From Blasia pusilla (taxonomy: Eukaryota): a DNA stretch of 64,000 nucleotides. The DNA is taken from positions 41,106,001 through 41,170,000 of the forward strand of contig CM114271.1 in the NCBI GenBank assembly GCA_050084515.1, in the 5' to 3' direction. The position numbers and the translations under genes are program-made. The notes under the pieces were generated by a model that was given only the letters and a program-made list of their open reading frames with translations, searched no databases and had not been told where the DNA came from. This document shows, piece after piece, positions 1 through 64,000 of the stretch. Each line of letters begins with the position of its first letter. The first letter of the stretch is position 1.

Positions 1-186
1 GGATACCTTTGAGAGCTATGGTGTGAGATGGTGTAGAGAGAGATTGGATCTTACTTTAATTGGAGATATTTTAGTACTTCTTGTCTCGTTTTTTGGATGC
101 CATGAGTTAACATGGGATCATGCGTGCTTGTGTGTGTGTTCGGTGACAACGATGTATGTTGTGTAGCGATGTGTATACGTACGACA
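1..186 (+). repeat. 3' terminus (end of repeat A joined to repeat B, ending ...ACGACA) of a methyltransferase-family retroelement inserted into the RNase H of element A
   Basis: Bases 1-53 match the reverse complement of ~6777-6830, and 59-186 match 17436-17562. RNase H codons (HFKCYLFGTPFTII, minus strand) begin immediately after 186. Confidence 0.8.
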
Positions 187-189
187 ATG

Positions 190-870
190 ATGATGGTAAA
201 GGGGGTGCCAAATAAGTAACACTTGAAATGCGTGACAGCCCACACTACAGCCAAGCACTCATCCCAATGCCACTCGTGATCCACCTTGGTCAGCAGGGTT
301 AGCGACTTTGCAATCAAACAGAATCCCTTGACGTACCGCCGATAGAAGTTTGCCAATCCCATGAATGCGCGAACACGGTTCGCATCTGTAGGGCGTGGAA
401 TGCGTGAGATAACCTCTACCTTCGTTTGCTAAACACCAAGGCCCCTTGGGTATATCGTATGACCCAAGTACTCAATCTGGTCGTAGAAGAACTTGCACTT
501 GCTTGGATGTAGCTTCAACCCATGTAATTGCAATTGTCGAAACACCTCCTCTAGATGTTGCTCATGCTCCTAAACCGTGGCGCTAAAGACTACAATGTCA
601 TCAATATAACACTTAGCAAAATCCAGACCAGCCAAGATCCTATCCATGACCCTCTGAAATTCAGCCGAGGCGTTCTTTAACCAAAATGGTAAGAACCGCC
701 ACTGGTACAAACAATCCATCCCGTGAGGATTGATGCCCCAAAATGCCGTCTTCTTCGTGTCCTCCAATCTGGTAGGCAGTTGATGGTATCCGCCTCGCAA
801 ATCCAATGAACTGAAGACCTTTGCGTGACCAATCACATCAAAGATCTCCTTAGGGGTGGGCATGGCATAC
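190..870 (-). pseudogene. Reverse transcriptase / RNase H of element A (internal deletions, stops)
   Basis: MPTPKEIFD..FSSLDLRGGYHQL..KTAFW..LPFWLKNASAEFQRVMD..CYIDDIVVFS; GLANFYRRYVKGF; ECLAVVWAVTHF. Confidence 0.9.
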
Positions 871-1289
871 CTATCGGAGGAACTGATGTATCCGGTGCCG
901 CTCTCCTCCTGTCAACTTAGGGCCCATATCTGGCTCCCAAGTCTCCATCGTGACTACGGTAGGACTCTCTGGTGCGGGTATCGGTGGTTGATATGGTACA
1001 ACCCCGTCTCGAACAACAATACTGGTTGCTCTCCTACAGCCAACTGCAAACTCTGATCTCCTCCACGTGTAGTACCCTGAATCACGCTCGATGCTGTGGC
1101 TATCATCTCCTAGCGTACCTGCAAAACATCCCAAGAAGTCCAAGGGTGTCTCTTCCGATCTCCCATGGTGTGTAGATCTCCTCGGGTCTCGCCCCCAACC
1201 ACTACCTCTACCGTCTTTGTAGGCATGGGGCTCACCAACGCAACCGCTGTGATCTGTCGCGATCTCATATGGCGCTGCTCAACCACTCC

Positions 1290-2240
1290 TAAGCTGAGGA
1301 TCCATGTCAAGCAGTTCAGGTCCATCGCCTGACCCAAGACATGGCGTCATGATGCCTCTGACACTGACGGTACTGCCGTCACTCTTATGGGAAATCCCAT
1401 CGCTCGCTCTCTCTTGTCGGCATTGGGCTCCACCAACCACTGAACCTAGTCATCCCCAACCAAGCCAAGACCGGCCTCCTTGTATGCATAGGAAGCGGGA
1501 AAACTCACAAACGTGGGCAAGGTTGCCCGCGGCCTGCCTACCTTGTTGACCATAGTCAACGGTGGTCGATCATCGTGCCTCACTGCCTGTGATCGACAAT
1601 CAGGATCTAGAATGGAATCCACTAACAAATGGGAGGGGCACTCCACTCTCACATACGCCATTGGTAACACCGCATGGGGCACCAAGTTGGTTCACCATAG
1701 ACACGGGCGATGGGCTCTAGAACCTACACTCGCCGCATCCAAGAACACTGCTCGGCCAACCCAGGCACGCACCTGATGAGCACTCGTCACCACCCGTGAC
1801 CTCAAGTCTCCTAAGATTAGCACATTCTCCAGAATGTAAGATGGAGAACGAGACTGGTGCTCCTGCAACTGCCGTAAGACCCTCAACATCTCCCAAAACA
1901 ACCTGGACCGAGTGTCAGCTAGCCCATTGCCTCGTCCAACACTCGATTGGCCCTGACATGGTCAACCGGAGATGACCAAATCAATGGTCCTTACCCGCTC
2001 AAAGTCCTACATCACCAACAATAAAATATCCCTCGGTAGGGAACTCTAGTATCCCTGTACCGCAGACGCAAACAATAAGTTGGGAAAACGTAGGCGTAAC
2101 TGCGCCACATATTGTAGAGAGACGCACCTAGCAACATCATCACTCTCCACATACAGGTACTGCTGCACTCGCACTCCTGCGTGCAAAACAAAAACTAACC
2201 CGGTACTAATCCATCCAAAGAGATCTAACACTTGAATACC
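1290..2240 (-). pseudogene. C5 cytosine DNA methyltransferase domain (DNMT3/DRM-like) inside pol, between protease and RT
   Basis: Motifs occur in canonical order: I IQVLDLFGWISTG; II YLYVESD; IV DLVISG*PCQGQS (Pro-Cys at 1956-1961, read by hand); GLADTRSRLFWE; VI YILENV; VIII DAASVGSRAHRPCLW; IX RERAMGFP; X LGQAMDLNCL. Confidence 0.9.
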
Positions 2241-2650
2241 CTCCTCCGGGATACACCACACAATGGGTGTGGTGTCCAAGGATGTCATCATAGAACTCCC
2301 TGTTCCTCAGACTTGTCACGCTCCGGTGCAAATGCCTCGCTCCACGTGGTCTGCACGTGCTCATCTGCCAATCATCGAAGCTCCTCAATTGAGCCCCACA
2401 ACGGAAGCTCTCCTCCACGGAATGATGCGGCTACCATAACACTCCTCTCCATAGAAATATCAGGAACGGGAGTATCCTTTGCATGGACCTCAATCAAATC
2501 CCTAGGCCAAGTGATGGCACTGCTAAATGATGCTAAGGTCGCCACCTCTCTTGGTCGTTGCTCGATCACTGTACCTGTGAATCGAATGGGTAATGAGCTA
2601 AGGCGCCCATCACCTCGCTGCCAGCATGGTCTGTAGGATGTTGAATCCTC

Positions 2651-3073
2651 CTAGTAATCCAGGGAAAACCCCATCGGGTATAACACTGCTCCACCAACCA
2701 AGACGTTGTAGGACTCTACATCAGTCACTATCGCCTTAGCTTGCACCACGGACTCATCTGTAGGATGTCCCGGGCGAATCCTCACCACAACCTCCTTTTG
2801 GGTGATATGCTGTGTGGTACTCGCTCCACCCAAGGATGTCTATATACGCAATGGACAACGCTCCACATCGGCTCTCATCAAGCCCAATCCACTGAATGAC
2901 GCTTTCCCCAACATCAGGGGTTGCGCTCCTGAATCCAACAAGATGCGATGCAGACTAAAAGCTCTACCTTCGGGACTCACCAATTGGAAGACCTCTCCTC
3001 GGTTATCCGGAAACACAACACCAGAAGAAACCATGGCACGCTCTATCGCGGGTCTAGAGGGCATCTTCGCCAT
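2651..3073 (-). pseudogene. Retropepsin-like aspartic protease of element A
   Basis: RILLDSGAQPLMLG (DSG active site) followed by YNVLVGGAVL (flap/GxD-like region). Confidence 0.8.
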
Positions 3074-3399
3074 CCTAACAACCGCAACCTACCATGAATC
3101 TGACGTGGACGGCTCGAGCATCCGCTCCAAGGGCAGCTCCATCACCTCTAAACGTGATGCAGAAACTCCAACTCCACGCTCACATAGCGTAGTGGCCAGC
3201 GGAAAAGCCTTGGCGGGCGTACCTCCTAACGTCATAACATGGGAAGCACAAAATAAAGGAGTGTGGTACACAATGGTGGCCGCCCCCAACAAAGTGCTTG
3301 ACACATGCCTCTCTTGAGCATCAACAATAGGAGTCTTCGCACTCGCTTCTCCCATCGCCCTCCGTGCCTGCACACCAACAACATCACCAACTCTCTAGG

Positions 3400-4960
3400 A
3401 ACTCTGATCAGGACCCATCGATGGGGTCCTCATCGACTCGGACAACGAGAAAGACTGAGGAAGCCTAGTCTTTTGTGGCTTCTCCTCGCTGTGGATCCAA
3501 CTTTGCGGTTGCACCACGAGTCACAACTGCAACTACCTCCATCTGGGCAACCCCGCACATCCAACCATGATCCTCCATATCTCTGGCTGCTCCATATGAT
3601 GTCGATGCCACGGATCCAGCATCGGGTAATCCTAAATGCCATAGCGGAAATCTGATCCTGTAGCTGATGTTTCTTAGCAACCATCCTAGCCTCACGCTGG
3701 ACATCTCCCTCGACGCGTCTAGGTGGTAGGACTCTACCTCCTCCACGGGCAACTCCACCACCATGTCGGGCAACTCTAGCTCTTTTTCCCCCAACGGGAC
3801 CACTTGGTGCATGATCTCTAGGCCCACCCAGACTGGCTACCCGTTCTGGTGCCCTCTCCGGCCCTCCGTCCGGACGGAACTCTGGATGTAAATTGAAATA
3901 CCTGGTGCGTGCGTGACCATACCTCTGACAAAAGTCACACTGATAACCTCCTGGTGGAGCACCATCTCCTCCTCCATGCTAAGGCACACGTCCATGACCC
4001 TGACGAGTGCAATCGCGCTAATGATGGGCTCCACCACATGACCAACAAGTAATAGTAGGCGGCTATTGCAGAGCCGCATATGAAGGTGCAGGTCTTTGTG
4101 GTACTGCCTCCCGGTATCCTCCCTAAGCTCGTGGTGCCACAGTCGACCTATCTTGGAGTCCACGTTGCTGCACAGGTGGTGGAGCCAATCGTGACTACTC
4201 TCGCCCAGAACCCATGGTGGCTACGCTCTCCTCCGCCATGTTGTGCTCAATGTTCTCGGCGGTCCTAAAAACATCTCTCAAGTAGGGGAGGTGTTCATAA
4301 GAAGCACCCCTCCCGCACCCATGTCCGCAGGGTCCGGTCCAACATCGTGTACCATGATTGGATAGCGTGAGCTTCTGTCACCCCTTGAGTGACGTTGATC
4401 AACCGATGCAAGGGAGTGTAAGCCTCACGTAAACTCTCACCCGGGCGCCTATGGAAGTCGTGGACGCTTCGCAACTTCTCTGTCCGTACCCCTTGGTAGC
4501 TGGACCTCAACTCAACAAAGAATCAACCACGGGGTTGAACTTGGTACAAATCCGACTAGATGGTGCAACTGCTCTACTGCGAGTGACCCCTCCTAAAACA
4601 TCACTAGTGGAAGAGGAAGTAGCCTCTCCTCACTCCTCCTCCTTATCAAGGAACGGCTCCGTCCATGACACATAGTGTGGGTCATAGTGGAGTCCCCATG
4701 CCTCAATCTCCTGGGCATATCTGTGGGAGAACTCATAGTAATCGTCCATGGGCGCCCCCTATAAATGCTACAACATACCGTTCCATGCTGTAAACAGATT
4801 GAACTCTGTAGACTTCCTGGCTCGCTGGGAGTCACACAAACTCCCAAACTCTGCTATGAAATCATGCAACTCAATCGTGCCTACTGCACCTGAAAACCTA
4901 CGCGATCCTCTGCCCCGGTCGTCCATTTCGTATGCCCAACTGGTAGGACCAGTCACAATG
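3400..4960 (-). pseudogene. gag of element A with two zinc-knuckle remnants
   Basis: RRFSGAVGTIELHDFIAEF and RRPGESLREAY (gag MHR-like). Hand translation of ~3900-4050 gives CWSCGGAHH*RDC and CDFCQRYGH. Confidence 0.75.
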
Positions 4961-6776
4961 TGTGGTGATGTGGTGGTCCCTCACGTGGAGACCCTTGGAA
5001 CCTCGCGCCACTCTGCGTAAAACCCCTAGAGCTACTCTCAGGTTCACCACCTCGCCTCTCAAAGTCTCGAACGGACGCCGTGATGACCCTCGTGCCCCTC
5101 TCACCTGATTACTCTCAACCTTGTGAGTAATCCCTTAATCAGTCATCCCAAACATGCGGCACTCGATCTACACTGTCCCTCCCGGATATGTGTAACTTGC
5201 GGCAACATGCGGCGTGGTGTGGCAAATCGACAAGGCTATCATCTCATCAACAACCTACCCTCAACTCCGGACATCCCACACTGGTCTATGTCCCCTAAAC
5301 CACATATATGAATGATGCTCTCAGCATCCACACAACCCAATATCCCCAAATAAACTACCAAAATCCCAGAATCCCTCACACGTGCAGGGTAAAGAACCAG
5401 AATGGGTAACCTGAACACATGTCGATGTCGCTCCTCAGCAACTACAAATCTCGACCCTAACTCGGTCGTGAAGACAACTCCTCCAATCAACAAGTCGTAC
5501 TCCTCTCATACTGTCGCTGCTCAACCTCCTCGATCTGCGGTGCAGGTCGAGCAATTTAGTGTGGCACGGGCGGCACGGAACAACTACAAACAATACGATA
5601 CTTGGAAATGGGGTGCGGAACTTGCCGGCATACCCTCCTCAATCAACAATTCACACGCTCTGCTCCTTAGTGAAGGAGTGGTTCCGCGATCGAGATAGTG
5701 CGGTGCGGCCACGAGCGGCACGACGCAGCAATCGGCGGCGCGTTGCCGCTACGGGCATTATGGCATGGTACTTGATCGTCATCGAGCAGCTACCAATCCC
5801 AACATATCAACATGAAATGAAAACTCAAACACCATAACCCGAGATCACCTGCCATCACTGGTTAGAGACGAAATTGCGATGACGGTGGCGGCCAAACCAA
5901 AGTACGTGGTGGCGGCATAAGTCACATAATCTACGATGGACGTGGAAGACCCTCCACTCCATAATGGCGGCAATGGAAACCAAAGGGTGGACAATGGCCG
6001 AATGCGGCTATGAGCAGCGCTAGGCAACAACAATGGCCGACCGTGGATAGTGAACGGTGGACGGTTAACGGTGACGGTTGATCGTTGCTGGTGACGACGG
6101 ACCGTTGATGGTGATGGTTGACCATCGATGGTGATAGTTGACCGTTGACCATTGACCATTGACGGCGGACCATTGATGGTGACTCTGATGGCGGCGACGC
6201 CGCCGCCAGCCCGGCGGCTGGTTTAGGGTTTGAAGAATTTAACCCTAAACATCGCCTAACAATGGTAGTTTCGCAAGATTGACTATAACATTTTGCTCGC
6301 AATTCCAAATTGCACACCATTTATTGCACAGCCTGCACAACTTGAGGATCTACAAGAGCATCAAAAAATATTTGTAATCTAACATTCCAGTAAAAACTCA
6401 CCGGGACTGTCGTAAACCCAAATGTCTCTTTCTCATACACATAATTTGGTAGCGCTTCCGCGTTGATTTCTCCCAAAAAAACTGTAAAACATGTGAGAAC
6501 ATAAATCAGCAAGCTACATGGTGCTCCTGAGAGCACGGGTATGGGGAAACCCACCTCCATACTCAATCCCTATCAAAAATTGGGCAGCGCTTCCATGCGC
6601 CACTCTTCCACACGAAAAATCGGCAAAAGAAACATCACAAGTAAGCAGCTCCTGCTCCGGTGAGCACTCCCATGAACCGCTAAATGGGGAATATGATCCC
6701 CAGCCTGCAAAACTAGTGAGTGATCAGTGAGCTCCCCCATGAAGCTCTCTCACTCACTCATTCTCTCTTTGTATAA

Positions 6777-7275
6777 TAAGATCCAATCTCTCTCTATACC
6801 ATCTCACACCATAGCTCTCAAAGGTGTGCACTCTCTCTCATGTCAAACCAAACCCACTCTCCTAATGAGAGGCTTAGGTTACACTCACAAGGCAAGGGAC
6901 CATAGTTCTTATGCCAAGAGGTTCAACAAAGATAGAATGAGCTCTCAAGCTCTCTATCTTGGACGTATACCCCCTTCCCTATCCCAAGCCCTCTCAACGG
7001 TAACCTATGCTCGTAGGTCACCTCCTGGCTCTTGACCTACTGTAGCGGGTCAAGGCCACTTCCCAAAGTGGAAAGTCAACTATCTCCAACATGGAAACTT
7101 ACCCTAAATAGTAAGTTTATCTATATGGCTCCAAATGAGCCGAAACGAAGGGGAAACGTGCTCTATCAAGTTTCCCGGAGCCTCAACAGGTCATCATCAA
7201 CGTCCTGGGCATGTCCTCCACTACTTGTGCACACACTCTGCTAGATCCCACTAATCTACACTAACAATCGTAACA
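6777..7275 (-). repeat. 5' terminal repeat A (subfamily 1) of element A
   Basis: Begins TG and is homologous to 1-53 and ~53060-53460. It is followed by unique leader sequence rather than repeat B or a recognisable PBS. Confidence 0.8.
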
Positions 7276-8875
7276 GTCTTCAGTTTGTTGGATCTTCAAG
7301 CCAAATACCATCAGCTGCCTATCAGATTGGAGGACAAGTACAAGACGGCATTTTGGGGCATCAATCCTCACGGGAAGGATCGCTTGTACCAGTGGCGGTT
7401 CTTACTATTTGGGTTAAAGAACACCTAGATAAGTTTCAGACGGTCATGAATATGATCTTGGCAGGTCTGGATTTTGCTAGGTGTTATATTGATGACATCG
7501 TAGTCTTTATTGCCACGGTTGAGGAGGTGTTTTGACGATTGTAGTAACATGGGTTGAAGCTACATCTAGGCAAGTGCAAGTTCTTCTACGACCAGATTGA
7601 GTAACTGGGTCATACCATATACCCAGGTGGCCTTGGTGTGCAGTAGACAAAGATAGAGGCTATGTCATGCATTCCACGTCATACAGATGTGAGTCGAGTT
7701 CGTGCATTCATGGGATTGGCGCACTTCTATCGAAGGAATGTCAAGGGTTTCAGTTTGATTGCTAAGTCGTTGACCTTGCTGACCAAGGTGGATTAGGAGT
7801 CGTACCGGGGGATGAGCATTTTAGCTGCTCAAGGACCGATTGACGTCCGCGCCCATATTGAGGAGACCGATCAGTCCTCTCTAGATGCATGTCGTTTGGA
7901 GCATGTTGGGGCTTGGAGCCGTGCTCACCCAACATGACAATGAGGGTAGAGAGTTCATGGTGGCTTACGCTAGTTGCTCGAAAAACGTTGCGGAGGTGAA
8001 GTATAGCTTGTATGAGGGTGAGTGCTTGGATGTAGTGTGGGCTGTCATGCATTTCAAGTCTTATTTATTAGGAAACTCCTTTAGCATTATTACTGATCAT
8101 GAGCCACTTAAATGGTTGATTGAGTCCGACAAGCTTATAGGAAAGCTTACGAGGTGGGCTCTTTTGTTGAAGGAGTATGACTTCTAGGTGGTACATAGAC
8201 CTGGGACGCTCAACCAAGATGCAGATGGTTTGAGACGTAACCCATACCATAGTCAGCAAGATGAGATTGGAGCTTATTGGCATGAAGAGTGTGATGAGGA
8301 GTTGGTGCCAGGATGGCACGTGTGAGCCTATCGGGGCTTGTTGGCTATGGAGAGCTAGATTATCGAGACTTTGATGATGAGGTCTGATGGAGAGTCCTTA
8401 GATCCAAAGGTCGATGAGGAGATGACCGGTGGCCGAGATATTCACGATGATGGAGTAGTCTTGGAGTACCTGCGTAGTGCTAGCGTCGCGAGCACAGTGG
8501 ATGCTAGAGAGGAGGATTGGATCCTACAGTGACCAGACGGTTCCGGTGGGAGGGGACATATATGTTGCGAGTTTGGGAGGATGATAGAGTACGTGTAGTG
8601 CCTCATCCTTCTCACAGGGCGCGTTTGGTGCGTCATGCCCACAAGAGTTGGATCATTTTGGAGTGAAGCGGGCGTATAGCTTGCTCCAGGTATAGTATTG
8701 GTGGCAAGGCATGTAGACTGATGTTCAACAGTTTTTTGCCAGGTGCATGGTGTGTGATCGGGTCCGGGCATCATTCAATGCTCTGACTCCACAGTTGCAT
8801 CCACTTCCGATCATGGGTTTAGGTTATAGATGGATTTTGGATTTTGTAGGACCTTTACCTTTGATGGAGCTCCAT

Positions 8876-9874
8876 TGTCGCGCCCCTACTCTCCTTGAAC
8901 GTTAGTCTTTATTGTTGCGGAAGCGTACGTTCAATAGGACACGATCTCATCGCCGATTTGCACCCAAACACGCACTCTCGTTAGTCGGGTCTGGGCCAAC
9001 CAGCGTTCCAACCCACAGAGTTCTCAACTCGGCGTCTCATCAAGCTCAACCTTCCTTACTTCCTAGTTTCCAAAACATGGCAAGTTCTTCAAGACTTGGA
9101 ACAGACTTCTTGATTAGTCCAGGAATCTAAAATGGCACTTGCGTGCCTAGCGATCCCAATTGTTCAACGGATCTCGTGTGAGTTCCAAACCGAGACCCAA
9201 GTAATTGAGTTGCAGGGTGAAATCCAAGAGGGATGTCTAAAATTGCCTCCATAGACTTGGTTCAGGTTTTCCAACCCAACCCAAAACTCTCGGTCCATTC
9301 CATGCCCTTGAGCCGCCCCATGGCGCCCAAAGTGGGGTTCGAGTTCCAAGCACTCTCGGAGACCTTCCCCCTTACTAGTACTTTTGGGGTTCTCCAAACC
9401 CCCCCGTTTGGCAAAGGAGGGTCGGGCCCTTCGTGTGGCCCTCAACCCAACTCTACTAACAGTCATTTCCGGGTTTTTTCTCAGCCTCTGATTATGCGTT
9501 TGCAAAGATCTTTAGTGTGTTTGAACCGTCTTTCCATAAGTCTTCCAACGCACCCTTGTTTGATCCAAACGAATCTTGGCGCTAAAAGTTATGGCCATAA
9601 ATACAGTCGGAAACTCTCAAACGCTAATGGCGTTCCAAATCCGGATTCTTCCTTTGGCAACCCACTTCCTAGACTCAACTCCTTTCAAGTGTTGTTCCGC
9701 GTTTGGTCCAGGTTTCTCAATTGTAACCATAACATCTGAAACGCGAAGCCTTGCTTGTGTCTAGTCTCTTGTCTCTTCTTCGAGACCACTCCAACGCGTA
9801 GACCATCTTAGCGTGAGTGCGCTAATGTTCCGATGTTCCGCTTTGGCACTCGTTTGGTCATGAGGGTCGCGACA
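8876..9874 (-). repeat. 3' LTR of chromovirus
   Basis: TGTCGCG...CGCGACA, near-identical to 15241-16246. The adjacent purine tract (minus strand AAAGAGGGGTGAG) is at 9875-9887. Confidence 0.97.
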
Positions 9875-10563
9875 CTCACCCCTCTTTAGAGGTTGATGCC
9901 CTCATCAACGCAAACCTTTGTTATGTCAAGTCTCCTAGGTAGCCTACTCCTTGTCATTGAATTGCGTTCTGGTGGCTAATCCGCAATTCCTCTTAGTCTA
10001 TAGTTGTCGCTTTGCACCACTTAGAATTATTAGCCTCTCCTCTTTGGTAAGCCTGGACTGGTTCCAAAGAACTAAGCTATCAAATAAGCTAACTAAGCGT
10101 GCAACCTTAGACTCTTCTCGCTCACTCTTGTAAACATGACACCTGTTTACCTGGTCTACAAATCGTACTATTATTGCATCGCTCTCGCATTCGACTTGGG
10201 CGCGTCACTAATTTTACTTATGTAGCCACAAGTAAGATCACCCCAAGCCCCAAGATAGATTCATCTGCCCCGCCGACGCTAGGGCGAGCCCGAGTGTAAT
10301 CCAACACAAGGTCCTGTTCTAGGTGCTTATCCACATACAAGCTCTCACCTCAAATACTCCTTGTCTGTCCTCTTGACTTACATCCTAAGCTTATGATGAA
10401 CGACTCTTAGCCATGCACTACCACATAAAAATTGCAATCAACTCTGGCATCGAATCTCCAAATCCATACACTCCTTTATTGCAACACTAGCATATTCTAG
10501 TTATAACGGCCTTCGGCCGAAGATTCCAATGGGTACAAGTCATGTCTCTAGCTTCTCTTCGTA

Positions 10564-11995
10564 CTAACGTATCTGCTTCACTTGCGTTTGCTTGAAGTCT
10601 TGCAACAACTCTTGCGCATGTTCCAAATCCGCCTCCGCAATCCAAGTTGCCTCCTTCATATTGTAGCCCTTCCATTTAACCAAGTATTTGTACTTGTTGG
10701 CCCGACGCCTCGAACGTAAGATGGTCTCCATCTCAAACTCTGGCTCTTCATTTATGATCACCGAGTGCGGTCTCACCACATGTCTCCGCTCAAAACGTCC
10801 ATTATCTTGAAGATATTTCTTCAACAATGACACATGAAAGGTCGGGTGAATCTTGAACTCGTTCGACAGCCCCAATGTATACACATCCTCAAACGGGTTT
10901 GCCACAATCACATACGGTCCAACATACTTGGCAGACAACTTCGCAGAAAACTCTTTCGGAAAAGTGTGATTCTTCACACTCAACCACACTTGCTCTCCAA
11001 CTTGGAATTGTACTTGGCGCCGACTCTTGTTAGCATGCTTAACGTACCTCATTTGAACCTTTGCAAGACTTCGCCTTGCTCGCTCTTCCCGTTCTCGCAT
11101 TTCTACCAACAAACCTTCTGCCGTCGCTTGTCGTGTTCGTGCTAATGTAGTACCCTTCGGAAGGGCTAGGTCAAGAGGCCCTTCTGGCTTTCGTCCATTT
11201 TCCAGGAGAAAGGGAGATTCTCCAATTGCAGAATGCTTGGTCGAGTTGTAGCAGTACTCCGCCATGCTCAACCACTTGACCCAATCTTGTTGATCAGCAC
11301 TGACATAATTCCTTAAGCATTGATTCACGATTGAGTTTACCTTCTCAGTCTGTCCATCCGTCTGTGGGTGGAAAGTCGTATTGAAACTCAACTTGGTCTT
11401 AAACCTCCTGAACAAGTGCTTCCAAAAAGCATTGGTAAACTTTGGATCCCGATCTGAAACAATGCTCCTCGGAAAACCATGAGCACGCCACCAGTTATCC
11501 AGAAATAGTTGCGACGTCGTATAAGCCGTTGTGGAATCCACAGTCGACACGAACCTGGCCAACTTGCTAAACCGATCAACAATCACAAGTACAACGTTGT
11601 ATCCCTAGATTCCGGAAGACTCGTGATGAAATCCATACTCACACTTTGCAAGGGTACTTCTGAGATCGGCAAGGGATGCAGCAAGCCTTGTTTCTTATCA
11701 TAAGAAACTTTATTCGATTGGCAGGTCACACAGGTCTTCACATATTGAGCAACATCCTCTTTCATGTTGGGCCAAAAAACCGCTTCGACAGAACAGCCAA
11801 CCTAGATTTCTCTCCTTTATGTCCTGCCAAGGGTCCGTCGTGACACTCCGCTAACACTTTGGTTCGCATCCTGCCTTGCCCCACATAGATCCTACTCTGC
11901 TTGAACCTTAGTAAACCGTGCCTCAAACTTATGTAGGCCACCTTCTCACCCTGCTTCAACTTCCTCAGGTACTCCCATGTGTGAGCGTCCTTCAT
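10564..11995 (-). pseudogene. Integrase with GPY/F motif and C-terminal chromodomain (frameshifted)
   Basis: HDGPLAGH..CVTC zinc finger, SMDFITSLP, IVSDRDPKF, HPQTDGQTE, KYVGPY, HPTFHVSLLK; chromodomain FEMETILRSRR..KYLVKWKGY..EATW. Confidence 0.95.
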
Positions 11996-12048
11996 ATATC
12001 CTTAACGAATCCTTCTTTCTAGGTCTGTTTCTTTAGGGAACATTGCTC

Positions 12049-14163
12049 TCAAAGACTGTGTCGTCGATGCATGTGTTCCTCCTTGCGACTCAACGCATCT
12101 GGAATCACATTATCTTTACCTGGTTTGTGAATCAACTCAACATCCATCAGCGCCAAGGTATCATGCGATCGCAGTTGTTTCGGTGTCACTCGATCCTGGG
12201 TCTCAAAACACTTGAGTGATATATTATCGGTGAATACTCGAGTCTTGTGGAGCCCTAAATAATGCCACCACTTCCTCAAGCAATGGACCACCGCGAACAA
12301 CTCTTTCTCGTGAGTGGGCCATCTCCTTTCAGTATCGCTAAGCTTCTTGCTCTCGTATGCTATAGGTCTCCCTTCTTTCACCAACATTCCTGCAACTGCA
12401 AAATCACTAGCATCGGTATGCACTTCAAAAGGTTTGTCAAACTTTGGGAGCTTCAATACTGGTTCTTGCAATAGAATCTGCTTCACTCGGCTGAGTGCCT
12501 CATTAACTTCCTGGGTCCAAGTCATGTTGGCAAACTTTGCTGTCCAATCCGTGAGAGGTCTCACAATTCCCAAAATTTTTTTCACATAAGTGCGATAGAA
12601 CTGCACCGCACCTATGAACCTCCTCATCCCCTTTACGGTGGATGGGGGTTCCCACTTGACAATCGCTTTCACCTTCTCCATGTCCGGACTCACGCCATCT
12701 GCACTAACCAGATGACCCAAGAATTTGATCTTGCTCAACCTGAAGTCACTCTTCTCTATATTCGCATACAGCTGATTCGCCCTTAGCTTTGACAAAACCG
12801 CTCTCACATGCCGAGTGTGCTCCTCTAAGGACTTTGAATAGATAAGTATGTCATCAATATAGATAATAACATACTCATCCATTTCCTAGTAAAAAATGGA
12901 GTTCATCAATGTGGTGAACGTCGGAGGCACATTACACAAACCGAAAGGCATCACTACAAACTCAAAGGAACCGTATCTTTTCCTACACACAGTCTTCTTC
13001 ACATCTGCCTCGGCAATCCGGATCTGGTAATATCCTGACTTCAAGTCTATCCTTCTGAAATATCTCGCGCCTGCCAGCCTATCGAAGAGATCATCTATCC
13101 TCGGAAGAGGATAATTGTTCTCAACCGTCACTTTATTCAACGCACGGTAATCAACACATAGCCTCATCTTTCCATCCTTCTTCTTCACAAAAAGAACAAG
13201 TGCTCCATAAGGTGATTTGCTAGTCCTAATGTAACCCTTTTCCAACAGCTCACTTAACTGCCTTTTCAACTCAAGAAGTTCCTCCTCCTGATTCAACCTA
13301 TATGGTGCTTTTGAAGGTGGTTGGGAACCAGGTATGATCTCTATCTTATGGTTGACGGCTCTATATGGCGGCAACTCAGTCGGAAGCTCATTTGTCAAGA
13401 CATCCTCAAACTCCTTGACCACTTCTTGGAGTGGTTCTGGGATCCCTCTTGAAGCAGTGTCTTGATCTCTACGTATTCTGCTTGTAGCCTCCTCCACTTG
13501 TCTCAACAAGCAGAGAAACCCATTCTCCAACTCAGTCATGCTTCTCCTTGTAATCGAGTTCACTAACTCCTTTTTCGCTGGAATCTCACGGACCAACTGC
13601 TGCAACCGTTTTCCTTTTAGCAAGACGCTCAACCTCAAGGGTCTATGTCTTAACTCCACCTCATACGCATCTAGGAATGTATTCCCCAAGACTCCGTCAA
13701 TGCCATCCATTTCGCACATAGTGAAATTCTCCTTCAACTCGAATACCCTGCATCCTACGATCAACCCCAAGACCAACTCAGAAGTCCGATGAGACTTGCC
13801 TCTTGCAAATCCTACTCGAATGGGCTCATCCTCCTTAGAGGTAGACAACCCCAGTTCCTTCATGATTCTCAGGCTTACGAAGGAGTGCGAAGCACCTGTA
13901 TCCACGAGCAACAACACATCGCGATCAGCAATCTTGGATCTTAAGTACACCAAATTGTGTGTCCTCTTGGTGACCTGAAGGGATGTCTCAAGATCACCCG
14001 CCAATAGATGCTTAGCAGAAAACTCAATCATACTCCCATTACTAACCTTCAGTTTCAAACACACTTTCGCCCGGTGCGGCCGTTTGCCACAGTTGTAGCA
14101 TATGACCTTGCCGTTCCCTGACTTTGAGTGCTGTCCTCCTCTCGGCTTTGCATGAAGTTCCAC
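12049..14163 (-). pseudogene. Zinc knuckle-protease-RT-RNase H of chromovirus pol (stop near 12885)
   Basis: [78 protein letters not shown]. Confidence 0.95.
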
Positions 14164-14999
14164 TCATTTCTTTTGCCGAGGCGGCGACTCTCTGGATTGT
14201 GCAGGCCCCCACTCCAAACTCTTTTGAACGTCTCCTTATTTTTCGACTTCTTCGAAAAACCTTTTGGCTCAAAGGGTTTCTGGGTTTGGACTTCATCTTC
14301 CCCAATCCGCTCCTCTAGCTTCAGAAGATCCGTGCAGGTATCCGGCAATGTCGGCATTCGGTAAAGGGCCTTTTCAGCGCTTGGCTTGAGTCCACTAATG
14401 AAGATAGCCTTCTTCGCGTGCTCATCCATCTTTGGAAGAGAAGTCAGTTTTGCACTAAACTCCCTCACATACGCGCTTAAGGAAACACTGTGTCGCATCT
14501 GCACCCATTCCACCGCGTTGCACAACCCTTGGTACTCCGGAGTGAATTGATCACCAATCAACACCTTAAACTTCTCCCAACTCAGAGGTGACTCGCCGGC
14601 CAGATATTCCTCTCGTTGAGCTATCCACCATTGTAACGCATGATCCTTCAGGAAAGTAACGGCTACCGTCACCTTGTCCTGCTCAACTGCCCTATGCGCC
14701 TTGAAGTACAGTTCCAGTTCCTTAAGGAAATCCTTCACTTTCCGCAAGCGCCCCATCCCAATGAATGGCGTGGGCAGGTTTGTCTTGCAGAGCTTTTTGC
14801 CCACACCCAAAGTTCGAGTGGCCTCTAACTCTGCAATCCGCTTGCTTTGCTGGGACAACTGCTCTACCAACAACTTCAACAAGTCCAACGTCTGCCTTGA
14901 CTCAGTCGGTTCCCCTGGGTTTGGGCCCGATGGCCCCGTGGAAGGATTTGCCTCTGGAACGTCCTCACGTCTGGCGTTCACCTCTTTGGAAATCTCCAT
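14055..14999 (-). CDS. Chromovirus gag (capsid), frameshifted relative to the zinc knuckle/pol
   Basis: 314-aa ORF with Ty3-type gag motifs ([32 protein letters not shown]) directly downstream of the PBS. Confidence 0.85.
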
Positions 15000-15226
15000 C
15001 TCCTCTATACATCACGGTTCGGCATTGGTTCCTCTCTTGATTCACGTCGCTTGATTCGGCGCTCCTTGGGTGTTTCTCCCTCGATCACCATTTCCAAGCC
15101 AACTCACTCAGATCTCCTCCTCGTTTCTTGCGTCTCTCCTCGAGCGTATGAGTCTAGCCGCTACCTTGAGTTTTCCCAAGAGTCCGGTTGATCCCACGAC
15201 CCCAACTTCTCGCTCACCAAGGATTA

Positions 15227-15238
15227 GCTCTGATACCA
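15227..15238 (-). promoter_or_regulatory. Primer binding site for initiator tRNA-Met
   Basis: Minus strand TGGTATCAGAGC, 2 nt inside the 5' LTR. Confidence 0.95.
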
Positions 15239-15240
15239 CT

Positions 15241-16246
15241 TGTCGCGCCCCTACTCTCCTTGAACGTCAGTCTTTATTTTTGCGGAAGCGTACGTTCACT
15301 AGGACACGATCTCATCGCCGATCTGCATCCAAACACGCACTCTCGTTAGTAAGGTCTGGGCCAACCAGCGTTCCAACCCACCGAGTTCTCAACTTGGCAT
15401 CCCATCAAGCTCAACCTTCCTTACTTCCTAGTTTCCAAAACATGGCAAGTTCTTCAAGACTTGGAACAGACTTCTTGATTAGTCCAGGAACCTAAAACGG
15501 CACTTGCGTGCCTAGCGATCCCAACTGTTCAACGGACCTCGTGTGAGTTCCAAACCGAGACCCAAGTAATTGAGTCGCGGGGTGAAATCCAAGAGGGATG
15601 TCTAAAATTGCCTCCATAGACTTGGTTCAGGTTTTCAAACCCAACCCCAAACTCTCGGTCCATTCCATGCTGCCCCATGGCGCCCAAAGTGGGGTTTGAG
15701 TTCCAAGCACTCTCGGAGACCTTCCCCCTTACTAGTACTTTTGGGGTTCTCCAAACCCCCCCCCCCCCTCCCCCCCGTTTGGCAAAGGAGGGTCGGGCCC
15801 TTCGTTGTGGCCCTCAACCCGACTCTACTTACAGTAGTTTCCGGGTTTTTTCTCAGCCGTTGCTTATGCGTTTGCAAAGATCTTTAGTGTGTTTGAACCG
15901 TCTTTCCATAAGTCTTCCAACACACCCTTGTTCGATCCAAACGCATCTTGGCGCTAAAAGTTATGGCCATAAATATAGTCAAAAACTCTCAAAGGCTAGT
16001 GGCGTTCCAAATCCGGATTCTTCCTTTGGCAACCTTCTTCCTAGACTCAACTCCTTTCAAGTGTTGTTCCGCGTTTGGTCCACGTTTCTCAATCGCGACC
16101 ATAACATCTGAATAGCGAAGCCTTGCTTGCGTCTAGTCTCTTGTCTCTTCTTTGAGACCATTCCAACGCGCAAACCATCTTAGCGTGAGTGCGCTAATGT
16201 TCCGATGTTCCGCTTTGGCACTCGTTTGGTCATGAGGGTCGCGACA
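15241..16246 (-). repeat. 5' LTR of chromovirus
   Basis: Direct repeat of 8876-9874 with scattered substitutions and small indels. Confidence 0.97.
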
Positions 16247-17423
16247 GCCATAGTCGTTATGTGTTGGTGATGGTCGAGCAATTCTTGAAGTGAATAGAGT
16301 TGGTTGCATTGTTTGACAAAGCGAGTGAGGGAGTAGCGTATGCCTTCCTAGATCGGGTGCTAAGTCATTACGGCGCACTAGCTGAGGTGTTGACAGACAA
16401 GGGTACAGAGTTTTGCCGGGAGTTTCAGGCCTTGTGTGATGAGGCGTTGATCGACCACAACACCACTTTGCGAGATCATCTTGAGGCGGATGGACTAGCG
16501 GAGAGGGTTGTGCAAACGGTGAAGAGAGGATTGTGCAAGTATGGCTTGCAGAAAGGTTACCTAGGATATTGGGACCTCCATTTTCCATGGTTGGCGATGG
16601 GATATAGATTCAGCAAGCATGCATCTTTAGCGTAGTTTTCACCGTACTTGCTACTCTATGGCCGAGAGCCAGATTTACGTACGGCCATTCGTCGAGATGT
16701 TGGTGAGGTGTTGAACCTTGATGACCCTGATGTATGGATGCGAGCATGTTCTCAGAGGGCTGAGTTGTTTCGGAGAGTGATGCCCATGGCATTTGAGAAC
16801 TTGGCAATTACGTAGCATCGAGATACATTGAGTTATGCGATTCTTCGAGGAGGTGGTTATCGACCTACAATCCGGAGGTTCCACCAGGGAGACTATGTCT
16901 ACTTGCAGAAAATGACATCCATGACATTTGATGTGATTGCAGGGCGCACTATATTGAGAGTGCGTGAGGTTTTGCCATCTTGTGTTCTTTTGTTGGAGGG
17001 ATGCGATGGTATGGTGTGGAAGGACCATGTGCGTAATTGTGCGCCATGTCACCTTCCTAATATGGATGATATCGTAGATCCGAGCTTAGCAGTAGTTACT
17101 ACATGCTTGCAATACATGTTGTGAGGTTCTGCCCCTCGTGGAGCCACTATGCTAGTTTATGATGGATGTTCGAAAGAATCGCATATGGCATGTTTGACGC
17201 CCACTTGTTACTAGGGTTCCTCAGGGACGATGGATGTTTACCAAATATACATAGAGTACGTAGTTCTAGATTTCGACTTGTCTCTATGACATGGATGACA
17301 AGAAGGTGACAAACGATGGGGTCACATGAGCACTCGAATTTTTTGCTCTTAGCGTCCGAGAGATGTATGTCATGGTAGGTAGGGATAGATGGTTATCTGG
17401 AGTTAGAGAGACCTAACCACCAG

Positions 17424-17562
17424 CTAAGGGGGCGATTGGAGATATTTCGGTACTTCTCGTCTCGTTGTTTGGATGCCATGAGTTAGCATGGGATCGTGTG
17501 TGTTTGTGTATATGTTTGGTGATAGCAATGTATGTTGTGTAGCGATGTGTATGCGCATGACA
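17424..17562 (+). repeat. PPT-like tract plus short 3' repeat B (subfamily 1) of element B
   Basis: CTAAGGGGGGCGA followed by ~126 bp matching 59-186, ending GACA. Unrelated AT-rich DNA follows. Confidence 0.8.
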
Positions 17563-20500
17563 TCTTTTTGTTTAGCTGACCATGTATTATGAGATACACT
17601 ATAGTATATATTTCCTTTCGTTTTCCTAATTGAATTGGTCCAGGTATAAAAGAAATGTCTTGATACGTATTGTATATCTCTGTTTATATTGCATGTTATT
17701 ATATGCATAAAGGATTGTTCATATGTAAGAATCTATCCGCACGTACATTAGACATACCTTCTATATTTTTTATTTTAAATACCTATATAAATATAAATAT
17801 AAATATATTTAGAGACATCAAAATGAATCCATTGTAATGCATGGAAATGAGGAGATACTTTTTTCACCTGAACGTATCTATTCCTTATACTAATATTTCT
17901 ACCTTAGTACAAACCCTTACAAATCGTCTCTCCATTTATACCTCTTACAACAATCTTCTTACAAGCCTCTTTGTAATCTAAACATCTTTATAAAGGGATC
18001 TTATATGTATAGATATATACCCTAATTGTATAATGTCTAAAACCCTCATAGTGTAATCCTTAACACAAATGGTCCTTATAAAAGATCTTAAACCCTCTTG
18101 AAAAGGAAATTTTTAGAGATAAGAAACATCTCCTTGAAAAAATAAATATTATCCACCATTTCATAAAAGTCCTTCGCTTATGTATAACCTATATCACACA
18201 CAAAGAACCCTTACGAATTTTCTGAAAGCCTCAAAAAAAAGAAAAACCCTTAAAGAAATTCAAACCGGGCCTCTCACAAAAGGAAACTATGTATTTAGAA
18301 AATATTTCTCTTCAAGATTTGTATTTTTTTCCCTTTCCTAGGGCCATCACATCTCGTATCACATTAGTTATAATATAGATGGATGAAACGATTAACGTCT
18401 GGGAGCCACTAGCTTATGGCTTGAGAGTTCAATAAAGAGTGTAGGGTAGTGGGCGTTTAGATCCAAGTTGGAAATTAGCTTTCTGAGGAAAAAAAGAATA
18501 GTATATCTACATAGTTGATGTGGAGAAATGTTTTATGAATGAAGAGTATGAATGTTTGAAGTGAAAAGATATAATCTATCTACACTACTAAGAGAGGACA
18601 CCTTCTTGATTGGTCCATAACCTCCAATGCATGAAATTTGTTATCCTTGCAAAAAAAGTTTTTACACAATTCAAAAAAAAATAAAAAAATGTATAAGACA
18701 TTCCCCACTCACATGAGAATCATGAACAAACCTAGTAATTTTATGCATTACACACTTTTTCATATTGATATATTAAGATTAATGCTGCATCACACATATA
18801 AACTTAAGATTAAAGTTGGCATGTGATGTAATCAAACTTATAAGTGTAAATTACCTATACAAGGCATGAAGAAATAAATTTCAAATAGAGAAGTGAAGGG
18901 AAATCTTTTTGTTGCCTCCCTAGAGCAGAAACATTTTTTTATTGCCCAATTGGCACATGTCAAGCAAGAAAGTGTATGCAAATAAAAAAAACACTCTCCC
19001 GTAATAATATAAATTATAATATAACTAATGTAAAATACCTACAAATGAAACATTAGGAAAATTAGACATCTTCGATCTTTCAAAATTTTGAATTTACAAA
19101 GATATACAAATATAGATAATTAAAAACACTAATTTAGAACCCCATCACAATATCAGGAGATTAACAAATCAGTAAAAAACCTCAATTTTCGAGTTTTGTC
19201 CACAAAAGCGGTACACCACCATGACACCACGTGGTAAGAATGTCACTAGAGATAATGCGTACATGAGCTGATCTCCGTATGTGCGGTGAATCGAAATCAA
19301 TAATGGAAGCCTGACTTAGACTGACTTGACTCACTGAAGAAGAATCTAGTGAGATCTGAGACTCCATTGAAGTAAGTACAATCCCAACGTGTCTGAGTTT
19401 TCTTACTTCTCTTGCGGAAAACGAAAAAACTACAACTGATCGAAAGTCAGGGTATCGTCGGCTTCCGTTCCGCTGGTGCGTTCATGCGATGGGACCAGTC
19501 GCCATTTCCTGTCACGTTGACGAGCGAGAGCTACGAAACGATACTGGCGGGAAGACGAGATCATATGTCAATGTCAGTTGTGACAGGGAGGGACCAGGAC
19601 AGCGAAGAAGACGAAGAAGCCATTTCATTCGCAACTTTCACATTCCATGGGAACATTCTTTACAACAGCCTCGGGGAGACTTCACCACCATCGACGCGGT
19701 CTGTGGACGTCGATTCGTTTATCGCGCTTCACCGCGAAACTGCCTTCGCGCTAGCGCGTGCCGTTAGCATCGTCACGTCCAAGAAATTCAACGCCGCAGT
19801 GAAATGAAATGGAAAAATCCCATGTCCCAGTGTGCGGTTTCGCCTCCGCCAAATTAGATGCCACAGTGAAACGAACGGAACAGCTGAGTGGAATCGAATT
19901 AGGAATGTTCTAGATGTGTAGGCGATTCGTGGTCGGATCTACACTCTAATGAGGTGAAAATGCATGCGGATTCGTCGATTGACCCCGAAGAATAGAACCG
20001 AAGAAATGCATTGACGATGGCTAGCTGTGCCAAGCCACAACGCGGGCACACGGATCGAGTCGCACGGGGTTAGAGCCAGGGAGCGTTATGACAGATGGGG
20101 GTTAGTTAGGTTAATAATTCTGTATTAGGGTATAATTAGGCCACGACCACTGAAATAAGTGTCTCCAGAGCATGATTAATATGGTGGCCTATTTTGCCAG
20201 AAGCGGAGCTGTCTCTTAAAGAGGTGGCAGGCTATTTTGGGGATGTTTCTAAAAGTAGAATAGAGAGAGGCTCCTGCCCGACAGGATGGGGACGTACTTC
20301 ATCAATGCGATTACTAGAAAATAAGTTCTTCCGATAATCGCATTAACACATTGAGTTAATGACCTCCATGGGAGCCCAATGCGGAGCTGTCCCTCCGAGG
20401 CTCTCGGGTTGTGGGCAGTTAGGGTTTCATTGCGGACAGGGAGAAAGAGGAGTTGGCCATGAAAGAGATGACTATGGCGGGCGAGCGATAATGAAGAGAG

Positions 20501-21720
20501 ACGTCAGAGGCGCGAGGCGACTTTGGAGAAGAAGCCAGCTAGCTCTCTGTGTGGGCACTGGGCAGTAGAGAGAAAGAATGAAGATGGAAGGTTTTGATGG
20601 AGTGCAGGACAGGAGGATCGCTGGCAGTTTCCGAATGGCAGTTCTTTTCTTTTCTTTTTGGCGCCGTGCAGAGTGTGTGTGCGGGCTGTGGATCATTAGC
20701 GAGCAAGCTGCCGGAGGATTTCGTCCCCGGCATCTTTCTCGGGCCTAGGAGGTTAGTTCTGTTGTCTCGATACAGAGCCACCTTACTGCGCCGACCAATA
20801 ATAAATAATTAGGCCGATCGATGCGAACGAGCCCGGACGATAAGCGTCTTAATTAGTGGTTAAGCAGCGCGGGTTTGGGACGCCTGCTGGGTCCATGCTA
20901 CCGGTCGGGAATTTAGGACCTCTACTTGACGATCCCGGCAGGCTCACCTTCACGGTGGCCCATACCCGCACCCGATCTGCGGCCGGACCGGATATCCGGG
21001 GAGATCCCAAGTCCGCTGGTTTACATTGCCGCGCGTATAATCGTGTTCATCTGCATGCATGTAAGTGTGTGCACATGTCCCATTTTTAAAATTTGTTATA
21101 AATCCCGGTCCGCTGTCGTGTTCAACAACCGCTGTTCATTCTTCATTCTCTCCCGTCTGCCTTCAATCCCTGCCTCTCCGGCTCCACATTCTTGCGGCTC
21201 GTGGTGTTCCAATTGCTCACGGTGTTCATATCATTCGTTTTCCATTCCTTGACCTCTGTCACGCGATCAACACCTGCGTTTAGGATCAAGTTCATATGGT
21301 TTCTTTGGAAACGGCAATCTACAGAGGAGCGAACCAAGGATGAGCCGGCCTTGGAGGTTGTTGGACGCGTCCTCCATAGTCACACGGGTAACTACGCCCG
21401 TCGATTGAAGGACTCCAATGTCAATCATAGTGCCTTCACATTTTTATGATGCTTTTTCTTTTCACCTCCCCGCCTTTCACATTTTCTAATGCTGTACTTT
21501 GGGGTGCGTACTTTGGTGGTGTGCGTTTTAACGGTGTCCAACCCTTGCCGATCGATCGAGATCGATTGGCCTCCATCGATTGTCTACATTAGTTCCACAA
21601 GGAAGCATTCCTTGACTCCGTGATGGTAGAGATTGCAGTGGTCAAATTTGTGGCGCCGATTTTCCATCGGGCCCGTATATGCCGAAGCATTGAATTCGCC
21701 CCATCGTTCTGAGTGGACTA

Positions 21721-23535
21721 AATGGTTTCCACTAAAATGTCCCTAAAGCCATTAGTAAATCCAATGCTGAAGCTATCGTTTTTAACTTGTTTTTTCGTAC
21801 TTCACTTGTATTACCCTGATGGTTACGGAGCTGCTCACATGTATTACCCGACTTTTGTAGTTCCCTTCCGAGCGGATGTGTGGTAATTAGGATAATCCAT
21901 GGCCCGAGGGGCAATACAATGATAGAAATTGCAATTCACCTTGCTGGCAATGCATTCCTATTCTCGGTTGCTCACATGTATTACCCCTTTGTTCACATGT
22001 ATTACCCCAGATGTGTGGTAATCGGCCCGGTAATGGGATTCAGTTAATTGAGATTCAATGGAGTGTAAGCTCCGTGTAAAGTCTGCCATCCGCATTAATC
22101 TCCTCCGCAGCCCCATTCATCGTCAATCACATTAATAGTGAAGCACGGACTTCTTTTAAAAATATTCTCCAGTAATGTTGAATTTTTTGAAATCGTCTCC
22201 CGTACTGTCGAAGGAGCAGGAACGTTGAACCCTAGTGAGCGTTCTCCACTAACTTCGAAAGTGGATTTCTCTCTCCCGTGATTACAGAATGGTTTCCAAT
22301 TGAAATAACTAGAAGCCATTCCGTATTTCCAAGCTTGATGCGACTTATGTATTTGGCCTACCCGTTAGTCATCCTCAGCGGCTCTATATGGAGATCAGAT
22401 TCTACGGTTGGTAGTTTGTCCTCATGTTCTCCATATGCAAAGAATATCCTACGAAATTTAGGGAAGTTTAGTCAGATTGGTGTTTCCTAACGGCAACCCC
22501 TTCCGCACATAGTAGGTTGAAGGGACAATTCATGCGGCTTGTGGATAATGAATACCTTCCATACCCTAAGAAATCTCAACTAGGAATATTGAAAAAACAA
22601 CCAAGTGATATCCATGGGAGTGTAGCTTATCAAAAAAAATTCTCTCCCGCATGACTATGGTGGCCTTAAAGGATAAAGGTCATCTTATCCCACCGCAAAT
22701 GTTTGAATGGTTTCCAAAATGAAAACGTGGAAGCCATTCGGTACAATAAATACCTTTCATTTCTAGAAACTTTCATAAAATGTTAGGAAAATAACTACCA
22801 TATGGAAAGCCCATGGAAGTGTACATCATCCAAAATTTTCTTTTTCCCATAGTGAAAGCGATTGTCGAGTGGGAACCCCCATCCACTGTAAAGGGGATGA
22901 GGAGGTTCATAGGTGCGGTGCCGTTCCATGCACTTATGTGAAAAACTTTTCGGGAATTGTGAGACCTCTCACGGATTGGACAGCAAAGTTTGCCAACACG
23001 ACTTGGATCCAGGAAGTTAATATGACTCTAATGTCCTTGAAGGGTGGAAGTTATAATGCTCCCACTAAAATCATTGAATGGCGGATATATATGAATATAC
23101 ATTCATGGCACTATTGAACTTCTCAACTTTTTCCAGTAAGATGGAAAGTGGCCCTCCCTACTCCTCTGATCTCGAAATGGTTTCCATCTGATAACGCGAA
23201 AGCCATTCTGCACATACAAGCTTGAAGCGACAATATATGTGAATTGTCACTTCTATGCTCCAAACAGATCTATTCCACTACAATGGTTGGAAGATCATTC
23301 TGCTCCTACCACAAATGATTGATTGGTTTCCAATATGTGAAATAGGAAGGCATTATGCACAAAGAATACCTCCCATTTCTAGAATCTTCAACTAAAGCAC
23401 TACCTTTAGGAAAACCCACCACAACTGATTGAATACTGAATGTCTAGTTCGTGTACATGAGTCATCATTTTTTTTGTAAACGCTCCGTATACAATTTGAT
23501 TGAATGGTTTCCGATAGAATACAATGGAAGCCATT
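21721..23535. repeat. Dispersed 33-bp imperfect inverted-repeat motif AATGGTTTCC-N15-AAGCCATT
   Basis: Copies start at 21721, 22288, 22706, 23176 (32 bp), 23322 and 23503, with a weaker copy at 30859. Confidence 0.7.
22852..23021 (+). mobile_element. Isolated ~170-bp fragment of the chromovirus RT/RNase H connection
   Basis: Highly similar to the reverse complement of ~12503-12672 (KAIVEWEPPSTVKGMRRFIGAV...). Confidence 0.9.
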
Positions 23536-23835
23536 CGGCACTGTTGAACACCTTCCATGTCCAAAAAAGTTAACCAAGGATTCAAATAGGACAGCCATGT
23601 ACAAAGACCCTGGGAGTGTATGATAAACGAACTCTCCCATGAGTGAAATGTATATGTGGTGTAGAAGTTTATCCATGAACTAATACTGTTGATTGATATG
23701 TATTGATATCGTATGCATATGTTCCTCCCATTACAAGATATGAAGATACGAAGTAGAAGAAAAGTATGGTTTGAAGCAATCACATAGAGAACAACTTGAA
23801 AATGCTCTATATATGGATTGCATGTCCAAAATACA

Positions 23836-26800
23836 CTACTGTCCTCTACCTCTTGGTGTATTCTGAGACATAAAAAAAGGAGCATGAGCTTCCTTGTCTA
23901 GTTGGGAATGTATGCCCAACTTTTTTCGTTTACACTTTGCTTTGGGAAAGCGTGGCAGGATTGTGGTAGACTCATATTCTTGAGTGGGTGTTTCATTCAC
24001 CTGCCCTGTAGACCGTCGTCTACCTCGTGACCAACGTTCTATGTTTGATTGTACTCGTTTAATGGAATTGTTGTTGGAGAAACCGTCCACATAAGTGGAG
24101 AAGGGATTCGAGTGCGGTGTTAATCCATTAAGAGCTACTGCTCTTGCTTTTTGAATCCTCCCATTCAAATCTCCAAGTCCTTTTGCCATCAAAGTTAACA
24201 ACCGATTGTTGTTCATGCATGATAGTCGTATATCTGAGAACATCTTATCAATTTCTGCAATGATTTTTGTATGTTGTAGAGAATCTCCCATTGATGTGTT
24301 ATGATGAACAACCAGGTCTAAATATTCAAAGGACATTCCAAAAAGTCAGACAGTGAATTGGTATTCCCATGACGAAAATCTGCATTTAGGGAAAAGCGTT
24401 TGTTTAACATGTTATAGGACGTAGGGGAATTGAAATGCACCTTCTTCGGCATCGACCTGAGAATAGACAATATCAATTGTAGCGCTTACGTCATGGTCAT
24501 TAGATTTTTGCTGAATTAGGTTTAGATGAGCCATCCCGCCATGATGTGTCCCTAATTTGGTTCCAAGAATCGTTACCAGATCTGCTTCACTATACTCTTC
24601 CTTCAATAAGGCTGCAATTTGATTTACATACATAAAGGAACAAAAATTAGGGAAAATCCTTGGCACATCATCTACAATGCCTTGCACATGACGATCACAC
24701 AATTAATCATTTCAAGAGAAGTGTAGTGTGGGCTTATAATTTGCTTGCATATGTTCCCCTTTAGAGACCAGGGACAATCACAATGCCCCCACTCAATATC
24801 GTAATTGTATACTTCATACCACTCTTTGTCCAATGTTTGGCTTCAAACTCTCGCCATGCTAACCTGCCCCCTAATTTCTGTCATCTCCACATCATCACGT
24901 GGGATTGCTCTTCCTTTCAAGACAACGTTATTGATGTATTTCTCATGAGTCGCATTTGTCACAAACCCCCTTCTTTTCAAAAATTGTATGTGGAAATACC
25001 ATGCCTCAATATCATCACTCAATTTCCAAACAAGGTAGTCCCCTCTCCTCTGTTATAATGTCCTCTTATCATCATTCAACACAACCTTCATGATTCCATG
25101 ATAGTTTTCAATAGTTGCGTTAGTATCATGGTTTGCATGTGGATAATCCCTCGCCGCCTTTACCCACTTATCTGAATGATCAACAATGCCACCAATATAC
25201 TATGTTAGATGGTATTCCCGTTTAATTAAGTAGGACATAAACATACTACATATCAACATCAAATGGTGTACTTACCGAGTTTCGGTTCCCAATATACTTG
25301 AATGTAGTTGATGAATTCCCGTTCGTGTTCAAATTCCGTGTAGAATAGATGCAGTTCTTCCCTGGCGTCATTCAAGATGACGCGTTAGTTGTATGTCCCA
25401 CAATGATTGACATACATGATCTCACCTAGCCTCCGAGACATTGATGCTCTTGTGGCAGGGCAATGCACCTTCTTCTTCAGTTGCTTCAACCAATCATGCC
25501 GGACATGCCAAAGACACAATATTATATGTGCCATGGGGAAAGTTGCTATGTGGGAGTGGTTTCCGTGATAGATTGTTAGCAATCGGGAAATATAGGGTGA
25601 AAGAAAAATCTATTTCCATCTACTAGCCTGGTCATGGTGGCAACCTACGAGATATCATCCCTTTAGTACCAATGTACGAAGGACCCACAAGAAGGCGTTA
25701 GTAACTAAAATGGTAGAATGCTCACTGTAGTGCATTTTGTTCCGCCATAGCATCGTCCTCAATGACTGCATTTGGAGCCCAATCATGTTGTATGCTTCTG
25801 CACTTTGTCAGTAGTGCCTTTAACCACCTGCCCAAATAAACTTCCTTTGCACTGGATGTCAGGATCCACGCAACAGGAATGCCTGAATGGTGGTCGTCAA
25901 ACACAAGCAAAGTATATAGAGGAAATTGGAAACACACAGAAAAAATCAAACATGAACCTAGTTAGTACCTGTATTGAACAAGGCAAAATGTAGGTTTTGT
26001 ACAATCAATGTTGTGCATTGAAAAGTGGCTCGTGAGGGTTTAACATTGAAAAAAGAGCAATATTGTACCTTATTTCAGTTGGTGCCGAATGTGCTATCCA
26101 TATTGAGAGCACTACATTGTCCATATTATAAGAGAGCGTGTAATTTCCATTGGCTTTGGAAACCCAAGATAAATGGATGTGTGTCATCCAAATATGGCTC
26201 ATATATGAACACTTTCTCAGGATAGTACTCTACAAATAAACTTAAAGACTCGTTCTCATCTTTTGCAAACTGATAAGTCTCCTTACACAAGGCCTTTTGT
26301 ATATTCTTGATATCATGCATTTGCATGAAGTGTTCTTGTGACAAAGTCTTCTAAAAGTTTGGATCTACCAACGAGCGCATCTTCAATATCTTTGAATGCT
26401 TGGATTTGATTTGGTGAGGTTTAACACTTAAGCGCAACCTTTCTTTAACATACAACTTCAGGTCATCTGAAATTCAAGGTCCATACATCCTTGGTGTGTC
26501 AAGTGAGTCTTGGTAAGCTCTCCCATGACAAGACTTGTTACCTTTATCCACATGTGCCCTGTATTTGTAGGTAATCTTAGCCATATGTGAAGGTGTGGTA
26601 ATTTCCACTACTTAAAAACGCCATTGACATCCACATTTACAACTATCACCTCGACTAATGGCTTGTCCACGTGGCCTACTCACTGGTCCAGTTTTGGGAA
26701 TTTCATACTTGCAACATATGAAAAATTTTGGTGGCAATCAGTTCACGAAAACCATGTTCAGCAGGGGCTTACAATGTTTTATTGTAGCAAATGCAAAAAT

Positions 26801-27150
26801 CCATAATAAAATCCAGAAGAAGGAAAGAATGATTACTGGTGTAGGACAGGTTGTTGGTGGTGGTGCAAGTCGTTGAGTCCATATGCACAATAGAACATTG
26901 TTTATTATGGACCCGAACCCGTTAATCCTCGAGATGCGCCCTTTATAATCCTAGATGACCCTTTCCAAAACTTTTTCGGGTTAGTTCCATCGCCCTCGCC
27001 TCGCTGATAATGAAATTTTCTATCCTCTCCCAAGGAATGTAAGCCACATGATTCGAAGATCATTGAAGATCCTTGGCTTGTATTCGTCCTGGTGGGATAT
27101 TATCTTGAACAGGAATTTCTTTCATTGCTAGAATTCCATGTGTTAGTGAG
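23836..27150 (-). pseudogene. Mutator-like (MULE) transposase with SWIM zinc finger, fragmented and probably intron-containing
   Basis: FPLYTLLVFDDHHSGIPVAWILTS..PNAVIEDDAMAEQNAL, FPMAHIILCLWHV (CxxH motif), PFILGFQSQW, and a SWIM remnant CDCP..GNICK at ~24745-24785. Boundaries are approximate. Confidence 0.8.
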
Positions 27151-28461
27151 ATACTTTCTACGGGTGCAACCTCATATTCCATGGTATGAGTGACACTATG
27201 TTGTGCCCGCCTATGTATAGTCTGCAAGATTTACATCATCCTCTCTTGAAAAATAACAAGACATAGTCAAGAACCACCAAAGAAATGTACATGACCATTA
27301 GGCACGACTAGACGAGAAAAATTTCATTCTGAAAGGGACTAGAGTTCTTCCATTGTGTTGTCTAAGTAGTGACATTCTCACTTGTCATTAATTTCCTTGT
27401 CGTTAATTTCCCGGGATGAGTTAAACTCAGCCCTTCATCAGAAATTCCTGAAAACATATTAATGCCTCACTATTTTTGAAGTATGAACAAGTACATATAA
27501 GTGACTATTTATATCAGCAAACCAACAAGTTCAAGCAGATCCTCCCTTATATGACGGAACCAACAAGCAGAGGATGACACAACGATCAAAAGAGTTGATG
27601 CTCCCCTTCCACAATCAATATGAAGCATGGTGACTTAGTGTAGAGATTGATTGCAAAAACCAGGAATATAGAGTAGAATACAGAAAAATGTTTCCTTTTG
27701 CACACAAAGTTTTGCATATTCACAATTTGTTCACTTCAGGTTTTCAGTACCAGTAATATAATACAATTTAGATATGTTTCTGCAACCTGTCCATGTAGCA
27801 GCTTGAAGGAAATAACACATCCCGTTTTCCTCAATCCCAAAATGCCCACCCAGATATTCCGAGATGTACTTTGGTAATGTTCAAGTCAAAAGGTATGAAC
27901 AGTATTACCAAGTCTAAAATCCCTCTAGTATATCCACAAAAGTTTCATTCCTATCACTTGAAAAGGGCATGAACTTGGATATATAGGTTAACAAAAATGT
28001 GCAATCAGAGCACATAAAGGACCTAAAAATCACTACCCGGACCACCTCTACTAAACAAAAACAAAACAGAGAGGCATCCACTAATGATTCCTCCTGAAAA
28101 TATTGACAATTCCTCGCAGTTTGGCTTGCGTGTGTGCTTCTTCACTCTTCTGCCACTCCGGGTGCTACTTATTACGAATGAAGCCACTAACATTAATACA
28201 TGAATGAAACACTACAAAACACATTATACTTTCAAAACACATACATTGAAGGCTATATATTAAAGCACCTTAAGAAACCACAAAATAGCGAGAACTAAAA
28301 AATACTTTCAAAACACCAAGGTACCAATTGCAAGGTTCAAGGCTATATATTAAAGCAGCCTAAGAGACTACAACAAAACCACAACTACACAAGAATTTAG
28401 AGTTCCAAAACACAAAGGTTCAAGACTCTACAACCAGCCTTGCATATCCAATCAGAGAACA

Positions 28462-30648
28462 TTAAATGACGGTATTAGAACATCTTATCAAGTGGACTTC
28501 ATACATGTTGTTTTTTTGTCTAATTCTCCATGCTTTTGATTTCCCATATTGGTTCTTCCTTTTTTCCTGTCGAGTGGGAGGGGTTGCCATCATATCATGT
28601 AGAATTTCCAGCTTTGATTTTCCTTTATCTCTGCACTTCTCTACACTAGGAGTTAATCCTGTTTGAGTGGCCTTCAATTTGCATCCCTTGTGTGCCTCAC
28701 CACCCTGGCTAGGCTCATCACTTGCTGTTGGCTCTGCACTTACATTCAAATCCCCATCTAGACAAGTCTCTGCCACAATCTGAGTCACATGTTACTTGGA
28801 TGTACTCGAAAATGGTTCACTTGTCATGTCCTACTTCCATCCTTATGCCGGTTCCTGGTGGTAACCAATCCTCACTAATCTCATTCAAATCCCTGAGGAT
28901 TTGAATGTCAGATATCGGGTCCATAGAGTGTTGATCTTCAGCAAGACCTACAATCTCCTTCGCTGTTTTCTTTGCTTCTCCACTTATCTGCCCTCTTGCA
29001 ACAGGTGAAGAAAATCCCAACTTTACTTGACCCAAGTTTTTCTTTAAGGCTTGCATCTCAGGCTATGAAGCAATGCTTTTCACAAGAAGACAATCATCTA
29101 GAATTTCACCATCTTCTGTTGCATCAAGCACCTCTTGCCGCTCCATGGTAGAATTGCATGGGATCACGAAATCAGCAGCAATTGGAGTCTCCTTATCTCG
29201 GTTCATTTACTCCATGATGCCTACCCTAATATTGGAATTACCACCCACTACCAAGTCATTGTTCACATCCCCCTCAACTGATGTACCAGCCTCCCACTGA
29301 ATCGTTTCTACATGCTCAACATGTCCATTTTCTCCCAATGGACTATCCATGACATCCCCCACTGTAATGGACTTCTTCCTTTTCCTTTTGGTGGATGAGT
29401 CCTTGTCCGAATTTTGTGTATCTGTTTCCACTTTGCATGTCGTCTTCCTCTTGCCTGAAGATCCTTTAGTCATTGATCTTGTACAAGATCCTGATCTTGT
29501 TGGAGTACTCAATATCTGATCACTACAATGCTTGCTCACAATCACCTCCACCGCTTCTAAACGTGAGTCCGCCTCTTCCAATTCTACCCTAGGGCGCCTT
29601 CGGGGAGGCAATGTCTGAAAATCAGAACTACTTGAACTAGGAGACTTCTGGAAGTCTCCTTCAATCTGAAATTTTCCTTCATGCCCCTTCTTAGACCAAG
29701 TGTCTCTATGAGAATTCGGTTCAGTAGGGACGTAGGTTGAAGCTCTCTCCTCACAAATCTTCTTGGCCTTCTCTACATCCCTTTTCTCCAACCAATCCAA
29801 GTATTGTTGGTTTGCCATAAACTCTGAGCACTTGGCTTAATCTCGCTCAAGCCAACCTATCAAATTCTGCTTTTTGCGCGCAATCCAAGCTATACTCTGT
29901 TGGACTTGTGCCTCTCTTTATGAAGTGTATTTGGAAGGAAGTTCTACCAAGTTCACACATTCACCCGTTTGAACCACTCCCCAAAGTTTTTTAGACAACT
30001 CCAAGTGTACAAAATAAGCTTTACTCCTCCCAATCAAATCAATGAACCTAGCTTGCTTGCTCTTTCAATAGCAAGCAAGCATCCAAAAACAACAACATCC
30101 ATCATTGTGTTGCTATTTTCACAATCCAAAATCCTCACTATACATTGCCCGTACTTTGTCTTGTTAAGAATCTCATCCCAATCAACAATTTTTAGATCAC
30201 ATTCCATCAAAGCCAAGAGTGCTGGCTTCTTTGCCAACCCCGGGATGTGCGAATTTCTTTCCATTGATAGCCACGCATTAGAATGGAACTATCACAACCG
30301 ATACAACTTCTCCCTTCTTATCTTTGCCTCTCGTCTCGAAGCATCTCTTGATTTTCTTAGGAGATCTCTCTTTCTTTGAGAATCAAAAATAGTTCTCTTT
30401 GGCCCCTTCATGGGGTCCAATGCACGCCTACCTTGACTCTCTAGTGGTACTAAATAACATTCAGCAAGGTTAGAGTGGTACTTCTTCAAGTGTTGATTAC
30501 ACTTGGTTTTGTTCGTGGCTTTAAGGATGCGGTTGCACACCATGTACATCCAATTTTTTCCATCATCAATGTAACGAAAATAAGTGTTTTCCCCCATAGC
30601 AACACCCCATACAACTCTTTTCAGACTTGAGGCAGCAATAAGAACCAA
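28462..30648 (-). pseudogene. Chain of same-strand ORF fragments of unknown function, possibly a DNA-transposon accessory gene
   Basis: Consecutive minus-strand ORFs of 118, 76, 203, 79 and 108 aa with charged, protein-like composition. No family recognised. Confidence 0.4.
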
Positions 30649-33600
30649 TCACTTGGATGGTGGGTTGGTCACACTCGTAAAAAACTCATACAAAGGACAG
30701 ACCCTAAACAATCATAAGACTCCTTATTTATTCCCAGATACATAAACCTTCACCATATCATGTATAACACATCTTCAAGTTCCAATCACACAAGTATATG
30801 TTATAACAAGCAAAAGAAAATGTTTGTAAATGGGTAGAAAATGTTTGATCTTTGACGAAATGGTTCCTGGTTCCGTGACATGGAAGGCATTATGCATAGT
30901 AGCAGGTGGAGCTCGAGAATGGGTGCATTGAGTACTTTCCCACTATAGTTGATAGTTTGATTTAGAAGTGGCATGGGATTACATTACGAAGCGCCAATAT
31001 TGAAGGAATCACTTCGACCATCTTAAGTAGACAATCATATACCAACCACATGAGAACAGATCCACATTACTCGCACGAACATCCATTTCCCACCAGAATC
31101 GGGTGGCCAAAATTGCGACAAGGAAGAGTATGCATGGTCTGAGGCGACTCCTCAGACCATCATAGAGATAACATTCATAGGAGTCCTTCAAAGAATGAAT
31201 GCATCCTACATTAGCTAAATACCATGGTTCGATGAGCTTGATGGGCTCGACTAAGGGAATGGTTTGCTAGTTTGCTGAATGGTAGCAGGCCCTTGTCCCG
31301 AACTGGTTATAGGTTATGTCAAGGAGACCAATTTGGTTCAAGAAGGTCTTCCTATGTGTATATTTCTAGGAAAATTTGAGGGATTAAAGGCGGTACCAAT
31401 ACCCAAAATTGTGACAGAGGAGCAGAAGCTGAGACTAGCCTTGCATGTTCAAAATGTTAGCTTTGAGTTGGATTGGAGTTGAAGTCACCTATTGGTTCAT
31501 CTAAATGACATTCAAGTGTGACTCCACACTAGCTACCATTTCAGATGAGCTCTCAACTAGATACCAGAATATGTCCTCTACATGGATGCAGAGCAATTTT
31601 ACCATATTTTAATCATGAAGGCTCCTTAATAGCTCTCCTTTAGGTAAACACTCACAATCCCCCTGGTCATCATCATGTGATAGCACTGTCACAATACTTT
31701 GAATAGCATTGTCAGTGCTATTCAATGTCCATCATCAATAAATCCTCTTAAACATAACAAGAATCCCCTTTTAAAGAAATAATCTCCTTGTTGAGTAAGG
31801 AGGTTTAGGGATTGAGTTCTCAGGCTGGGCAAGGATGGCTTAGTCTCCTTCAGAATTTGAAGGAGACACGTGCATCTTTAAAAAAAATTTATGGATGCAT
31901 AGCTTGGAGCTATTACATGTGGACTACAACCAACCCCTTAAAGAGAATGGATGGTCCTCCAAGAACAGGAATCTAAGACGGGTAAGGCAATTCAAAATTA
32001 AGATGTTCTTTATCTTGTTGGACTTACTGATCACCTACTCAAAGTTCCCATACTTGCACTCCACTATATGATTGGAATACGTGAGTAACATGGTGTTGAA
32101 GCCGCTCTAGTGCATGGCAAGTAGGAAAAAACCCAAATGTTGCACTTTTTATTATGAAGTATTTACTCACTAGAGTGAAGCTATGCAGAAGGACTCCAAG
32201 TCACGACTCGATGCGCCCAACAATGTAGAAGCCTATAGACTTGACCAACCCCTACGCTCCTTACTTGCACAACGCACAATATCACTACAATTGGATAATA
32301 AGCATACATGAAACATCCTACATGAAGTAGATCTCTAGAGTAATAGTTTTATTCCTGATGTTATGACACTAGAAAACTTTTAGCAAGTGTGTGCCAAGTC
32401 TGCAATTACAACAAAAAATCATCTTTTGAGTAGTAGTTCATACACACACATGGAAGATAAACGATACTTTTGGTAGAGTTAACAACCCGTATATGCCTTT
32501 TGGCACCTTTTCCCATTCCACTGGCTCTGATGATTACAGGGCGATCTGATGAAGACGAGTATATATTAAAACAATTGTTGTGATAATAGCTTGACTACTG
32601 CAGGTTGGGTTGAGGCCCTTCAATCCGTGAATATAAAGACCAAATGATGTTTCCTCTCACAAGTCCATCCTCTAATTAGATCCCAGACTCATATTCATTT
32701 AAGGATCCGCAACTTTATAAGACCAAATTTCATTACCTAAAATAAAGTCCATTTTTCTCAGGCTCCATTCCAAATCCGAATACATATTCCAGGTGTCAGG
32801 CAACACGTTAAGTTTGAACAAAGATTGCTTTTCTGATAGACAACCTCAGTGTCCTTTTGCTGGTAGTATGACTGTAGAGAAGCCCATAATTAACAACAAA
32901 AATACTTGAAGCTTAGACAATTTCTCGTCAAATGAAACCACCCTAAAGAGGATGGTCATTGGCAGCAGCTGTAAGGAAAGCAGTGCATGTTTGGATTTGA
33001 GCATTAGGCCAACATCTGCCAAACAGTTTTTGAATGTGTTCCTAGATCTAAATTAAGGAGAGTAAAAGGTTGTAGGAAAAACCTCTTCGTAAAGATTCTC
33101 ATAAATACCGGTTATCAAAACAAGGGTGATTGACATGTTCACCTTCCTAGCTATACCATATGAGTCTGAAGTTTTTGATTGTGAACATGTCAAAGGGCTT
33201 CAATGAGTGGATGTCAATTATCTCCCAAGTTTTAGTAGCTTGGGGACGGTAGTGTTGCAGGAGGTGAGGATGGTGGTGTATTTTCCAGGCCTCACCATTT
33301 CTGCTCCCTCAAGGTAGCATACGTAGTCTTGATCCATAATGTTCTCCTTCAAGGTGTATAACCACACATGGTCGAAAAAAATCACAGGCTTGTTACTTCG
33401 AGTGGCAGCCTTCCAGATGTCAGACATAGTAGGGAGTAGAGAAAGCAAGTAACTGCAATCCAAGCACATATTGAAAGTAGGACTCCAAGCGCTATCGTGT
33501 TGTGCCCCATGTTCTAGCCTTCTATGATTGGCAACATTCGAGACATAGCTGCACAAAATGCCATCCCTGTGCAGTAATTTTCATTAATTGGAGTGGTCAG

Positions 33601-36600
33601 TAGCCTTCACTCACCAAATGTCTCTACATTATATTCCTAACTCGGAATGGACAATGAAATCTCTCCTACTCGATACACTTCTGCCTAAACGCTCTTGCCG
33701 TTCCAACCATATCGCCAATTTTGGAGCCAACTTCAAGCTACAGGAGTAGACGGACAGAGGCAATGCGTGGAAGAGCATCACACAATTATTTTCAGTGCAT
33801 TGTCTATGAGACAAAGCACTTCTATTTTTGTCCCAAATTTCAAAAATACTATAGTGATGGCATGCCCTGTACAAATGATTTTGGGATTTCTGATGCACTA
33901 TCCTAGGACACCAAGTGACGTTGTGGAAGCCTATAGACTTGACCGAGGAGCAAGGCTGTGATTCGATTGCACATGCTACTTAGACCATGGTCTAAGTAGC
34001 ATGCTTATCTGAGAAGATTTGAAAAAGAGAGCGCATATATGGCAGTGTTGCCAGATGGCTCGACTTTCACATGGACAGTCAAAAAGTAACAAGGTAAAGC
34101 TCGGATGTGAAACACCCCCGGGCCGCTGGCTCTGGACGAGACAATCACACAAACAAAAGCGACGCCGGAACTGAAATGGCACCTCACCCAAGTCACCAGA
34201 GCAAGTCACCCACGGGAGGGAGCGGGGGTTCGAGCGCGCCCGGATGGAGGGCCCACAGATCGGGAGCATAGATCGGGCACAGATTCTCTTGTGCCCCACC
34301 CCGCTTCTACTGTCATGTCCAAAACCTAACAAGACAAACTGAACTAGTACAAGAGAACAAAGGGAAAAGTCTTACTGTGCTACTGTTTACTAGGGAAATT
34401 GTCAAAATTCTGAAATCTTGTGGAGGCCCAAGCCGCGCAGATGGAAGGACGAAACCAAGGTTCATTGATATGAGTAGGACGAATTGGGGGTTGAAACTTA
34501 CTGTGCATTGGACGTTAGGAGCGCCTCAAGGTCTGAATTTCGGCAGCGACCAGGAGATCCGGATGAGCGTGTCATCTAAAATTTTATCGAGCTCTTAGCA
34601 CGACCCCTCCAACATTACTACCTTCTTACTCATATCTGCAATGGCGTCAGAAACACTTGGATCACACAAAATGGGAGAGAGGAAAAACGCCTGAATTGCT
34701 CGAGCCGCTTGGAAGACCCCGAAGATTGAACCCTAGCCTGAGGACGGAAACCATTCGTACGTGCGTATGAGAACCATTCCGTCTCAACTACAAACGATTT
34801 TGGGCAAGGGGCGAACCCTCCAGGGGCGAAAGGGTAAAAAGGGAGTAAAAGAGGGAGGGGGAAAAGAGGGCGAATTTGGAAATTCAGAGAGGTCATTCGT
34901 TCCTCCAAGTCTAGCGTGACTCTGAACTTCCAACGTTCTTTGTCCATCGTCAGATCAGGAAGTAAAATAGTGGCAGCAAGGCAGAGGCGTCCGATAGAGG
35001 GCTACCATCCTCTAAAGTATGTCGACACGGTTGCCCCACGATCCTCTTCATCGGGTGGAAGCTATTGGCGGGATACTTGACGAGAGACACAGATCGACCT
35101 TCCTGCATTCGAGTTGGCTGATGCATGGAGTTTGGATCGTCATAGAGGAAAAGGACCCGAGCATAAGAAGGAGGATCGATAAATAACAGCCATTTTCACC
35201 TTCATCAGCACATCCATTGCGAGGTCTTACATGACTATGCAATGGCGATGATGAATCCCTCCATGGCACATAAATCATGAGAACATCATACGCCATGTGA
35301 AGGTCCGGATATCCGTGGCAGCAACTGCCGAGCTTTCCCCTTCCCAGAAAGGAAAGAGGGTGGGGGATCCGTGGGATGTAGGTTGTCGGAGGAAAGTCCT
35401 GCTTAGTCGGGAAGTGAGAGGAGGGGGGACAGGGGAGCGCGGGTAGATTAGGGGTTCACGGGTTGCCACTTAATGGGAACCCATGAATCCGGAGCCATTA
35501 ACGCTCCGGATACTGGGAATATCGTCCTCCTCTGCGAACGAGCGAATGGGGTCTCGAGACCTCGATAATAATACCGGCATATGTTGGAATGGTCGGGCTA
35601 GAGTTCGACCCGACGTGTCATTCATAGCCGCGAAGAAATAGCGGAAATTGGGGCTCGTGAAATAGTCGTGCACATGCGACTAGAAATCTCGCAAAGTCCA
35701 CCGCTCGATCTTGTCTGCGATTTTCTCGTCTCTTGTATCGGAAGCGTGGTGATCGGGAAAGGACAGGCTGAAGACAAGGGAATCCCAGCTTTCTCACCCT
35801 GTGTCCCGTGTCCGCCTTTCGCTCTAGGAATCCAGTGGGGATGAAAAGCGCAACGACATGACATTAGCGCTTTGGTGTCGAGCGCGACCTCCAGACCGCC
35901 TGACTTGCACCGTAGTTCGTCCATCCAACCATGCACGTCGGTCGATTCACTGTCGTGAAGCAGGCGTCATTCGCGTTCACCGGTTCTGCCTCGTCAGTGT
36001 ACTACTACTTACTGAACGCGAAGCGGCCGCCCGCAATGGAGGCACCTCGGCCGCGGTACTCGGGACGTTCAAATCTGGCCAGTGCTCGCTCCGGCGGTCT
36101 ATCCAATGAAGTATTCTCCCACAAAAGCCGGTGTAACGACGCCACATCTGTAAGTGCTCCTCCGCGACGCATCGTCCACGTGGGTCCACCCTCGCACAAT
36201 TCCATTCGAGATTCGTCCCGAGGCAGCCGTAGCAGCTCCGTGCGATCGCCGAGACCTACGAAACTCGCCGGACGCCACCTCCCGGTCGCGGGCGGGGGGG
36301 GGCTTCTCCCAGGCGCTGACGCTATGCTGCGACCCTCGGCGGCATCTCCTCTCTGCTTATCCGCTTGGGTCCATGGCCCACCCGACCAACCCAACCAACC
36401 AAACAACAAGAGAACAACATTCGCGGGGTATGTCTCGTCCTCTTTCTTCCTTTCTCCGGGCACAGTCACCTCTCCCGCCTCAAGCCAACCGTCACAAGGC
36501 CTCCCTCGCCACCCGCACGGCGGGACCCGAGCGCCATCGACACAAACAGCGACAACTCGCGAAATCCCCGGGGAAGAGAAGTGTGCTTCGCTGCAGGAGC

Positions 36601-37200
36601 ATCTCGACTGCGAACGCCACGCGCTGCTCAGCGGGTGCCCCACCCGTTCTGGACGCAGCCGATTCCCACCGCAACGATTACATCATTTCCATGTGCCTTT
36701 GCATTCGACCCCGATATCTCCAGATTCTCGAAGGCATTCTACGACCCTTCGACTTTTGTCATCGTCGATGGGGCATCACTCAATCATAGCTCGCCTCCCC
36801 ATTCCGTTCCGTCTTCGCTCTCATTCCATCGGATGCCAAAACAAAGTCGCTCCTGTGCAAACGCACATCGCGCGCTCGAAGATCTCCCACTTAAAGTTCA
36901 ATCAATCATATTTCCACCTAAAAATATATGTTATCTATCGGTGGCTGGCCCCGCCAAGTTCACGCGTTCGAATCGGATGAAATGAGAAAGTCATTACTAT
37001 TATTTTATTACAAAAGACCAGATGGAAGTACTGCTCAAGGGGAGAAGTAATTTTGGGAAAAAAGAAATAAGGAAATAAAGAAAGTTCACATAATAATGGA
37101 TGGATTATAACGTCCATTATTATGTGATTCTTTGACTGAATGTGTGGCGTTTGGAATCAAAACACTGGAATTTTAAATTTGAAGTATTTCGTTTTGGGAA

Positions 37201-37832
37201 TCTTTTCATGTCATTATAATTTCTCCTAAAACCAAAATAAGATTTCAACGAACATAAATGGGTTGGTGAATTATCACCAAAAAATATTTAGCTGGAAATT
37301 CATCTCTAGCATCGTTGATGTTAGTTTTTGCATGTTAAATTTCAAAATTGTGACATGCTTCCAAAGACTTCATGTCCCTCCATTTGTTGGAATTGCTACG
37401 AGTATCCAATTTTTTTCAAAAAATTTTCCACTATGATGAATATTCCTCCGAGAAAGTTTTCATATCGCAATCTATGTTCGAATATATTTTCTCAAAATTG
37501 CGCAACCCATTCTCCCCCATTTTTAGAACTTCATCGTGTCCCAAAACTACCTTTCTTCATTTCCATCTAACCTAGTGCATTGTATGGGGTCCAATCACTA
37601 GTGCTTATATGAATTTTAAAAAATTATTCACATACATCTTCAAATTGTATTCTTGTGTCGACCTTGATTATTTCACATATTTTATGAAGGTGAGTATAGG
37701 GAATTCAGTTCGGAAAAATTTCAACTAGGTACGAAATAAAATTTGGAACCCAATTTTATTACAATCAAGAAAAAGTTTTCCTATGTGTATTAAAATTACT
37801 TTGCCTCGTTACATTTCACTTTGGTGCCACTT
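37201..37832 (+). repeat. 632-bp direct duplication, copy 1
   Basis: Near-identical to 41467-42098. Confidence 0.95.
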
Positions 37833-39584
37833 AAGTTACATTTTACTACGGGTCGTTGCCTCATAGGCTCACGGTACCCGCCGTGCTCTCTGGGCACACC
37901 GGCCCGCTCTCGTGGTACTGGTGCTCGCTGTGGCACCTGTGGGGTCACCGTTGCTCGTGGACCCGTCGACTCTTGAGAAAATCCAGCGGTCACTACCTGC
38001 TCCTCACTCATGTTGAGCTCAATACGCTCAGAAAACTCAAAGATCACCTTTAATGTGGGCTTCGCTGTGTGAATCAGGACCGCATCTCGGACTCTCCTTC
38101 GTAGTTCTAGGTCCAGAACCCCGTACCAATACTGGACTGACTACGCCTCAGTCACTCTATACGTAGCAATGATTAGCCTCCTCATGTGTGTGAATGCCTC
38201 TCTTAGACTCTCACCCGATTGTCGCTGAAAATCCTGTAGACTCTTCAGCTTGTCGGTGCGTATGCCTTGGTACCTCTTCCCCAACTGTCGGAAGAACTCC
38301 ATTGTGGGGTTGAAGCTCGGTGGCCCTCTACCACCAAAGGTCTCTGCCACATCGCCTGTCTCACTGCCCTCCTCTCCATCTAGTCGTCGGGCTGATGGTG
38401 TGGGTCTCTATCCTCTCACAATCCCATAATATGCCTCGCGACCACTAGTGGACACATACCCTGGAGCCCAATACATCCTCCAGGCATCGATCTCTACTGA
38501 ATATAGTGATCGGAACTCCATGTAGTCATCCATTGGAGGACCCTCCAAGTGTTGGAACAACCCCTTCCTTGCCATGAAAGGGTTGAACCGTGTCGGGGTC
38601 CGTATCTCCTAGAAGTCGCACCACGCTTCGAACTCCTGGATAAAATCATCTAAGTCCATGGTGCCCACTGCACCCGAGAAACGACGCATGCCCCGATAGC
38701 CCATGTCGTCCATCTCCTGCCAAGTACTACTGTCTCTGTCTGCGATCTCGTCACTAGACCCAGTGTCTAGTGATGACGATCCAGCCACGGATGGATGTCG
38801 AGGTAGCTCCTCACTGGTAACCCCTCGGTATCTCACTCCACTCCATGTCACACCACTACCACTGCTAGCACTACCCCGTTCTTCCGAACCCTGGAAGAAC
38901 GCCGTGATGACAAACCCTGTCTCACTCGCTCAAGCACTCAGACTCACCAAGAGTCTCCCACACTCCTCACTAGCTCACCTATGCTAACATCAATCCCGTG
39001 ATGACATACCCGGCCTCACGCACACTCAACACTCGGGCTCACCATGAGCCTCCCAACTTACTTACTAACCTAGCAACACTCTCGGGTCATACATGCGACC
39101 CCTACGCGGCAACCGCCGTATATCCACCAACATGCTACACATGAAAAGAATCTACACTCGTCACCATCGCTGCACCCACCTAGCACCAACTACTACTCGA
39201 TACCCAGCACTCTCAATCACACACGACAAGTGGGGAAAAGGGACTCAAATGGGTAACCTGGTCACTCCCGCCAATCAACTGCTTCATCAACACTCACTCC
39301 TCCATGTGGCTCGGAAACCTCCGCAGCACAACCATCTCCCCTCACAACAAGTCGATCCTCCCGTCACCGGGTGCAGACCACTTGTCGACATCAACACACT
39401 AACTCTCCATCGTCAACCCATCGGTGCAGAGGGTACATCTTGACCCCAACCATGTAACTCTACTCAACCATGTCGTAGCTCTTACCACATATGTCGCTCA
39501 ACCTGATAGCCCGCCTATCACGTTCATCCTATGCACCACGTCCAAAGTTCCAAACACGTCGGCCTAGACTTGGTAAGCACGCTT

Positions 39585-40150
39585 GCCACGTCCATTCTTC
39601 AGACCCGCTCTCCCAACTTCACAGGCTCGCGGCTTTGTACTACGGCTACTCCTTCCTCGTGTGGGCGCGCCTGTACCTCCGCCGGCGGCGAAGAAGACAC
39701 ATATCTACAGTCGACTACACGAGGGACACATCTTCATCCCCCTGGCCATAGAGATGTATGGGGCTATGGGGGAGAGGTTCGACTTCGTTCTCACGGATCG
39801 CGCCCATCATCTCCACTCGAGAAATGGGTTATCCTTAGCTAGCTCGCGATTCAGACAGGCAGCTGGTCTCCATAGCGTTGCAGCGTGCCCAGGCTAATGG
39901 GATTTTGCGGCGGGCTCAGGCTGTGGGAGACGCCGGCGCTAGAGGCCCACTTAGTAGTAGTCATAGCTCTCTTGTTGTTGCTGATATTGTCTCTGCTGTT
40001 GGTGAGTTTCGTCGTTAAGGGGGGGAATGCCCCCTTCTTCCTTTGCTGGTCGTGTTGTGGCCTTCAGGTTTTGACTCTTTGAGTCCCCCTCTTTTGTACT
40101 TCCGATGGGTTTTCCATCACTCATTTTTATCGAAGTGCATCTTTGTTTTT
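39585..40150 (+). mobile_element. 3' fragment of a CRE-like non-LTR retrotransposon (restriction-like endonuclease C-terminus) within the leader of element C
   Basis: AAKKTHIY..FIPLAIEMYGAMG followed, after a frameshift, by QLVSIALQRAQANGIL. These match the KxxKY..FxPxxxExxG and SxxLQRxxA motifs of RLE elements. Confidence 0.7.
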
Positions 40151-41037
40151 CTTAACAGCACGGCTCCCTGTGGAGCTCCCTCTGAACCCACATACTTTGG
40201 AGCCATAATGGCTCTACATAGTGCCCTATGCAGGCTTGGACCTTGCCACTCCCGTATTCACTCTATCTCCCCCGCTTCTCGAGACGCAGCCCTTCTGCTC
40301 CCGACTCCCCTCACATTCACTCCTGCTCCCACACTCCCTTAGGCATGCGGTCCTATGCAGGACCTTCCTACTGCCTTATTCCTCTCGCACGCCGCCCTAT
40401 GCGGCTTTGTCCATACTCGCGCATACGGCTCCCTATGGCGCAGGGCCCCCCTCCTTAAATGCGCGAGGGCCCTATAGGCCACTCCCGCTCAATCCACCTT
40501 CTCCATGCTGCCTGACGTGGCCTTATATGTGCACGTAGTCCCTATGGAGGGACTCTCCCCTGTCTGACTACCTTTACTGGCGGCTGGCCGTCCTATGCGG
40601 CTAGCCCTGCCTCTATTCGCGTTACTCCCTAGCTTCCTCCCGACGCACCCGCTTCGATTGCGACTGTACTACTGATCGCGCACATATAATCTAAACCTAA
40701 CTCAAGACTAGCGGCTACAACCTAGCTCTCCTGGAGGCTACCATATTCTTGCCCTAACCTTCTCTCTTCCCATTTTCCAACCCTCACGCTCACCCATCCA
40801 TGACACTCTCGTGACCACCCGTGGTCACAACCTGCGTTGCACTCTATTCCTATCCCCCGTCAACCCACACCAAGGAGATCTAAGAAAAATGGACAGCGCT
40901 TCCGCGCACAACCTTCCGAACAGAAAACAACACACAAAACGTCACACACACGTCTCCAGGGGCTCCTCAACCGAGGCAACTCGCTTGCCTACTTGCAAAC
41001 AACGAATTCCCACAACCCCCTGACATCTTTCTCATAT

Positions 41038-41466
41038 AAAAATAAAGAGTAGTAAAAACGGCACACTTGGCCTAAAACTCCACTCCTCAATATACATCGA
41101 CATATCGAGCCTCGTCCACCCTGTGCTATCAAGGAATCCGGAGGCTAGCACCCTAGTCCTATCTCACACACATATAAGAGAGGTGCTCCAACGCCCAACA
41201 TGAGAAAGATGGCTTAGGAAAGCCACCTTCCTCTCTTATATAAGGTTGGGAAGAGCCAAAAGGCTCTTCCCCTAAAAATAACCCTCCCCTTGGTAACCTA
41301 CGCGCACAGGTTACCAGGGGCGGGTGATCTGGTCAACAAGTCACCCGGTTGTGAAAGACCTCAACATGAAAGTTCCTGACACAATGGACCTATCCTCAAC
41401 CTAGTCCCCTGGCTCTTACGCCCTATCCACGATAGATCTCAGCCTATCGGCTACTCAGATGTGACA
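41038..41466 (-). repeat. 5' terminal repeat A (subfamily 2) of element C
   Basis: Near-identical to 56554-57034 apart from small deletions, and contains a TATATAAG box. Confidence 0.9.
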
Positions 41467-42098
41467 TCTTTCATGTCATTATAATTTCTCTTAAAACCAA
41501 AATAAGATTTCAATGAACATAAATGGGTTGGTGAATTATCACCAAAAAATATTTAGCTGGAAATTCATCTCTAGCATCGTTGATGTTAGTTTTTTGCATG
41601 TTAAATTTCAAAATTGTGACATGCGTCCAAAGATTTCATGTCCCTCCATTTGTTGGAATTGCTACAAGTATCCAATTTTTTTCAAAAAATTTTCCACTAT
41701 GATGAATATTCCTCCGAGAAAGTTTTCATATCGCAATCTTTGTTCGAAAATATTTTCTCAAAATTGCGCAACCCATTCTCCCCCATTTTTAGAACTTCAT
41801 CGTGTCCCAAAACTACCTTTCTTCATTTTCATCTAACCTAGTGCATTGTATGGGGTCCAATCACTAGTGCTTATATGAATTTTAAAAAATTATTCACATA
41901 CATCTTCAAATTGTATTCTTGTGTCGACCTTGATTATTTCACATATTTTATGAAGGTGAGTATAGGGAATTCAGTTCGGAAAAATTTCAACTAGGTACGA
42001 AATAAAATTTGGAACCCAATTTTATTTCAATCAAGAAAAAGTTTTCCTATGTGTATTAAAATTACTTTGCCTTGTTACATTTCACTTTGGTGCCACTT
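41467..42098 (+). repeat. 632-bp direct duplication, copy 2
   Basis: Near-identical to 37201-37832 and abuts the TG terminus of element C. Confidence 0.95.
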
Positions 42099-42617
42099 GT
42101 CCATGGATTTGACATATTTTGGTATTGGATTTTGGTTTGATAGGGTAACAATTGGGAAATTTCAGCCATTTTCTACTGTGTTTCTTTTGTTTGAATTTCT
42201 TTCTAATTCTTTCATCATGTCTAGTAGATTTTGTAAAATTTTCCCTTATCACGGAATAATATGTGCTTCCATTTTTCGTCATCGGATTTTTTCCAACACA
42301 CTTTTCTTGATATTTCATCCATCCATTTTCCAGTGGTACAATCTATTTTTCCTTTCAGCTCTCCAATTATGTCTTTTTTGCGCGGAGGGAAATTCAAATA
42401 GTCAATTGATACTTTATAAAAGCTTCCTCCATTAATTTTTTTTCCATATGATGATGAAAATTTTATTTTAAATGTAACCCATAGACTGGAGGTTACTATT
42501 TGCTACAAAATTGTGACTCGTGGCAGAGGTCACTTTTGTGACTTGGGCAAGGTGAGCTGGGTGAGTCCCAAAAAAAAAGGCTATAACAACCATGAGACTC
42601 ATCCAAATCATCCTAGA

Positions 42618-42692
42618 TTTCAACTGGTGAAACATAGAGTTGGGATCCTTAATCGACTTTTGGATCCCAACTCTATGTTTCGCCAGTTGAAA
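42618..42692. repeat. 31-bp inverted repeat (hairpin with a 13-nt loop)
   Basis: TTTCAACTGGTGAAACATAGAGTTGGGATCC / GGATCCCAACTCTATGTTTCGCCAGTTGAAA, with one T-G mismatch. Confidence 0.9.
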
Positions 42693-43929
42693 ACTCGTTG
42701 AAGGCCAAAACTAGTGGCTTACGGTAGATCTTTGCCCTCAGAGCCGGTGCTCGGGACGTTGTCGTATAGTAAAATCAACCAGTGTGTAAACTCCTTCGTC
42801 ATTAAGTGTTAGATAGAGTTTCATTAGTATTAAGTAAATTGGCTTAGAAAAAGGAGATTCTTATGTTTAAACCTCTTTATGGTGCCTCTTTTATGCGGGC
42901 CCAACTTTAGGAAAAGGAGGTAATAAATAAAAGATGACTTTATAAAAGTAAAATAGTTACTTTAATGAAAAGAAAAAGTAGTCTTGGTTGGTGGCTAGGT
43001 TAGTTGGGGTAATTTGGAAAATATCATGTGGGTAAAAGAGGATATTTTGGAAGAGATAAGAGGAAATCTACTTGTGTCAAAATATGATTGGCTAAGCCTT
43101 GAGAGGAAGCCATGTGGCACAAGATAAGATAAGCTCTATTTCGTACTCTTGTGGATCCCTTGTGAGTATATAAAGAGGAGGGATCTTCAAGGGTTCATCA
43201 CCTTCTATTCCACATCTTGAGTCTCTCGCGTCTCTCTTGAATGTATGGCTTTGGGATTGCTTGCTCTTCCAATGAGAGTGGATCACCCCTCTTGGGAGAG
43301 TAACTTGACCATGGTCTATTCTTCGAGAGGTTTCTAGAGTGTGGTGTGTGTGTGTGTGGGGATGAGAGGTTTGTCACCTTAGAAGATTTTAGTCATACTA
43401 AAATAGCGGATGTTCTGGCTTGTTACTTTTCCAATGAGAGTGGATTACCCCTCTTGGGAGAATAACTCCGCCAAAACCCATTCTTGAGGAGAGTAGAGAA
43501 TGTCTGTCAAGCATGGATAGGGATGGAGCACGAGTTGTGCCCGAATTTCCTTTCCTCAATCCTTACCATGTCAAGGTACTCTTTCTGGATAGGCATTGGT
43601 TCACTCGCTATTTAGTTTATCACTTTGGGGAGGCGTTCATGAACCAGGTCATGCAATCTCCAACTCCGGTGATTCTTCCTATCGTCACATATGGAAGGAC
43701 ATGGGATTGTACTTTCTATGTCCTTATATAGCGATCCATGGATGTCAATAGGCCTGCTCAAGTAGGGTTTAACACTAGTTGTGCTATCTTCCTTGTGTAC
43801 AAGCGTAAAATAGTTTATAGGGATTTTATAGTTAGGAATTTCGGGGTCCGATGTTACGAAGAAGTGATCGCCTCGTCACTTCCATTTGTGATACCTGTCG
43901 TGAGAGAATGGAGAGTGTACATCATAATT

Positions 43930-44385
43930 TTGTATTGAAAAAGGAGAACTTATTAGAGAGTTAACCTTGCATCGACCGCATCTACCGCAGCTAGAAGGCC
44001 CGCCCTTGCTCGAAGAAAGGCTCTCAACATGACAACGTTCCCCATAGAGTCATGGCATGCGGCGGCGACAAAGTTGGTAGATATGCCAGCTCGACCGGCC
44101 ATAGAGCGAGCAGTGGTGACATCTAGAGTAGTGTTACTAGATAACCGAGTTGGAGTATTTTGCTTGGTTAGTCCGACGGGGACAGTATACCACCCGTAGC
44201 ACGTCCTACTTGATTCGGGAGCGCAACCCTTGATGTTAGGGAAGGCGGCGTGTTTAGCATTGGGGTTATGGAAGGCCGACATTGAGCCTTGTCCCTTCTA
44301 GATACAGACCTCGATTGGGGGGTTTGTCACCCACGCAGTATATGACTCGACAAGAGATAGTTGTCAGAGTCCAGACAGAGCATGA
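43930..44385 (+). pseudogene. Protease fragment of the methyltransferase-family element
   Basis: Hand translation MPARPAIERAVV..HVLLDSGAQPLMLGKA..TQYMTRQEIVVRV, homologous to 2780-3073. Confidence 0.85.
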
Positions 44386-44574
44386 GACGGTCCATGGACG
44401 TGTCTGCACTTTTTCTGTCCATGTCCGCCCTAGAAGCAGACTTGTCCATTTTTTATCAACCATGTTAATCTGGGTACGGGCGTCAATTTGCCCTTGAGCA
44501 ACTAAAATGTTCCCTCTTACTTATCTCTCCACTGCCAAACATGATCCATCTTGATCAGGAATCAAACTAAATCC

Positions 44575-47500
44575 CTTGGTATATCGTTGGTAAAAGTTCC
44601 TAATCCCATGAATATGCAAACTCAATTCACATTTGTAGGGCGCAAACACGTGAAATAGCCTCTACATTTGTCTCATAAACACTAAGGCCAATTGGGTATA
44701 TCGCATGACCGAAGTACTCAATCTAGTCATGGTAGAACTTGAACTTGCTTGGATGTAGCTTCAGACCATGTAAATGCAATCGTCGAAACATGTCCTCAAG
44801 ATGTCACTCATACTACTCAATCGTGGCGGTGAAGACTACAATGTCATCAATGTAACACCTAGCAAAATCTGTATTAATCCATAAACTGGACAAGATCCTA
44901 TTCATGATCCTTCGAAACTCCACTAGGCATTTTTCAACCAAAAATTAAGATTCGTCATTGTATAAAAAATCCTTTCTGACGATTGATGCCCCAGAATGTT
45001 ATTTTGTGCTTGTCCTCGACTCTGATAAGAAATTGATGGTATCTCGCTCAAAGATCTTTTTATGCCCAATAGCATATATCAAAGATCTCCTCAAGAATGG
45101 GCATATCATACCTATAGGACTTTGTGTGCCAATTGATAGGTCGGCTGTCTCCACACATCCCCCTATTAGTCCAATTGCCATACATATCCTTCTTGGCGCG
45201 CATGATTATGAATATGGTAGATGCATACTCCCCCATACAACATCTCCCATAGTCTTGCCTCAATCAAGTATTGGCTTTTCCTTTGAATCAAGGCTCTCTC
45301 AATGTCACAATACTGGTAGGATCGTCAAAGATCACTGTGTTGTTAGAAAACTCCATGCATATCCTTAGACCTTTTAGTGTACCCAAATCATGCATACTAA
45401 ATGCAAAACAAATCCCATGACTACTAAGGAACCTATGTATCTGATGTTGATCTCCTCATATCAACTTAAGCCCAATGTTCCCACTCTCCGTTATGACTAT
45501 GGTAGGACTATTTAGCCTGGATTTCGGTTGCTATGATGCAACCCCATCAAAAATAGTAGAACTCAACTGATCTCTCTGTAGCCCACTTAGATATCTCATC
45601 TTGTGATGATTCTCGTTGTGCAAGACCATAAACCACACCAATTGCCATCTCTCGGCATACCTGCATCACATCTCGGTCCATGGACATCTCACTTAATCAC
45701 CTCTCATTTTGCAATCTCCTTAGGTCTCGCCCCTAGCCACTGAATGTCCCCTCTTAATAGAAATGAGGCTAACAAGTGCTATAGAGGTGATCTCTCACAA
45801 CCTCATTCAACGCAGTTAGCTACTTTTAGGTTCCAAATCCATATTAAGAAATTCAGGTCCATCGCTTGATCTACAATATGACGTTTGAACGCCTCTAATA
45901 TTAATGGTATTACCTTCACTCTTGTAGGGAATCCCATTGCATGCTCTCTCTTATTGGTGTTCGGCTTCACCAACTATTACACCTAGTCATCCCAAACCAA
46001 GTCTAGACCAATCTCCTTATATGCATAGGAAGTAGGAAAACTCACTAATTTGGAAAATATTGCCTAGGCCATGGCAATCCTATTCACCATAATCAACAAA
46101 GGTCAATCGTCGCGCCTCAGTACTTGGATTGATATCCAAGATCCAAAGTGGAATCCACCAACAAATGGCAGGGCCATTCCTCTTTTGCATATGCTCATCT
46201 TAGAACCTCGTGTGACATCAAGTTAGTCCATCAAAGATGCAATTGGTGTGCTCTTGATCCTACACGCATCCAAGAACAATGTTTGGTCGATCCATGCACG
46301 CACTTGATATACATTCATCACCATACATGACAAGAATTGCTCAAAATTGATATAATCTTTTAGAATAGAAGCTAGAGAAAGAGACTGGTGCTCGTGCAAA
46401 TGTTGCAAGATCCTCAACATCTCCCAAAATATCTAGGATCATCCAAACCACCAGCTCATCCAATACTCGCTCGCCATGCTATGGCCAACCTACAATGACC
46501 AAAATAATGGACAATGACCTAAGTCTTGAGCTCTCGACATGGAAATGTCCTTCGATACAAAAACTTTGATAACCGTGCAGACTTGACGCGGATAATAAGT
46601 CAGGAAAATAAAGTCATACGTGTACTACATGTTGGAGTAAGACATGCCTTCCAAGCTCATCATGCTCCACATACAAATATTGATGTTCGCACACTCATGC
46701 TTGTAACACAGTAGCCAACCCAATAATCAGCCATTCAAAGAGATCCAACACTCTTATATCCTCTAGAATGCACCACAAAATCAGTGTTGTATCTCAGGGG
46801 AAGAACACAACACTCCCTGCTACCTCAGGCACCTCTAACCTATGTCTATGCAAAGGTCTCACTCCACACCATCTACACATGCTCATCGATTAATCGACAA
46901 AGCTCCTCACTTGAGCCCGGTAAAGATACCTCTCCTCCAAAAAATGATTCGGCTACAATAACACTCCTCTTGAGAGGATATTGGTCAAAATTTTGTCCCT
47001 TGTATGGATATAAACCTCAATCAAATCTCCAAGCCAATTAACGGTGTTACTGAATGTAGCTAGAGTTGCCACCCTTATATCTCTTGGTTGTTGCGCGATC
47101 AATCCACTTGTGAATTGCACTGGCATCGAGCTCAGTTACCCATCAATTCTCTACCCTCCTAATCTATAGGAATCAAACTCCTCCAAAAAATCAAGGGTTA
47201 ATTCCATCAGATACAACAATGCTCCACCAACCAAGATGTCATAGGACTCGCCATTGGTCACTATTGCCTTGGCTCGCACCACAGACTCATGAGTTGGATG
47301 TTGTGGTTGAATCCTTACCACGACCTCATGGTGGGTAGTAAATTATACCATACGGGCTCCACCTAGGAAACATATGTATCCTAAATGGGCAACGCTTAAC
47401 ATCAGCCCGCGTCAACCCGAAGCCTATAAATGTTGCCTTTCCCAAAATCAAGGATGTTGTGCTTAAACCCAACAAGACACAATATAGACAATAGACTTTA

Positions 47501-48810
47501 CTTCCTTGGAACCAAAGGCAAGATCTCTCAACTATTATTAAAAAAAAAACACATTGAGAAACCATGACATACTCTATTGTGGGTCTAGGGGGCTTCTTTG
47601 CCATCCTAGCAGCCGCACCGTACCATGAATATGAGGCTCCAAGGGTAGATCCACCACTTCCTTTGCAACTACCTCTAAAATTGAGGCAACAACACCATCT
47701 CCACACTTACATAGTATATATAGCAGCCAGCCAAAAGACCTCGATGGGTGTGACTCCCAATGCCATAACATCGCGAGTACAAGACCACAAGGCACGATAT
47801 GTAACAGTGGCTGCTCCCAACAACACGCACATTTGACTTGGGCTCATTCTAAACATCATATGAGCAAAAGGAGTCATCACAATCACTCATCCCATTTCCC
47901 ATCTTGCCTACAAACCAACAACACACAATCTTCAAGAACTCTAATCAAGACCCATTGATGGAGTCCTCATCGCCTCATACAAAGTAAATGAACGAGGGAG
48001 CTTGGTCTATTTCCTTGTTTTTTCTTGTTGTCCATCCAACTCTATGGTTTCTTCATGTTAAAAATGGTAGTTTCCTCCATCAGTGCAATCCCGCACATCC
48101 AACCAAGATCCTCTATATCCCTAATTTCTCCATACGAAGTGGATGCAACAAACTTGTTATTATGTAATGTTAATGCCATTGCAACAATCTGTTGCTATAA
48201 CTTCTCTATCTTAGCAGCCATCCCAACCTCACGCCCTTGACTTATCTAGGTGGTGGATCTCGACCTCCTCCACAAGAAAATCCACCTCCCCTACAAGCAT
48301 ATTTACCTCCCCGTCCATCTACGAGACCATGTGGGGCACAACCTTTGGCCCCGTCTAGATTTCCAATTCCTTCTAGTACCCTCTCAACTTTTCAAGCACT
48401 AGATCTGCACATAGCTAAGGATGTAAATTGAAACACCTATCCCATGTATGGCCATAGATCTAATAATAATCGTCATAGAAAACTTCTGGTAGGGGCACAT
48501 CTACTCCCAACAACTTCGACACACATCCACTACCATGACAAATGCAATCAAGCTAATCCGCATACGCCCAAAAAATAACTCTTGGTTAGTTTTGACCCGC
48601 ATCCAATGACATAGGTCCTAGAAGCACTAGCTCACGGTAAACCCCTTACACTCTAGGTTCCATACTCCTCTCCCGAGCTACACATTGTTGTATATGCGTT
48701 GTGGGTGCCCCTTGTGGTACCTCTTTGGAATAACCAAAAGCAAAAACACTCTCTTTTGCCATGTTACTCTCTATGCAATCAACCAACTCAAACACATCTC
48801 CGAGTAGTAA
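44575..48810 (-). mobile_element. Element E: strongly decayed copy (gag-PR-MTase-RT)
   Basis: Colinear homology with element A. RT at 44580-45260 (MCGDSRPINWHT..MPILEEIFD); MTase at ~45800-46770 (IRVLDLFEW, VIVGWP*HG, WEMLRILQHLHEHQS, VRAWIDQTLFLDA). Confidence 0.85.
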
Positions 48811-49224
48811 ATCAACTTGAAAGAATTAATTAGGATATGGATGGGTTGAGTCATAAACTATGCTTGAATTAGCGATTAGAGCTCGTTGACATGAAGAGAG
48901 TGATGAGGAGATTGTGCTTGAATGGTGTGGAAAACTACTAAACAAGCATAAATAGTGGAAAACGGCTCTCACACATACACCACCACCATGGAGAATAAAA
49001 TTTGCAATGAGAGAATGAGTGGAGGCTGGTCCCCTTCTCAATTATATAGGGTATGTACAAGAAATCCTAACCCTAACCTTAACCATAGCCTCGAGTTAGA
49101 CTAACTGTGATTAACTAATCCTAGTTTAGATAATCGTGCTTAACTGACTAACCAAGATTAAGCTTCCTACTTCGTATGAGTACCAAATAAAGCAATTCAG
49201 GTGTCTCATGAGCTTGACTGTAAC

Positions 49225-49614
49225 TCAATCTTCAATAAATGGCACGCATTGGCATATTTGGGATTGTTGGTTATGAAGAGCAAGAGTTTTTTGGCTTCGA
49301 TGATGAGGTTTGATGAAGAGTCCGTAGATTGAGAGCTCAACAAGGATCGAGGCAAAAACTAAACGAGATATCAATGAGGATGTGGTAGTCTTAACTTGGA
49401 GAACTTGTGTAGTGGAAACGTCACGAGCACAATGGGTTCTAGAGAGCGCGATTGGATCCTACAATAAGTGACATAATTTAGATGAGAGGGGATACATGTG
49501 TTATCTGTTTGGGACATTAGTAAAATATACTTTGTGCCTTATGCTCACAAGGAGTCGGAACATCTTGGAGTGAAGCGGAGATACAACTTGCTGAGTTGCT
49601 TTAGATACAATATT
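49225..49614 (+). pseudogene. RNase H-integrase linker / integrase N-terminus fragment
   Basis: Homologous to ~8310-8700 (..HLGVKRRYNLL..). Ends at CAATATT directly before a CACTG terminus. Confidence 0.75.
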
Positions 49615-50869
49615 CACTGTAAGAAATGTATGGTTTTTATGACCAAAATTTAAATGACTACCTGAAAAAATAACTCAAATTCTGACTTAAATTATTCAGT
49701 CATTAATTTAAGGGTCATATTACTCATCTAGTCATTTGCCCACGTGCAACCCAAGAAGTTAGCAATACTCTTTAGTCTTAAACAAGTAATGTCCCTCACT
49801 TGTCTAGTGTTTGTGAGTCTAGAATAAAAGCTTATATTTCTAAGGATTTCATCTTCCAATCATATGATATTTCTCACTTATCTTGGGATATAATTTTTCT
49901 TAGGCATTCTATTGTAGCAAAGTATTGATGCACTCTTTCATTAAGACCCTAACTCTTTCCAACATACATCGTGCATATGTGGCCATATCTAGAAATGTAA
50001 GAATGCCCACATGGCATTCAATACCACTTCAAAATTCTATGTACTTTATCGAAAAAAAGTAATATATTTTAATCATAATTTCCATTTCCATTTGGTGGGG
50101 GAATGTCCATATTTCTCATTCTATTTTCACCTTCATTTTAAAATAAGATATAAGAATTTTTGTATGATTTAGTGACTTTAAGTTGGTTTCAGTGATATGT
50201 CAATAAATGAAAAAGACGAATTGCAGTAATGACCATTGCCTTTGAGTGAAAATGGGAGAGTCTTCTTTGTATTTTCTTGTTCATCTTGAAGCAGCATTAG
50301 TTTCCACCATTGGATTGAGCTAAAACTTGGAGGAGTAAGTTTTGGAAAGTTACTCTTTTATTTCATTGGATTAGACCTCTAATTTATATTTCCATGATGA
50401 AACCATAATTATGAGATCACATTACGGGTTTACGATTTTTTATTCCCTCCCTACATGGTTATTTCAATTCTTATTTTCGGCCTTGGATCCTAATACCAAA
50501 GTGCATGTTGTGACAAAGTGGCATGATCTATGAACTCCTAGTTGGAGAGAAGAGTCAAAAAAGAAGAAATTTGTCTCAACACGCACATTGCACATAGGTC
50601 TCAAGAACCATACCAAAAAGAAAATCTTAAAATGACCACCCAAAGAGAGAACTAAAAATCATAGACCTTAAATTTGGTTTTCCAATTCTTGTTTCATCAT
50701 GAAAGAGCAAATAGAAGATCTATACTGTTAAAGTGGGAGAGGGCCTTCACAACATCAAATCCTCCAAATTTTAGCTCAATCCAATGGTGGGGATGAATGA
50801 TGTTTCAAGATAAATATGAAAATGCTAAAAACACTTAGAACGTTTCTATTTAAAGTCCTCCTCTTTCTC

Positions 50870-51232
50870 TTTGATAAGGCTATAAACTTTAGGCAAAACT
50901 CTGTAACCCGATCTGTAAACGCCTTAGTTGCTGTGCCATAGTGATTTAACACTTGATCCAGGAAATAAAATGCAAACGTAAGCCTTGACTCACAAGGAAT
51001 GCAACCAACTCTACCCACTTTGAGAAGTAATCAAACATCACCTATACATAACAATTATGACGCTCTCTCAAAGGTAAAGATCCTGAATCCAAACTCCATC
51101 CATAGCCTAAACCCATGATTGGTAGTAGATACATTTGAGGGATGGGAATATTGAATGATGCTTGGATTTGATCACACACCATGCTTCAAGCAACAAATTT
51201 TTATATATCAATGGGCATGCCTTGTCACCAAT
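50870..51232 (-). pseudogene. Inverted continuation of the same integrase
   Basis: The reverse complement begins ATTGGTGACAAGGCATG (WWQGM-like) and continues with MVCDQIQASFN..PIMGLGYGWSLD..FLDQVLNHYG..TDRVTEF. Confidence 0.8.
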
Positions 51233-53798
51233 CACTAGAAGAAATCCTTAATTTTATGACTAGCTTGTATGACTCATATGAATCATATATGCTAGTCATT
51301 GACGGTGATATATGAATTTTCAGTAATTGGAGTGGTCAGTAGCCTTCACTCACCAAATGTCTCTATATTATATTTCTAACTCGGAATGGACAATGAAATC
51401 TCTTCACAAAATTTGAATGACTAGCATGGTTTGCTAACATGACATGAAAATATGAATCATAATAACATGATTGGCATACTGTGTAGATGATGTGGCAAGT
51501 GATTTGATGACATGGACTCAATGGAGAAAAAAAATCGTCCCTTATGTCCCATTCTCTATATGTCTATCCATCTTCCATCCATTATTTCATTCCATCCCCC
51601 ATCTGTCCATGATCTCCGTCTCCATCCATCCATGTGTCCCACCTTGCATCCATCATCTTTATCTTTCAAAATATGTCTGAGGCAAGATTCAAACTTGCAC
51701 TATTAGGCCTACAATGGAGTCCTCTATCACTAGCCGGCACATTATTATATGTACATGCGTAGCAAATTTAAATCAATATATAAATATCATTTTCCCTTTT
51801 GCATATTTATACTTTTAAAATTCATTTTGTAGTATTTTCGTATATTCACATTATTTTATTTTTAACTCTTGAAGGACCTAAAACTCTATACCTAGAATAT
51901 TAAATAAGTGATTTTAAAATATTATGTAAAAAATATTAATATATATAATAAGAATTAAATATTTTATGTCATATAATATGATCTTTTATTAGATCATATT
52001 AAGTCTAAAAAAATGGAATGGTTAAAAAATTTTAATTATTGGATTTTTTTTAAAAACCATCTTGTACCAAAAAAGAAAAATGGATTCAATTATTGGTTTG
52101 TTGGTGGGTGGATATTTCTTGATTCTAAAATTTAAATTTTGAAAATGATGATGTCATAAGATGAATATGAAAATACAAACTATACTTGAAAATTTTTGCC
52201 TTAAGTCCCGCTTTCCTCTTTCTCCCTTCTTTTTTATCTTTCTCTCCCAAAAAGAGTGCAAAAATCATGCAAGTCACCAGATAGTGATAGATCTAAACTA
52301 GTGTTTGAGTAAATACTAAGTGAAATTTTTTTATTTGAATAGATACTAAGTAGTCATAGATCTAGACTTGCGTTAATGATATGGATTAAGAGAATCAGAC
52401 TGGCTATGGGGGTTATATGAGCAGTCGGTCTTTTTACTCTTAATGTCATGGAGGAATGTGCAATTTGGAATATTTTGGTACATGATTGTCTTTGTATTCA
52501 CGTTCCATGAGTGACTATGGTATCTTGTGCCTATTTTTTTGTATTTGGTCACAAAAATATATGTTTTGTATCAATGTACATTCATATAAGAACTATCATG
52601 TCATTATAGTAGATCAACTAGGATCCGCATGTTTCCTTAGATGAGGTCAGAGAATACTCTAAAAGCGCGATTCCATGGAATAACTCAAACTGGCGACCTT
52701 GGAAATTACATTAGATCAACCACATCTTACGGTTCATATATTTTTGAAATGGTCTGAATCCTTGGTTTATAATCGGTGTCCTTAGTTTTTTCCGGGATCC
52801 TTGTATTTCTTACGACCATTAATTTTTGGCGCAGGAAAGTCGCGACGTCCTCGTGCCCTCTAAAACCTTCCAGGCCTGGTTGCTATTTGAAAAAATCCAG
52901 GTTTTTTTTTATGGTGTAGAGTAAGAGAATGACCTGATTGGGGAGGACCGGCGCCATTCCGCAAGTTCTGGCTGAACCTGTCGGCCGTTATGGTTGGATA
53001 CAGTTTCTTGGGGTCGCGTGCGACCCCAAGAAACTGTGCCATAGAATTGACCCCTTAGAAGGTGGAGGATGACTTGTTGAGGATTAGGGTAATATGAGAT
53101 AACACATTTACCATTAATTTTGGCTCATTTGGAGCCATATTCAGGTAAGTTCCTATTAGAAACATAATTGACTTCTCATTTTAGGAAGTGGCCATTGACT
53201 CTCTATTGAAGGTCAAGAGTCAAAGAGATAACCTGCAATCATAATTTAACAAGGAGAGAATTTGGGGATAGGGAAGGGTTATACCCAAGGAGAGAGAACT
53301 TGGGAGCTCGTTCTCTTTATGTTGAACCTCTTTTCATTAGGCAGCAAAGCAGTGGCCCTCCTTGCCTTATGAATAATCCAAACCTCTCACTAGGAGAGTT
53401 GGTTTGGTTTGACATAAGAGAGATGGAGAGTGTGGAAATTTTGAGATCATATGATTTATGGGATATATTTTGGTATACGACTGACTCTATGTTCAGATGC
53501 AATAAATAAGTATGATATCTTGTGTTTATATATTCATATTTGATGAAAGCGAGGTATATCTTGTAGCGATGTGTATGTGCATCACAAACATCTCCTATCT
53601 AGAAGAGATGCTTGCCTATACTTGTTTGAATTGCTAGGAAGAGCTTGTGATTCTACATGATCATCCTCGAAAGCTAGCAAATTCCATGAGTCCCAAAGAG
53701 TCTGTTTGAAACCTCATAGACCATATATGTGAGGCATTATTATGGTCGCTCAAAGCTCATTCTAGTACTAGTCATAAAACCACTATTTTCTTCTAGTG
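51233..53798. mobile_element. Non-autonomous CACTA-type element (12-bp TIR CACTAGAAGAAA)
   Basis: CACTAGAAGAAA at 51233 and TTTCTTCTAGTG ending 53798, both with a subterminal TTTTATGACTAG. The flanking trinucleotides (aat/cga) do not match. Confidence 0.65.
53060..53586 (+). repeat. Diverged solo A+B repeat unit (subfamily 1)
   Basis: 53060-53460 aligns by eye with the reverse complement of ~6800-7200. It ends GTAGCGATGTGTATGTGCATCACA, like repeat B. Confidence 0.75.
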
Positions 53799-55354
53799 CG
53801 ACTAAAGGCTGAGAGAGGGGGAATAAGTACAACCGATCCTCTCCGTGCAAGGCGTGTCAAGGACCTATCTTAAAGATTTTGGGGTCTCTTAAGTAAAGAC
53901 CCCCAAAGGCCTACGAAGACTCTTCCCTAGAGCAAAGTGGTTGACCCTCAGATAGCAGCCATGGCTATTGTCATGGCTGAAAATGACAAGCCACAATCGT
54001 TTGCCGTTCATCATTCATTCAGGAAAATTAATTTTTTTCCGTGCTTGGGTTAGGATGACCAAATTAGATGACTTAATGGTTGCTCACAAAACTCAAATCC
54101 TCTATCCGGGGGATGTTCATATGTTCCATCCCCGTTGTGATCCCCAAGCCGAGCTTTGAACTGCCCTATTATCCTTTTAGAATGCCTTTCACGTTTTCAC
54201 GGATTGGACTCGTCAAGGACCTTGGTTTAAAGGTAAGATTTCTTTTGAACTTTTCCACAAGAAGTTGCAAAGTTAGTACAAAATAACCTTTTTTTGGTTA
54301 GGAGAATTTCCGTAATACATAATTTCAAGTAATGTGCATCTAGCTTAGCGTGTCATTGAAGCGGTGGCACCGTGAAGTCAAAGATTGCAGGACTTTGCGT
54401 TGGCATAAAAGAGCTCCCTTCGACACTGGTTTATAAGCAATTTTGAGGCTGCTCCAAGCCTACACCTTTTTGCTCGCTGCTGGATCATTGAAGGCATTCT
54501 GATTTCAAGCAACGAAGGTTAATATGTACATAGGAAGGTTACCTCATCATCTAGCCAACCATGGAACACTTAATGAATTAATGAAGCTGTGATTCCTTTG
54601 GCGATCTAGGGACCTTTCGACATGCGGCATCTCGTGTCTCCACACGTCCGAGATATTGTGCAATATTCTATGCTTGATACCCCACTTTACATATATGGTA
54701 GTAGCCAATGGCTCTTGTGTTCATGACATTAAGAGGTTCTCCAAGGGAATGGAATGTTGTCTTATCGGGAGCTCCAGTTGCATACAAGCAAAAGAAGCTA
54801 GATGTTGCTATTGCATACAAATACAAAACAAAAAGAGATTACAATTTTCAGCATCTCATCGACTACTGTGCAGGTGAATTAATAGCACTCCACCTGAAAC
54901 TTGTTTGTTCATGCTCTGGCACGCCATCTTGCCAAAGGCCTCGATTTTTATCAAAATTACGTTTTGCAATGTCCTATGGACCAGCTTCCTCTTGCATGTT
55001 GGGTGGCACTTCTACGAACGATAATTCCTCATTTGGGTAAAACTAAGTCATGCACTAATGTTGCTACAAGAAGGGGCAAACATGCCGGAGACGAAATCAT
55101 TTAAATCTTTGGAGCCATAAGCAATAGGTTCATTCATTTCTTAGTACTATGCTCTTATTATAGCCAATAAGTGTCCATTGCTTTGTAACATGTCCAAGCC
55201 AATAGGCTTCCAAGGTAGGTTCAAGCTTTGGGAGACGCTCCTATTAGGGGCCCCTTGCTAGTAGTGATATTTATTTAGAGATATGTTATGCTGAGAGTGA
55301 GTTTATGAGGAGATTTCTCCTATTCAGGTATGGTTTTTGAGTTCAATGGTTGTA

Positions 55355-55460
55355 TGCAAGGTTCCATATGGACATATCCATATCTATAAATTTATGCATG
55401 TCTTATAGAAGGATTTGTCCATGTGGGTCTCTTCTTTCTCATCCCCCTCTTGCCTTCATC
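55355..55460 (+). repeat. Terminal segment of a small non-autonomous repeat (CAAGGTT(G/C)CATATGGAC...), second copy inverted at ~60838-60953
   Basis: Colinear similarity between 55355-55460 and the reverse complement of 60838-60953. More distant relatives may lie near 44390 and 62015. Confidence 0.55.
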
Positions 55461-56416
55461 ATCATCCCCATTTTTTCATTTCTTCCTCCTCCCGCTTCCA
55501 CTCCCTCCCCCCTTTTTGCCCTGCGCGTCAGCCCTTCCTCTGGTTATAAAGTGTGGGCCTCACTTTTTGTAATCCATGCCCGTTGACATATGTGTCCTAA
55601 GGATGAACTTGTCTTTTTTTGTGTAATCAACTTGTCCGTCAGTCCCCTGTCTCCATACTCTTGATTGGTTCTCCCATCCTCTTTCATTCCATCTCAAAAT
55701 TACCTTGGATACTAATATATGCAATCATGTATAAATATTGCACTTTATAGGACATATGTAAATTACACTTGTAAGTAATAAAATTGTCTTCTAGTAGGTT
55801 GAGAGTAATGATAGTCTTGTAATTATCTATGAGTGGAAGATTTCAAAATGAAGAGTCTTTTCCAAGGATAAAATTGAAGGATGCGTACACTAGGAAGGAC
55901 TCAAAAATTAGGTCATGATCGCATGTCAAAGGATGATCCACCTTAGTGATCGAGCATTAATACAAAACTTAGGTAACCTATTTGCGAGACTAGGGAGACG
56001 GCAGAGTGATCCAAAAAGGAAGATCAAGATATGCAAAAATCTTGAGATCCATATCAAATCATTTTAATGGCAGCAAAGAGTATCCCCCTGAGCATACTTA
56101 AGGAGATCGGCCTTCATTCTCATAGGTCAAGGATGACTTGAGTGTATAAGTTTCCCTTAGTTTAGGATCCATTTTGGACTAGATAGAAGAACTTGCTATT
56201 TCTTATAAGTCCTCTATTTTAGGCACAGTTGATTTCACGTTATGAAGGATGTCTCTGGACTTGCTAGAGAGCATTAGGATTAGAGAGTTTATCTATGTGC
56301 ATATGTCATCGAGGAGAAGGTTTGAAAGAATGAAAGAATATATCACAAGGAGGGATAAAAGTGGGCATGAAAGTGTAAGTTAAGATGGGCGGTTAGCCAT
56401 GAGACACGTTGAACAT

Positions 56417-57185
56417 TGTCGTGCGCATACATATCGCTACACAACATACATCGCTAGTCACATCTACACCACACAACGCCGATCTTCCCCACACACGGGT
56501 CGATCCACACATGTACAAAAATCAACTCATACATATACATGGAGATCACACAACAAAAATAAAGAGTAGTAAAAATGGCACACCCGGCCTAAAACTCCAC
56601 TCCTCAATCTACATCGACATATCGAGCCTCGTCCACCCTGTGCTATCAAGGCATCCGGACGCTATCACTCTAGTCCTATCTCACACACATACAAGAGAGG
56701 TGCTCCAATAGCCCAACATGAGAAAGATGGCTTAGGAAAGCCACCTTCCTCTCTTATATAGGGTTGGGAAGAGCCAAAAGGCTCTTCCCCTAAAAATAGC
56801 CCTCCCCTTGGTAACCTACGCGCACAGGTTACCAGGGGCGGGTGACCTGGTCAACAAGTCACCCGGCTGTGAAAGACCTCAACATGAAAGTTGACAGAAA
56901 TGACGTTCTTGACACAATGGACCTATCCTCAACCTCGTCCGACACCGTGGGACAAAGTTACACTCAAGATAGTCCGCTAGCTCCTATGCCCTATCCACGA
57001 TAGATCTCGGCCTATCGGCTACTCAGATGTGACAGCTGTCGTGCGCATACATGTCGCTACACAACATACATCGCTGGTCACATCTACACCACATAACACC
57101 GATCTTCCCCACATACGGGTCGATCCACACATGTACAAAAATTAACTCATGCATATACATGGAGATCACACAATCGCCCCCCTAG
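56417..57185 (-). repeat. Split direct repeats: PPT-like 57174-57185, B1 57037-57173, gc, A2 56554-57034, B2 56417-56553
   Basis: B1 and B2 are 137-bp near-identical direct repeats. A2 matches the 5' end of element C. The B1|A2 junction reads GACAGCTGTC. Confidence 0.9.
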
Positions 57186-57250
57186 TTGGCAGTTGGATCC
57201 CCCCAACTCCAGATAGAAAATATCACATCTCTCTAACATGACCTACTACC

Positions 57251-57410
57251 CTATACACCTCTCGGACACATCCATCGTCCTGTGGGAACCACATCAAGAG
57301 GGGGGATCAAACATGACATATGCCACCCTTGAGAACAACCATCACATACCAATATGGTGGCTGCACCCCTCGCAGATCCGCACAACATACACCTCAATCC
57401 TGCAGGTACC
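57251..57410 (-). pseudogene. PHD finger at the integrase C-terminus
   Basis: CMLCGSARGAATILVCDGCSQGWHMSCLIPPLDVVPTGRWMCPR fits the C4HC3 PHD pattern; the last Cys is lost or frameshifted. Confidence 0.92.
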
Positions 57411-57920
57411 ACTGCCAAGCTCGGATCCACCGTCCCATCTACGTTCAAAAGATGACATGGTGCACAATTGCGCACATGATCCTTCCAAACCATACCATCC
57501 CGTCCCTCCAACATGAGGACTCCGGTCGGTAATACCTCGCGCACACGTAGGATCGTCCGCCCTGAGTGACATATAGCGTCGTGGGTGCCGCCTGCTATAA
57601 ATACACGTAATCTCCAAGATGAAACCTCATAATCCCTGGACGATAACCTCCTCCACGAATGGTCGCGTACCTCAATGTATCTCTATGATGGGCAATAGCT
57701 AAGTTCTCAAGGCCATAGGCATTACTCTACGAAAAACCTCCGCCCTCTGAGAACATGCTTGTACCCACATATCTGGATCATCAAGATCTAACACCTCCGC
57801 CATGTCATGTCGAATTGCTGCTGGTAAATCAGGCTCTCTCCCAAAGAGCAAAAAGTATGGTGAAAATGATGCCAAGGATGCCTGCCGACTAAAACGATAA
57901 CCCATAGCCAACCATGGCAA

Positions 57921-58562
57921 CTATAGGTCCCACTCCCTCAACTCTCCCCGCTGCAAGCCATACTTGCGCAATCCTCTCTTCACCGTCTGTACCACTCTCT
58001 CCGCCAACCCATCCGCCTTAGGATGATCTCTGGACGTGGTGCAGTGATCTATCAGCGCCTGATCATACAAGGCCTGAAACTCTCCCCTGAACTCGATACC
58101 CTGGTCAGTCAACACCTTCGTCGGTGCACCAAAGTGACTAAGCACACGATCTAGAAACGTATAAGTTGTTCCCTTGCTCGCCTTTTCTGGTAGTGCCACC
58201 AACTCTATCCACTTGGAGAAATGCTCCACCATGACCAACACGTACATATGATGACGCCCCATCAATGGCAAAGGTCCCGCAAAGTCTAAACTCCACCGAT
58301 AACTTAAACCCATAATCGGAAAAGGATGTAATTGCGGAGTGGGAGCATTGAAGGATGCTCGCACTCTGTCACATACCATACATCTGGCCACAAATTGCTG
58401 TATCCCAGTATGCATGCCGCGCCACCAATACTGAACATGGATTAAGCTGTAACTACGCTTTACTCCAAAATGTCCCAACTCCTCATGGGCATGTCGCACT
58501 ACACGTGCTTGCTCGGAAGGATGAGGTACCACTCGTATCCTACCATCTTCCCATACCCGCAA
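57921..58562 (-). pseudogene. DDE (rve) integrase core of element D
   Basis: HEELGH..CMVC zinc finger, WSLDFAGPLP, VLTDQGIEF, HPKADGLAERVVQTVK. Confidence 0.95.
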
Positions 58563-60984
58563 AATGTGAGTCCCCTCCCACCTGAACCTCCTGGCTCTCT
58601 GAAGGATCCGATCCCGCTACCTAGCACTCAATGTACTCGCTATGACGCGAGTGCGCAAGAACTCCACAACCTCCACGTCGTCATGGATATCACGACCACC
58701 TGTCGCCTCCTCACTAACCTCCGGATCGAAAGACTCATCATCCAACCCCACCACTGGAGTCATCACCTGTGGTTGACCTGCCATAGTCAACCAACAAAGA
58801 TAGGCAGATACATGCCAATCGGGCACCATCTCCTCATCACTCTCTCCGTGCCATTGAGCTCCTCTGCCGTCTCTCTGACTCGAACATGGGTTATGACTAA
58901 ACCCATCCGCATCTTGGTTCAGCCAACCTGGCCTATGAAACACCTCAAACTCATACTCCTGTAGTAATAGAGCCCACCTGGCAAGCTTTCCCGTAAGCTT
59001 GTCGGACTCCATCAACCACCTCAACGGCTGATGATCAATGATAAGTGTGAAAGGGTTTCCGAATAAATAGCATCTGAAATGTGCCATGGCCACACTCCAG
59101 CCAACCACTCTCCCTTGTAGGAGATGTACTTCGCCTCTGCAATGTTGTTCGATCGGCTTGCGTAAGCCACAACGAACTCCCTCTCCTCGTCATCCCTCTG
59201 AGTAAGCAGTGCTCCTAGACCCAACATGCTCCAATCTGTATGTAAATGGAATGGGCGACCCCTGACCGGTCTCTGTAAAATTGGCGAGGACGTCAACCTG
59301 TCCTTGAGCTCCTGAAATGCTCGCTCATGATCATCTCCCCACAACCAAACCTGATCAAGTCTCGTCAACAAGGTCAAAGACTTTGCGATCGCACTAAAAC
59401 TCTTGACATACCGTCGATAGAAGTTCGCCAGTCCAAGAAATGCTCAGACTCGACTCACATCTGTAGGGTGTGGAATCTACGCAATAGCCTCTACCTTCGT
59501 CTGCTGAACGCCTAACCTACTCGGGTATATGGTGTGTCCCAAATACTCAATTTTCTCCTGAAAGAATCTGCACTTGCCTGGATGTAACTTCAGTCCATGT
59601 AACTGCAATCTCCGAAATACCTCCTCCACGTGTATCATGCTCCTCAACCGTGGAACTGAAGATAAGAATATCATCTATGTAACATTGTACAAACTCCAAG
59701 CCAGCTAGAATTCTATCCATCACTCTCTAAAACTCTGCATGCGCGTTCTTCAACCCAAATGGTAAGAACCGCCATTGATACAAGCAATTTCTCCCGAACC
59801 AATCTATCCCCTAGAATGCTGTCTTCTCCCTGTCCTCCAACCTAATAGGAAGGTGATGATAGCCAACACGGAGATCTAAAGTACTGAAGATCTTCGCATG
59901 CCCTACTGCATCAAAGATCTCCTCAGGAGTAGGCATGGCGTACCGATGTGACCTCGTCTATCAGTTGATAGGACGGTAATCTCCACACATCCGCCTATCT
60001 GTCTAATTGCCATACATATCCTTCTTCGCCGGCATGACTGTGGCAGATGCATACTCCCCATGTGATAACTCCACAAGTCCTGCCTCCAACAAGTCCTGAC
60101 TCTTGCTCTGAATCAAGGCTCGCTCCATATCCGAATACATGTAGGGACGACCAAAGATCGGCGTATCACTAGCCAACTCAATCCGTATCCTGGGACCCTT
60201 CAGCGTACCCAAGTCTCTCATACTGAAGGAAAAACAACTGACATGCCCTCTCAAAAACCTATGAGCTCGCCGTCGCTCTCCTCCTATCAACTTGAGACCT
60301 ATCACAGGCTCCCAAGTCTCCATCGCGACCTCATTCTGAGAGGACCCAACCTCCGGCTTTGGTTGCTATATAGCAACCCTAGCCACCTCCACAAGAACCA
60401 CTCCACTTTAACCTCCTACACCATGCTCCGCATCTGAAAAATGAACATGTTCTACTCTAGCCGCCTTCGCACTCTGCTCAAACGACGTCCCAGGAAGTCC
60501 ATGGGTGCCTATCTCTCCTCGTCTCGCCCCCAGCCAATGCCTGTATAGACCCTGTACGCAATGGTCCAACTCGTGGACATGACGACATAGATGACACTCG
60601 CATCCATCTTTGCTCAGCCATACCTAGGCTGACTATCCATGTGAGACAGTTGAGGTCCATCGCCTGTCCCAACACCTGTCTCCAGGATGCCTCAGTCATC
60701 CCTGGCACCGCCGTAGTATCGGTAGCGAACCCCATGGCGCGCTCGCGCTCATCTACTGTAGGCTCCTCCAATGCGCCGGTCACCTCCACGTGGTGGAAGG
60801 CAAGGCAAGGACAAGGAAGAAACGTAAAATTGCGTAAGATGGAGGCAAGTAAGAGGAATGAGAAAGAAGGGGAAGGTGGGGCCTACATGGATAAGTCCTT
60901 CCAAAGGACGGACGTATGCCCGCGAACACGGACTTTGTCCATATGCAACCTTGTAGATTAAGGAAACCTATATATCATGGGGCA

Positions 60985-61285
60985 TCCTTTCCAACTGCAC
61001 TTGGATTAGAGTATGTTGGGCTTGGAGTTGTGCTTATCCAGCATAATGATGAGGGTAGGGAGTTTGTGGTGGCTTACGCTAGTTGCTCAAACAGCGCTGT
61101 AAATGCAAAGTAAAACTCGTATGAGTGTGAGTGTATGGTTGCAATATGGGTTGATTCACATTTCAAGTGTTATTTATTCAAAAACCCTTTACTCTCATCA
61201 CAAATCACCAACCACTTAAGTGATTCATGGAATCCGACAAGCTTCTAGGAAAGTTTGGCAGTTGGGCTCTATTATTACAATAGAT
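60985..61285 (+). pseudogene. RNase H fragment of the same family
   Basis: GLGVVLIQHNDEGREFVVAYASCSN..HFKCYLFKNPFTLITNHQPL. Confidence 0.85.
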
Positions 61286-61299
61286 GCAATGCAAAAGTA

Positions 61300-61990
61300 T
61301 CTCATCCCTCACCCCTCTCCATAGGTCTTGCTCTAGCATTTCGTGCCATACGTGGACAATATGGGCCTCTATGACCCCCTCAATGTCTCTCACCAATCAA
61401 TGTAGGGGAGTAAATGCCTCTTGCAAATTCTTTCCTATCGGCCTATGAAAGTCGTGTATACTCCATTACTTCTTTCTCTCTATCCCTAGATAAAGAAAGT
61501 AACTACAGGGTTGAACCTCACACAAATTCTACTAGACGACACGCACAACTGTTCTAGTCTAAGTCATCCCTCCAAGACAAGTGGTAGAGGAAATACCCTC
61601 CCCTAGCTCCTCCTCATCTGAAAGCGGCTCAATCCATGACACATAGTGTGGATCATAATAGAGTTTCTAGCCTCAATCTTATGCATCAATCTGATGGAAA
61701 ATTGATGGTAATTGTTAATGGATGCCCCCTCTAGGTGTTGGAACATACTGATTCATATGCATGTTGTGAAAAGATTGAAGTCTCTGGAGTTCCCACCCCT
61801 CTATGAGTCACACAAACTCCTTAACTTCACTATGAAGTCATGCAACTTAAAGGTATCCACAAACCCTTAAAACCTACCAAGTGCTTTGCCGTGGTCGTCC
61901 ATCTCATACGTTCAAGTGATGACACCACTCAATGTGTGAGATGATGCACTAACAAACTCCCCCTCTAAGACCTCTCTCTTGTCCATAGAA
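61300..61990 (-). pseudogene. Decayed gag fragment of the same family
   Basis: 61780-61915 is colinear with 4790-4935 (LHDFIV..SLCDS). Confidence 0.7.
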
Positions 61991-64000
61991 GACACGAGAA
62001 GGAGATCAGGACCATGGTTGCATGGAAACGAACATGTCCGTCCATAAGATGGACATGCCTAACGGATTTCCTGCCCAAGTTTTTTTGGTACCTTGGTGGC
62101 CTGCGTAGGCTCAAGACCTGTGAACGGATGCAGGCTTAGCTAGATTAAGAGAGGCAAGCAAGAATGGGCTCACACGTAGCCCGCACCGGCCCGCCCCAAG
62201 CCCGCATTGGGCCACATTAGGCCTGCACATGGCACGATGGACCATTATAGGATGGGCTCAAGGCCCGCAGCCATGCCCATGGCAGGCCTTGAATAATTCA
62301 ATGCAAGATATTTGAGGCACGTCAGCTCTAAATGCACAATTTACACTGTAACATTTCTTGTCTTAGAATCTTTCACTTTCATCTGCATCTCAACCAGCAT
62401 TTCTATCTCAATCATTCAACCATGATGCAATCCCATAGTGTAGATGTGGAGTTGTGTGCAGAGTTGTGGTGTAAGCACCACACAACCTACATCTATTTTT
62501 CCTCAAGTCTAAATCAAACTTTTGACACTTGGAGTGAAGCCCCATCTATGTCCCTCATGTGCCAATTTCCGTCCTCTGAGATTAGCTTGATGCAAGAGAC
62601 CATCGAGGTCCCATTGCCCAACTTGAATTTCACCGTCTATTAGACATCGTGCTAGATGCACAAAAAGAGAATTGATGCTCCAATGATCCTCAAAGTAAGT
62701 TAATCCAAAAAGAGATGGCTGGCGGAGGCCATCTGGCATTATATTATTATATTATTACAAACACGTGGAATGGCCACATGAGCTAGCACCCACCCAAATG
62801 CAATTACAAAGCTAAATTTGCCCAAATAAGGAACTCTTGAATAGGAGAAAGATGGAGTCCCGAGCACTCCAAAACATAATATCCTGTAGTGTCATGACTA
62901 TTATCTCACCTTCTATTGGATAACGTGCAAGCTGCACACAAAGGGAGGTGATGTTCAAACCACACTCATTATGTGTTGAAATTATTCCCAAGTGTGATAA
63001 GAAATTCATAGTAGCAATCCCCATCAACAAATGATGTCTCTTTATCATACATGCCAAACAGTTGACCCGTGAAGAATTCATGATGGCAAACCTACAGTTA
63101 AAATTGTGCTCCAAGTTTAGCTGAATTCCAGCAGGTTTATTATAATGCTCGTCAAAATCGCCTTGAGAAGACTCGTTCCGGAATCTGTGAGAGGCTGCGT
63201 TTATAGCTCAACCCATAGATCTTCTGCCTACTGAGTGTTTTCACTAAAATACCTAAGGTACAATTGGAACCTAGAATCCAAGAATCGTGGAGGAACCCTT
63301 AGTCCTGCAAGAAATCCATGCAAAGATTCTTCAGCTCAGATGATTCTGCATATGAATGACCTCTTTGCAGAGAGAATAGTCGAAGCCTCTGGAAGGATCT
63401 CAAGCTCAAATTTTCTATGGGGAGACTTGGTTTTAGCAGAGCCGTTCCTTCTAGCTTTGTAGCTGTGAAATTCCTTTCATATTGTGGAAAATCTCATATG
63501 GCTACAGCTGACTCCACCAATTGCTGCACAAATTCAACAGGGCCATGATTAGAACCTGTCTGTAAAGTGACAAATGAATATCTGAAGAAAGGCAGAAGAA
63601 AACTGACTTTCAAATTTGTAAAAGTCTACTCTGCAATGGAGTGTTAAGACCTGCATGATGATCCCACTTTGTGGGTGTCATTGATTCCATGCACTTCAAA
63701 GCCTTCTGTTGTATAGAATTGTATTTGGATATGATCGTTCATAAGACTATATTGACGTATGATCCTGCAGCAGGCTGTACGCGATGGAGAAGCAAACACA
63801 ACTGTATCAGTTGGAGTAAGGAATTTATATCATTTTTTGTCACAGCAACCTTTGAAACTCAGAAGGTTTCATATAGCTCACCAATTGGAGGTGATAATCT
63901 TTCAACCAAAAGGAGATGCTATGTTACCTCAGAAGGAGCAACTAGTCCTTGGCTCTGCAGTAGTGTTGTCAAACCTTATCTGATTCAAAGTGCTTCCCTG

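What the first reader, a model, noticed from the sequence alone, without database searches (positions are those of the whole stretch)
1290..2240. Gypsy-like retrotransposon family carrying its own DNMT3/DRM-like C5 DNA methyltransferase inside pol
Seen: a full ordered set of C5-MTase motifs (I, II, IV Pro-Cys, VI ENV, VIII, IX, X) sits between protease and RT on the pol strand. The same position is used in three diverged copies (A 1290-2240, E ~45800-46770, D 60478-60789), so this is a family trait and not a one-off insertion. Known: motif VIII DAxxVxxxAHRxRxxW resembles DNMT3/DRM enzymes, and MTase-bearing retrotransposons have been reported in dinoflagellates and the charophyte Klebsormidium; I do not know of a well-characterised example in land plants. 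Inference: the enzyme would be packaged with RT and integrase and could methylate the cDNA or the insertion site.
Basis: partly seen in the sequence, partly recalled or inferred. Interest (0 to 1): 0.92.

Follow-up and report, generated by a model that had tools for sequence, protein, structure and literature searches.

The report
Gypsy retrotransposon carrying DNMT3-like methyltransferase
The window holds three dead copies of a jumping gene that carries its own DNA-methylating enzyme, a kind of element first described in a green alga and here found, abundant and transcribed, in what looks like a liverwort-like land plant.

Summary
Window 1278-2258 (minus strand) is one frame of 327 codons, broken by six stop codons. 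It matches Pfam PF00145 (E 5.5e-10), and among solved structures it matches the DNMT3A/B/C catalytic domain best. It lies between the protease region and RT of a Ty3/Gypsy-order element. Copy E (45815-46763) keeps a badly decayed version. Copy D (60613-60771) keeps only the last 53 residues. All three copies are dead.

The domain is a family trait. I collected 266 related proteins. Uninterrupted polyproteins from Closterium, Klebsormidium nitens and metagenomes, and a partial Marchantia model, carry it in frame upstream of RT. The catalytic Cys, the ENV Glu and the motif VIII Arg are invariant.

The K. nitens relative is the published KnitGypsy-Dnmt3 kind (de Mendoza 2018). This is therefore a new member of a known kind. 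My literature searches found no description of it in land plants.

In runs with the same species label, reads from about 1% of a WGS run pile roughly 1,000-3,000 deep on copy A, and the family is transcribed strand-specifically.

The function (methylating its own cDNA or insertion site) remains inferred. The K. nitens domain gave no methylation in yeast, which the authors called inconclusive. No host DNMT3 or DRM sequence could be fetched, so the origin of the domain is untested.

The parts
1278..2258 (-). Copy A: DNMT3-like C5 cytosine methyltransferase domain. One frame, 6 in-frame stops, motifs I to X in linear order.
2324..3620 (-). Copy A: protease region (D-S-G at 2935-2927) plus the unassigned stretch before the MTase. 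A frame change separates it from the MTase at about 2324-2300.
   Evidence: Pfam gave no hit on the short ORFs alone. Relatives P0017, P0045 and P0048 carry aspartyl protease families at the matching place.
3877..4911 (-). Copy A: gag-like region
   Evidence: tblastn with Marchantia P0006, residues 9-354
258..1277 (-). Copy A: linker and reverse transcriptase, in the same frame as the MTase. RVT_1 hit on the ORF at 570-911.
51..428 (-). Copy A: start of RNase H, broken off near 190-264 where an unrelated repeated sequence begins. The rest of the element is missing or off the window.
45815..46763 (-). Copy E: decayed MTase remnant in several frames. The motif IV Cys codon is a stop and ENV is lost.
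44560..48557 (-). Copy E as a whole: gag 48230-47374, PR region 47342-46473, MTase, RT 45479-44645. About 67% nucleotide identity to copy A.
60613..60771 (-). Copy D: last 53 residues of the MTase domain. The upstream part is deleted or replaced.
59580..60365 (-). Copy D: reverse transcriptase
58617..59443 (-). Copy D: RNase H
57921..58616 (-). Copy D: integrase (zinc-binding H2C2 plus core domain)
57251..57682 (-). Copy D: C-terminal extension after the integrase, with a PHD finger at about 57391-57260
61292..61887 (-). Copy D: gag N-terminal remnant

Best explanation
Window 1278-2258 (minus strand) is the decayed DNMT3-type C5 cytosine methyltransferase domain of a Ty3/Gypsy-order retrotransposon. 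The polyprotein order is gag - protease - DNMT - RT - RNase H - integrase - PHD finger. The domain is an inherited part of the family. The same arrangement occurs in Marchantia, Closterium and Klebsormidium nitens (the published KnitGypsy-Dnmt3 kind), and close relatives of the domain occur in Calypogeia and Sphagnum. The window's copy sits inside the bryophyte branch of that family.

The three window copies are dead: stops, frame changes and a deletion, with C-to-T type decay. The family as a whole is very abundant in this species and is transcribed from the sense strand.

How it works is inferred, not shown. The enzyme is translated as part of gag-pol. It would therefore sit next to the newly made cDNA in the particle or the pre-integration complex, and would methylate the element's own cDNA or the DNA at the new insertion. 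I give this step about 0.4. The identity and family-trait part I give about 0.95.
For: Identity:
- PF00145 E 5.5e-10 on copy A itself.
- phmmer of copy A against PDB: best match DNMT3A at 1.1e-9.
- Profile of 26 trimmed domains against PDB: DNMT3A 2e-27, DNMT3C 2e-24, DNMT3B 7e-24, tobacco DRM 5.7e-17, Arabidopsis DRM2 1.3e-13, HhaI 7.5e-11. No DNMT1 among 57 matches.
- AlphaFold2 model of the closest uninterrupted relative's domain (Calypogeia P0002, residues 308-634): pLDDT 94.4, pTM 0.92.
- Foldseek top hits are all DNMT3A/B/C, best 6f57_D at E 5e-20, TM 0.84.

Family trait and frame:
- In the 3 window copies that keep the junction, the domain has the same place.
- Closterium P0023 (1928 aa) reads zf-CCHC / DNMT / RT / RNase H / integrase. 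Marchantia P0007 reads DNMT / RT / RNase H. K. nitens P0046 reads DNMT / RT / RNase H / integrase.
- Of 266 related proteins, 24 show DNMT upstream of RT or RNase H.

Constraint:
- Cys101, Glu144 and Arg184 are invariant in 26 domains. Motifs are conserved over 134 full-length domains.
- Mean DNMT identity is 39% against 44% for the RT core over 28 pairs of distant elements.
- Third-codon-position excess between window copies. A against E: MTase 0.390 vs 0.253 (p 1.8e-5), RT 0.296 vs 0.191. A against D: RT 0.408 vs 0.161, MTase tail 0.407 vs 0.111.

Placement: in the careful tree of 51 rows, copy A lies in a 100/100 group of 12 with Calypogeia, Sphagnum and Marchantia. That group sits with the Closterium and Klebsormidium groups on one side of a 100/99 branch, against the chlorophyte-type elements.

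Abundance and expression:
- 82,392 DNA reads from about 1% of a WGS run lie on 250-5000 at 80% likeness or more. Only 65 of them are 99% alike or more.
- Three RNA runs give depth 8-139 with the first mate on + against 0-14.5 on -.
- At two of copy A's six stops, about 97% of DNA reads and nearly all RNA reads differ from copy A.
Against: - No enzymatic evidence exists for this Gypsy type. The K. nitens domain gave no methylation in yeast, which the authors call inconclusive because human DNMT3B also failed.
- All three window copies are broken. Copy A has lost a motif I glycine.
- No terminal repeats were found around any copy. 'LTR element' therefore rests on gene order and relatives only.
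- No host DNMT3 or DRM sequence could be fetched. 'DNMT3-type' rests on E-value and fold ranking against animal and plant structures, not on a tree.
- The sense-strand reading assumes the common library type in which the first mate is antisense (tool text).
- Transcription of a roughly thousand-copy family does not show that any copy still transposes.
- In the quick tree of 84 rows, one long-branched chlorophyte-type row (P0103) attached beside the streptophyte clade with weak support of 62. It was among the 33 rows I left out of the careful tree.
Confidence: 0.85

Rival explanations
1. The domain is kept by selection but does not methylate DNA. It serves as a DNA- or chromatin-binding or scaffolding module, or it methylates the element's RNA.
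For: The KnitGypsy-Dnmt3 domain induced no methylation in yeast. De Mendoza et al. raise RNA methylation for their LINE-type DNMT. No PWWP or ADD reader accompanies the domain.
Against: - The catalytic Cys, the ENV Glu, the motif VIII Arg and the motif I glycines are invariant or nearly so across the family. A non-catalytic module would not need them.
- DNMT2-type RNA enzymes match far worse than DNMT3 (about 2e-10 against 2e-27).
- The yeast result was called inconclusive by its authors.
Confidence: 0.2
2. The enzyme is active, but it acts mainly to silence the element's own copies (self-limitation) or to disturb host methylation in trans. It does not act on cDNA during the transposition cycle.
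For: De Mendoza et al. propose self-limitation as one option. The family is very abundant and transcribed. The copies here show CpG depletion (observed/expected 0.48-0.69) with TpG excess (1.41-1.47), as methylated DNA does.
Against: CpG depletion is similar across the whole window (0.67). It need not come from the element's own enzyme. No data bear on where the enzyme acts.
Confidence: 0.2
3. The methyltransferase stretch is a captured host gene fragment or an assembly chimera in single copies, not part of the element.
For: None beyond the decayed state of the copies.
Against: - The domain has the same position in three diverged window copies and the same frame as RT in copy A.
- Uninterrupted ORFs of 1,900-2,360 aa contain both DNMT and RT (P0023, P0076, P0233, P0241).
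- Thousands of genomic and RNA reads cover the junctions.
Confidence: 0.01

Closest known systems
KnitGypsy-Dnmt3 of Klebsormidium nitens (de Mendoza et al. 2018, PMC5890265; sections 9-11 and passages read)
   Same: Both have a DNMT3-like, non-rearranged C5-MTase inside the pol of a Gypsy-order element. A K. nitens protein (P0046) has DNMT upstream of RT, RNase H and integrase, as in the window. The domains are homologous (40% identity over 270 residues to copy A). They fall on the same side of a 100/99 branch. Both show signs of purifying selection (paper: Ka/Ks < 0.2; here).
   Different: The host is a probable bryophyte, not a charophyte alga. The window's family has a PHD finger after the integrase, and Pfam found none in P0046. 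The family is very high-copy here, whereas the paper says K. nitens has fewer DNMT-encoding copies (than Symbiodinium). The paper describes DIRS-like repeats, and I found no terminal repeats. The paper treats the capture as specific to the K. nitens lineage; the distribution seen here argues for an older, shared family.
Chlorophyte-type Gypsy elements with RT - RNase H - DNMT - integrase - PHD (Haematococcus, Scenedesmus, Cymbomonas and many metagenome proteins; no published name known to me)
   Same: They have a homologous DNMT domain (31-41% identity to streptophyte-type domains), a Gypsy gene order, and a PHD finger after the integrase.
   Different: The DNMT sits between RNase H and integrase, not between protease and RT. 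It forms the other side of the 100/99 split. This type gave 102 of the 266 collected proteins, against 24 of the window's type.
Animal DNMT3A/3B/3C catalytic domains
   Same: They are the best sequence-profile and fold matches, with the same linear motif order.
   Different: Identity is only about 24% in the structural alignments. There are no PWWP or ADD domains. The domain is embedded in a retrotransposon polyprotein.
Plant DRM1/2 (domains rearranged methyltransferases)
   Same: They are relatives within the DNMT3 group and match the N-terminal motifs I-IV.
   Different: DRM is circularly permuted and this domain is not. Matches are weaker and cover only profile positions 6-139.
SymbioDIRS-Dnmt3 / SymbioLINE-Dnmt of dinoflagellates (de Mendoza et al. 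2018)
   Same: Both are retrotransposons that carry a C5 DNMT. The DIRS type methylates CG in yeast.
   Different: They belong to different retrotransposon classes, and the authors judged them independent captures. I made no sequence comparison here.

Membership tests
C5 cytosine DNA methyltransferase (Pfam PF00145) | Profile match above the curated cut-off | tested here: met
   39.6 bits against 22, E 5.5e-10 on copy A read with X at its stops. 30.3 bits on the single 89-aa ORF.
C5 cytosine DNA methyltransferase (Pfam PF00145) | Motif IV Pro-Cys catalytic dipeptide | tested here: met
   Present in copy A at 1961-1956, with a stop codon directly before it. Cys is invariant in 26 family domains. 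In copy E the Cys codon is a stop.
C5 cytosine DNA methyltransferase (Pfam PF00145) | Motif VI Glu-Asn-Val | tested here: met
   Present in copy A within 1838-1821. Glu is invariant and Asn nearly so in the family. Lost in copy E.
C5 cytosine DNA methyltransferase (Pfam PF00145) | Motif I glycine-rich AdoMet loop (name of the motif recalled) | tested here: not met
   In copy A one of the conserved glycines is replaced by Trp. The family keeps it. The failure is that of a dead copy, not of the family.
C5 cytosine DNA methyltransferase (Pfam PF00145) | Methyltransferase fold | tested here: met
   AlphaFold2 model of the closest uninterrupted relative's domain, pLDDT 94.4. 228 PDB matches at E <= 0.001, with DNMT3 enzymes at the top.
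DNMT3 subfamily | Closest to DNMT3 among solved C5-MTases by sequence profile and by fold | tested here: met
   The Atlas structure search also puts chordate DNMT3A first.
DNMT3 subfamily | Falls inside the DNMT3 clade in a tree with host DNMT3, DRM, DNMT1 and bacterial enzymes | not tested
   None of the three homology searches returned a host DNMT3 or DRM, so there was no outgroup.
DNMT3 subfamily | N-terminal PWWP and/or ADD reader domains (typical of animal DNMT3; recalled) | tested here: not met
   No PWWP or ADD family in 13 proteins scanned, nor in the precomputed Pfam column of 96 proteins.
DRM (domains rearranged methyltransferase) | Circularly permuted motif order (VI-X before I-V) | tested here: not met
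   Copy A and the family have I, IV, VI, VIII and the C-terminal motifs in linear order. DRM structures match only the motif I-IV part.
KnitGypsy-Dnmt3-type element | DNMT3-like domain inside the pol ORF of an element with Gypsy gene order | tested here: met
KnitGypsy-Dnmt3-type element | DNMT domain groups with that of the K. nitens element | tested here: met
   Same side of a 100/99 branch in the careful tree and of a 98 branch in the quick tree. The root is unknown.
KnitGypsy-Dnmt3-type element | [quoted passage not shown] | tested here: met
   Third-position excess between window copies. DNMT is conserved about as well as RT across distant elements. No proper dN/dS on young copies was possible.
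KnitGypsy-Dnmt3-type element | DIRS-like arrangement of terminal repeats (figure legend of the paper) | tested here: inconclusive
   No terminal repeat pair was found around copies A or D. Copy A runs into another repeat and the window edge.
Ty3/Gypsy LTR retrotransposon | Order protease - RT - RNase H - integrase | tested here: met
   Copies A and D and their relatives.
Ty3/Gypsy LTR retrotransposon | Long terminal repeats flanking the element | tested here: inconclusive
   None detected with 11-base seeds and a 40-base minimum. The copies are old and interrupted.

The most novel reading that the evidence does not exclude
A single ancient capture of a DNMT3-type enzyme by a Gypsy lineage with a PHD-tailed integrase happened at or before the split of chlorophytes and streptophytes. 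It has persisted ever since, into land plants, with the domain moved once between two positions in pol.

The element would then carry a self-contained 'read and write' chromatin kit. The PHD finger would choose the chromatin and the DNMT would mark the DNA. At about a thousand transcribed copies, the element-encoded enzyme could contribute measurably to de novo methylation in bryophyte genomes.

Marchantia has seemingly uninterrupted gene models of this family. That would make the open question of what transposon-borne DNMTs do directly testable in a tractable plant.
Probability: 0.25. Interest if true: 0.8.

Novelty: new member of a known kind. Interest (0 to 1): 0.55.

Why it matters
Cytosine methylation is the host's main weapon against transposons, so a transposon that carries its own de novo methyltransferase is a paradox. 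Its purpose is still unknown. The only published Gypsy-type case is in the alga Klebsormidium, was presented as a lineage-specific capture, and gave no activity in yeast.

This finding and its relatives show that the same family is present in land plants: liverworts and Sphagnum. In this species it is highly abundant and transcribed. A sister architecture is common in chlorophytes. That shifts the picture from a curiosity of one alga to an old, successful strategy of green-lineage retrotransposons. It also points to Marchantia as a model in which the function could be tested.

The three copies in this window are themselves ordinary dead transposon remnants.

Tried and rejected
- Whole genome: none is held for this window. 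No census of uninterrupted copies, LTR ages or proper dN/dS was possible.
- Host DNMT3/DRM outgroup: three homology searches returned transposon polyproteins only. They were copy A against longer proteins; the Closterium domain; and a profile of 26 domains against longer proteins. The representative search lists only the best 150 of 1,780 hits, all at E <= 2.6e-30.
- Terminal repeats: none were found around copies A or D. The only direct repeat (137 nt at 56417 and 57037) belongs to another repeated sequence.
- Pfam on the short protease and gag ORFs of copy A gave nothing. The protease is assigned from the D-S-G motif and from relatives.
- The look-up of sequencing runs: no RNA holder was listed among the indexed runs. 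The RNA evidence comes only from laying raw reads.
- ESM Atlas by features: one Streptophyta cluster and phage methylase clusters at score 0.96. It added nothing beyond 'C5 methylase'.
- Literature: searches found no paper that describes DNMT-bearing Gypsy elements in Marchantia or other bryophytes, and neither did the passages read. Subscription journals, Repbase and all supplementary files were not searchable. The DNMT3 tree in the supplement of PMC12344493 and the supplements of PMC5890265 may hold such sequences.
- Considered and dropped:
  - Assembly chimera or single host-gene capture (see rivals).
  - DRM identity (motif order).
  - Reading the ORF at 871-1278(-) as coding. It is in another frame than pol, and the pol frame runs through it.
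Full report
WHAT IS THERE

On the minus strand, window 2258 to 1278 reads as one frame of 327 codons with six stop codons, three TAG and three TGA. With X at the stops, it matches Pfam PF00145 at 39.6 bits (cut-off 22, E 5.5e-10). PF00145 is the only family found. Even the single 89-residue open stretch at 1692-1961 passes the cut-off.

The motifs stand in linear order:
- motif I at 2228-2196
- motif IV with Pro-Cys at 1973-1944
- motif VI Glu-Asn-Val at 1838-1821
- motif VIII at 1742-1683
- the C-terminal motifs at 1415-1389 and 1337-1314

Copy A is damaged. One stop lies directly before the Pro-Cys, another lies inside motif VIII, and one conserved glycine of motif I is replaced.

SURROUNDINGS

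tblastn with uninterrupted relatives lays out copy A on the minus strand as follows:
- gag at 4911-3877
- protease region at 3620-2324
- methyltransferase at 2300-1125
- RT down to 258

An Asp-Ser-Gly motif lies at 2935-2927. The start of RNase H is at 51-428. An unrelated repeated sequence then cuts in near 190-264.

The methyltransferase and RT share one frame: a single alignment to Marchantia P0007 covers 2240-285. Between the protease region and the methyltransferase, copy A changes frame at about 2324-2300. Copy E does not, so that change is damage in copy A.

Copy E (44560-48557) is about 67% identical to copy A at the DNA level. It carries the same domain at 45815-46763, but in several frames. 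The motif IV Cys codon is a stop, Glu-Asn-Val is lost and motif VIII is partly deleted.

Copy D has the following parts:
- gag N-terminus (61887-61292)
- an inverted RNase H fragment (60958-61280, + strand)
- the last 53 residues of the methyltransferase (60771-60613)
- RT, RNase H and integrase
- a PHD finger at the very end (Pfam E 4.1e-10)

A search of the whole window with the Calypogeia domain finds only these three places. A fourth copy of the family (B, 7276-8863, + strand) is cut off upstream of RT and is uninformative.

IS IT A FAMILY TRAIT?

Yes. Copy A's domain found 25 longer proteins at E <= 0.001 among 4,170 candidates:
- 15 from Marchantia polymorpha
- 1 from Calypogeia fissa (the closest, 64% identity)
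- 2 from Sphagnum
- 1 from Closterium
- 6 unnamed

A search with the Closterium domain added Klebsormidium nitens, more Closterium and Haematococcus. A full scan of 1.84 billion cluster representatives gave 1,780 proteins at E <= 0.001, 561 at <= 1e-10 and 144 at <= 1e-30. A profile search gave 96 more long proteins, all of them transposon polyproteins.

Pfam scans give these domain orders:
- Closterium P0023: zinc knuckle, DNMT, RT, RNase H, integrase, in one 1,928-residue protein
- Marchantia P0007: DNMT, RT, RNase H
- K. nitens P0046: DNMT, RT, RNase H, integrase

The K. nitens protein belongs to the species in which de Mendoza et al. described KnitGypsy-Dnmt3. They describe a non-rearranged Dnmt3-like domain in the pol ORF of a Gypsy element, under purifying selection (Ka/Ks < 0.2) (PMC5890265, section 9 passages).

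I classified the 266 collected relatives with my own script, using phmmer with RT, RNase H, integrase, PHD and protease pieces of two members:
- 24 have DNMT upstream of RT or RNase H, the window's type
- 102 have DNMT after RT or RNase H, mostly RT - RNase H - DNMT - integrase - PHD
- 27 show DNMT followed by integrase only
- 113 show no RT, RNase H or integrase (fragments, or gag-protease-DNMT proteins)

Named members of the second type are chlorophytes: Haematococcus, Scenedesmus and Cymbomonas.

WHAT KIND OF METHYLTRANSFERASE?

A profile of 26 trimmed domains (alignment A1) was searched against all PDB sequences:
- DNMT3A: 2e-27
- DNMT3C: 2e-24
- DNMT3B: about 7e-24
- tobacco DRM: 5.7e-17, covering only the motif I-IV part
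- Arabidopsis DRM2: 1.3e-13, covering only the motif I-IV part
- HhaI: 7.5e-11
- DNMT2: about 2e-10
- DNMT1: none among the 57 matches

I folded the domain of the closest uninterrupted relative (Calypogeia P0002, residues 308-634) with that alignment. The model has pLDDT 94.4 and pTM 0.92. Its Foldseek hits in the PDB are led entirely by DNMT3A/B/C. The best is 6f57_D at E 5e-20, TM 0.84 by target, 24% identity.

The motif order is linear, so this is not a DRM. No PWWP or ADD domain accompanies it. I could not fetch any host DNMT3 or DRM sequence. 'DNMT3-type' therefore rests on these rankings and not on a tree.

IS IT UNDER CONSTRAINT?

Across 26 domains, the catalytic Cys, the Glu of motif VI, the Arg of motif VIII and nine other columns are invariant. 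The same motifs stand out over 134 full-length domains drawn from clusters that are at most 50% alike.

Over 28 pairs among eight distant elements, mean identity is 39% for DNMT and 44% for the RT core.

Between the window's own copies, differences pile up at third codon positions of copy A's pol frame:
- A against E, methyltransferase: 0.390 against 0.253 at positions 1+2 (p 1.8e-5)
- A against E, RT: 0.296 against 0.191 (p 0.003)
- A against D, RT: 0.408 against 0.161
- A against D, methyltransferase tail: 0.407 against 0.111 (27 codons, p 0.005)

So the domain evolved as coding sequence, like RT, before these copies died.

TREE

A quick tree of 84 domain rows and a careful tree of 51 of them agree. 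For the careful tree I thinned near-duplicates and several long branches by hand, dropping 33 rows.

The chlorophyte-type rows (16 in the careful tree) are split from all others (35) by a branch with support 100/99. Copy A lies in a 100/100 group of 12 rows with Calypogeia, Sphagnum, Marchantia and two unnamed proteins. The Closterium group (100/99) and the Klebsormidium group (98/94) lie outside it.

One result goes against a clean split. In the quick tree one long chlorophyte-type row (P0103, branch 1.08) attached next to the streptophyte clade with weak support (62). It was among the rows dropped.

The trees are unrooted. The order Klebsormidium, Closterium, bryophytes resembles the host phylogeny. 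Inside the bryophyte group, however, Sphagnum joins Marchantia (96/84) to the exclusion of Calypogeia, which does not.

THE FAMILY IN THIS ORGANISM

The organism is coded in the run tables. From the tree I take it to be a bryophyte, probably a liverwort. This is inference only.

I laid three RNA-seq runs and one WGS run of the same species label on window 250-5000, counting reads from 80% likeness.

DNA:
- 82,392 reads were laid from about 1 in 100 of the run.
- Depth is 485-1,564 in each of the two mate-orientation columns.
- Only 65 reads are 99% alike or more. 55,823 are under 90% alike.
- If the 99% class stands for copy A itself (about 2-fold depth), the family has on the order of a thousand copy-equivalents. 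This is a rough inference.

RNA:
- 2,692, 2,292 and 3,052 reads were laid.
- Depth is 8-139 with the first mate on the + strand, against 0-14.5 on the - strand, in all 30 bins.
- Under the usual library chemistry, this means RNA of the minus strand, the sense strand of pol.
- Only 2, 0 and 2 RNA reads are 99% alike or more. The transcripts therefore come from other copies.

Stops:
- Two of copy A's six stop codons (at 1692-1694 and 1962-1964) appear in the table of differences.
- There, about 97% of DNA reads and nearly all RNA reads differ from copy A. These stops are private to copy A.
- The other four stops are not among the 40 rows shown; 1,928 rows were not shown.

Decay:
- Of those 40 best-supported differences, 21 are places where copy A has T or A and the family has C or G. 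Only 7 go the other way.
- Among all 1,169 variable places in the DNA run, 596 are C>T or G>A and 295 are the reverse.
- The copies are CpG-poor (observed/expected 0.48-0.69) and TpG-rich (1.41-1.47).
- All of this fits decay of methylated DNA.

HOW IT PROBABLY WORKS

Shown: the domain is part of the gag-pol reading frame, is conserved like RT, keeps all catalytic residues in the family, and is transcribed.

Inferred: it is made with RT and integrase, travels with them, and methylates the new cDNA or the DNA at the insertion site. De Mendoza et al. argue the same for their DIRS-type elements, whose DNMT does methylate CG in yeast. The KnitGypsy-Dnmt3 domain gave no methylation there, and they call that inconclusive because human DNMT3B also failed (section 10). 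They list possible benefits: escaping recognition as foreign DNA, protection from editing, shaping chromatin at the insertion, or self-limitation (section 11).

I put about 0.4 on methylation of cDNA or the insertion site, about 0.2 on a non-DNA-methylating role and about 0.2 on self-silencing or action in trans.

The PHD finger behind the integrase is most like PHD fingers of PHF12, KDM5A/B, CHD4, DPF3 and PHF21A. From memory, several of these read the unmodified H3 tail. It may steer integration, as chromodomains do in chromoviruses. This is a lead, not a result.

NOVELTY

The kind is known (KnitGypsy-Dnmt3, 2018). What seems new:
- its presence in land plants
- its abundance and transcription there
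- the PHD tail
- the fact that the family spans Klebsormidium, Closterium and bryophytes, with a sister architecture in chlorophytes

That breadth argues against a capture confined to the K. nitens lineage.

My searches found no paper saying this. [quoted passage not shown] Supplements, Repbase and subscription journals were not searchable. The Marchantia proteins are public gene models, so others may have seen them.

VERDICT

This is a new member of a known kind. The three copies here are dead remnants. The interest lies in the family, not in this locus.

Noticed in passing
window 57251-57682 (-), PHD at about 57391-57260: Copy D's integrase is followed by a PHD finger (Pfam E 4.1e-10). Its best PDB matches are PHF12, KDM5A/B, CHD4, DPF3 and PHF21A. 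Integrase followed by PHD is also the rule in the chlorophyte-type relatives. It may target integration to a chromatin state.
   Followed up: partly
related proteins P0045, P0070, P0256, P0043 and about 100 others: There is a second, more numerous architecture, RT - RNase H - DNMT - integrase - PHD. It occurs in chlorophytes (Haematococcus, Scenedesmus, Cymbomonas) and many metagenome proteins, with a homologous DNMT domain. I know of no published name for it.
   Followed up: partly
DNMT tree: Sphagnum (moss) domains join Marchantia (96/84) to the exclusion of Calypogeia and the window's copy. This does not follow the host tree. It could reflect old sub-lineages of the family or transfer between bryophytes.
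   Followed up: no
relatives P0017, P0019, P0202, P0207-P0223 (unnamed) and Marchantia P0005, P0006, P0008: Many gag-protease-DNMT proteins end about 80-160 residues after the DNMT domain, on contigs of 7-10 kb. In part of the family, RT may therefore lie in a separate frame or ORF.
   Followed up: no
window 7276-8863 (+): A further copy of the same family (B; RT, RNase H, start of integrase) is 82-90% identical to copy A in RT. It is inverted relative to A and cut off upstream of RT, so it has no methyltransferase part.
   Followed up: partly
window 56417-56553 and 57037-57173; also 143-189, 6777-6825, 17435-17562: A short repeated sequence unrelated to the element forms a 137-nt direct repeat, 95% alike and 620 bases apart, just downstream of copy D. 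It also appears where copy A's RNase H breaks off. It is probably the end of another transposon.
   Followed up: no
window 60958-61280 (+) and 58960-59058: An inverted RNase H fragment sits inside copy D at the place of its deleted gag-protease-methyltransferase part (inverted repeat, 99 nt, 76% complementary).
   Followed up: no
window 37928-38713 (-), 44032-44358 (+), 11002-13305 (-), 16255-17043 (+): Two more pieces of the family are present: a gag N-terminus 55% identical to Marchantia P0006, and a protease piece. There are also Gypsy copies (RT to integrase) in which no methyltransferase was found. The window is a nest of old retrotransposons.
   Followed up: no
window 336-368: RNA reads of all three runs (5, 14 and 7 reads) skip 31 bases here, while no DNA read does. 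This could be a small splice-like joint or a variant among transcribed copies.
   Followed up: no
window 877-878: Hundreds of DNA and RNA reads stop matching copy A on both sides of this point (loose ends). Copy A probably has a rearrangement there relative to most of the family.
   Followed up: no

Follow-up and report, generated by a model that had tools for sequence, protein, structure and literature searches.

Within the window analysed here, a stretch of 64,000 nucleotides, the minus strand carries the 3' part of a retroelement that we term D. In the sense direction, its end consists of a G-run, a short repeat B1 (137 bp), the dinucleotide GC, a long repeat A2 (480 bp) and a second short repeat B2 (137 bp). 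The original prediction had described a tract followed by B, A and a second B, and both the coordinates and the content of this arrangement are borne out by the sequence and by the alignment of B1 against B2, which share an identity of 94.9% over 137 bp (E 9e-58). Upstream of the repeats, tblastn with residues 51-931 of protein P0010 matched D from 60347 to 57702, and the two are collinear over 60347-57260. The features of D and of the other copies in the window are listed in Table 1.

Table 1. Split-repeat elements and their parts in the window (arrows give the direction of reading on the minus strand)
Feature	Position	Strand	Remarks
G-run of D	57182→57177	minus	then CGA
Polypurine-type tract of D (sense CTAGGGGGGCGA)	57174..57185	minus	presumed plus-strand primer site; sequence read
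B1 of D	57173→57037	minus	first short-repeat copy, directly 3' of the G-run; starts TTGTGTG, ends ACGACA
GC spacer of D	57035..57036	minus	between CA (B1 end) and TG (A2 start); centre of the palindrome GACA-GC-TGTC
A2 of D, long repeat	57034→56555	minus	TGTCAC start at 57034; similar to 41038-41466
TATA box in A2 of D (sense TATATAAG)	56760→56753	minus	motif coordinates
Predicted RNA 5' segment in A2 of D	56729→56718	minus	motif coordinates
B2 of D, terminal short repeat	56553→56417	minus	ACGACA end at 56417, then unrelated flank
PHD finger, C-terminal end of D integrase region	57260..57391	minus	PF00628, E 4.1e-10, residues 98-141 of ORF 57254-57682
H2C2 zinc-binding domain and DDE core (rve) of D integrase	57924..58616	minus	PF17921, E 6.9e-15; PF00665, E 8e-14
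RNase H and reverse transcriptase region of D	58620..60347	minus	broken by stop codons; Pfam RT_RNaseH/RT_RNaseH_2; tblastn
A1 of 5' fragment X	41038..41466	minus	TG start at 41466; 409 matches in 480 aligned columns to A2 of D
TATA box in A1 of X	41242→41235	minus	motif coordinates
Predicted RNA 5' segment in X	41211→41200	minus	motif coordinates
Candidate self-priming primer binding site of X (sense ATGAGAAAGATG)	41024..41035	minus	2 nt past the end of A; perfect complement of 41211→41200
Leader of X (~2.1 kb) and start of gag-like frame	37833..41023	minus	truncated at 37833
E1 (second subfamily)	187..7233	minus	A ~7233→6775, leader, gag-like frame, DNMT remnant 1695-1961, RT 573-911
End of another copy	1..186	plus	A tail joined directly to B; B ends ACGACA at 186
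E2, 5'-truncated	7276..17562	plus	nested chromovirus at ~8876-16246
Solo A-B unit (second subfamily)	53035..53586	plus	left edge uncertain by a few bases

Pfam searches were run on stop-to-stop pieces of open reading frames, among which short pieces may be missed. The pol order of reverse transcriptase (RT), RNase H and DDE integrase was found by Pfam along D and E2 and by tblastn with P0010, and RVT_1 was also found in E1. In addition, E1 carries a stop-broken remnant of a DNA methyltransferase (DNMT) domain (PF00145, minus strand, E 3.6e-07, bit score 30.3, cutoff 22), and this region matched by tblastn residues 313-565 of protein P0043 (41% identity) and residues 30-350 of P0019. A DNMT domain is also present in the related metagenome locus L062, and a PHD finger in 79 of 105 homologues. 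No match to a tyrosine recombinase (PF00589) was found among the scanned reading frames of the window and of related copies, mostly of at least ~90 residues. The best named matches of the window integrase are from liverworts (76-79% identity), and its identity to two Klebsormidium nitens proteins is 50-53%, with P0043, the carrier of PF00145, at 50%. Judged by this domain content, the elements are of a Ty3/gypsy-type lineage of streptophytes that combines DNMT, RT, RNase H, DDE integrase and a C-terminal PHD finger, and that is represented in the window by several decayed copies. As for the termini of this lineage, related complete copies have TG...CA ends with a short target-site duplication (TSD), and a polypurine tract before the 3' repeat and a primer binding site (PBS) after the 5' repeat are both present, the latter of a predicted self-priming kind and not of the tRNA kind. 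Two equal terminal long terminal repeats (LTRs) were not found, the 5' end having A only and the 3' end B-NN-A-B.

The other copies in the window supply the parts that D lacks. The original prediction had claimed 5' ends composed of A alone, followed by a leader with no TGG-type PBS, in two copies, and two subfamilies sharing the architecture; this is what X and E1 display, with A of X running into the leader without B, a leader of ~1.8-2.1 kb in E1 and X, and no TGG-type PBS after A in either of them. The minus-strand frames of X at 37835-38929 matched by tblastn E1 at 4087-4977 (E down to 4e-15), D at 61807-61905 and E3 at 48631-48804; Pfam found no families in X or in the 5' part of D, and their homology is seen by tblastn only. 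E1 stops at 187, where the end of another copy interrupts it; of that end, 59-186 is 86.7% identical to 17435-17562 and 1-58 matches the end of the A of E1. At its 3' end E2, of the second subfamily, has GGGGGCGAT (a G-run), followed by B at 17435-17562 and then flank, with no A-B beyond. Direct A-B joins, predicted at 1-186 and 53060-53586, do occur at 1-186 and at ~53035-53586. For the latter unit no convincing TSD was found (left AAAC against right AACA, at best three of four positions), the left edge of A being uncertain in the second subfamily. Every copy in the window is interrupted by stop codons and none gives a sign of current activity; the copies are decayed and nested. The caveat that no window copy has both ends also holds, and complete copies were seen outside the window.

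A metagenome scan kept 80 related loci, corresponding to 71 non-redundant ones. Among these 71, sorted into classes with two hand corrections (L045 and L030 were moved to the class in which B leads into A), 25 have the order integrase-B-A(-B): 23 with B-A-B and two in which B-A runs into the contig end or another feature. The remaining loci comprise 19 with B and then flank, two odd ones, one with B at the contig end and 24 without B, as judged by BLAST searches that used the A and B repeats from two families. Four of these 24, inspected by eye, are divergent families that still have a G-run followed by B: L026 and L031/32 with the B-NN-A joint, and L043 and L065 with B and then flank. Loci with the layout belong to at least two families, with 49-74% integrase identity to the window, in addition to more divergent ones. 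The G-run directly abuts B1 in all 21 related loci examined, as it does in E2, and B1 and A2 are separated by a spacer of exactly two nucleotides (GC, AC or AT) in 21 of 21 related loci with a B pair. Altogether, the split-repeat layout is widespread in its lineage and is no local accident.

Complete copies were found among the metagenome loci in two forms, namely A-internal-B-A-B (L008, L060, L062 and L072) and A-internal-B (L011, L024, L057 and L080). The original prediction had proposed looking for TSDs that flank A1 and B2. Perfect 4-bp duplications lie outside the TG of A1 and the CA of the last B in four of the eight complete copies (L008 AAGG, L072 ATAA, L011 TACA and L080 CCAA); that of L024 (TGTG) holds only if the first TG is read as mutated, that of L062 agrees at three of four positions, and none was found for L060 and L057. 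A 4-bp TSD is a mark of a DDE integrase. The integrated form is TSD-A1-PBS/leader-gag-pol-G-run-B1-NN-A2-B2-TSD, and the layout A1-internal-B1-A2-B2 that had been claimed for an element with a DDE integrase is thus found in complete copies of related families bracketed by 4-bp TSDs. We considered whether the layout could derive from an ordinary element with an LTR made of A plus B, either through deletions or through a solo LTR inserted beside B1. The decayed and nested state of all window copies would fit such an origin, but the layout recurs in those 25 of 71 loci, in at least two families and in divergent ones besides, TSDs flank A1 and B2, and neither A plus B at both ends nor B before A1 was seen at any of nine metagenome 5' ends. 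We find this origin barely credible.

The occurrence of A-internal-B copies with TSDs (L011, L080 and probably L024), together with solo A-B units in the window, is what would be expected if the basic element were A-internal-B without terminal repeats and B-A-B arose from a small non-autonomous A-B element in tandem behind it. A tandem element, however, would bring its own TSD, whereas in all 21 loci the joint measures 2 nt exactly and a single TSD brackets the whole unit in L008 and L072. Moreover, within one element A1 and A2 have diverged to much the same degree as B1 and B2, with respective identities of 92.1% and 93.8% in L008, 90.1% and 92.3% in L062, and 86-87% and 87.5% in L072, which is what repeat pairs without any difference at the time of insertion would give. 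Without terminal redundancy there would also be no acceptor for the implied self-primed strong-stop DNA. A tandem origin is accordingly very improbable in our view.

The edges of the repeats coincide with sites of predicted function in reverse transcription. The TG of A is the start and the CA of B the end of the integrated unit, with the 4-bp TSDs outside, as judged from the related complete copies; the B1-NN-A2 joint consists of two element ends abutted to each other and forms a conserved CA-NN-TG palindrome. B starts immediately past the polypurine G-run, and 0-2 nt past the end of A begins a stretch of 11-16 nt whose complement lies within A itself, ~30 nt 3' of a TATA box. Within the element, the left edge of B2 corresponds to the edge of the polypurine tract and the right edge of A2 to that of the PBS. 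Perfect pairing between the stretch after A and the segment inside A extends over 16 nt in L008, 11 in L062, 12 in L060 and 12 in X, each matched or exceeded by none of 300 shuffles, and over 9 nt in L080, matched or exceeded by 6 of 300. The paired segments vary between families yet remain complementary. The TATA box lies ~30 nt upstream of the partner segment in L062, L060, L080 and X, and L008 has only a degenerate TATGAAG. At six of eleven 5' ends (L011, L024, L072, L057, L074 and E1), all of them decayed copies, the pairing is not significant, and a tRNA-type PBS, defined by a TGG start, is visible after A at none of the eleven. These features suggest tRNA-independent priming from a predicted self-priming site. 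The A2|B2 joint differs by 1-3 nt between close relatives, which could reflect either re-forming in each cycle or slippage in an AT repeat, and it was not counted as evidence.

Three RNA-seq runs, chosen by the same species label, cover B2, A2, B1 and pol, with the first mate mostly on the plus strand, which in most stranded libraries would indicate element-sense RNA. In the three runs, 35, 58 and 43 reads cross from B1 through GC-TGTCA into an A of another subfamily. The reads are 90-95% alike to the window copies and hence derive from other copies of the family. No clear signal of a transcription start, a transcription end or a poly(A) site was found in these three runs. Joints within B in DNA contigs are uninterpretable, for B1 and B2 are near-identical.

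The best explanation, to which we give slightly better than an even chance, is that a self-primed B-NN-A cDNA is made and that the integrated copy is its permutation, opened at the internal palindrome. The RNA would start inside A, its 5' end would fold onto the PBS and prime the minus strand in a Tf1-like manner, and the G-run would prime the plus strand. Given a self-priming PBS after A and a G-run before B, the terminal repeat of the cDNA would be B-NN-A. Integrase would then act at the internal palindrome and not at the cDNA tips, leaving a genomic copy that equals the cDNA with its left B shifted to the right end. Such a permutation would correspond to an end-joined or circular form of the 2-LTR type after opening at the palindrome in its upstream repeat, an opening step that we infer from the anatomy and from the established scheme of LTR retrotransposons. 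The 19 of 44 assessable metagenome 3' ends without A2-B2, which end in B only and count against this scheme, might be B1×B2 deletions or products of one-repeat circles, and solo A-B units might stem from A1×A2 deletion or represent the short piece bounded by two palindromes. The original prediction of a tRNA-independent or circle-based replication is thus supported in its first part by the predicted self-complementary PBS of the Tf1 type, and a circular or end-joined intermediate would be compatible with the anatomy. Its wording that the split repeats stand instead of LTRs is half right: B-NN-A would be the equivalent of an LTR, set by the edges of the polypurine tract and the PBS, and the integrated copy its permutation.

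A circle with two palindromes should also yield the permutation A-B-A-internal-B, which was found at none of nine non-redundant metagenome 5' ends and neither of two window 5' ends; its absence obliges the self-primed B-NN-A scheme to assume an unexplained asymmetry. A DIRS/Ngaro-like route, in which the termini are restored with the B1-NN-A2 joint as template or splint, A2-B2 is copied from RNA in each cycle and the DDE integrase inserts a linear A...B-A-B cDNA, accounts for this absence without extra assumptions. Such a route also agrees with a repeat layout identical to that of PAT, Ngaro and VIPER, and with RNA reads on both A2 and B2, some of which cross over from B1 into A2. Against it, no tyrosine recombinase was found and TSDs are present. 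With A1 followed immediately by the PBS and B1 preceded immediately by the polypurine tract, a two-jump scheme gives B-NN-A and cannot copy B2, and no strand-transfer path could be written that leaves A-B at the right end. Furthermore, the coincidence of the B2 and A2 edges with those of the polypurine tract and the PBS resembles a joint of two cDNA tips. We therefore regard the DIRS/Ngaro-like route as unlikely, if still a serious contender. Extending the favoured self-primed scheme, the whole streptophyte lineage, from charophytes to bryophytes and with many members carrying DNMT and PHD, may make a self-primed B-NN-A cDNA and integrate it through an internal palindromic att site in end-joined or circular cDNA; this generalization is tentative, and we would put it clearly short of an even chance.

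Split direct repeats are taken as a defining trait of retrotransposons with a tyrosine recombinase. The present elements combine them, in many copies and in hosts of the land-plant type, with a DDE integrase and TSDs. What is new is the conserved CA-NN-TG palindrome at the B1-NN-A2 joint, the position of B directly past the G-run, and the complementarity of the leader to the predicted RNA 5' end. The layout poses the question of how the integrase locates the element ends, and the polypurine tract, the self-priming site, the TSDs and the palindrome together amount to a testable claim that the integrase works at an internal site of joined ends. It also offers a concrete route from an LTR element to the repeat layout of DIRS/Ngaro. 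Circle-junction integration was long since dropped as the main retroviral route; if the self-primed scheme is true, it would be an obligatory pathway of a living lineage and would form a bridge between LTR elements and the split-repeat DIRS/Ngaro elements. Since LTR finders expect equal repeats bracketed by TSDs and would mis-bound or discard such copies, annotations of bryophyte and charophyte genomes probably miss part of the lineage.

KnitGypsy-Dnmt3 of Klebsormidium nitens (de Mendoza et al. 2018, PMC5890265) appears, on sequence grounds, to be a relative of the window family; it has a Gypsy-type pol, a C5 cytosine methyltransferase and repeats as in a DIRS retrotransposon, the figure legend noting "DIRS-like repeats with Gypsy domains". 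Both thus share a Gypsy-type pol with DNMT and DIRS-like repeats, those of K. nitens being known from the legend text. DIRS-like repeats on a DNMT-carrying Gypsy element are therefore already on record there, and the layout is less unprecedented among Gypsy elements than had been thought. In the openly accessible article texts searched, PMC5890265 is the sole description of a Gypsy-type element with split repeats. The two differ in that a PHD finger follows the integrase in the window family, whereas Pfam found none in K. nitens P0043, a record labelled partial, and in that the host is Klebsormidium in one case and an apparent land plant in the other, which extends DNMT-carrying Gypsy elements to hosts of the bryophyte type. 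The portions of the PMC5890265 text considered here contain no TSD, junction anatomy, priming site or mechanism, all of which are given above for the window lineage.

Compared to the DIRS-order elements PAT, Ngaro, VIPER and TOC3/TOC1, which are described as being without TSDs (PMC8969392), the window lineage has the same repeat order A1-internal-B1-A2-B2. Those elements have a tyrosine recombinase, whereas the window lineage encodes a DDE integrase and is bounded by TG...CA ends and 4-bp TSDs. In the Tf1 mechanism, the 5' end of the transcript self-primes minus-strand synthesis. Like Tf1/Sushi-type elements, including plant Tcn1, the window lineage has no tRNA-type PBS, and its sequence after the 5' repeat complements the predicted transcript start; Tf1 and Tcn1 differ from it in having ordinary LTRs and a chromodomain in place of split repeats and a PHD finger. 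Self-priming is predicted for most Tcn1 elements in the sections consulted of Neumann et al. (PMC6317226).

The same sections describe Phygy and Selgy, which like the window lineage are non-chromodomain Ty3/gypsy elements of early-diverging land plants (REXdb), as short, with a polyprotein that fills nearly the whole internal part, and Phygy as inserting at NCGN (PMC6317226). Unlike this description, the window lineage has a leader of ~1.8-2.1 kb, and its TSDs AAGG, ATAA, TACA and CCAA are all off NCGN. Troyka, likewise Gypsy-like with unusual termini, is confined to animals; its LTRs are ordinary, its termini CG...CG and its TSDs 3 bp long (PMC12440569), compared to TG...CA and 4-bp TSDs here. 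The statement in the original prediction that Troyka pairs split repeats with a DDE integrase proved mistaken as far as the consulted text of PMC12440569 goes, which describes no split repeats and uses 'split' once, of the storage of Repbase entries.

The window joint resembles the retroviral 2-LTR junction in being a palindromic CA...TG meeting of two ends, a kind of site that integrase can cleave internally in the retroviral case. The spacer of the retroviral 2-LTR junction is 4 nt, compared to 2 nt in the window lineage. Cleavage of the palindromic LTR-LTR junction by integrases is described for foamy virus (PMC1180852) and HIV-1 (PMC1905944), in the portions of these articles considered. 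Whereas the retroviral joint exists only in unintegrated circles, as a side route, that of the window lineage is fixed inside every full genomic copy.

Element D, a decayed copy of a Gypsy-type retrotransposon lineage, ends in a short repeat (B, 137 bp), a long repeat (A, 480 bp) and a second B, and the two B copies share 94.9% identity over 137 bp (E 9e-58). Pfam analysis revealed a PHD finger, an H2C2 zinc domain with a DDE integrase core and an RNase H upstream on the same strand, and tblastn placed the RT further upstream than RNase H, indicating that the repeats terminate a Gypsy-type element on its 3' side; its 5' end lies outside the window. No tyrosine recombinase was matched in any ORF scanned against Pfam. 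In addition, D contains an inverted RNase H fragment from the same family, and thus has either undergone rearrangement or holds a nested fragment at this place.

The remaining copies were resolved by whole-window self-comparison, pairwise comparisons, Pfam scans and tblastn. In E1, of a second subfamily, and in X, A is directly followed by the leader and not by B, with unrelated DNA upstream of A; A of X matches A2 of D in 409 of 480 aligned columns. The original prediction was correct that copies start with A alone and that no window copy has both ends. The 3' end of E2, also of the second subfamily, reads GGGGGCGAT, then B, then flank, without A-B behind. The chromovirus nested in E2 encodes gag, protease, RT, RNase H, integrase, SH3_Tf2-1 and chromodomain, with LTR ends TGTCGCG...CGCGACA. 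The 5'-truncated X stands exactly between two copies of an AT-rich stretch of host DNA, a direct duplication that resembles a giant target duplication or the result of an aberrant one-ended insertion that was then repaired.

Features of the retrotransposon lineage and adjoining sequences in the window
Feature	Position	Strand	Remarks
Polypurine tract (G-run) of D, CTAGGGGGGCGA	within 56417-57185	minus	directly before B1
B1 of D	57173-57037	minus	TTGTGTG start, ACGACA end
GC spacer of D		minus	between B1 and A2
A2 of D	57034-56555	minus	TGTCAC start
B2 of D	56553-56417	minus	ACGACA end, then unrelated DNA
PHD finger of D	57260-57391	minus	integrase C-terminus, slot of the chromodomain in chromoviruses
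RNase H fragment in D	60934-61280	plus	inverted relative to D
DNMT remnant in D	60628-60771	minus	within pol
E1	7233-187	minus	A, ~1.8 kb leader, gag-like frame, DNMT remnant, RT; cut at 187
PF00145 match in E1	1695-1961 (wider 1284-2246)	minus	
End of another copy	1-186	plus	A tail joined to B, inserted into E1
E2	7276-17562	plus	5'-truncated; nested chromovirus inside
Nested chromovirus	~8876-16246	minus	in E2 integrase; ~1-kb LTRs, 92.9% identical; CCAT duplication
E3	~44083-48804	minus	
DNMT remnant in E3	45818-46269	minus	within pol
X	41466-37833	minus	A, ~2.1 kb leader, start of gag-like frame
X TATA box	41242-41235	minus	
X partner segment in A	41211-41200	minus	
X predicted self-priming PBS	41035-41024	minus	
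Direct duplication around X	37200-37832 / 41466-42098		633 bp, 98% identical
Integrase fragment of the family	50875-51245	minus	isolated, between E3 and solo A-B
Repeat adjoining this fragment	33576-33664 / 51315-51403		89 bp, 96.6% identical
Near-perfect palindrome	53001-53036		36 bp (17-nt arms, 2-nt centre), immediately upstream of solo A-B
Solo A-B unit	~53035-53586		

Metagenome contigs were scanned with an integrase alignment, giving 600 matched stretches and 512 relatives, of which the best 80 (integrase 49-76% identical to that of the window) were kept and collapse to 71 non-redundant loci. Their 3' ends were classed by self-comparison and by mapping A and B of two families; L045 and L030, with split or overlapping matches, were moved by hand to the B-to-A class. 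The integrase is followed by B-A-B in 23 of the 71 loci, by B and then flank in 19, by B-A and then the contig end or another feature in two, by an odd A-B without B1 in two and by B at the contig end in one. No B was found with the queries of the two families in 24 loci, the majority of which extend only a short way beyond the integrase or come from other families. In four of these, a G-run and B are still seen by eye, leading through a 2-nt spacer to an A start of TGTCA- or TATCA-type (L026, L031/32) or into flank (L043, L065). Three ends are odd (L033 3321-3602, L053 6281-6745 and L064 4373-5305), two being A-B without a preceding B1 and one B-A followed by an inverted B.

Eight metagenome copies are complete, four as A-int-B-A-B (L008, L060, L062 and L072; int, internal region) and four as A-int-B (L011, L024, L057 and L080). 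B stands in front of A in none of the nine 5' ends of non-redundant metagenome loci. Moreover, no metagenome locus examined has equal repeats at both ends, including the complete A plus B at both ends that the original prediction had named as the contrary case. Altogether, the predicted A ... B-A-B layout on a DDE-integrase element is confirmed, and belongs to the lineage as such; it is not the outcome of damage.

Target site duplications, proposed earlier as a check on full-length copies, are perfect in four of the eight, with 4 bp outside TG of A1 and CA of the last B (L008 AAGG, L072 ATAA, L011 TACA, L080 CCAA). The duplication TGTG of L024 fits only with the first TG read as mutated, that of L062 matches at three of four positions, and none was found in L060 and L057. 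At the B1/A2 joint, CA and TG are separated by exactly two bases, GC, AC or AT, in 21/21 loci and in D, and the joint forms with the terminal inverted repeats a palindrome of GACA-GC-TGTC type; the G-run directly abuts the B1 start in 21/21 loci. Within one element, divergence is about the same for the A pair as for the B pair, as would be expected of pairs that were each identical at the time of insertion.

The first leader bases are conserved within families and can pair without mismatch to a partner segment within A, over 16 nt in L008, 12 nt in L060, 11 nt in L062 and 12 nt in X (each matched or exceeded by 0 of 300 shuffles per copy), and 9 nt in L080 (6 of 300). The pairing was not significant by this shuffle test in six decayed 5' ends (L011, L024, L072, L057, L074 and E1). 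The paired sequences vary between families, but complementarity is kept. In L062, L060, L080 and X, the partner segment is preceded at ~30 nt by a TATA box; L008 has only a degenerate TATGAAG at this distance. Judged by base pairing, this is a predicted arrangement of the self-priming type known from Tf1, which would explain the missing TGG-type PBS. Self-priming has been predicted for most plant Tcn1 elements (Neumann et al.).

Three RNA-seq runs under the same species label, aligned at 90% likeness, cover 56308-60600, including the stretch of A2 that precedes the TATA box, at a depth of ~3-33 for first mates on the plus strand versus 0-9 on the minus strand, a pattern that denotes RNA in the element sense in most stranded libraries. 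Reads crossing B1-GC-TGTCA into A of another subfamily (35, 58 and 43 in the three runs) indicate that family transcripts read through B1 into A2. No RNA start, end or poly(A) site was readable from these runs.

The right edge of A is the PBS edge in both A1 and A2|B2, and the left edge of B is the polypurine-tract edge in both B1 and A2|B2; with these edges, a cDNA made by the standard two-jump scheme of reverse transcription must carry B-NN-A (NN, the 2-nt spacer) at both ends. The integrated copy starts and ends at the internal CA-NN-TG site, not at the B-NN-A tips, and its A|B joint resembles two cDNA tips joined. We infer that the cDNA is opened at the internal palindrome: (B-NN-A)-int-(B-NN-A) as a circle, opened in the upstream repeat, would give A-int-B-NN-A-B, an exact circular permutation. 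A permuted one-repeat circle could yield A-int-B, as could a later B1xB2 deletion; the solo A-B could be what lies between two palindromes, or be left by an A1xA2 deletion. For integrases that cleave LTR-LTR junctions of palindromic sequence, foamy virus (PMC1180852) and HIV-1 (PMC1905944) offer precedents. The weak point of the opening step is the mirror product A-B-A-int-B, seen in 0/9 metagenome and 0/2 window 5' ends. With the target duplications, the palindromic joint and the predicted self-priming site, the question of how the element replicates becomes testable.

The integrase ORF matches 105 proteins (E <= 1e-10), the best named ones being from liverworts (three Calypogeia fissa proteins at 77-79% and Riccia sorocarpa at 76%), followed by Sphagnum and Klebsormidium nitens (the latter at 50-53%). 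A PHD finger follows the integrase in 79 of the 105 homologues, and four, including K. nitens P0043, have a C5 cytosine methyltransferase domain. By tblastn, the methyltransferase region of P0043 (41% over 253 residues) and that of P0019 align to E1, and the PF00145 match of E1 itself (E 3.6e-07) is above the curated cutoff. The window DNMT remnant aligns with proteins of Klebsormidium and of metagenomes in their DNMT region. Moreover, L062, of a second metagenome family with an integrase 49-55% identical to that of the window, has a PF00145 domain upstream of RT (7284-7940, E 4.3e-08), so that DNMT and split repeats travel together in more than one family.

The parallel drawn earlier with Troyka does not hold, as PMC12440569 describes a group whose members, from animals, have LTRs of the ordinary kind, CG...CG ends and target duplications of 3 bp. 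In the literature searched, no second description of a Gypsy-type element with split repeats was found, and the name KnitGypsy occurs only in PMC5890265. Section 9 of that paper does not mention target duplications, the 2-nt palindromic joint or a self-priming site, and its figures and supplements may hold more. KnitGypsy-Dnmt3 of K. nitens, described there by de Mendoza et al. (2018), appears from this text to be the same kind of element as the window lineage, and a figure legend of the paper assigns it Gypsy domains together with DIRS-like repeats; DNMT-carrying Gypsy elements are reported there for Klebsormidium, and the window host looks bryophyte. The window lineage adds a new member, of land-plant type, to a kind of element that had been noted in print once, in a charophyte.

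Follow-up and report, generated by a model that had tools for sequence, protein, structure and literature searches.

Results

The DNA analyzed here is a 64-kb stretch of the Blasia pusilla genome (hereafter the window, to which all positions refer). On its minus strand it carries a decayed Ty3/gypsy-type element, element D, in which a remnant of a C-5 cytosine methyltransferase (DNMT), reverse transcriptase (RT), RNase H, an integrase and a PHD finger can still be recognized (Table 1). The pol order of RT, RNase H and integrase, the last combining an H2C2 zinc finger with a DDE core, reads along the minus strand from 60293 to 57714, and the PHD finger comes next. A related copy, E2, has a DNMT domain (PF00145, E = 3.6e-7; tblastn alignment 2306→1224), of which D keeps only the remnant. 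The methyltransferase lies upstream of RT in the window element, whereas the homologue P0064 is ordered RT-RH-DNMT-IN.

Database relatives of the integrase ORF at E ≤ 0.001 numbered 108, out of 879 candidates. The best of them are 74–79% identical, and those that are named come from the liverworts Calypogeia and Riccia; Marchantia and Sphagnum gave weaker or partial matches, and proteins from Klebsormidium nitens are 50–53% identical to the window ORF. One K. nitens protein, KFL_009030040, combines RVT, RNaseH, DNMT and IN domains. Among the 108 relatives, a PHD finger (PF00628) is listed for 79 and a DNMT domain (PF00145) for 5, while the tyrosine recombinase domain PF00589 is listed for none (0/108). 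Within the window, PF00589 was likewise not found in 183 of the 185 ORFs of at least 75 aa, the remaining two being antisense to the integrase. By protein similarity, the DNMT-carrying Gypsy elements of Klebsormidium are relatives of this family.

The 3′ end of element D is built from repeats. These are two copies of a 137-bp segment (94.9% identity), which the original prediction had labeled A1 and A2, and one 481-bp segment, which it had labeled B1. The sense strand of D is the minus strand, on which we call the reverse complement of B "U" and that of A "Dn"; A2 is then Dn1, B1 is U2 and A1 is Dn2. Read in the sense direction, the end of the element consists of the PHD ORF, AGGGGGGCGA(T), Dn1, GC, U2 and Dn2, followed by unrelated DNA. 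The A...B-A-B scheme originally proposed for the element stands on this strand once its letters are swapped (U as A, Dn as B) and fails as labeled. What had been taken for a "B2" after A2 is, on the plus strand, the complement of the PPT-like tract and then the PHD/integrase coding region, and the description of an element B as "A...B" was wrong in detail. U2 also holds a TATA-like TATATAAG (56760→56753) and, downstream of it, a putative transcript start and self-primer, CCATCTTTCTCATG (56730→56717).

Table 1. Positions of the repeats, coding regions and candidate priming sites in the window
Feature	Position	Strand	Basis or remark
10-bp palindrome	57031..57040	.	Dn end ..GACA + 2-bp spacer + U start TGTC..; proposed att-like site
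GC spacer	57035..57036	.	missing at outer ends of integrated copies
D, Dn2 (A1 of the original prediction), outer 3′ terminus	56417..56553	-	ends ..GCGCACGACA at 56417, then unrelated DNA
D, U2 (B1)	56554..57034	-	sense start TGTCACATCTGAG, end CTTTATTTTTGT; boundary with Dn2 uncertain by 1–2 nt
D, Dn1 (A2), 137 bp, directly 3′ of PPT	57037..57173	-	sense start (T)TGTGTGATC, end GCGCACGACA
D, PPT-like tract AGGGGGGCGA adjoining Dn1	57174..57183	-	exact 11-mer GGGGGCGATTG only here and in E1
D, PHD finger, C-terminal end of pol/integrase frame	57251..57682	-	PF00628, E 4.1e-10
D, integrase: H2C2 zinc finger + DDE core (rve)	57921..58616	-	PF17921, E 6.9e-15; PF00665, E 8e-14
D, RNase H + RT, decayed, interrupted by stops	58617..60293	-	RT_RNaseH families; tblastn with P0064 residues 290–784 at 60293→58818
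D, C-5 cytosine methyltransferase remnant, upstream of RT	60625..60780	-	P0064 residues 1106–1157; P0107 residues 996–1048
E5, U1, 5′ terminus	~41038/41040..41466	-	TGTCACATCTGAG at 41466 beside unrelated DNA; no Dn after
E5, putative self-priming PBS ATGAGAAAGATG	41024..41035	-	12/12 complement of U positions 256–267; 2–4 nt after U
E5, 5′ internal region	37851..41023	-	collinear with E2 4091–5013 and D 61289–61887; truncated at ~37833–37850
E2, U1, X-type U	6772..7275	-	start TGTTACGATTG at 7275 cuts RT of E1; no Dn after
E2, putative self-priming PBS CAAAGAGAGAATGAG, directly after U	6757..6771	-	14/15 complement of U positions 335–349
E1, 3′ end	17426..17562	+	PPT-like AAGGGGGCGA(T), Dn 17437–17562 ending GCGCATGACA; then unrelated AT-rich DNA, no U-Dn
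E0, 3′ end	1..186	+	U end 1–60, Dn 61–186 ending ACGTACGACA; sits in RNase H of E2
c52/c53, decayed Dn′...U...Dn″ array	52468..53586	+	Dn′ 52468–52591, U-like to 53460, Dn″ 53461–53586

Where Dn1 meets U2, positions 57025–57046 read gatgtGACAGCTGTCgtgcg. Within this segment GACA (57031–57034), GC (57035–57036) and TGTC (57037–57040) form the perfect 10-bp palindrome that had been predicted for the B1/A2 junction, and the next flanking pair, t/g, is unpaired. Palindromy per se is commonplace, with 84 perfect 10-bp palindromes in the whole window and about 62 expected; what is non-random is the siting of this one at a repeat junction. The sequence GACAGCTGTC occurs a single time in the 64 kb, located exactly between B1 and A2. 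The palindrome had further been read as the two outer termini of the element separated by 2 bp, and the copy ends agree: TGTCAC opens E5 at 41466, and ..ACGACA forms the last bases of Dn beside unrelated DNA at 56417, 186 and 17562, with a diverged ..ATCACA at 53586. The GC itself is missing at the termini, as seen in the E5 flank (..AAAGA/TGTCAC) and after Dn2 of D (GACA/ATGTTC). Element D provides the one clean Dn/U junction in the window (n = 1). A second candidate, at 52591–52830, is too decayed for a CA-NN-TG to be recognizable, and its spacer can be read as 2, 7 or ~220 bp.

The original prediction had named a TSD as the sign that the A2 region is a separate insertion. None was found around Dn1 (flanks GCGAT and GCTGT), U2-Dn2 (ACAGC and ATGTT) or Dn1-GC-U2 (GCGAT and TGTGT), and A2, B1-A1 and A2-gc-B1 are therefore not independent insertions. 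The nested chromovirus at 8877–16248, taken as a control for the TSD of a whole element, has TCCAT/GCCAT at its ends.

Self-comparison revealed the window to be a dense nest of decayed relatives. Sensitive BLAST searches and nhmmer profiles, applied to the whole window, recovered six copies of Dn and four of U, plus a single U fragment (56131–56353). Every genomic terminus among these copies is either a U start (TG) or a Dn end (CA), with U beginning TGTCAC or TGTTAC and Dn ending ..ACGACA, ..ATGACA or ..ATCACA. Both 5′ ends, those of E5 and E2, consist of U without Dn (2/2), and the 3′ ends take the form Dn-GC-U-Dn (D), U-Dn (E0, c53) or PPT-Dn (E1). Termini were not recognizable in E4 (44478–48557) or in an integrase fragment at 51237→50876.

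The U of E5 is the second copy of B1 (~85% identity) and is adjoined by no A. E5 is also flanked by 630-bp direct repeats of 98% identity, and GACATCTTTC lies on both sides of its U; with these features present, the 5′ junction of E5 could be a rearrangement instead of an integration. The 5′ boundary of E2 is sharp, because the homology of the interrupted E1 RT to D runs to 7277. E1 itself lies on the plus strand, with RT from 7277 and IN-PHD to 17237, and is interrupted by the chromovirus. Its PPT/Dn join reads AAGGGGGCGAT/TGGAGATAT, and the exact 11-mer GGGGGCGATTG is found only at the PPT/Dn joins of D and E1 (17428–17438 in the latter). The internal regions of D and E1 are only ~73% identical, and the PPT-like tract abuts Dn in both. 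At the start of the window, positions 5–58, within the U end of E0, are 94% identical to the U end of E2. The B-type and X-type U share only a weak 36-bp match (75%, E = 0.006); we treat them as positional equivalents, not as established homologues.

Taken from six decayed copies of two subfamilies, none complete in the window, the evidence supports a composite layout of 5′-U-PBS-internal-PPT-Dn-GC-U-Dn-3′. The PBS in this layout is a putative self-priming site recognized in two copies. Adjacent to the U of E5, ATGAGAAAGATG complements CATCTTTCTCAT within U, which begins ~30 nt past TATATAAG; when the 40 nt that follow U were shuffled, 3 of 1000 versions reached the same complementarity score. 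In E2, CAAAGAGAGAATGAG complements CTCATTCTATCTTTG, located in U 28 nt past GTATACG, and its mismatch-tolerant score was reached by 1 of 1000 shuffles. The exact-match test on E2 was not significant, the longest complement being 7 nt and reached by 691 of 2000 shuffles. The two pairs differ in sequence and share both the complementarity and the position, 27–30 nt past a TATA-like motif. With the transcript start guessed from the TATA spacing, complementarity at the end of U would look like a self-primer and PBS of the Tf1 type. Minimum free energy folds pair both primer/PBS ends, and are illustrative; they are not independent of the complementarity score, because the RNA start was chosen from the complementarity.

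Given a PBS immediately past U1 and a PPT immediately ahead of Dn1, the LTRs made by reverse transcription would be expected to consist of Dn-GC-U. This is the functional repeat that had been proposed (B-gc-A on the plus strand, directly after the PPT), and it gains support from the PPT/Dn adjacency in two diverged elements and from the putative PBS after U in two copies. The same PPT and PBS positions would give a cDNA running from the Dn start to the U end. In that case the palindrome is not a ligation of cDNA ends, and the circle-type join would be the one at 56553/56554. In D this U-end/Dn-start join reads TTTTTGT/TGTGTG, which equals the predicted right end of the cDNA (TTTTTAT/PBS in E5) joined to its left end (GCGAT/TGTGTG), within 1–2 nt. 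Heterogeneous A/B joins had been expected, and this part of the prediction gains no support: the three U-end/Dn-start joins all resemble plain blunt joins. As a whole, the structural reading put forward in the original prediction is supported, and the complementarity at the putative PBS strengthens it.

Discussion

We regard it as somewhat probable that the palindrome is the internal Dn/U junction of a split-direct-repeat Ty3/gypsy-type element of a DNMT/PHD clade, and that this element replicates through a circle cut at that junction. The predicted cDNA is (Dn-GC-U)-PBS-internal-PPT-(Dn-GC-U), whereas the genomic copies start with U and end with Dn; the integrated form would therefore correspond to the cDNA circularly permuted, with its break at the palindrome. 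Such a circle-permuted layout suggests insertion from a circular and not from a linear DNA copy.

The opening steps of the proposed cycle are each supported by features of the copies. Transcription would begin ~30 nt past the TATA-like motif in U1, and the first 12–15 nt of the RNA would fold onto the PBS that directly follows U1 and, as in Tf1, serve as the primer for minus-strand DNA. Plus-strand DNA would begin at the PPT adjoining Dn1, which would yield a cDNA with Dn-GC-U LTRs. For the later steps we infer that the cDNA ends (Dn start and U end) are joined into a circle, creating a U-end/Dn-start join such as that at 56553/56554. Each strand of the palindrome in the 5′ LTR (GACA^GC^TGTC) would then be nicked just 3′ of CA by the DDE integrase. 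The product of this step would be a linear DNA with recessed CA-3′OH ends and 2-nt 5′ overhangs, which is a normal substrate for strand transfer. An integrated copy would in that case begin with TGTCAC (U), end with GACA (Dn) and contain one intact Dn-GC-U inside. The use of a circular substrate, and the cutting of the palindrome by integrase, are plausible as proposed steps; a point against them is that end-joined circles are dead ends for retroviruses.

A two-LTR circle carries two palindromes, and cutting at only one of them yields a replicating copy. The alternative cut product, U-Dn-GC-U-PBS..., was not seen among the two 5′ ends in the window. Copies that end in PPT-Dn-flank, as E1 does, might derive from cuts at both palindromes, from a one-LTR circle or from later recombination between Dn1 and Dn2. 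The broader proposition, that a streptophyte clade of DDE-integrase elements normally integrates circular cDNA by double-nicking a templated CA-GC-TG in the LTR, we offer more tentatively, as possible but short of an even bet.

The main challenge to the circle is a reading, less likely in our judgment but viable, in which the split repeats are a genuine and heritable layout, yet the element integrates by some route other than an integrase-cut circle, so that the palindrome is a footprint of joined termini. On linear cDNA, the integrase might cut the two internal palindromes, and template switching or recombination might then restore the terminal U-Dn; alternatively, host repair or recombination might insert circles or concatemers. 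This reading draws on the fact that the sequence gives the architecture only, with no intermediate observed; the PPT-Dn-flank end of E1 fits the cutting of both palindromes on linear DNA, and the repeats around E5 hint at a non-integrase event. In DIRS-1, moreover, the cDNA is described as mostly linear and single-stranded, against the older circle model (PMC7192593). The difficulty is that a double-cut product, U-int-PPT-Dn, would be without a 3′ copy of R and of the promoter half of U and could not replicate, so a route making the U-end/Dn-start join would still be needed. That join matches blunt ligation of the predicted cDNA ends. Formation of the ends by integrase is further favored by the canonical TG/CA termini and by the H2C2/DDE integrase that the family has kept.

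The remaining readings dispense with the split repeat. Tandem LTR fragments are known rearrangement products, and the segment formed by U2 and Dn2 starts with TGTC and ends with GACA, as an ordinary LTR would. The canonical LTR might accordingly be U-Dn (618 bp, TG...CA), with A2-GC a copy-specific extra partial LTR, produced by aberrant reverse transcription or by recombination with a two-LTR circle, and the palindrome accidental. We find this improbable, since the PPT abuts Dn and not U in two diverged elements, and two independent 5′ ends have U without Dn, breaking exactly at the U/Dn boundary with PBS-like complementarity next to it; a related family has also been described with DIRS-like repeats, in a figure legend of PMC5890265. 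Even less credible, and in our estimate very improbable, is the chance abutment of an element with Dn-only LTRs and a solo U-Dn LTR of another copy, by nested or adjacent insertion. Elements are densely nested in the window, and E1, with PPT-Dn followed by unrelated DNA, looks as a Dn-only LTR would. Yet the TSD expected of such insertions is missing at Dn1, U2-Dn2 and Dn1-GC-U2, and it would take a coincidence for the two to meet exactly end to end across a 2-bp self-complementary spacer. E5 and E2, moreover, both run from their 5′ U straight into homologous internal sequence, which makes U a part of the same element.

If the circle-cut cycle is correct, it has a close biochemical parallel in the junction of retroviral two-LTR circles, in which usually 4 nt separate CA from TG. 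Like the site in the window, that junction is a palindromic CA...TG composed of two DNA ends, and retroviral integrase can cut it. The integrase of PFV is reported to cut the palindromic LTR-LTR junction of two-LTR circles, giving processed linear DNA (PMC1180852), and HIV-1 integrase to cut the palindromic junction in vitro (PMC1905944). In retroviruses the junction arises de novo when cDNA ends are ligated, as a side product, whereas the palindrome in the window is templated inside the LTR, inherited and provided with a 2-nt spacer, and would be an obligatory integration site.

In their repeats the elements resemble another group. PAT, Ngaro and DIRS elements are described as having split direct repeats, A1-internal-B1-A2-B2, with the outer sequences adjacent internally, and as encoding a tyrosine recombinase (PMC4157794, PMC7192593). 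The window family has the same repeat order, as a composite of D, E5, E2, E0 and E1. It differs in carrying an H2C2/DDE integrase and TG...CA termini, with no tyrosine recombinase domain found, whereas the PAT, Ngaro and DIRS elements have the recombinase without a DDE integrase. The CA-NN-TG palindrome at the junction is likewise typical of integrase substrates and unlike these groups.

A described relative is KnitGypsy-Dnmt3 of Klebsormidium nitens (de Mendoza et al. 2018, PMC5890265), for which the legend to figure 4c gives a DIRS repeat structure, A-coding-B-A-B. Like the window family, it combines a Gypsy-type pol and DDE integrase with a DNMT domain and, by that description, the same repeat arrangement. 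The window family, by comparison, belongs to a different host lineage, is closest to liverwort sequences (74–79%) and has a PHD finger. In the covered text of PMC5890265, KnitGypsy-Dnmt3 is presented without a junction sequence, an analysis of PBS and PPT or a mechanism, and among the titles and abstracts searched we found no other DDE-integrase element with split direct repeats beyond this 2018 legend. Gypsy-type elements with split repeats like those of DIRS have barely been described, and the family adds to them.

Self-priming is described for the Tf1, sushi and Tcn1 groups of Ty3/gypsy elements (Neumann et al. 2019, PMC6317226). The likeness would lie in a transcript 5′ end complementary to an LTR-adjacent PBS, putative in the window and drawn from complementarity in two copies, and in the apparent lack of an obvious tRNA-type PBS. 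As characterized in that source, the Tf1, sushi and Tcn1 groups have ordinary LTRs and chromodomains, unlike the window family. As in Ty3/gypsy elements generally, the window copies have TG...CA termini. The same LTR at both ends, also expected of Ty3/gypsy elements, is not what they display: E5 and E2 begin with U alone, and D ends in Dn-GC-U-Dn.

In the textbook account, LTR retrotransposons and retroviruses integrate linear cDNA, and circles, including the end-joined circles of retroviruses, are taken as dead ends. Split direct repeats are usually held to be a hallmark of tyrosine-recombinase elements. If the proposed cycle holds, the family would show a DDE integrase acting in nature on an att-like site inside the element, with the "circle with tandem LTRs" pathway as its main route. 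It would also represent a convergent reinvention, with self-priming added, of the split-repeat strategy of tyrosine-recombinase elements. The architecture has already been mentioned once, in Klebsormidium, so what is new here is the anatomy of the junction, the putative signal for self-priming and the occurrence of the family in a liverwort. The proposed cycle would bear on how integrases recognize and cut DNA and on the origin of DIRS-like architectures, as well as on LTR-finding software, which may miss or mis-annotate such elements.

Accessory domains in pol

In decayed Ty3/gypsy-type elements of this window, pol contains a C-5 cytosine DNA methyltransferase domain, located upstream of RT. 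The ORF at 1695-1961 matched PF00145 (E 3.6e-7), and by tblastn the methyltransferase region matched the database homologue P0064 and Marchantia MARPO_0024s0079 (52% identity). Retrotransposons carrying such a domain have already been described in Klebsormidium (de Mendoza et al. 2018, PMC5890265). Compared with the elements as presented there, those in the window reside in liverwort-like DNA and differ in domain order.

The integrase ends in a PHD finger, occupying the C-terminal place where chromoviruses have a chromodomain; PF00628 is listed in 79 of the 108 database relatives of the integrase ORF. This may reflect a different mode of chromatin targeting.

Directly past U, the repeat part that opens the element in sense orientation, a segment complements a site in U that follows a TATA-like motif by approximately 30 nt, resembling the self-priming arrangement of Tf1. 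Between two subfamilies, its position is conserved and its sequence is not.

Features mapped in the window
Feature	Position	Strand	Evidence or content
C-5 cytosine DNA methyltransferase domain	1224-2306, also 60625-60780	-	PF00145, tblastn
C-terminal PHD finger of integrase	57251-57682	-	PF00628
Integrase with C-terminal PHD finger, second locus	16255-17205	+	PF00628
Putative Tf1-like self-priming complement directly after U	41024-41035 and 6757-6771	-	Complementarity to U
Nearly intact chromovirus	8877-16248	-	gag, protease, RT, RNase H, integrase
AT-rich 630-bp direct repeats flanking E5 5' fragment	37201-37832 and 41467-42098		98% identical
Decayed U-like fragment	56131-56353	+	nhmmer E 4.4e-7

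Nested and neighboring insertions

The chromovirus, whose integrase carries SH3_Tf2-1 and a chromodomain, is inserted in the integrase of E1, a decayed plus-strand copy. Its LTRs (TGTCGCG...CGCGACA) are 1 kb each and ~93% identical, with a TCCAT/GCCAT target duplication. At E5, a decayed minus-strand copy, GACATCTTTC is present on either side of U (41023-41032 and 41465-41474); together with the direct repeats, this pair could reflect rearrangement via microhomology with the PBS motif.

Immediately beyond the 3' terminus of D, the minus-strand copy with the internal palindrome, lies the U-like fragment in opposite orientation. D seems to have landed within or close to an older relative.

For a same-family integrase fragment at 50875-51237 (-), a search for termini within the window found none. 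It adjoins a 577-bp stretch (50259-50835) that resembles its own reverse complement (66% similarity). A MULE transposase fragment (25725-25961, -; PF10551, E 1.4e-5, under the curated cut-off) is situated in an AT-rich stretch.

What the first reader, a model, noticed from the sequence alone, without database searches (positions are those of the whole stretch)
57251..57410. PHD finger on the integrase paired with an MTase: a mobile chromatin reader-writer set
Seen: a C4HC3 PHD finger ends pol in D, with a decayed equivalent in B (~17100-17245), at the position where the neighbouring chromovirus has a chromodomain. Known: PHD fingers read histone H3 tails, and animal DNMT3 couples a PHD-like ADD domain to its MTase. 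Inference: the element may target integration, and possibly methylation, by H3K4 state.
Basis: partly seen in the sequence, partly recalled or inferred. Interest (0 to 1): 0.7.

Follow-up and report, generated by a model that had tools for sequence, protein, structure and literature searches.

The report
Histone-reading finger on retrotransposon integrase
A very abundant plant jumping gene carries both a histone-reading zinc finger on its integrase and its own DNA methyltransferase, but makes them as separate products, so the finger most likely steers where new copies land rather than switching the enzyme on.

Summary
The PHD finger is real (PF00628, E 4e-10), but copy D is dead: 7 of 8 zinc ligands, two frameshifts from its integrase, and only the last ~55 residues of the MTase. 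The pairing holds for the family, not for D. In this genome 20 of 20 PHD-anchored copies carry DNMT3-like sequence upstream, and 19 of 20 MTase-anchored copies a PHD downstream. In public proteins 105 of 109 do. Both domains evolved under purifying selection. Relatives occur in liverworts, Sphagnum, Coleochaete and chlorophyte algae. The finger is of the unmethylated-H3K4 class (no methyl-lysine Trp) but lacks the acidic wall. The ADD analogy fails: the MTase ends gag-PR and the PHD ends RT-RH-IN, separated by a conserved in-frame TAG-CAACCA, a TMV-type readthrough context (49 of 52 junctions). Each domain is occasionally lost alone. Closest known: KnitGypsy-Dnmt3, whose DIRS-like split repeats this family shares. 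PHD-bearing retrotransposons and reader-plus-writer LTR elements are published. I found no paper on this pair, the moved MTase or the leaky stop. The scan noted the same pairing twice on other genomes. Histone binding and targeting remain inferred.

The parts
57251..57391 (-). PHD finger at the end of pol in copy D; 7 of 8 zinc ligands; unmethylated-H3K4 class by sequence
   Evidence: PF00628 E 4e-10; coordinates; best solved relatives KDM5-PHD1, PHF12, CHD4, BHC80, AIRE, BAZ2, UHRF1, ATXR5 (query from a sister copy)
57413..57700 (-). integrase C-terminal region with SH3-like barrel; two frameshifts in D
   Evidence: tblastn; beta strands at residues 338-388 of the model of a sister copy
57702..58616 (-). 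integrase zinc-binding and catalytic domains of D
   Evidence: PF17921 E 7e-15, PF00665 E 8e-14
59024..60359 (-). reverse transcriptase and RNase H of D (broken)
60360..60368 (-). in-frame TAG followed by CAACCA between the MTase frame and RT: UAG-CARYYA readthrough context
   Evidence: motif definition PMC5382211
60613..60786 (-). C-terminal remnant of the DNMT3-like MTase in D; the element is cut off 5' of it
   Evidence: tblastn 70% to residues 276-328 of A's MTase; alignment to sister copies ends at 60786
56417..57173 (-). 3' end of D: split direct repeats B1 (57037-57173), A2 (56555-57034), B2 (56417-56553), ending in CA
17092..17254 (+). decayed PHD of element B, 3 of 8 ligands
1278..2261 (-). 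DNMT3-like C5 MTase of element A, one frame with six stops
   Evidence: PF00145 E 5.5e-10; best solved relative DNMT3A, E 1e-9
45821..46778 (-). MTase of element C, which is 3'-truncated (no integrase or PHD in view)
10588..10737 (-). chromodomain of the unrelated chromovirus (8875-16246) nested in B's integrase; comparison point only
   Evidence: PF00385 E 2.6e-13; LTR pair 93%

Best explanation
D is a dead, 5'-truncated copy of a high-copy Ty3/Gypsy-type family with the layout gag-PR-DNMT3-[TAG CAACCA]-RT-RH-IN-SH3-PHD and split direct repeats. Shown: the layout, the co-occurrence, purifying selection on PHD and MTase, the conserved stop context, sense transcription of family relatives. Inferred: most ribosomes stop at the TAG and make gag-PR-MTase, so the MTase is packed into the particle in capsid-like amounts; a few read through and make RT-RH-IN-PHD. 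After proteolysis the PHD stays on the integrase C-terminus and works like a chromovirus chromodomain: it tethers the intasome to nucleosomes, most likely through the free N-terminus of histone H3 with K4 unmethylated, which biases insertion away from H3K4me3 promoters. The MTase acts separately, probably on the element's own cDNA or new insertion. Reader and writer travel in one particle but are not one allosteric module.
For: Position after SH3 at the integrase tail in 119 of 120 listed homologues (the search was anchored on this region). Net dN/dS between the two subfamilies: PHD 0.09 (bootstrap on 6+6 copies 0.02-0.20), MTase 0.13, IN 0.03, RT 0.04. In 119 homologous fingers: first six ligands invariant, Asp after the third Cys in 114, Gly in 112 and Trp in none at the methyl-lysine cage position, Pro 113 / Gly 92 / Trp 109 in the loop that in solved fingers holds H3 Ala1 (role of these positions partly recalled, cage and acidic wall from PMC5415848). 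The 60 listed PDB matches are led by unmethylated-H3 readers. Predicted complex of a sister copy's PHD with host H3 1-30: score 0.46, best of 3 controls 0.02, runs agree in at least 94% of contacts, partner pLDDT 57; weak support only: the mark was reached by 51 of 78 solved and 2 of 108 mismatched pairs, at 0.60 or under by 5 of 78 solved and all 4 mismatches that passed, and solved PHD-H3 complexes may be recalled by the model. Stop context: TAG at 49 and CARYYA at 51 of 52 distinct junctions in both subfamilies (three rows shifted by an indel were read by eye); TAG CAG TTA and TAG CAA CTA in two metagenome relatives. A PHD-bearing Gypsy of Chlamydomonas inserts between genes 2.6 times more often than chance (10.1101/2022.06.16.496473).
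Against: No binding or insertion-site data. The acidic wall is Ala in this family and acidic (at that or the preceding position) in 1 of 12 fingers of its clade against 79 of 107 others; mean net charge +1.8 against -3.7. Neutralising that patch cut H3 binding 17-fold in BAZ2A, so binding here may be weak or changed. 3' flanks hit another fetched locus in 11 of 24 copies against 3 of 24 histone-gene flanks: small, biased library and confounded by selection. Readthrough is not universal: ten metagenome loci have CAA CCC instead of CARYYA (eight after TAG, two after TAA) and a group of five has no stop there; 3 of 52 own junctions have a sense codon. The isolated KnitGypsy-Dnmt3 MTase showed no activity in yeast, which the authors call inconclusive.
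Confidence: 0.58

Rival explanations
1. In this clade the finger no longer reads H3K4. Having lost its acidic patch and become basic, it helps the integrase grip nucleosomal DNA, another chromatin protein or itself.
For: Acidic wall lost and net charge positive across the MTase-before-RT clade; loss of the Tudor-like barrel and tail that follow the finger in algal relatives; the complex score is only weak.
Against: The Asp after the third Cys is kept in 47 of 47 own copies read, and the hydrophobic strand and Pro-x-Gly-x-Trp loop are kept. PHD fingers that bind H3 in extended or bent form lack the acidic wall too.
Confidence: 0.22
2. One reading: the PHD stands in for the ADD domain of animal DNMT3 and targets or activates the element's MTase by H3K4 state, directly or as a complex of two cleaved products.
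For: Tight co-occurrence: 105 of 109 MTase-anchored proteins that run past SH3 have a PHD; 17 of 17 and 19 of 21 metagenome loci. In algal forms the MTase sits just before the integrase in one frame, so an uncut MTase-IN-PHD product is possible. Same K4me0 class as ADD (ADD recalled).
Against: In this family RT, RNase H, integrase and a conserved stop lie between them. The MTase moved without the PHD. PHD without MTase in two clusters (P0106, P0107); MTase without PHD in 4 of 109. Co-occurrence is expected from shared descent in one lineage. No GATA-like finger, and His is kept.
Confidence: 0.13
3. The finger is a passenger with no function for the element.
For: It is broken in D and B and in several copies.
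Against: Net dN/dS 0.09 over a synonymous distance near 0.9; ligands nearly invariant from chlorophytes to land plants. Breaks are copy-specific decay.
Confidence: 0.03

Closest known systems
KnitGypsy-Dnmt3 / 'Gypsy-DNMT3' of streptophytes (de Mendoza et al. 2018, PMC5890265; passages, sections 9 and 10, and a term search of 3 supplementary files seen; Fig. 4c not visible)
   Same: Intronless DNMT3-like domain in a Gypsy polyprotein, purifying selection, DIRS-like repeat layout with Gypsy domains.
   Different: The text and supplements held do not contain 'PHD', though the unseen figure may draw it. Reported for Klebsormidium; here a land-plant genome with thousands of candidate hits, plus liverwort, Sphagnum, Coleochaete, Closterium and chlorophyte relatives. 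MTase relocation and the leaky stop are not described there. No K. nitens protein was retrieved, so no direct sequence comparison.
Gypsy-7a_cRei and REM1 of Chlamydomonas reinhardtii (10.1101/2022.06.16.496473 and PMC9940879, passages seen; REM1 paper not held, known only from citations)
   Same: Gypsy polyprotein with a PHD finger, proposed to limit harmful insertions; intergenic bias measured.
   Different: No MTase is listed for Gypsy-7a, and its legend lists PHD before INT; here the PHD is C-terminal to the integrase.
Chromoviruses (PMC6317226 passages; chromodomain targeting as cited in PMC6673714 and 10.1101/2021.11.30.470311)
   Same: A histone reader after the SH3 barrel at the integrase tail.
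   Different: Different reader and different lineage: the window's chromovirus integrase is about 30% identical; ordinary LTRs; no MTase.
EpiLTRs (bioRxiv 10.64898/2026.05.21.726589; parts 1-2 of 5 and passages read)
   Same: An LTR retrotransposon carrying a chromatin reader plus DNA methyltransferase.
   Different: Chromodomain, DAM and a DNMT sister to DNMT4, in Cymbomonas and Euglena; the authors call it distinct from Gypsy-DNMT3. No PHD.
ADD domain of animal DNMT3 (recalled; PMC12344493 passage confirms only that animal DNMT3s have PWWP and ADD)
   Same: Zinc finger of the unmethylated-H3K4 class in the same genetic unit as a DNMT3-type catalytic domain.
   Different: Canonical C4HC3 PHD without a GATA-like finger, far from the MTase and in a separately translated part; functional analogy at best.

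Membership tests
PHD finger (PF00628) | Score above the curated cut-off | tested here: met
   40 bits against 24
PHD finger (PF00628) | All eight C4HC3 ligands | tested here: met
   Met for the family (each ligand in 41-47 of 44-47 copies read; 117-119 of 119 homologues); copy D itself has 7 of 8
H3K4me3-reading PHD fingers | Conserved Trp of the aromatic cage two residues before the His | tested here: not met
   Gly in 112 of 119, Trp in none; feature from PMC5415848, exact position recalled
H3K4me0-reading PHD fingers (KDM5-PHD1/BAZ2 type) | Asp after the third Cys and Pro-x-Gly-x-Trp loop | tested here: met
   Asp 47 of 47 own copies, 114 of 119 homologues; loop kept; roles recalled
H3K4me0-reading PHD fingers (KDM5-PHD1/BAZ2 type) | Acidic wall residue | tested here: not met
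   Ala in this family, aligned to the KDM5B Asp; 1 of 12 in its clade
H3K4me0-reading PHD fingers (KDM5-PHD1/BAZ2 type) | Binding to the unmodified H3 tail | tested here: inconclusive
   Predicted score 0.46 against best control 0.02, weak pass, may be recalled from solved complexes
KnitGypsy-Dnmt3 / Gypsy-DNMT3 | Intronless, unpermuted DNMT3-like domain in a Gypsy polyprotein | tested here: met
   One 328-codon frame, best PDB match DNMT3A; PC in 32 of 34 and EN in 33 of 34 copies
KnitGypsy-Dnmt3 / Gypsy-DNMT3 | DIRS-like repeat layout with Gypsy domains | tested here: met
   A1...B1 A2 B2 in own copies (L048, L056) and metagenome locus L105; TG...CA ends and 4-bp duplications in L048 and element A. 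The paper's figure was not visible, only its legend
KnitGypsy-Dnmt3 / Gypsy-DNMT3 | Purifying selection on the MTase | tested here: met
   Net dN/dS 0.13, 6 D-type against 12 A-type copies
KnitGypsy-Dnmt3 / Gypsy-DNMT3 | Common descent with the K. nitens element | not tested
   No protein named as K. nitens appeared or 69
KnitGypsy-Dnmt3 / Gypsy-DNMT3 | Methyltransferase activity | not testable with these tools
   Not shown for KnitGypsy either
Chromovirus | Chromodomain at the integrase tail | tested here: not met
   PHD then stop
DNMT3 ADD module | GATA-like plus PHD-like finger directly before the catalytic domain in one chain (recalled) | tested here: not met
   Single C4HC3 finger about 1,000 residues downstream, beyond an in-frame stop
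EpiLTR | Chromodomain plus DAM plus DNMT | tested here: not met
   Pol ends two residues after the PHD in this family; no DAM or chromodomain by Pfam in D's open frames
Type I (TMV-like) stop-codon readthrough | In-frame UAG followed by CARYYA | tested here: met
   49 of 52 TAG, 51 of 52 CARYYA; definition PMC5382211. Readthrough itself not measured

The most novel reading that the evidence does not exclude
An old green-lineage retrotransposon clade is a self-contained chromatin reader-writer that reached thousands of copies in a land plant: a leaky stop packs its de novo DNMT3 into the particle at capsid amounts, the cDNA arrives already methylated, and the integrase PHD delivers it to H3K4-unmethylated nucleosomes, so each jump seeds methylated chromatin without the host's small-RNA pathway. 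Moving the MTase from the Pol side (algae) to the Gag side (streptophytes) would have raised its dose sharply, at the same time as the finger lost its acidic patch and Tudor partner.
Probability: 0.2. Interest if true: 0.8.

Novelty: new variant of a known kind. Interest (0 to 1): 0.47.

Why it matters
What retrotransposon-borne DNA methyltransferases are for is open, and the one Gypsy enzyme tested in isolation was inactive in yeast. This family gives a tractable case: close relatives are annotated in Marchantia polymorpha, a model plant. It also means that many 'DNMT3' and 'PHD' gene models in bryophyte and algal annotations are transposon parts, and that a large repeat family with split terminal repeats may be missed by tools that look for two identical LTRs (inference).

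Tried and rejected
Reading D alone as reader plus writer: rejected, D lacks the catalytic part of the MTase. H3K4me3 reading: rejected on the missing cage Trp. A nested host PHD gene or chance motif: rejected, the finger follows the integrase in register in 119 of 120 homologues. Inferring target choice from flanks: 24 flanks, no clear target-site motif, repeat content 11 of 24 against 3 of 24, not decisive. Fold search of the IN-SH3-PHD model gave only integrases (foamy virus, Ty3, HIV, SIV) among the 39 rows shown, nothing on the finger. The run search listed no RNA holder in the index; raw reads were laid instead. The protease profile found nothing, so protease positions rest on tblastn and Pfam. 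Tree roots are weak (one chromovirus outgroup for IN; midpoint for the MTase), so the direction 'algal layout first' is suggested, not shown. Literature searches that did not turn up the PHD-DNMT3 pair, the relocation or the stop. The library lacks most subscription papers, the REM1 paper and figures; Repbase reports and the Craig 2021 thesis were not searchable; bioRxiv supplements are closed and may bear on the EpiLTR and chromatin-evolution comparisons.

Full report
The observation. The minus strand at 57251-57391 encodes a PHD finger (PF00628, 40 bits, E 4e-10). It follows the integrase (PF17921, PF00665) and an SH3-like barrel, the same slot that a chromodomain fills in the chromovirus at 8875-16246. 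The two integrases are only about 30% alike, so the slot is analogous, not a swap between close kin. Copy D is dead. Its last Cys position is Gly, two frameshifts separate the finger from the integrase frame, and D breaks off at about 60786, keeping only residues 276-328 of the MTase. The decayed finger in B is real (17092-17254, E 3.6e-7; 3 of 8 ligands). The full MTase in the window belongs to other copies, A (1278-2261) and C (45821-46778). It matches PF00145, and its best solved relative is DNMT3A (E 1e-9).

Does one element carry both? Yes. The own genome (390 Mb, 26 contigs) gave 13,195 first-look candidates for the SH3-PHD stretch and 15,451 for the MTase, of which 150 and 122 were scored; these are not copy numbers. 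I fetched 20 PHD-anchored copies (the ten best non-self hits and ten chosen for long open frames, of 150 listed): 20 of 20 have MTase sequence upstream, most of the domain in 18 and a remnant in two. Of the 20 best MTase-anchored copies, 19 have a PHD downstream; the miss ends inside the integrase. Nine more chosen for long frames all have it. The stretch before the window holds A's intact finger and B's protease and MTase, because A is inserted in B's RT. The layout is gag-PR-DNMT3-RT-RH-IN-SH3-PHD. Between the D-type and A-type subfamilies, net dN/dS is 0.09 for the PHD, 0.13 for the MTase (only 6 D-type copies passed the filter), 0.06 SH3, 0.03 IN, 0.04 RT and 0.09 RNase H (pairwise counts between natural copies). 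Three RNA runs labelled as the same species as a weak index holder (5% of words, so possibly a relative) gave 1,399-1,558 reads in 10-12 million, over all 30 bins, nearly all in the orientation that means sense RNA in the usual stranded library; most are 85-95% alike and about three quarters run on unlike, so they come from diverged relatives, not from D.

How wide is it? A search with the SH3-PHD region gave 121 long proteins (120 listed): 119 have the PHD and 88 the MTase in the same frame. Named ones are Pleodorina, Volvox, Tetrabaena, Chlamydomonas eustigma, Hariotina, Enallax and Coleochaete. The MTase's nearest named relatives are in Calypogeia (70%) and Marchantia (54-70%), then Sphagnum and Closterium, so the host is probably a bryophyte (inference). 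A search anchored on an algal-type MTase listed 120 of 230 hits, 33 shared with the first list: 105 of the 109 that run at least 65 residues past SH3 have a PHD. Among 80 metagenome loci, 19 of 21 with PHD, RT and 2 kb upstream have the MTase, and 17 of 17 with MTase and enough downstream sequence have the PHD. Exceptions exist both ways: P0106 and P0107 have the PHD and no MTase; four proteins have the MTase and no PHD, three of them one clade.

Two layouts. Most algal-type proteins read RT-RH-MTase-IN-SH3-PHD and continue into a Tudor-like barrel. This family and its streptophyte relatives put the MTase before RT, at the end of a gag-PR frame, and stop right after the PHD. The MTase-before-RT group is one clade in the integrase tree (support 1.0) and in the MTase tree (28 sequences, 0.984), in both cases near P0017; two stray proteins (P0215, P0243) have the same order elsewhere. 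One capture followed by relocation is the simplest reading; the roots are weak. The PHD did not move with the enzyme.

The stop between writer and reader. MTase and RT are in one frame in undamaged copies, with a TAG 136 codons before my RT anchor. It is followed by CAACCA. Of 53 rows (52 distinct sites) the script found TAG in register at 46 and CARYYA at 49 rows; three rows shifted by indels also show TAG plus CARYYA by eye, giving 49 and 51 of 52; three sites have a sense codon. The flanks differ between subfamilies while these nine bases do not. UAG-CARYYA is the type I readthrough signal of tobamoviruses (PMC5382211, passages), and in-frame stops between retroelement frames are known for Tca2, SIRE1 and MuLV, about 5% in MuLV (PMC2194720, passages). 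Distant relatives show TAG CAG TTA (L093) and TAG CAA CTA (L117); ten loci have the imperfect CAA CCC, and five have no stop. Readthrough is inferred, not measured; a separate start for RT is the alternative. If right, the MTase is made in Gag-like amounts and IN-PHD in Pol-like amounts.

What the finger reads. The best solved matches are PHF12, CHD4, KDM5/Lid PHD1, DPF, BHC80, ATXR5, BAZ2, AIRE and UHRF1, mostly readers of the unmodified H3 N-terminus (class recalled; BAZ2, KDM5-PHD1, UHRF1, DPF confirmed in PMC5415848, passages). The methyl-lysine cage Trp is never present in 119 homologues (Gly in 112); the Asp after the third Cys is kept in 114. Against a simple reading: the acidic wall, aligned through KDM5B, is Ala here; it or its neighbour is acidic in 1 of 12 fingers of this clade against 79 of 107 others, and the finger is net basic. 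A predicted complex of a sister copy's finger with the host's H3 residues 1-30 scored 0.46 against a best control of 0.02 (runs agree in at least 94% of contacts, partner pLDDT 57, alignment not used). The tool calls this weak support: 51 of 78 solved and 2 of 108 mismatched pairs reach the mark, only 5 of 78 solved and all 4 passing mismatches at 0.60 or under, and solved PHD-H3 complexes may be recalled. Flanks did not settle targeting (11 of 24 repeat-like against 3 of 24).

Comparison with what is known. KnitGypsy-Dnmt3 of Klebsormidium has an intronless DNMT3 in a Gypsy pol, Ka/Ks under 0.2 and DIRS-like repeats (PMC5890265, section 9). This family meets those tests: its ends are A1...B1 A2 B2, with TG...CA termini and 4-bp duplications in the two copies where both ends were seen. 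Common descent with the Klebsormidium element was not tested. That paper's text and three supplementary files do not mention a PHD; its figure was not visible. PHD fingers on retrotransposons are published and already proposed as targeting aids (PMC6673714; 10.1101/2021.11.30.470311; Gypsy-7a_cRei). Reader-plus-writer LTR elements are published as EpiLTRs, with a chromodomain and other enzymes. The plant LTR classification paper mentions no methyltransferase (PMC6317226). Ten searches did not find the PHD-DNMT3 pair, its spread through green algae and bryophytes, the relocation or the leaky stop, within a library that lacks figures and most subscription papers. Two earlier notes of this scan report the same pairing on other genomes; a word search for the stop and repeats found none.

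Verdict. The feature is real and the pairing is a family trait, not a property of copy D. It works most likely as an integrase tether to nucleosomes with unmethylated H3K4, beside an independently dosed MTase (0.58). A changed, non-H3K4 role in this clade is the main rival (0.22); ADD-like coupling is unlikely (0.13). New variant of a known kind; interest 0.47.

Noticed in passing
window 60360-60368 (-) and 985-993 (-): In-frame TAG CAACCA between MTase and RT, a TMV-type readthrough context, kept in both subfamilies while the flanks diverge; element A has a sense codon there.
   Followed up: yes
window 56417-57173, 41038-41475, 6772-7275: Split direct repeats (A1...B1 A2 B2). The B1-A2 joint reads CA, two bases, TG, like the junction of a circle. 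How an integrase element copies such ends is unexplained. 41038-41475 is a detached copy of the A part.
   Followed up: partly
proteins P0045, P0103, P0249, P0283 (algal-type relatives): After the PHD comes a conserved Tudor-like barrel (PF21743 above cut-off in P0283), then a domain with a lead-level likeness to amino-methyltransferases (Atlas 0.86-0.87; an SPPF or DPPW motif in 16 of 114 long tails). These may be PHD-Tudor counterparts of EpiLTRs.
   Followed up: partly
window 7275 and L071:2827: Element A is inserted in B's RT with a GTCT duplication, and a chromovirus (LTRs 93% alike) is inserted in B's integrase: a three-layer nest.
   Followed up: yes
window 37204-42098: Another element bounded by 630-nt direct repeats 98% alike, with no Pfam match in its open frames of 72 residues or more; it carries the detached A repeat of family D next to its right repeat.
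   Followed up: no
window 25725-25961 (-): MULE transposase fragment, below the Pfam cut-off.
   Followed up: no
window 22852-23021: Inverted 171-nt copy, 94% alike, of chromovirus RT-RNase H sequence at 12502-12672.
   Followed up: no
proteins P0140, P0219: Proteins of this retrotransposon lineage carry bacterial labels in public records, probably mis-binned eukaryotic contigs.
   Followed up: no
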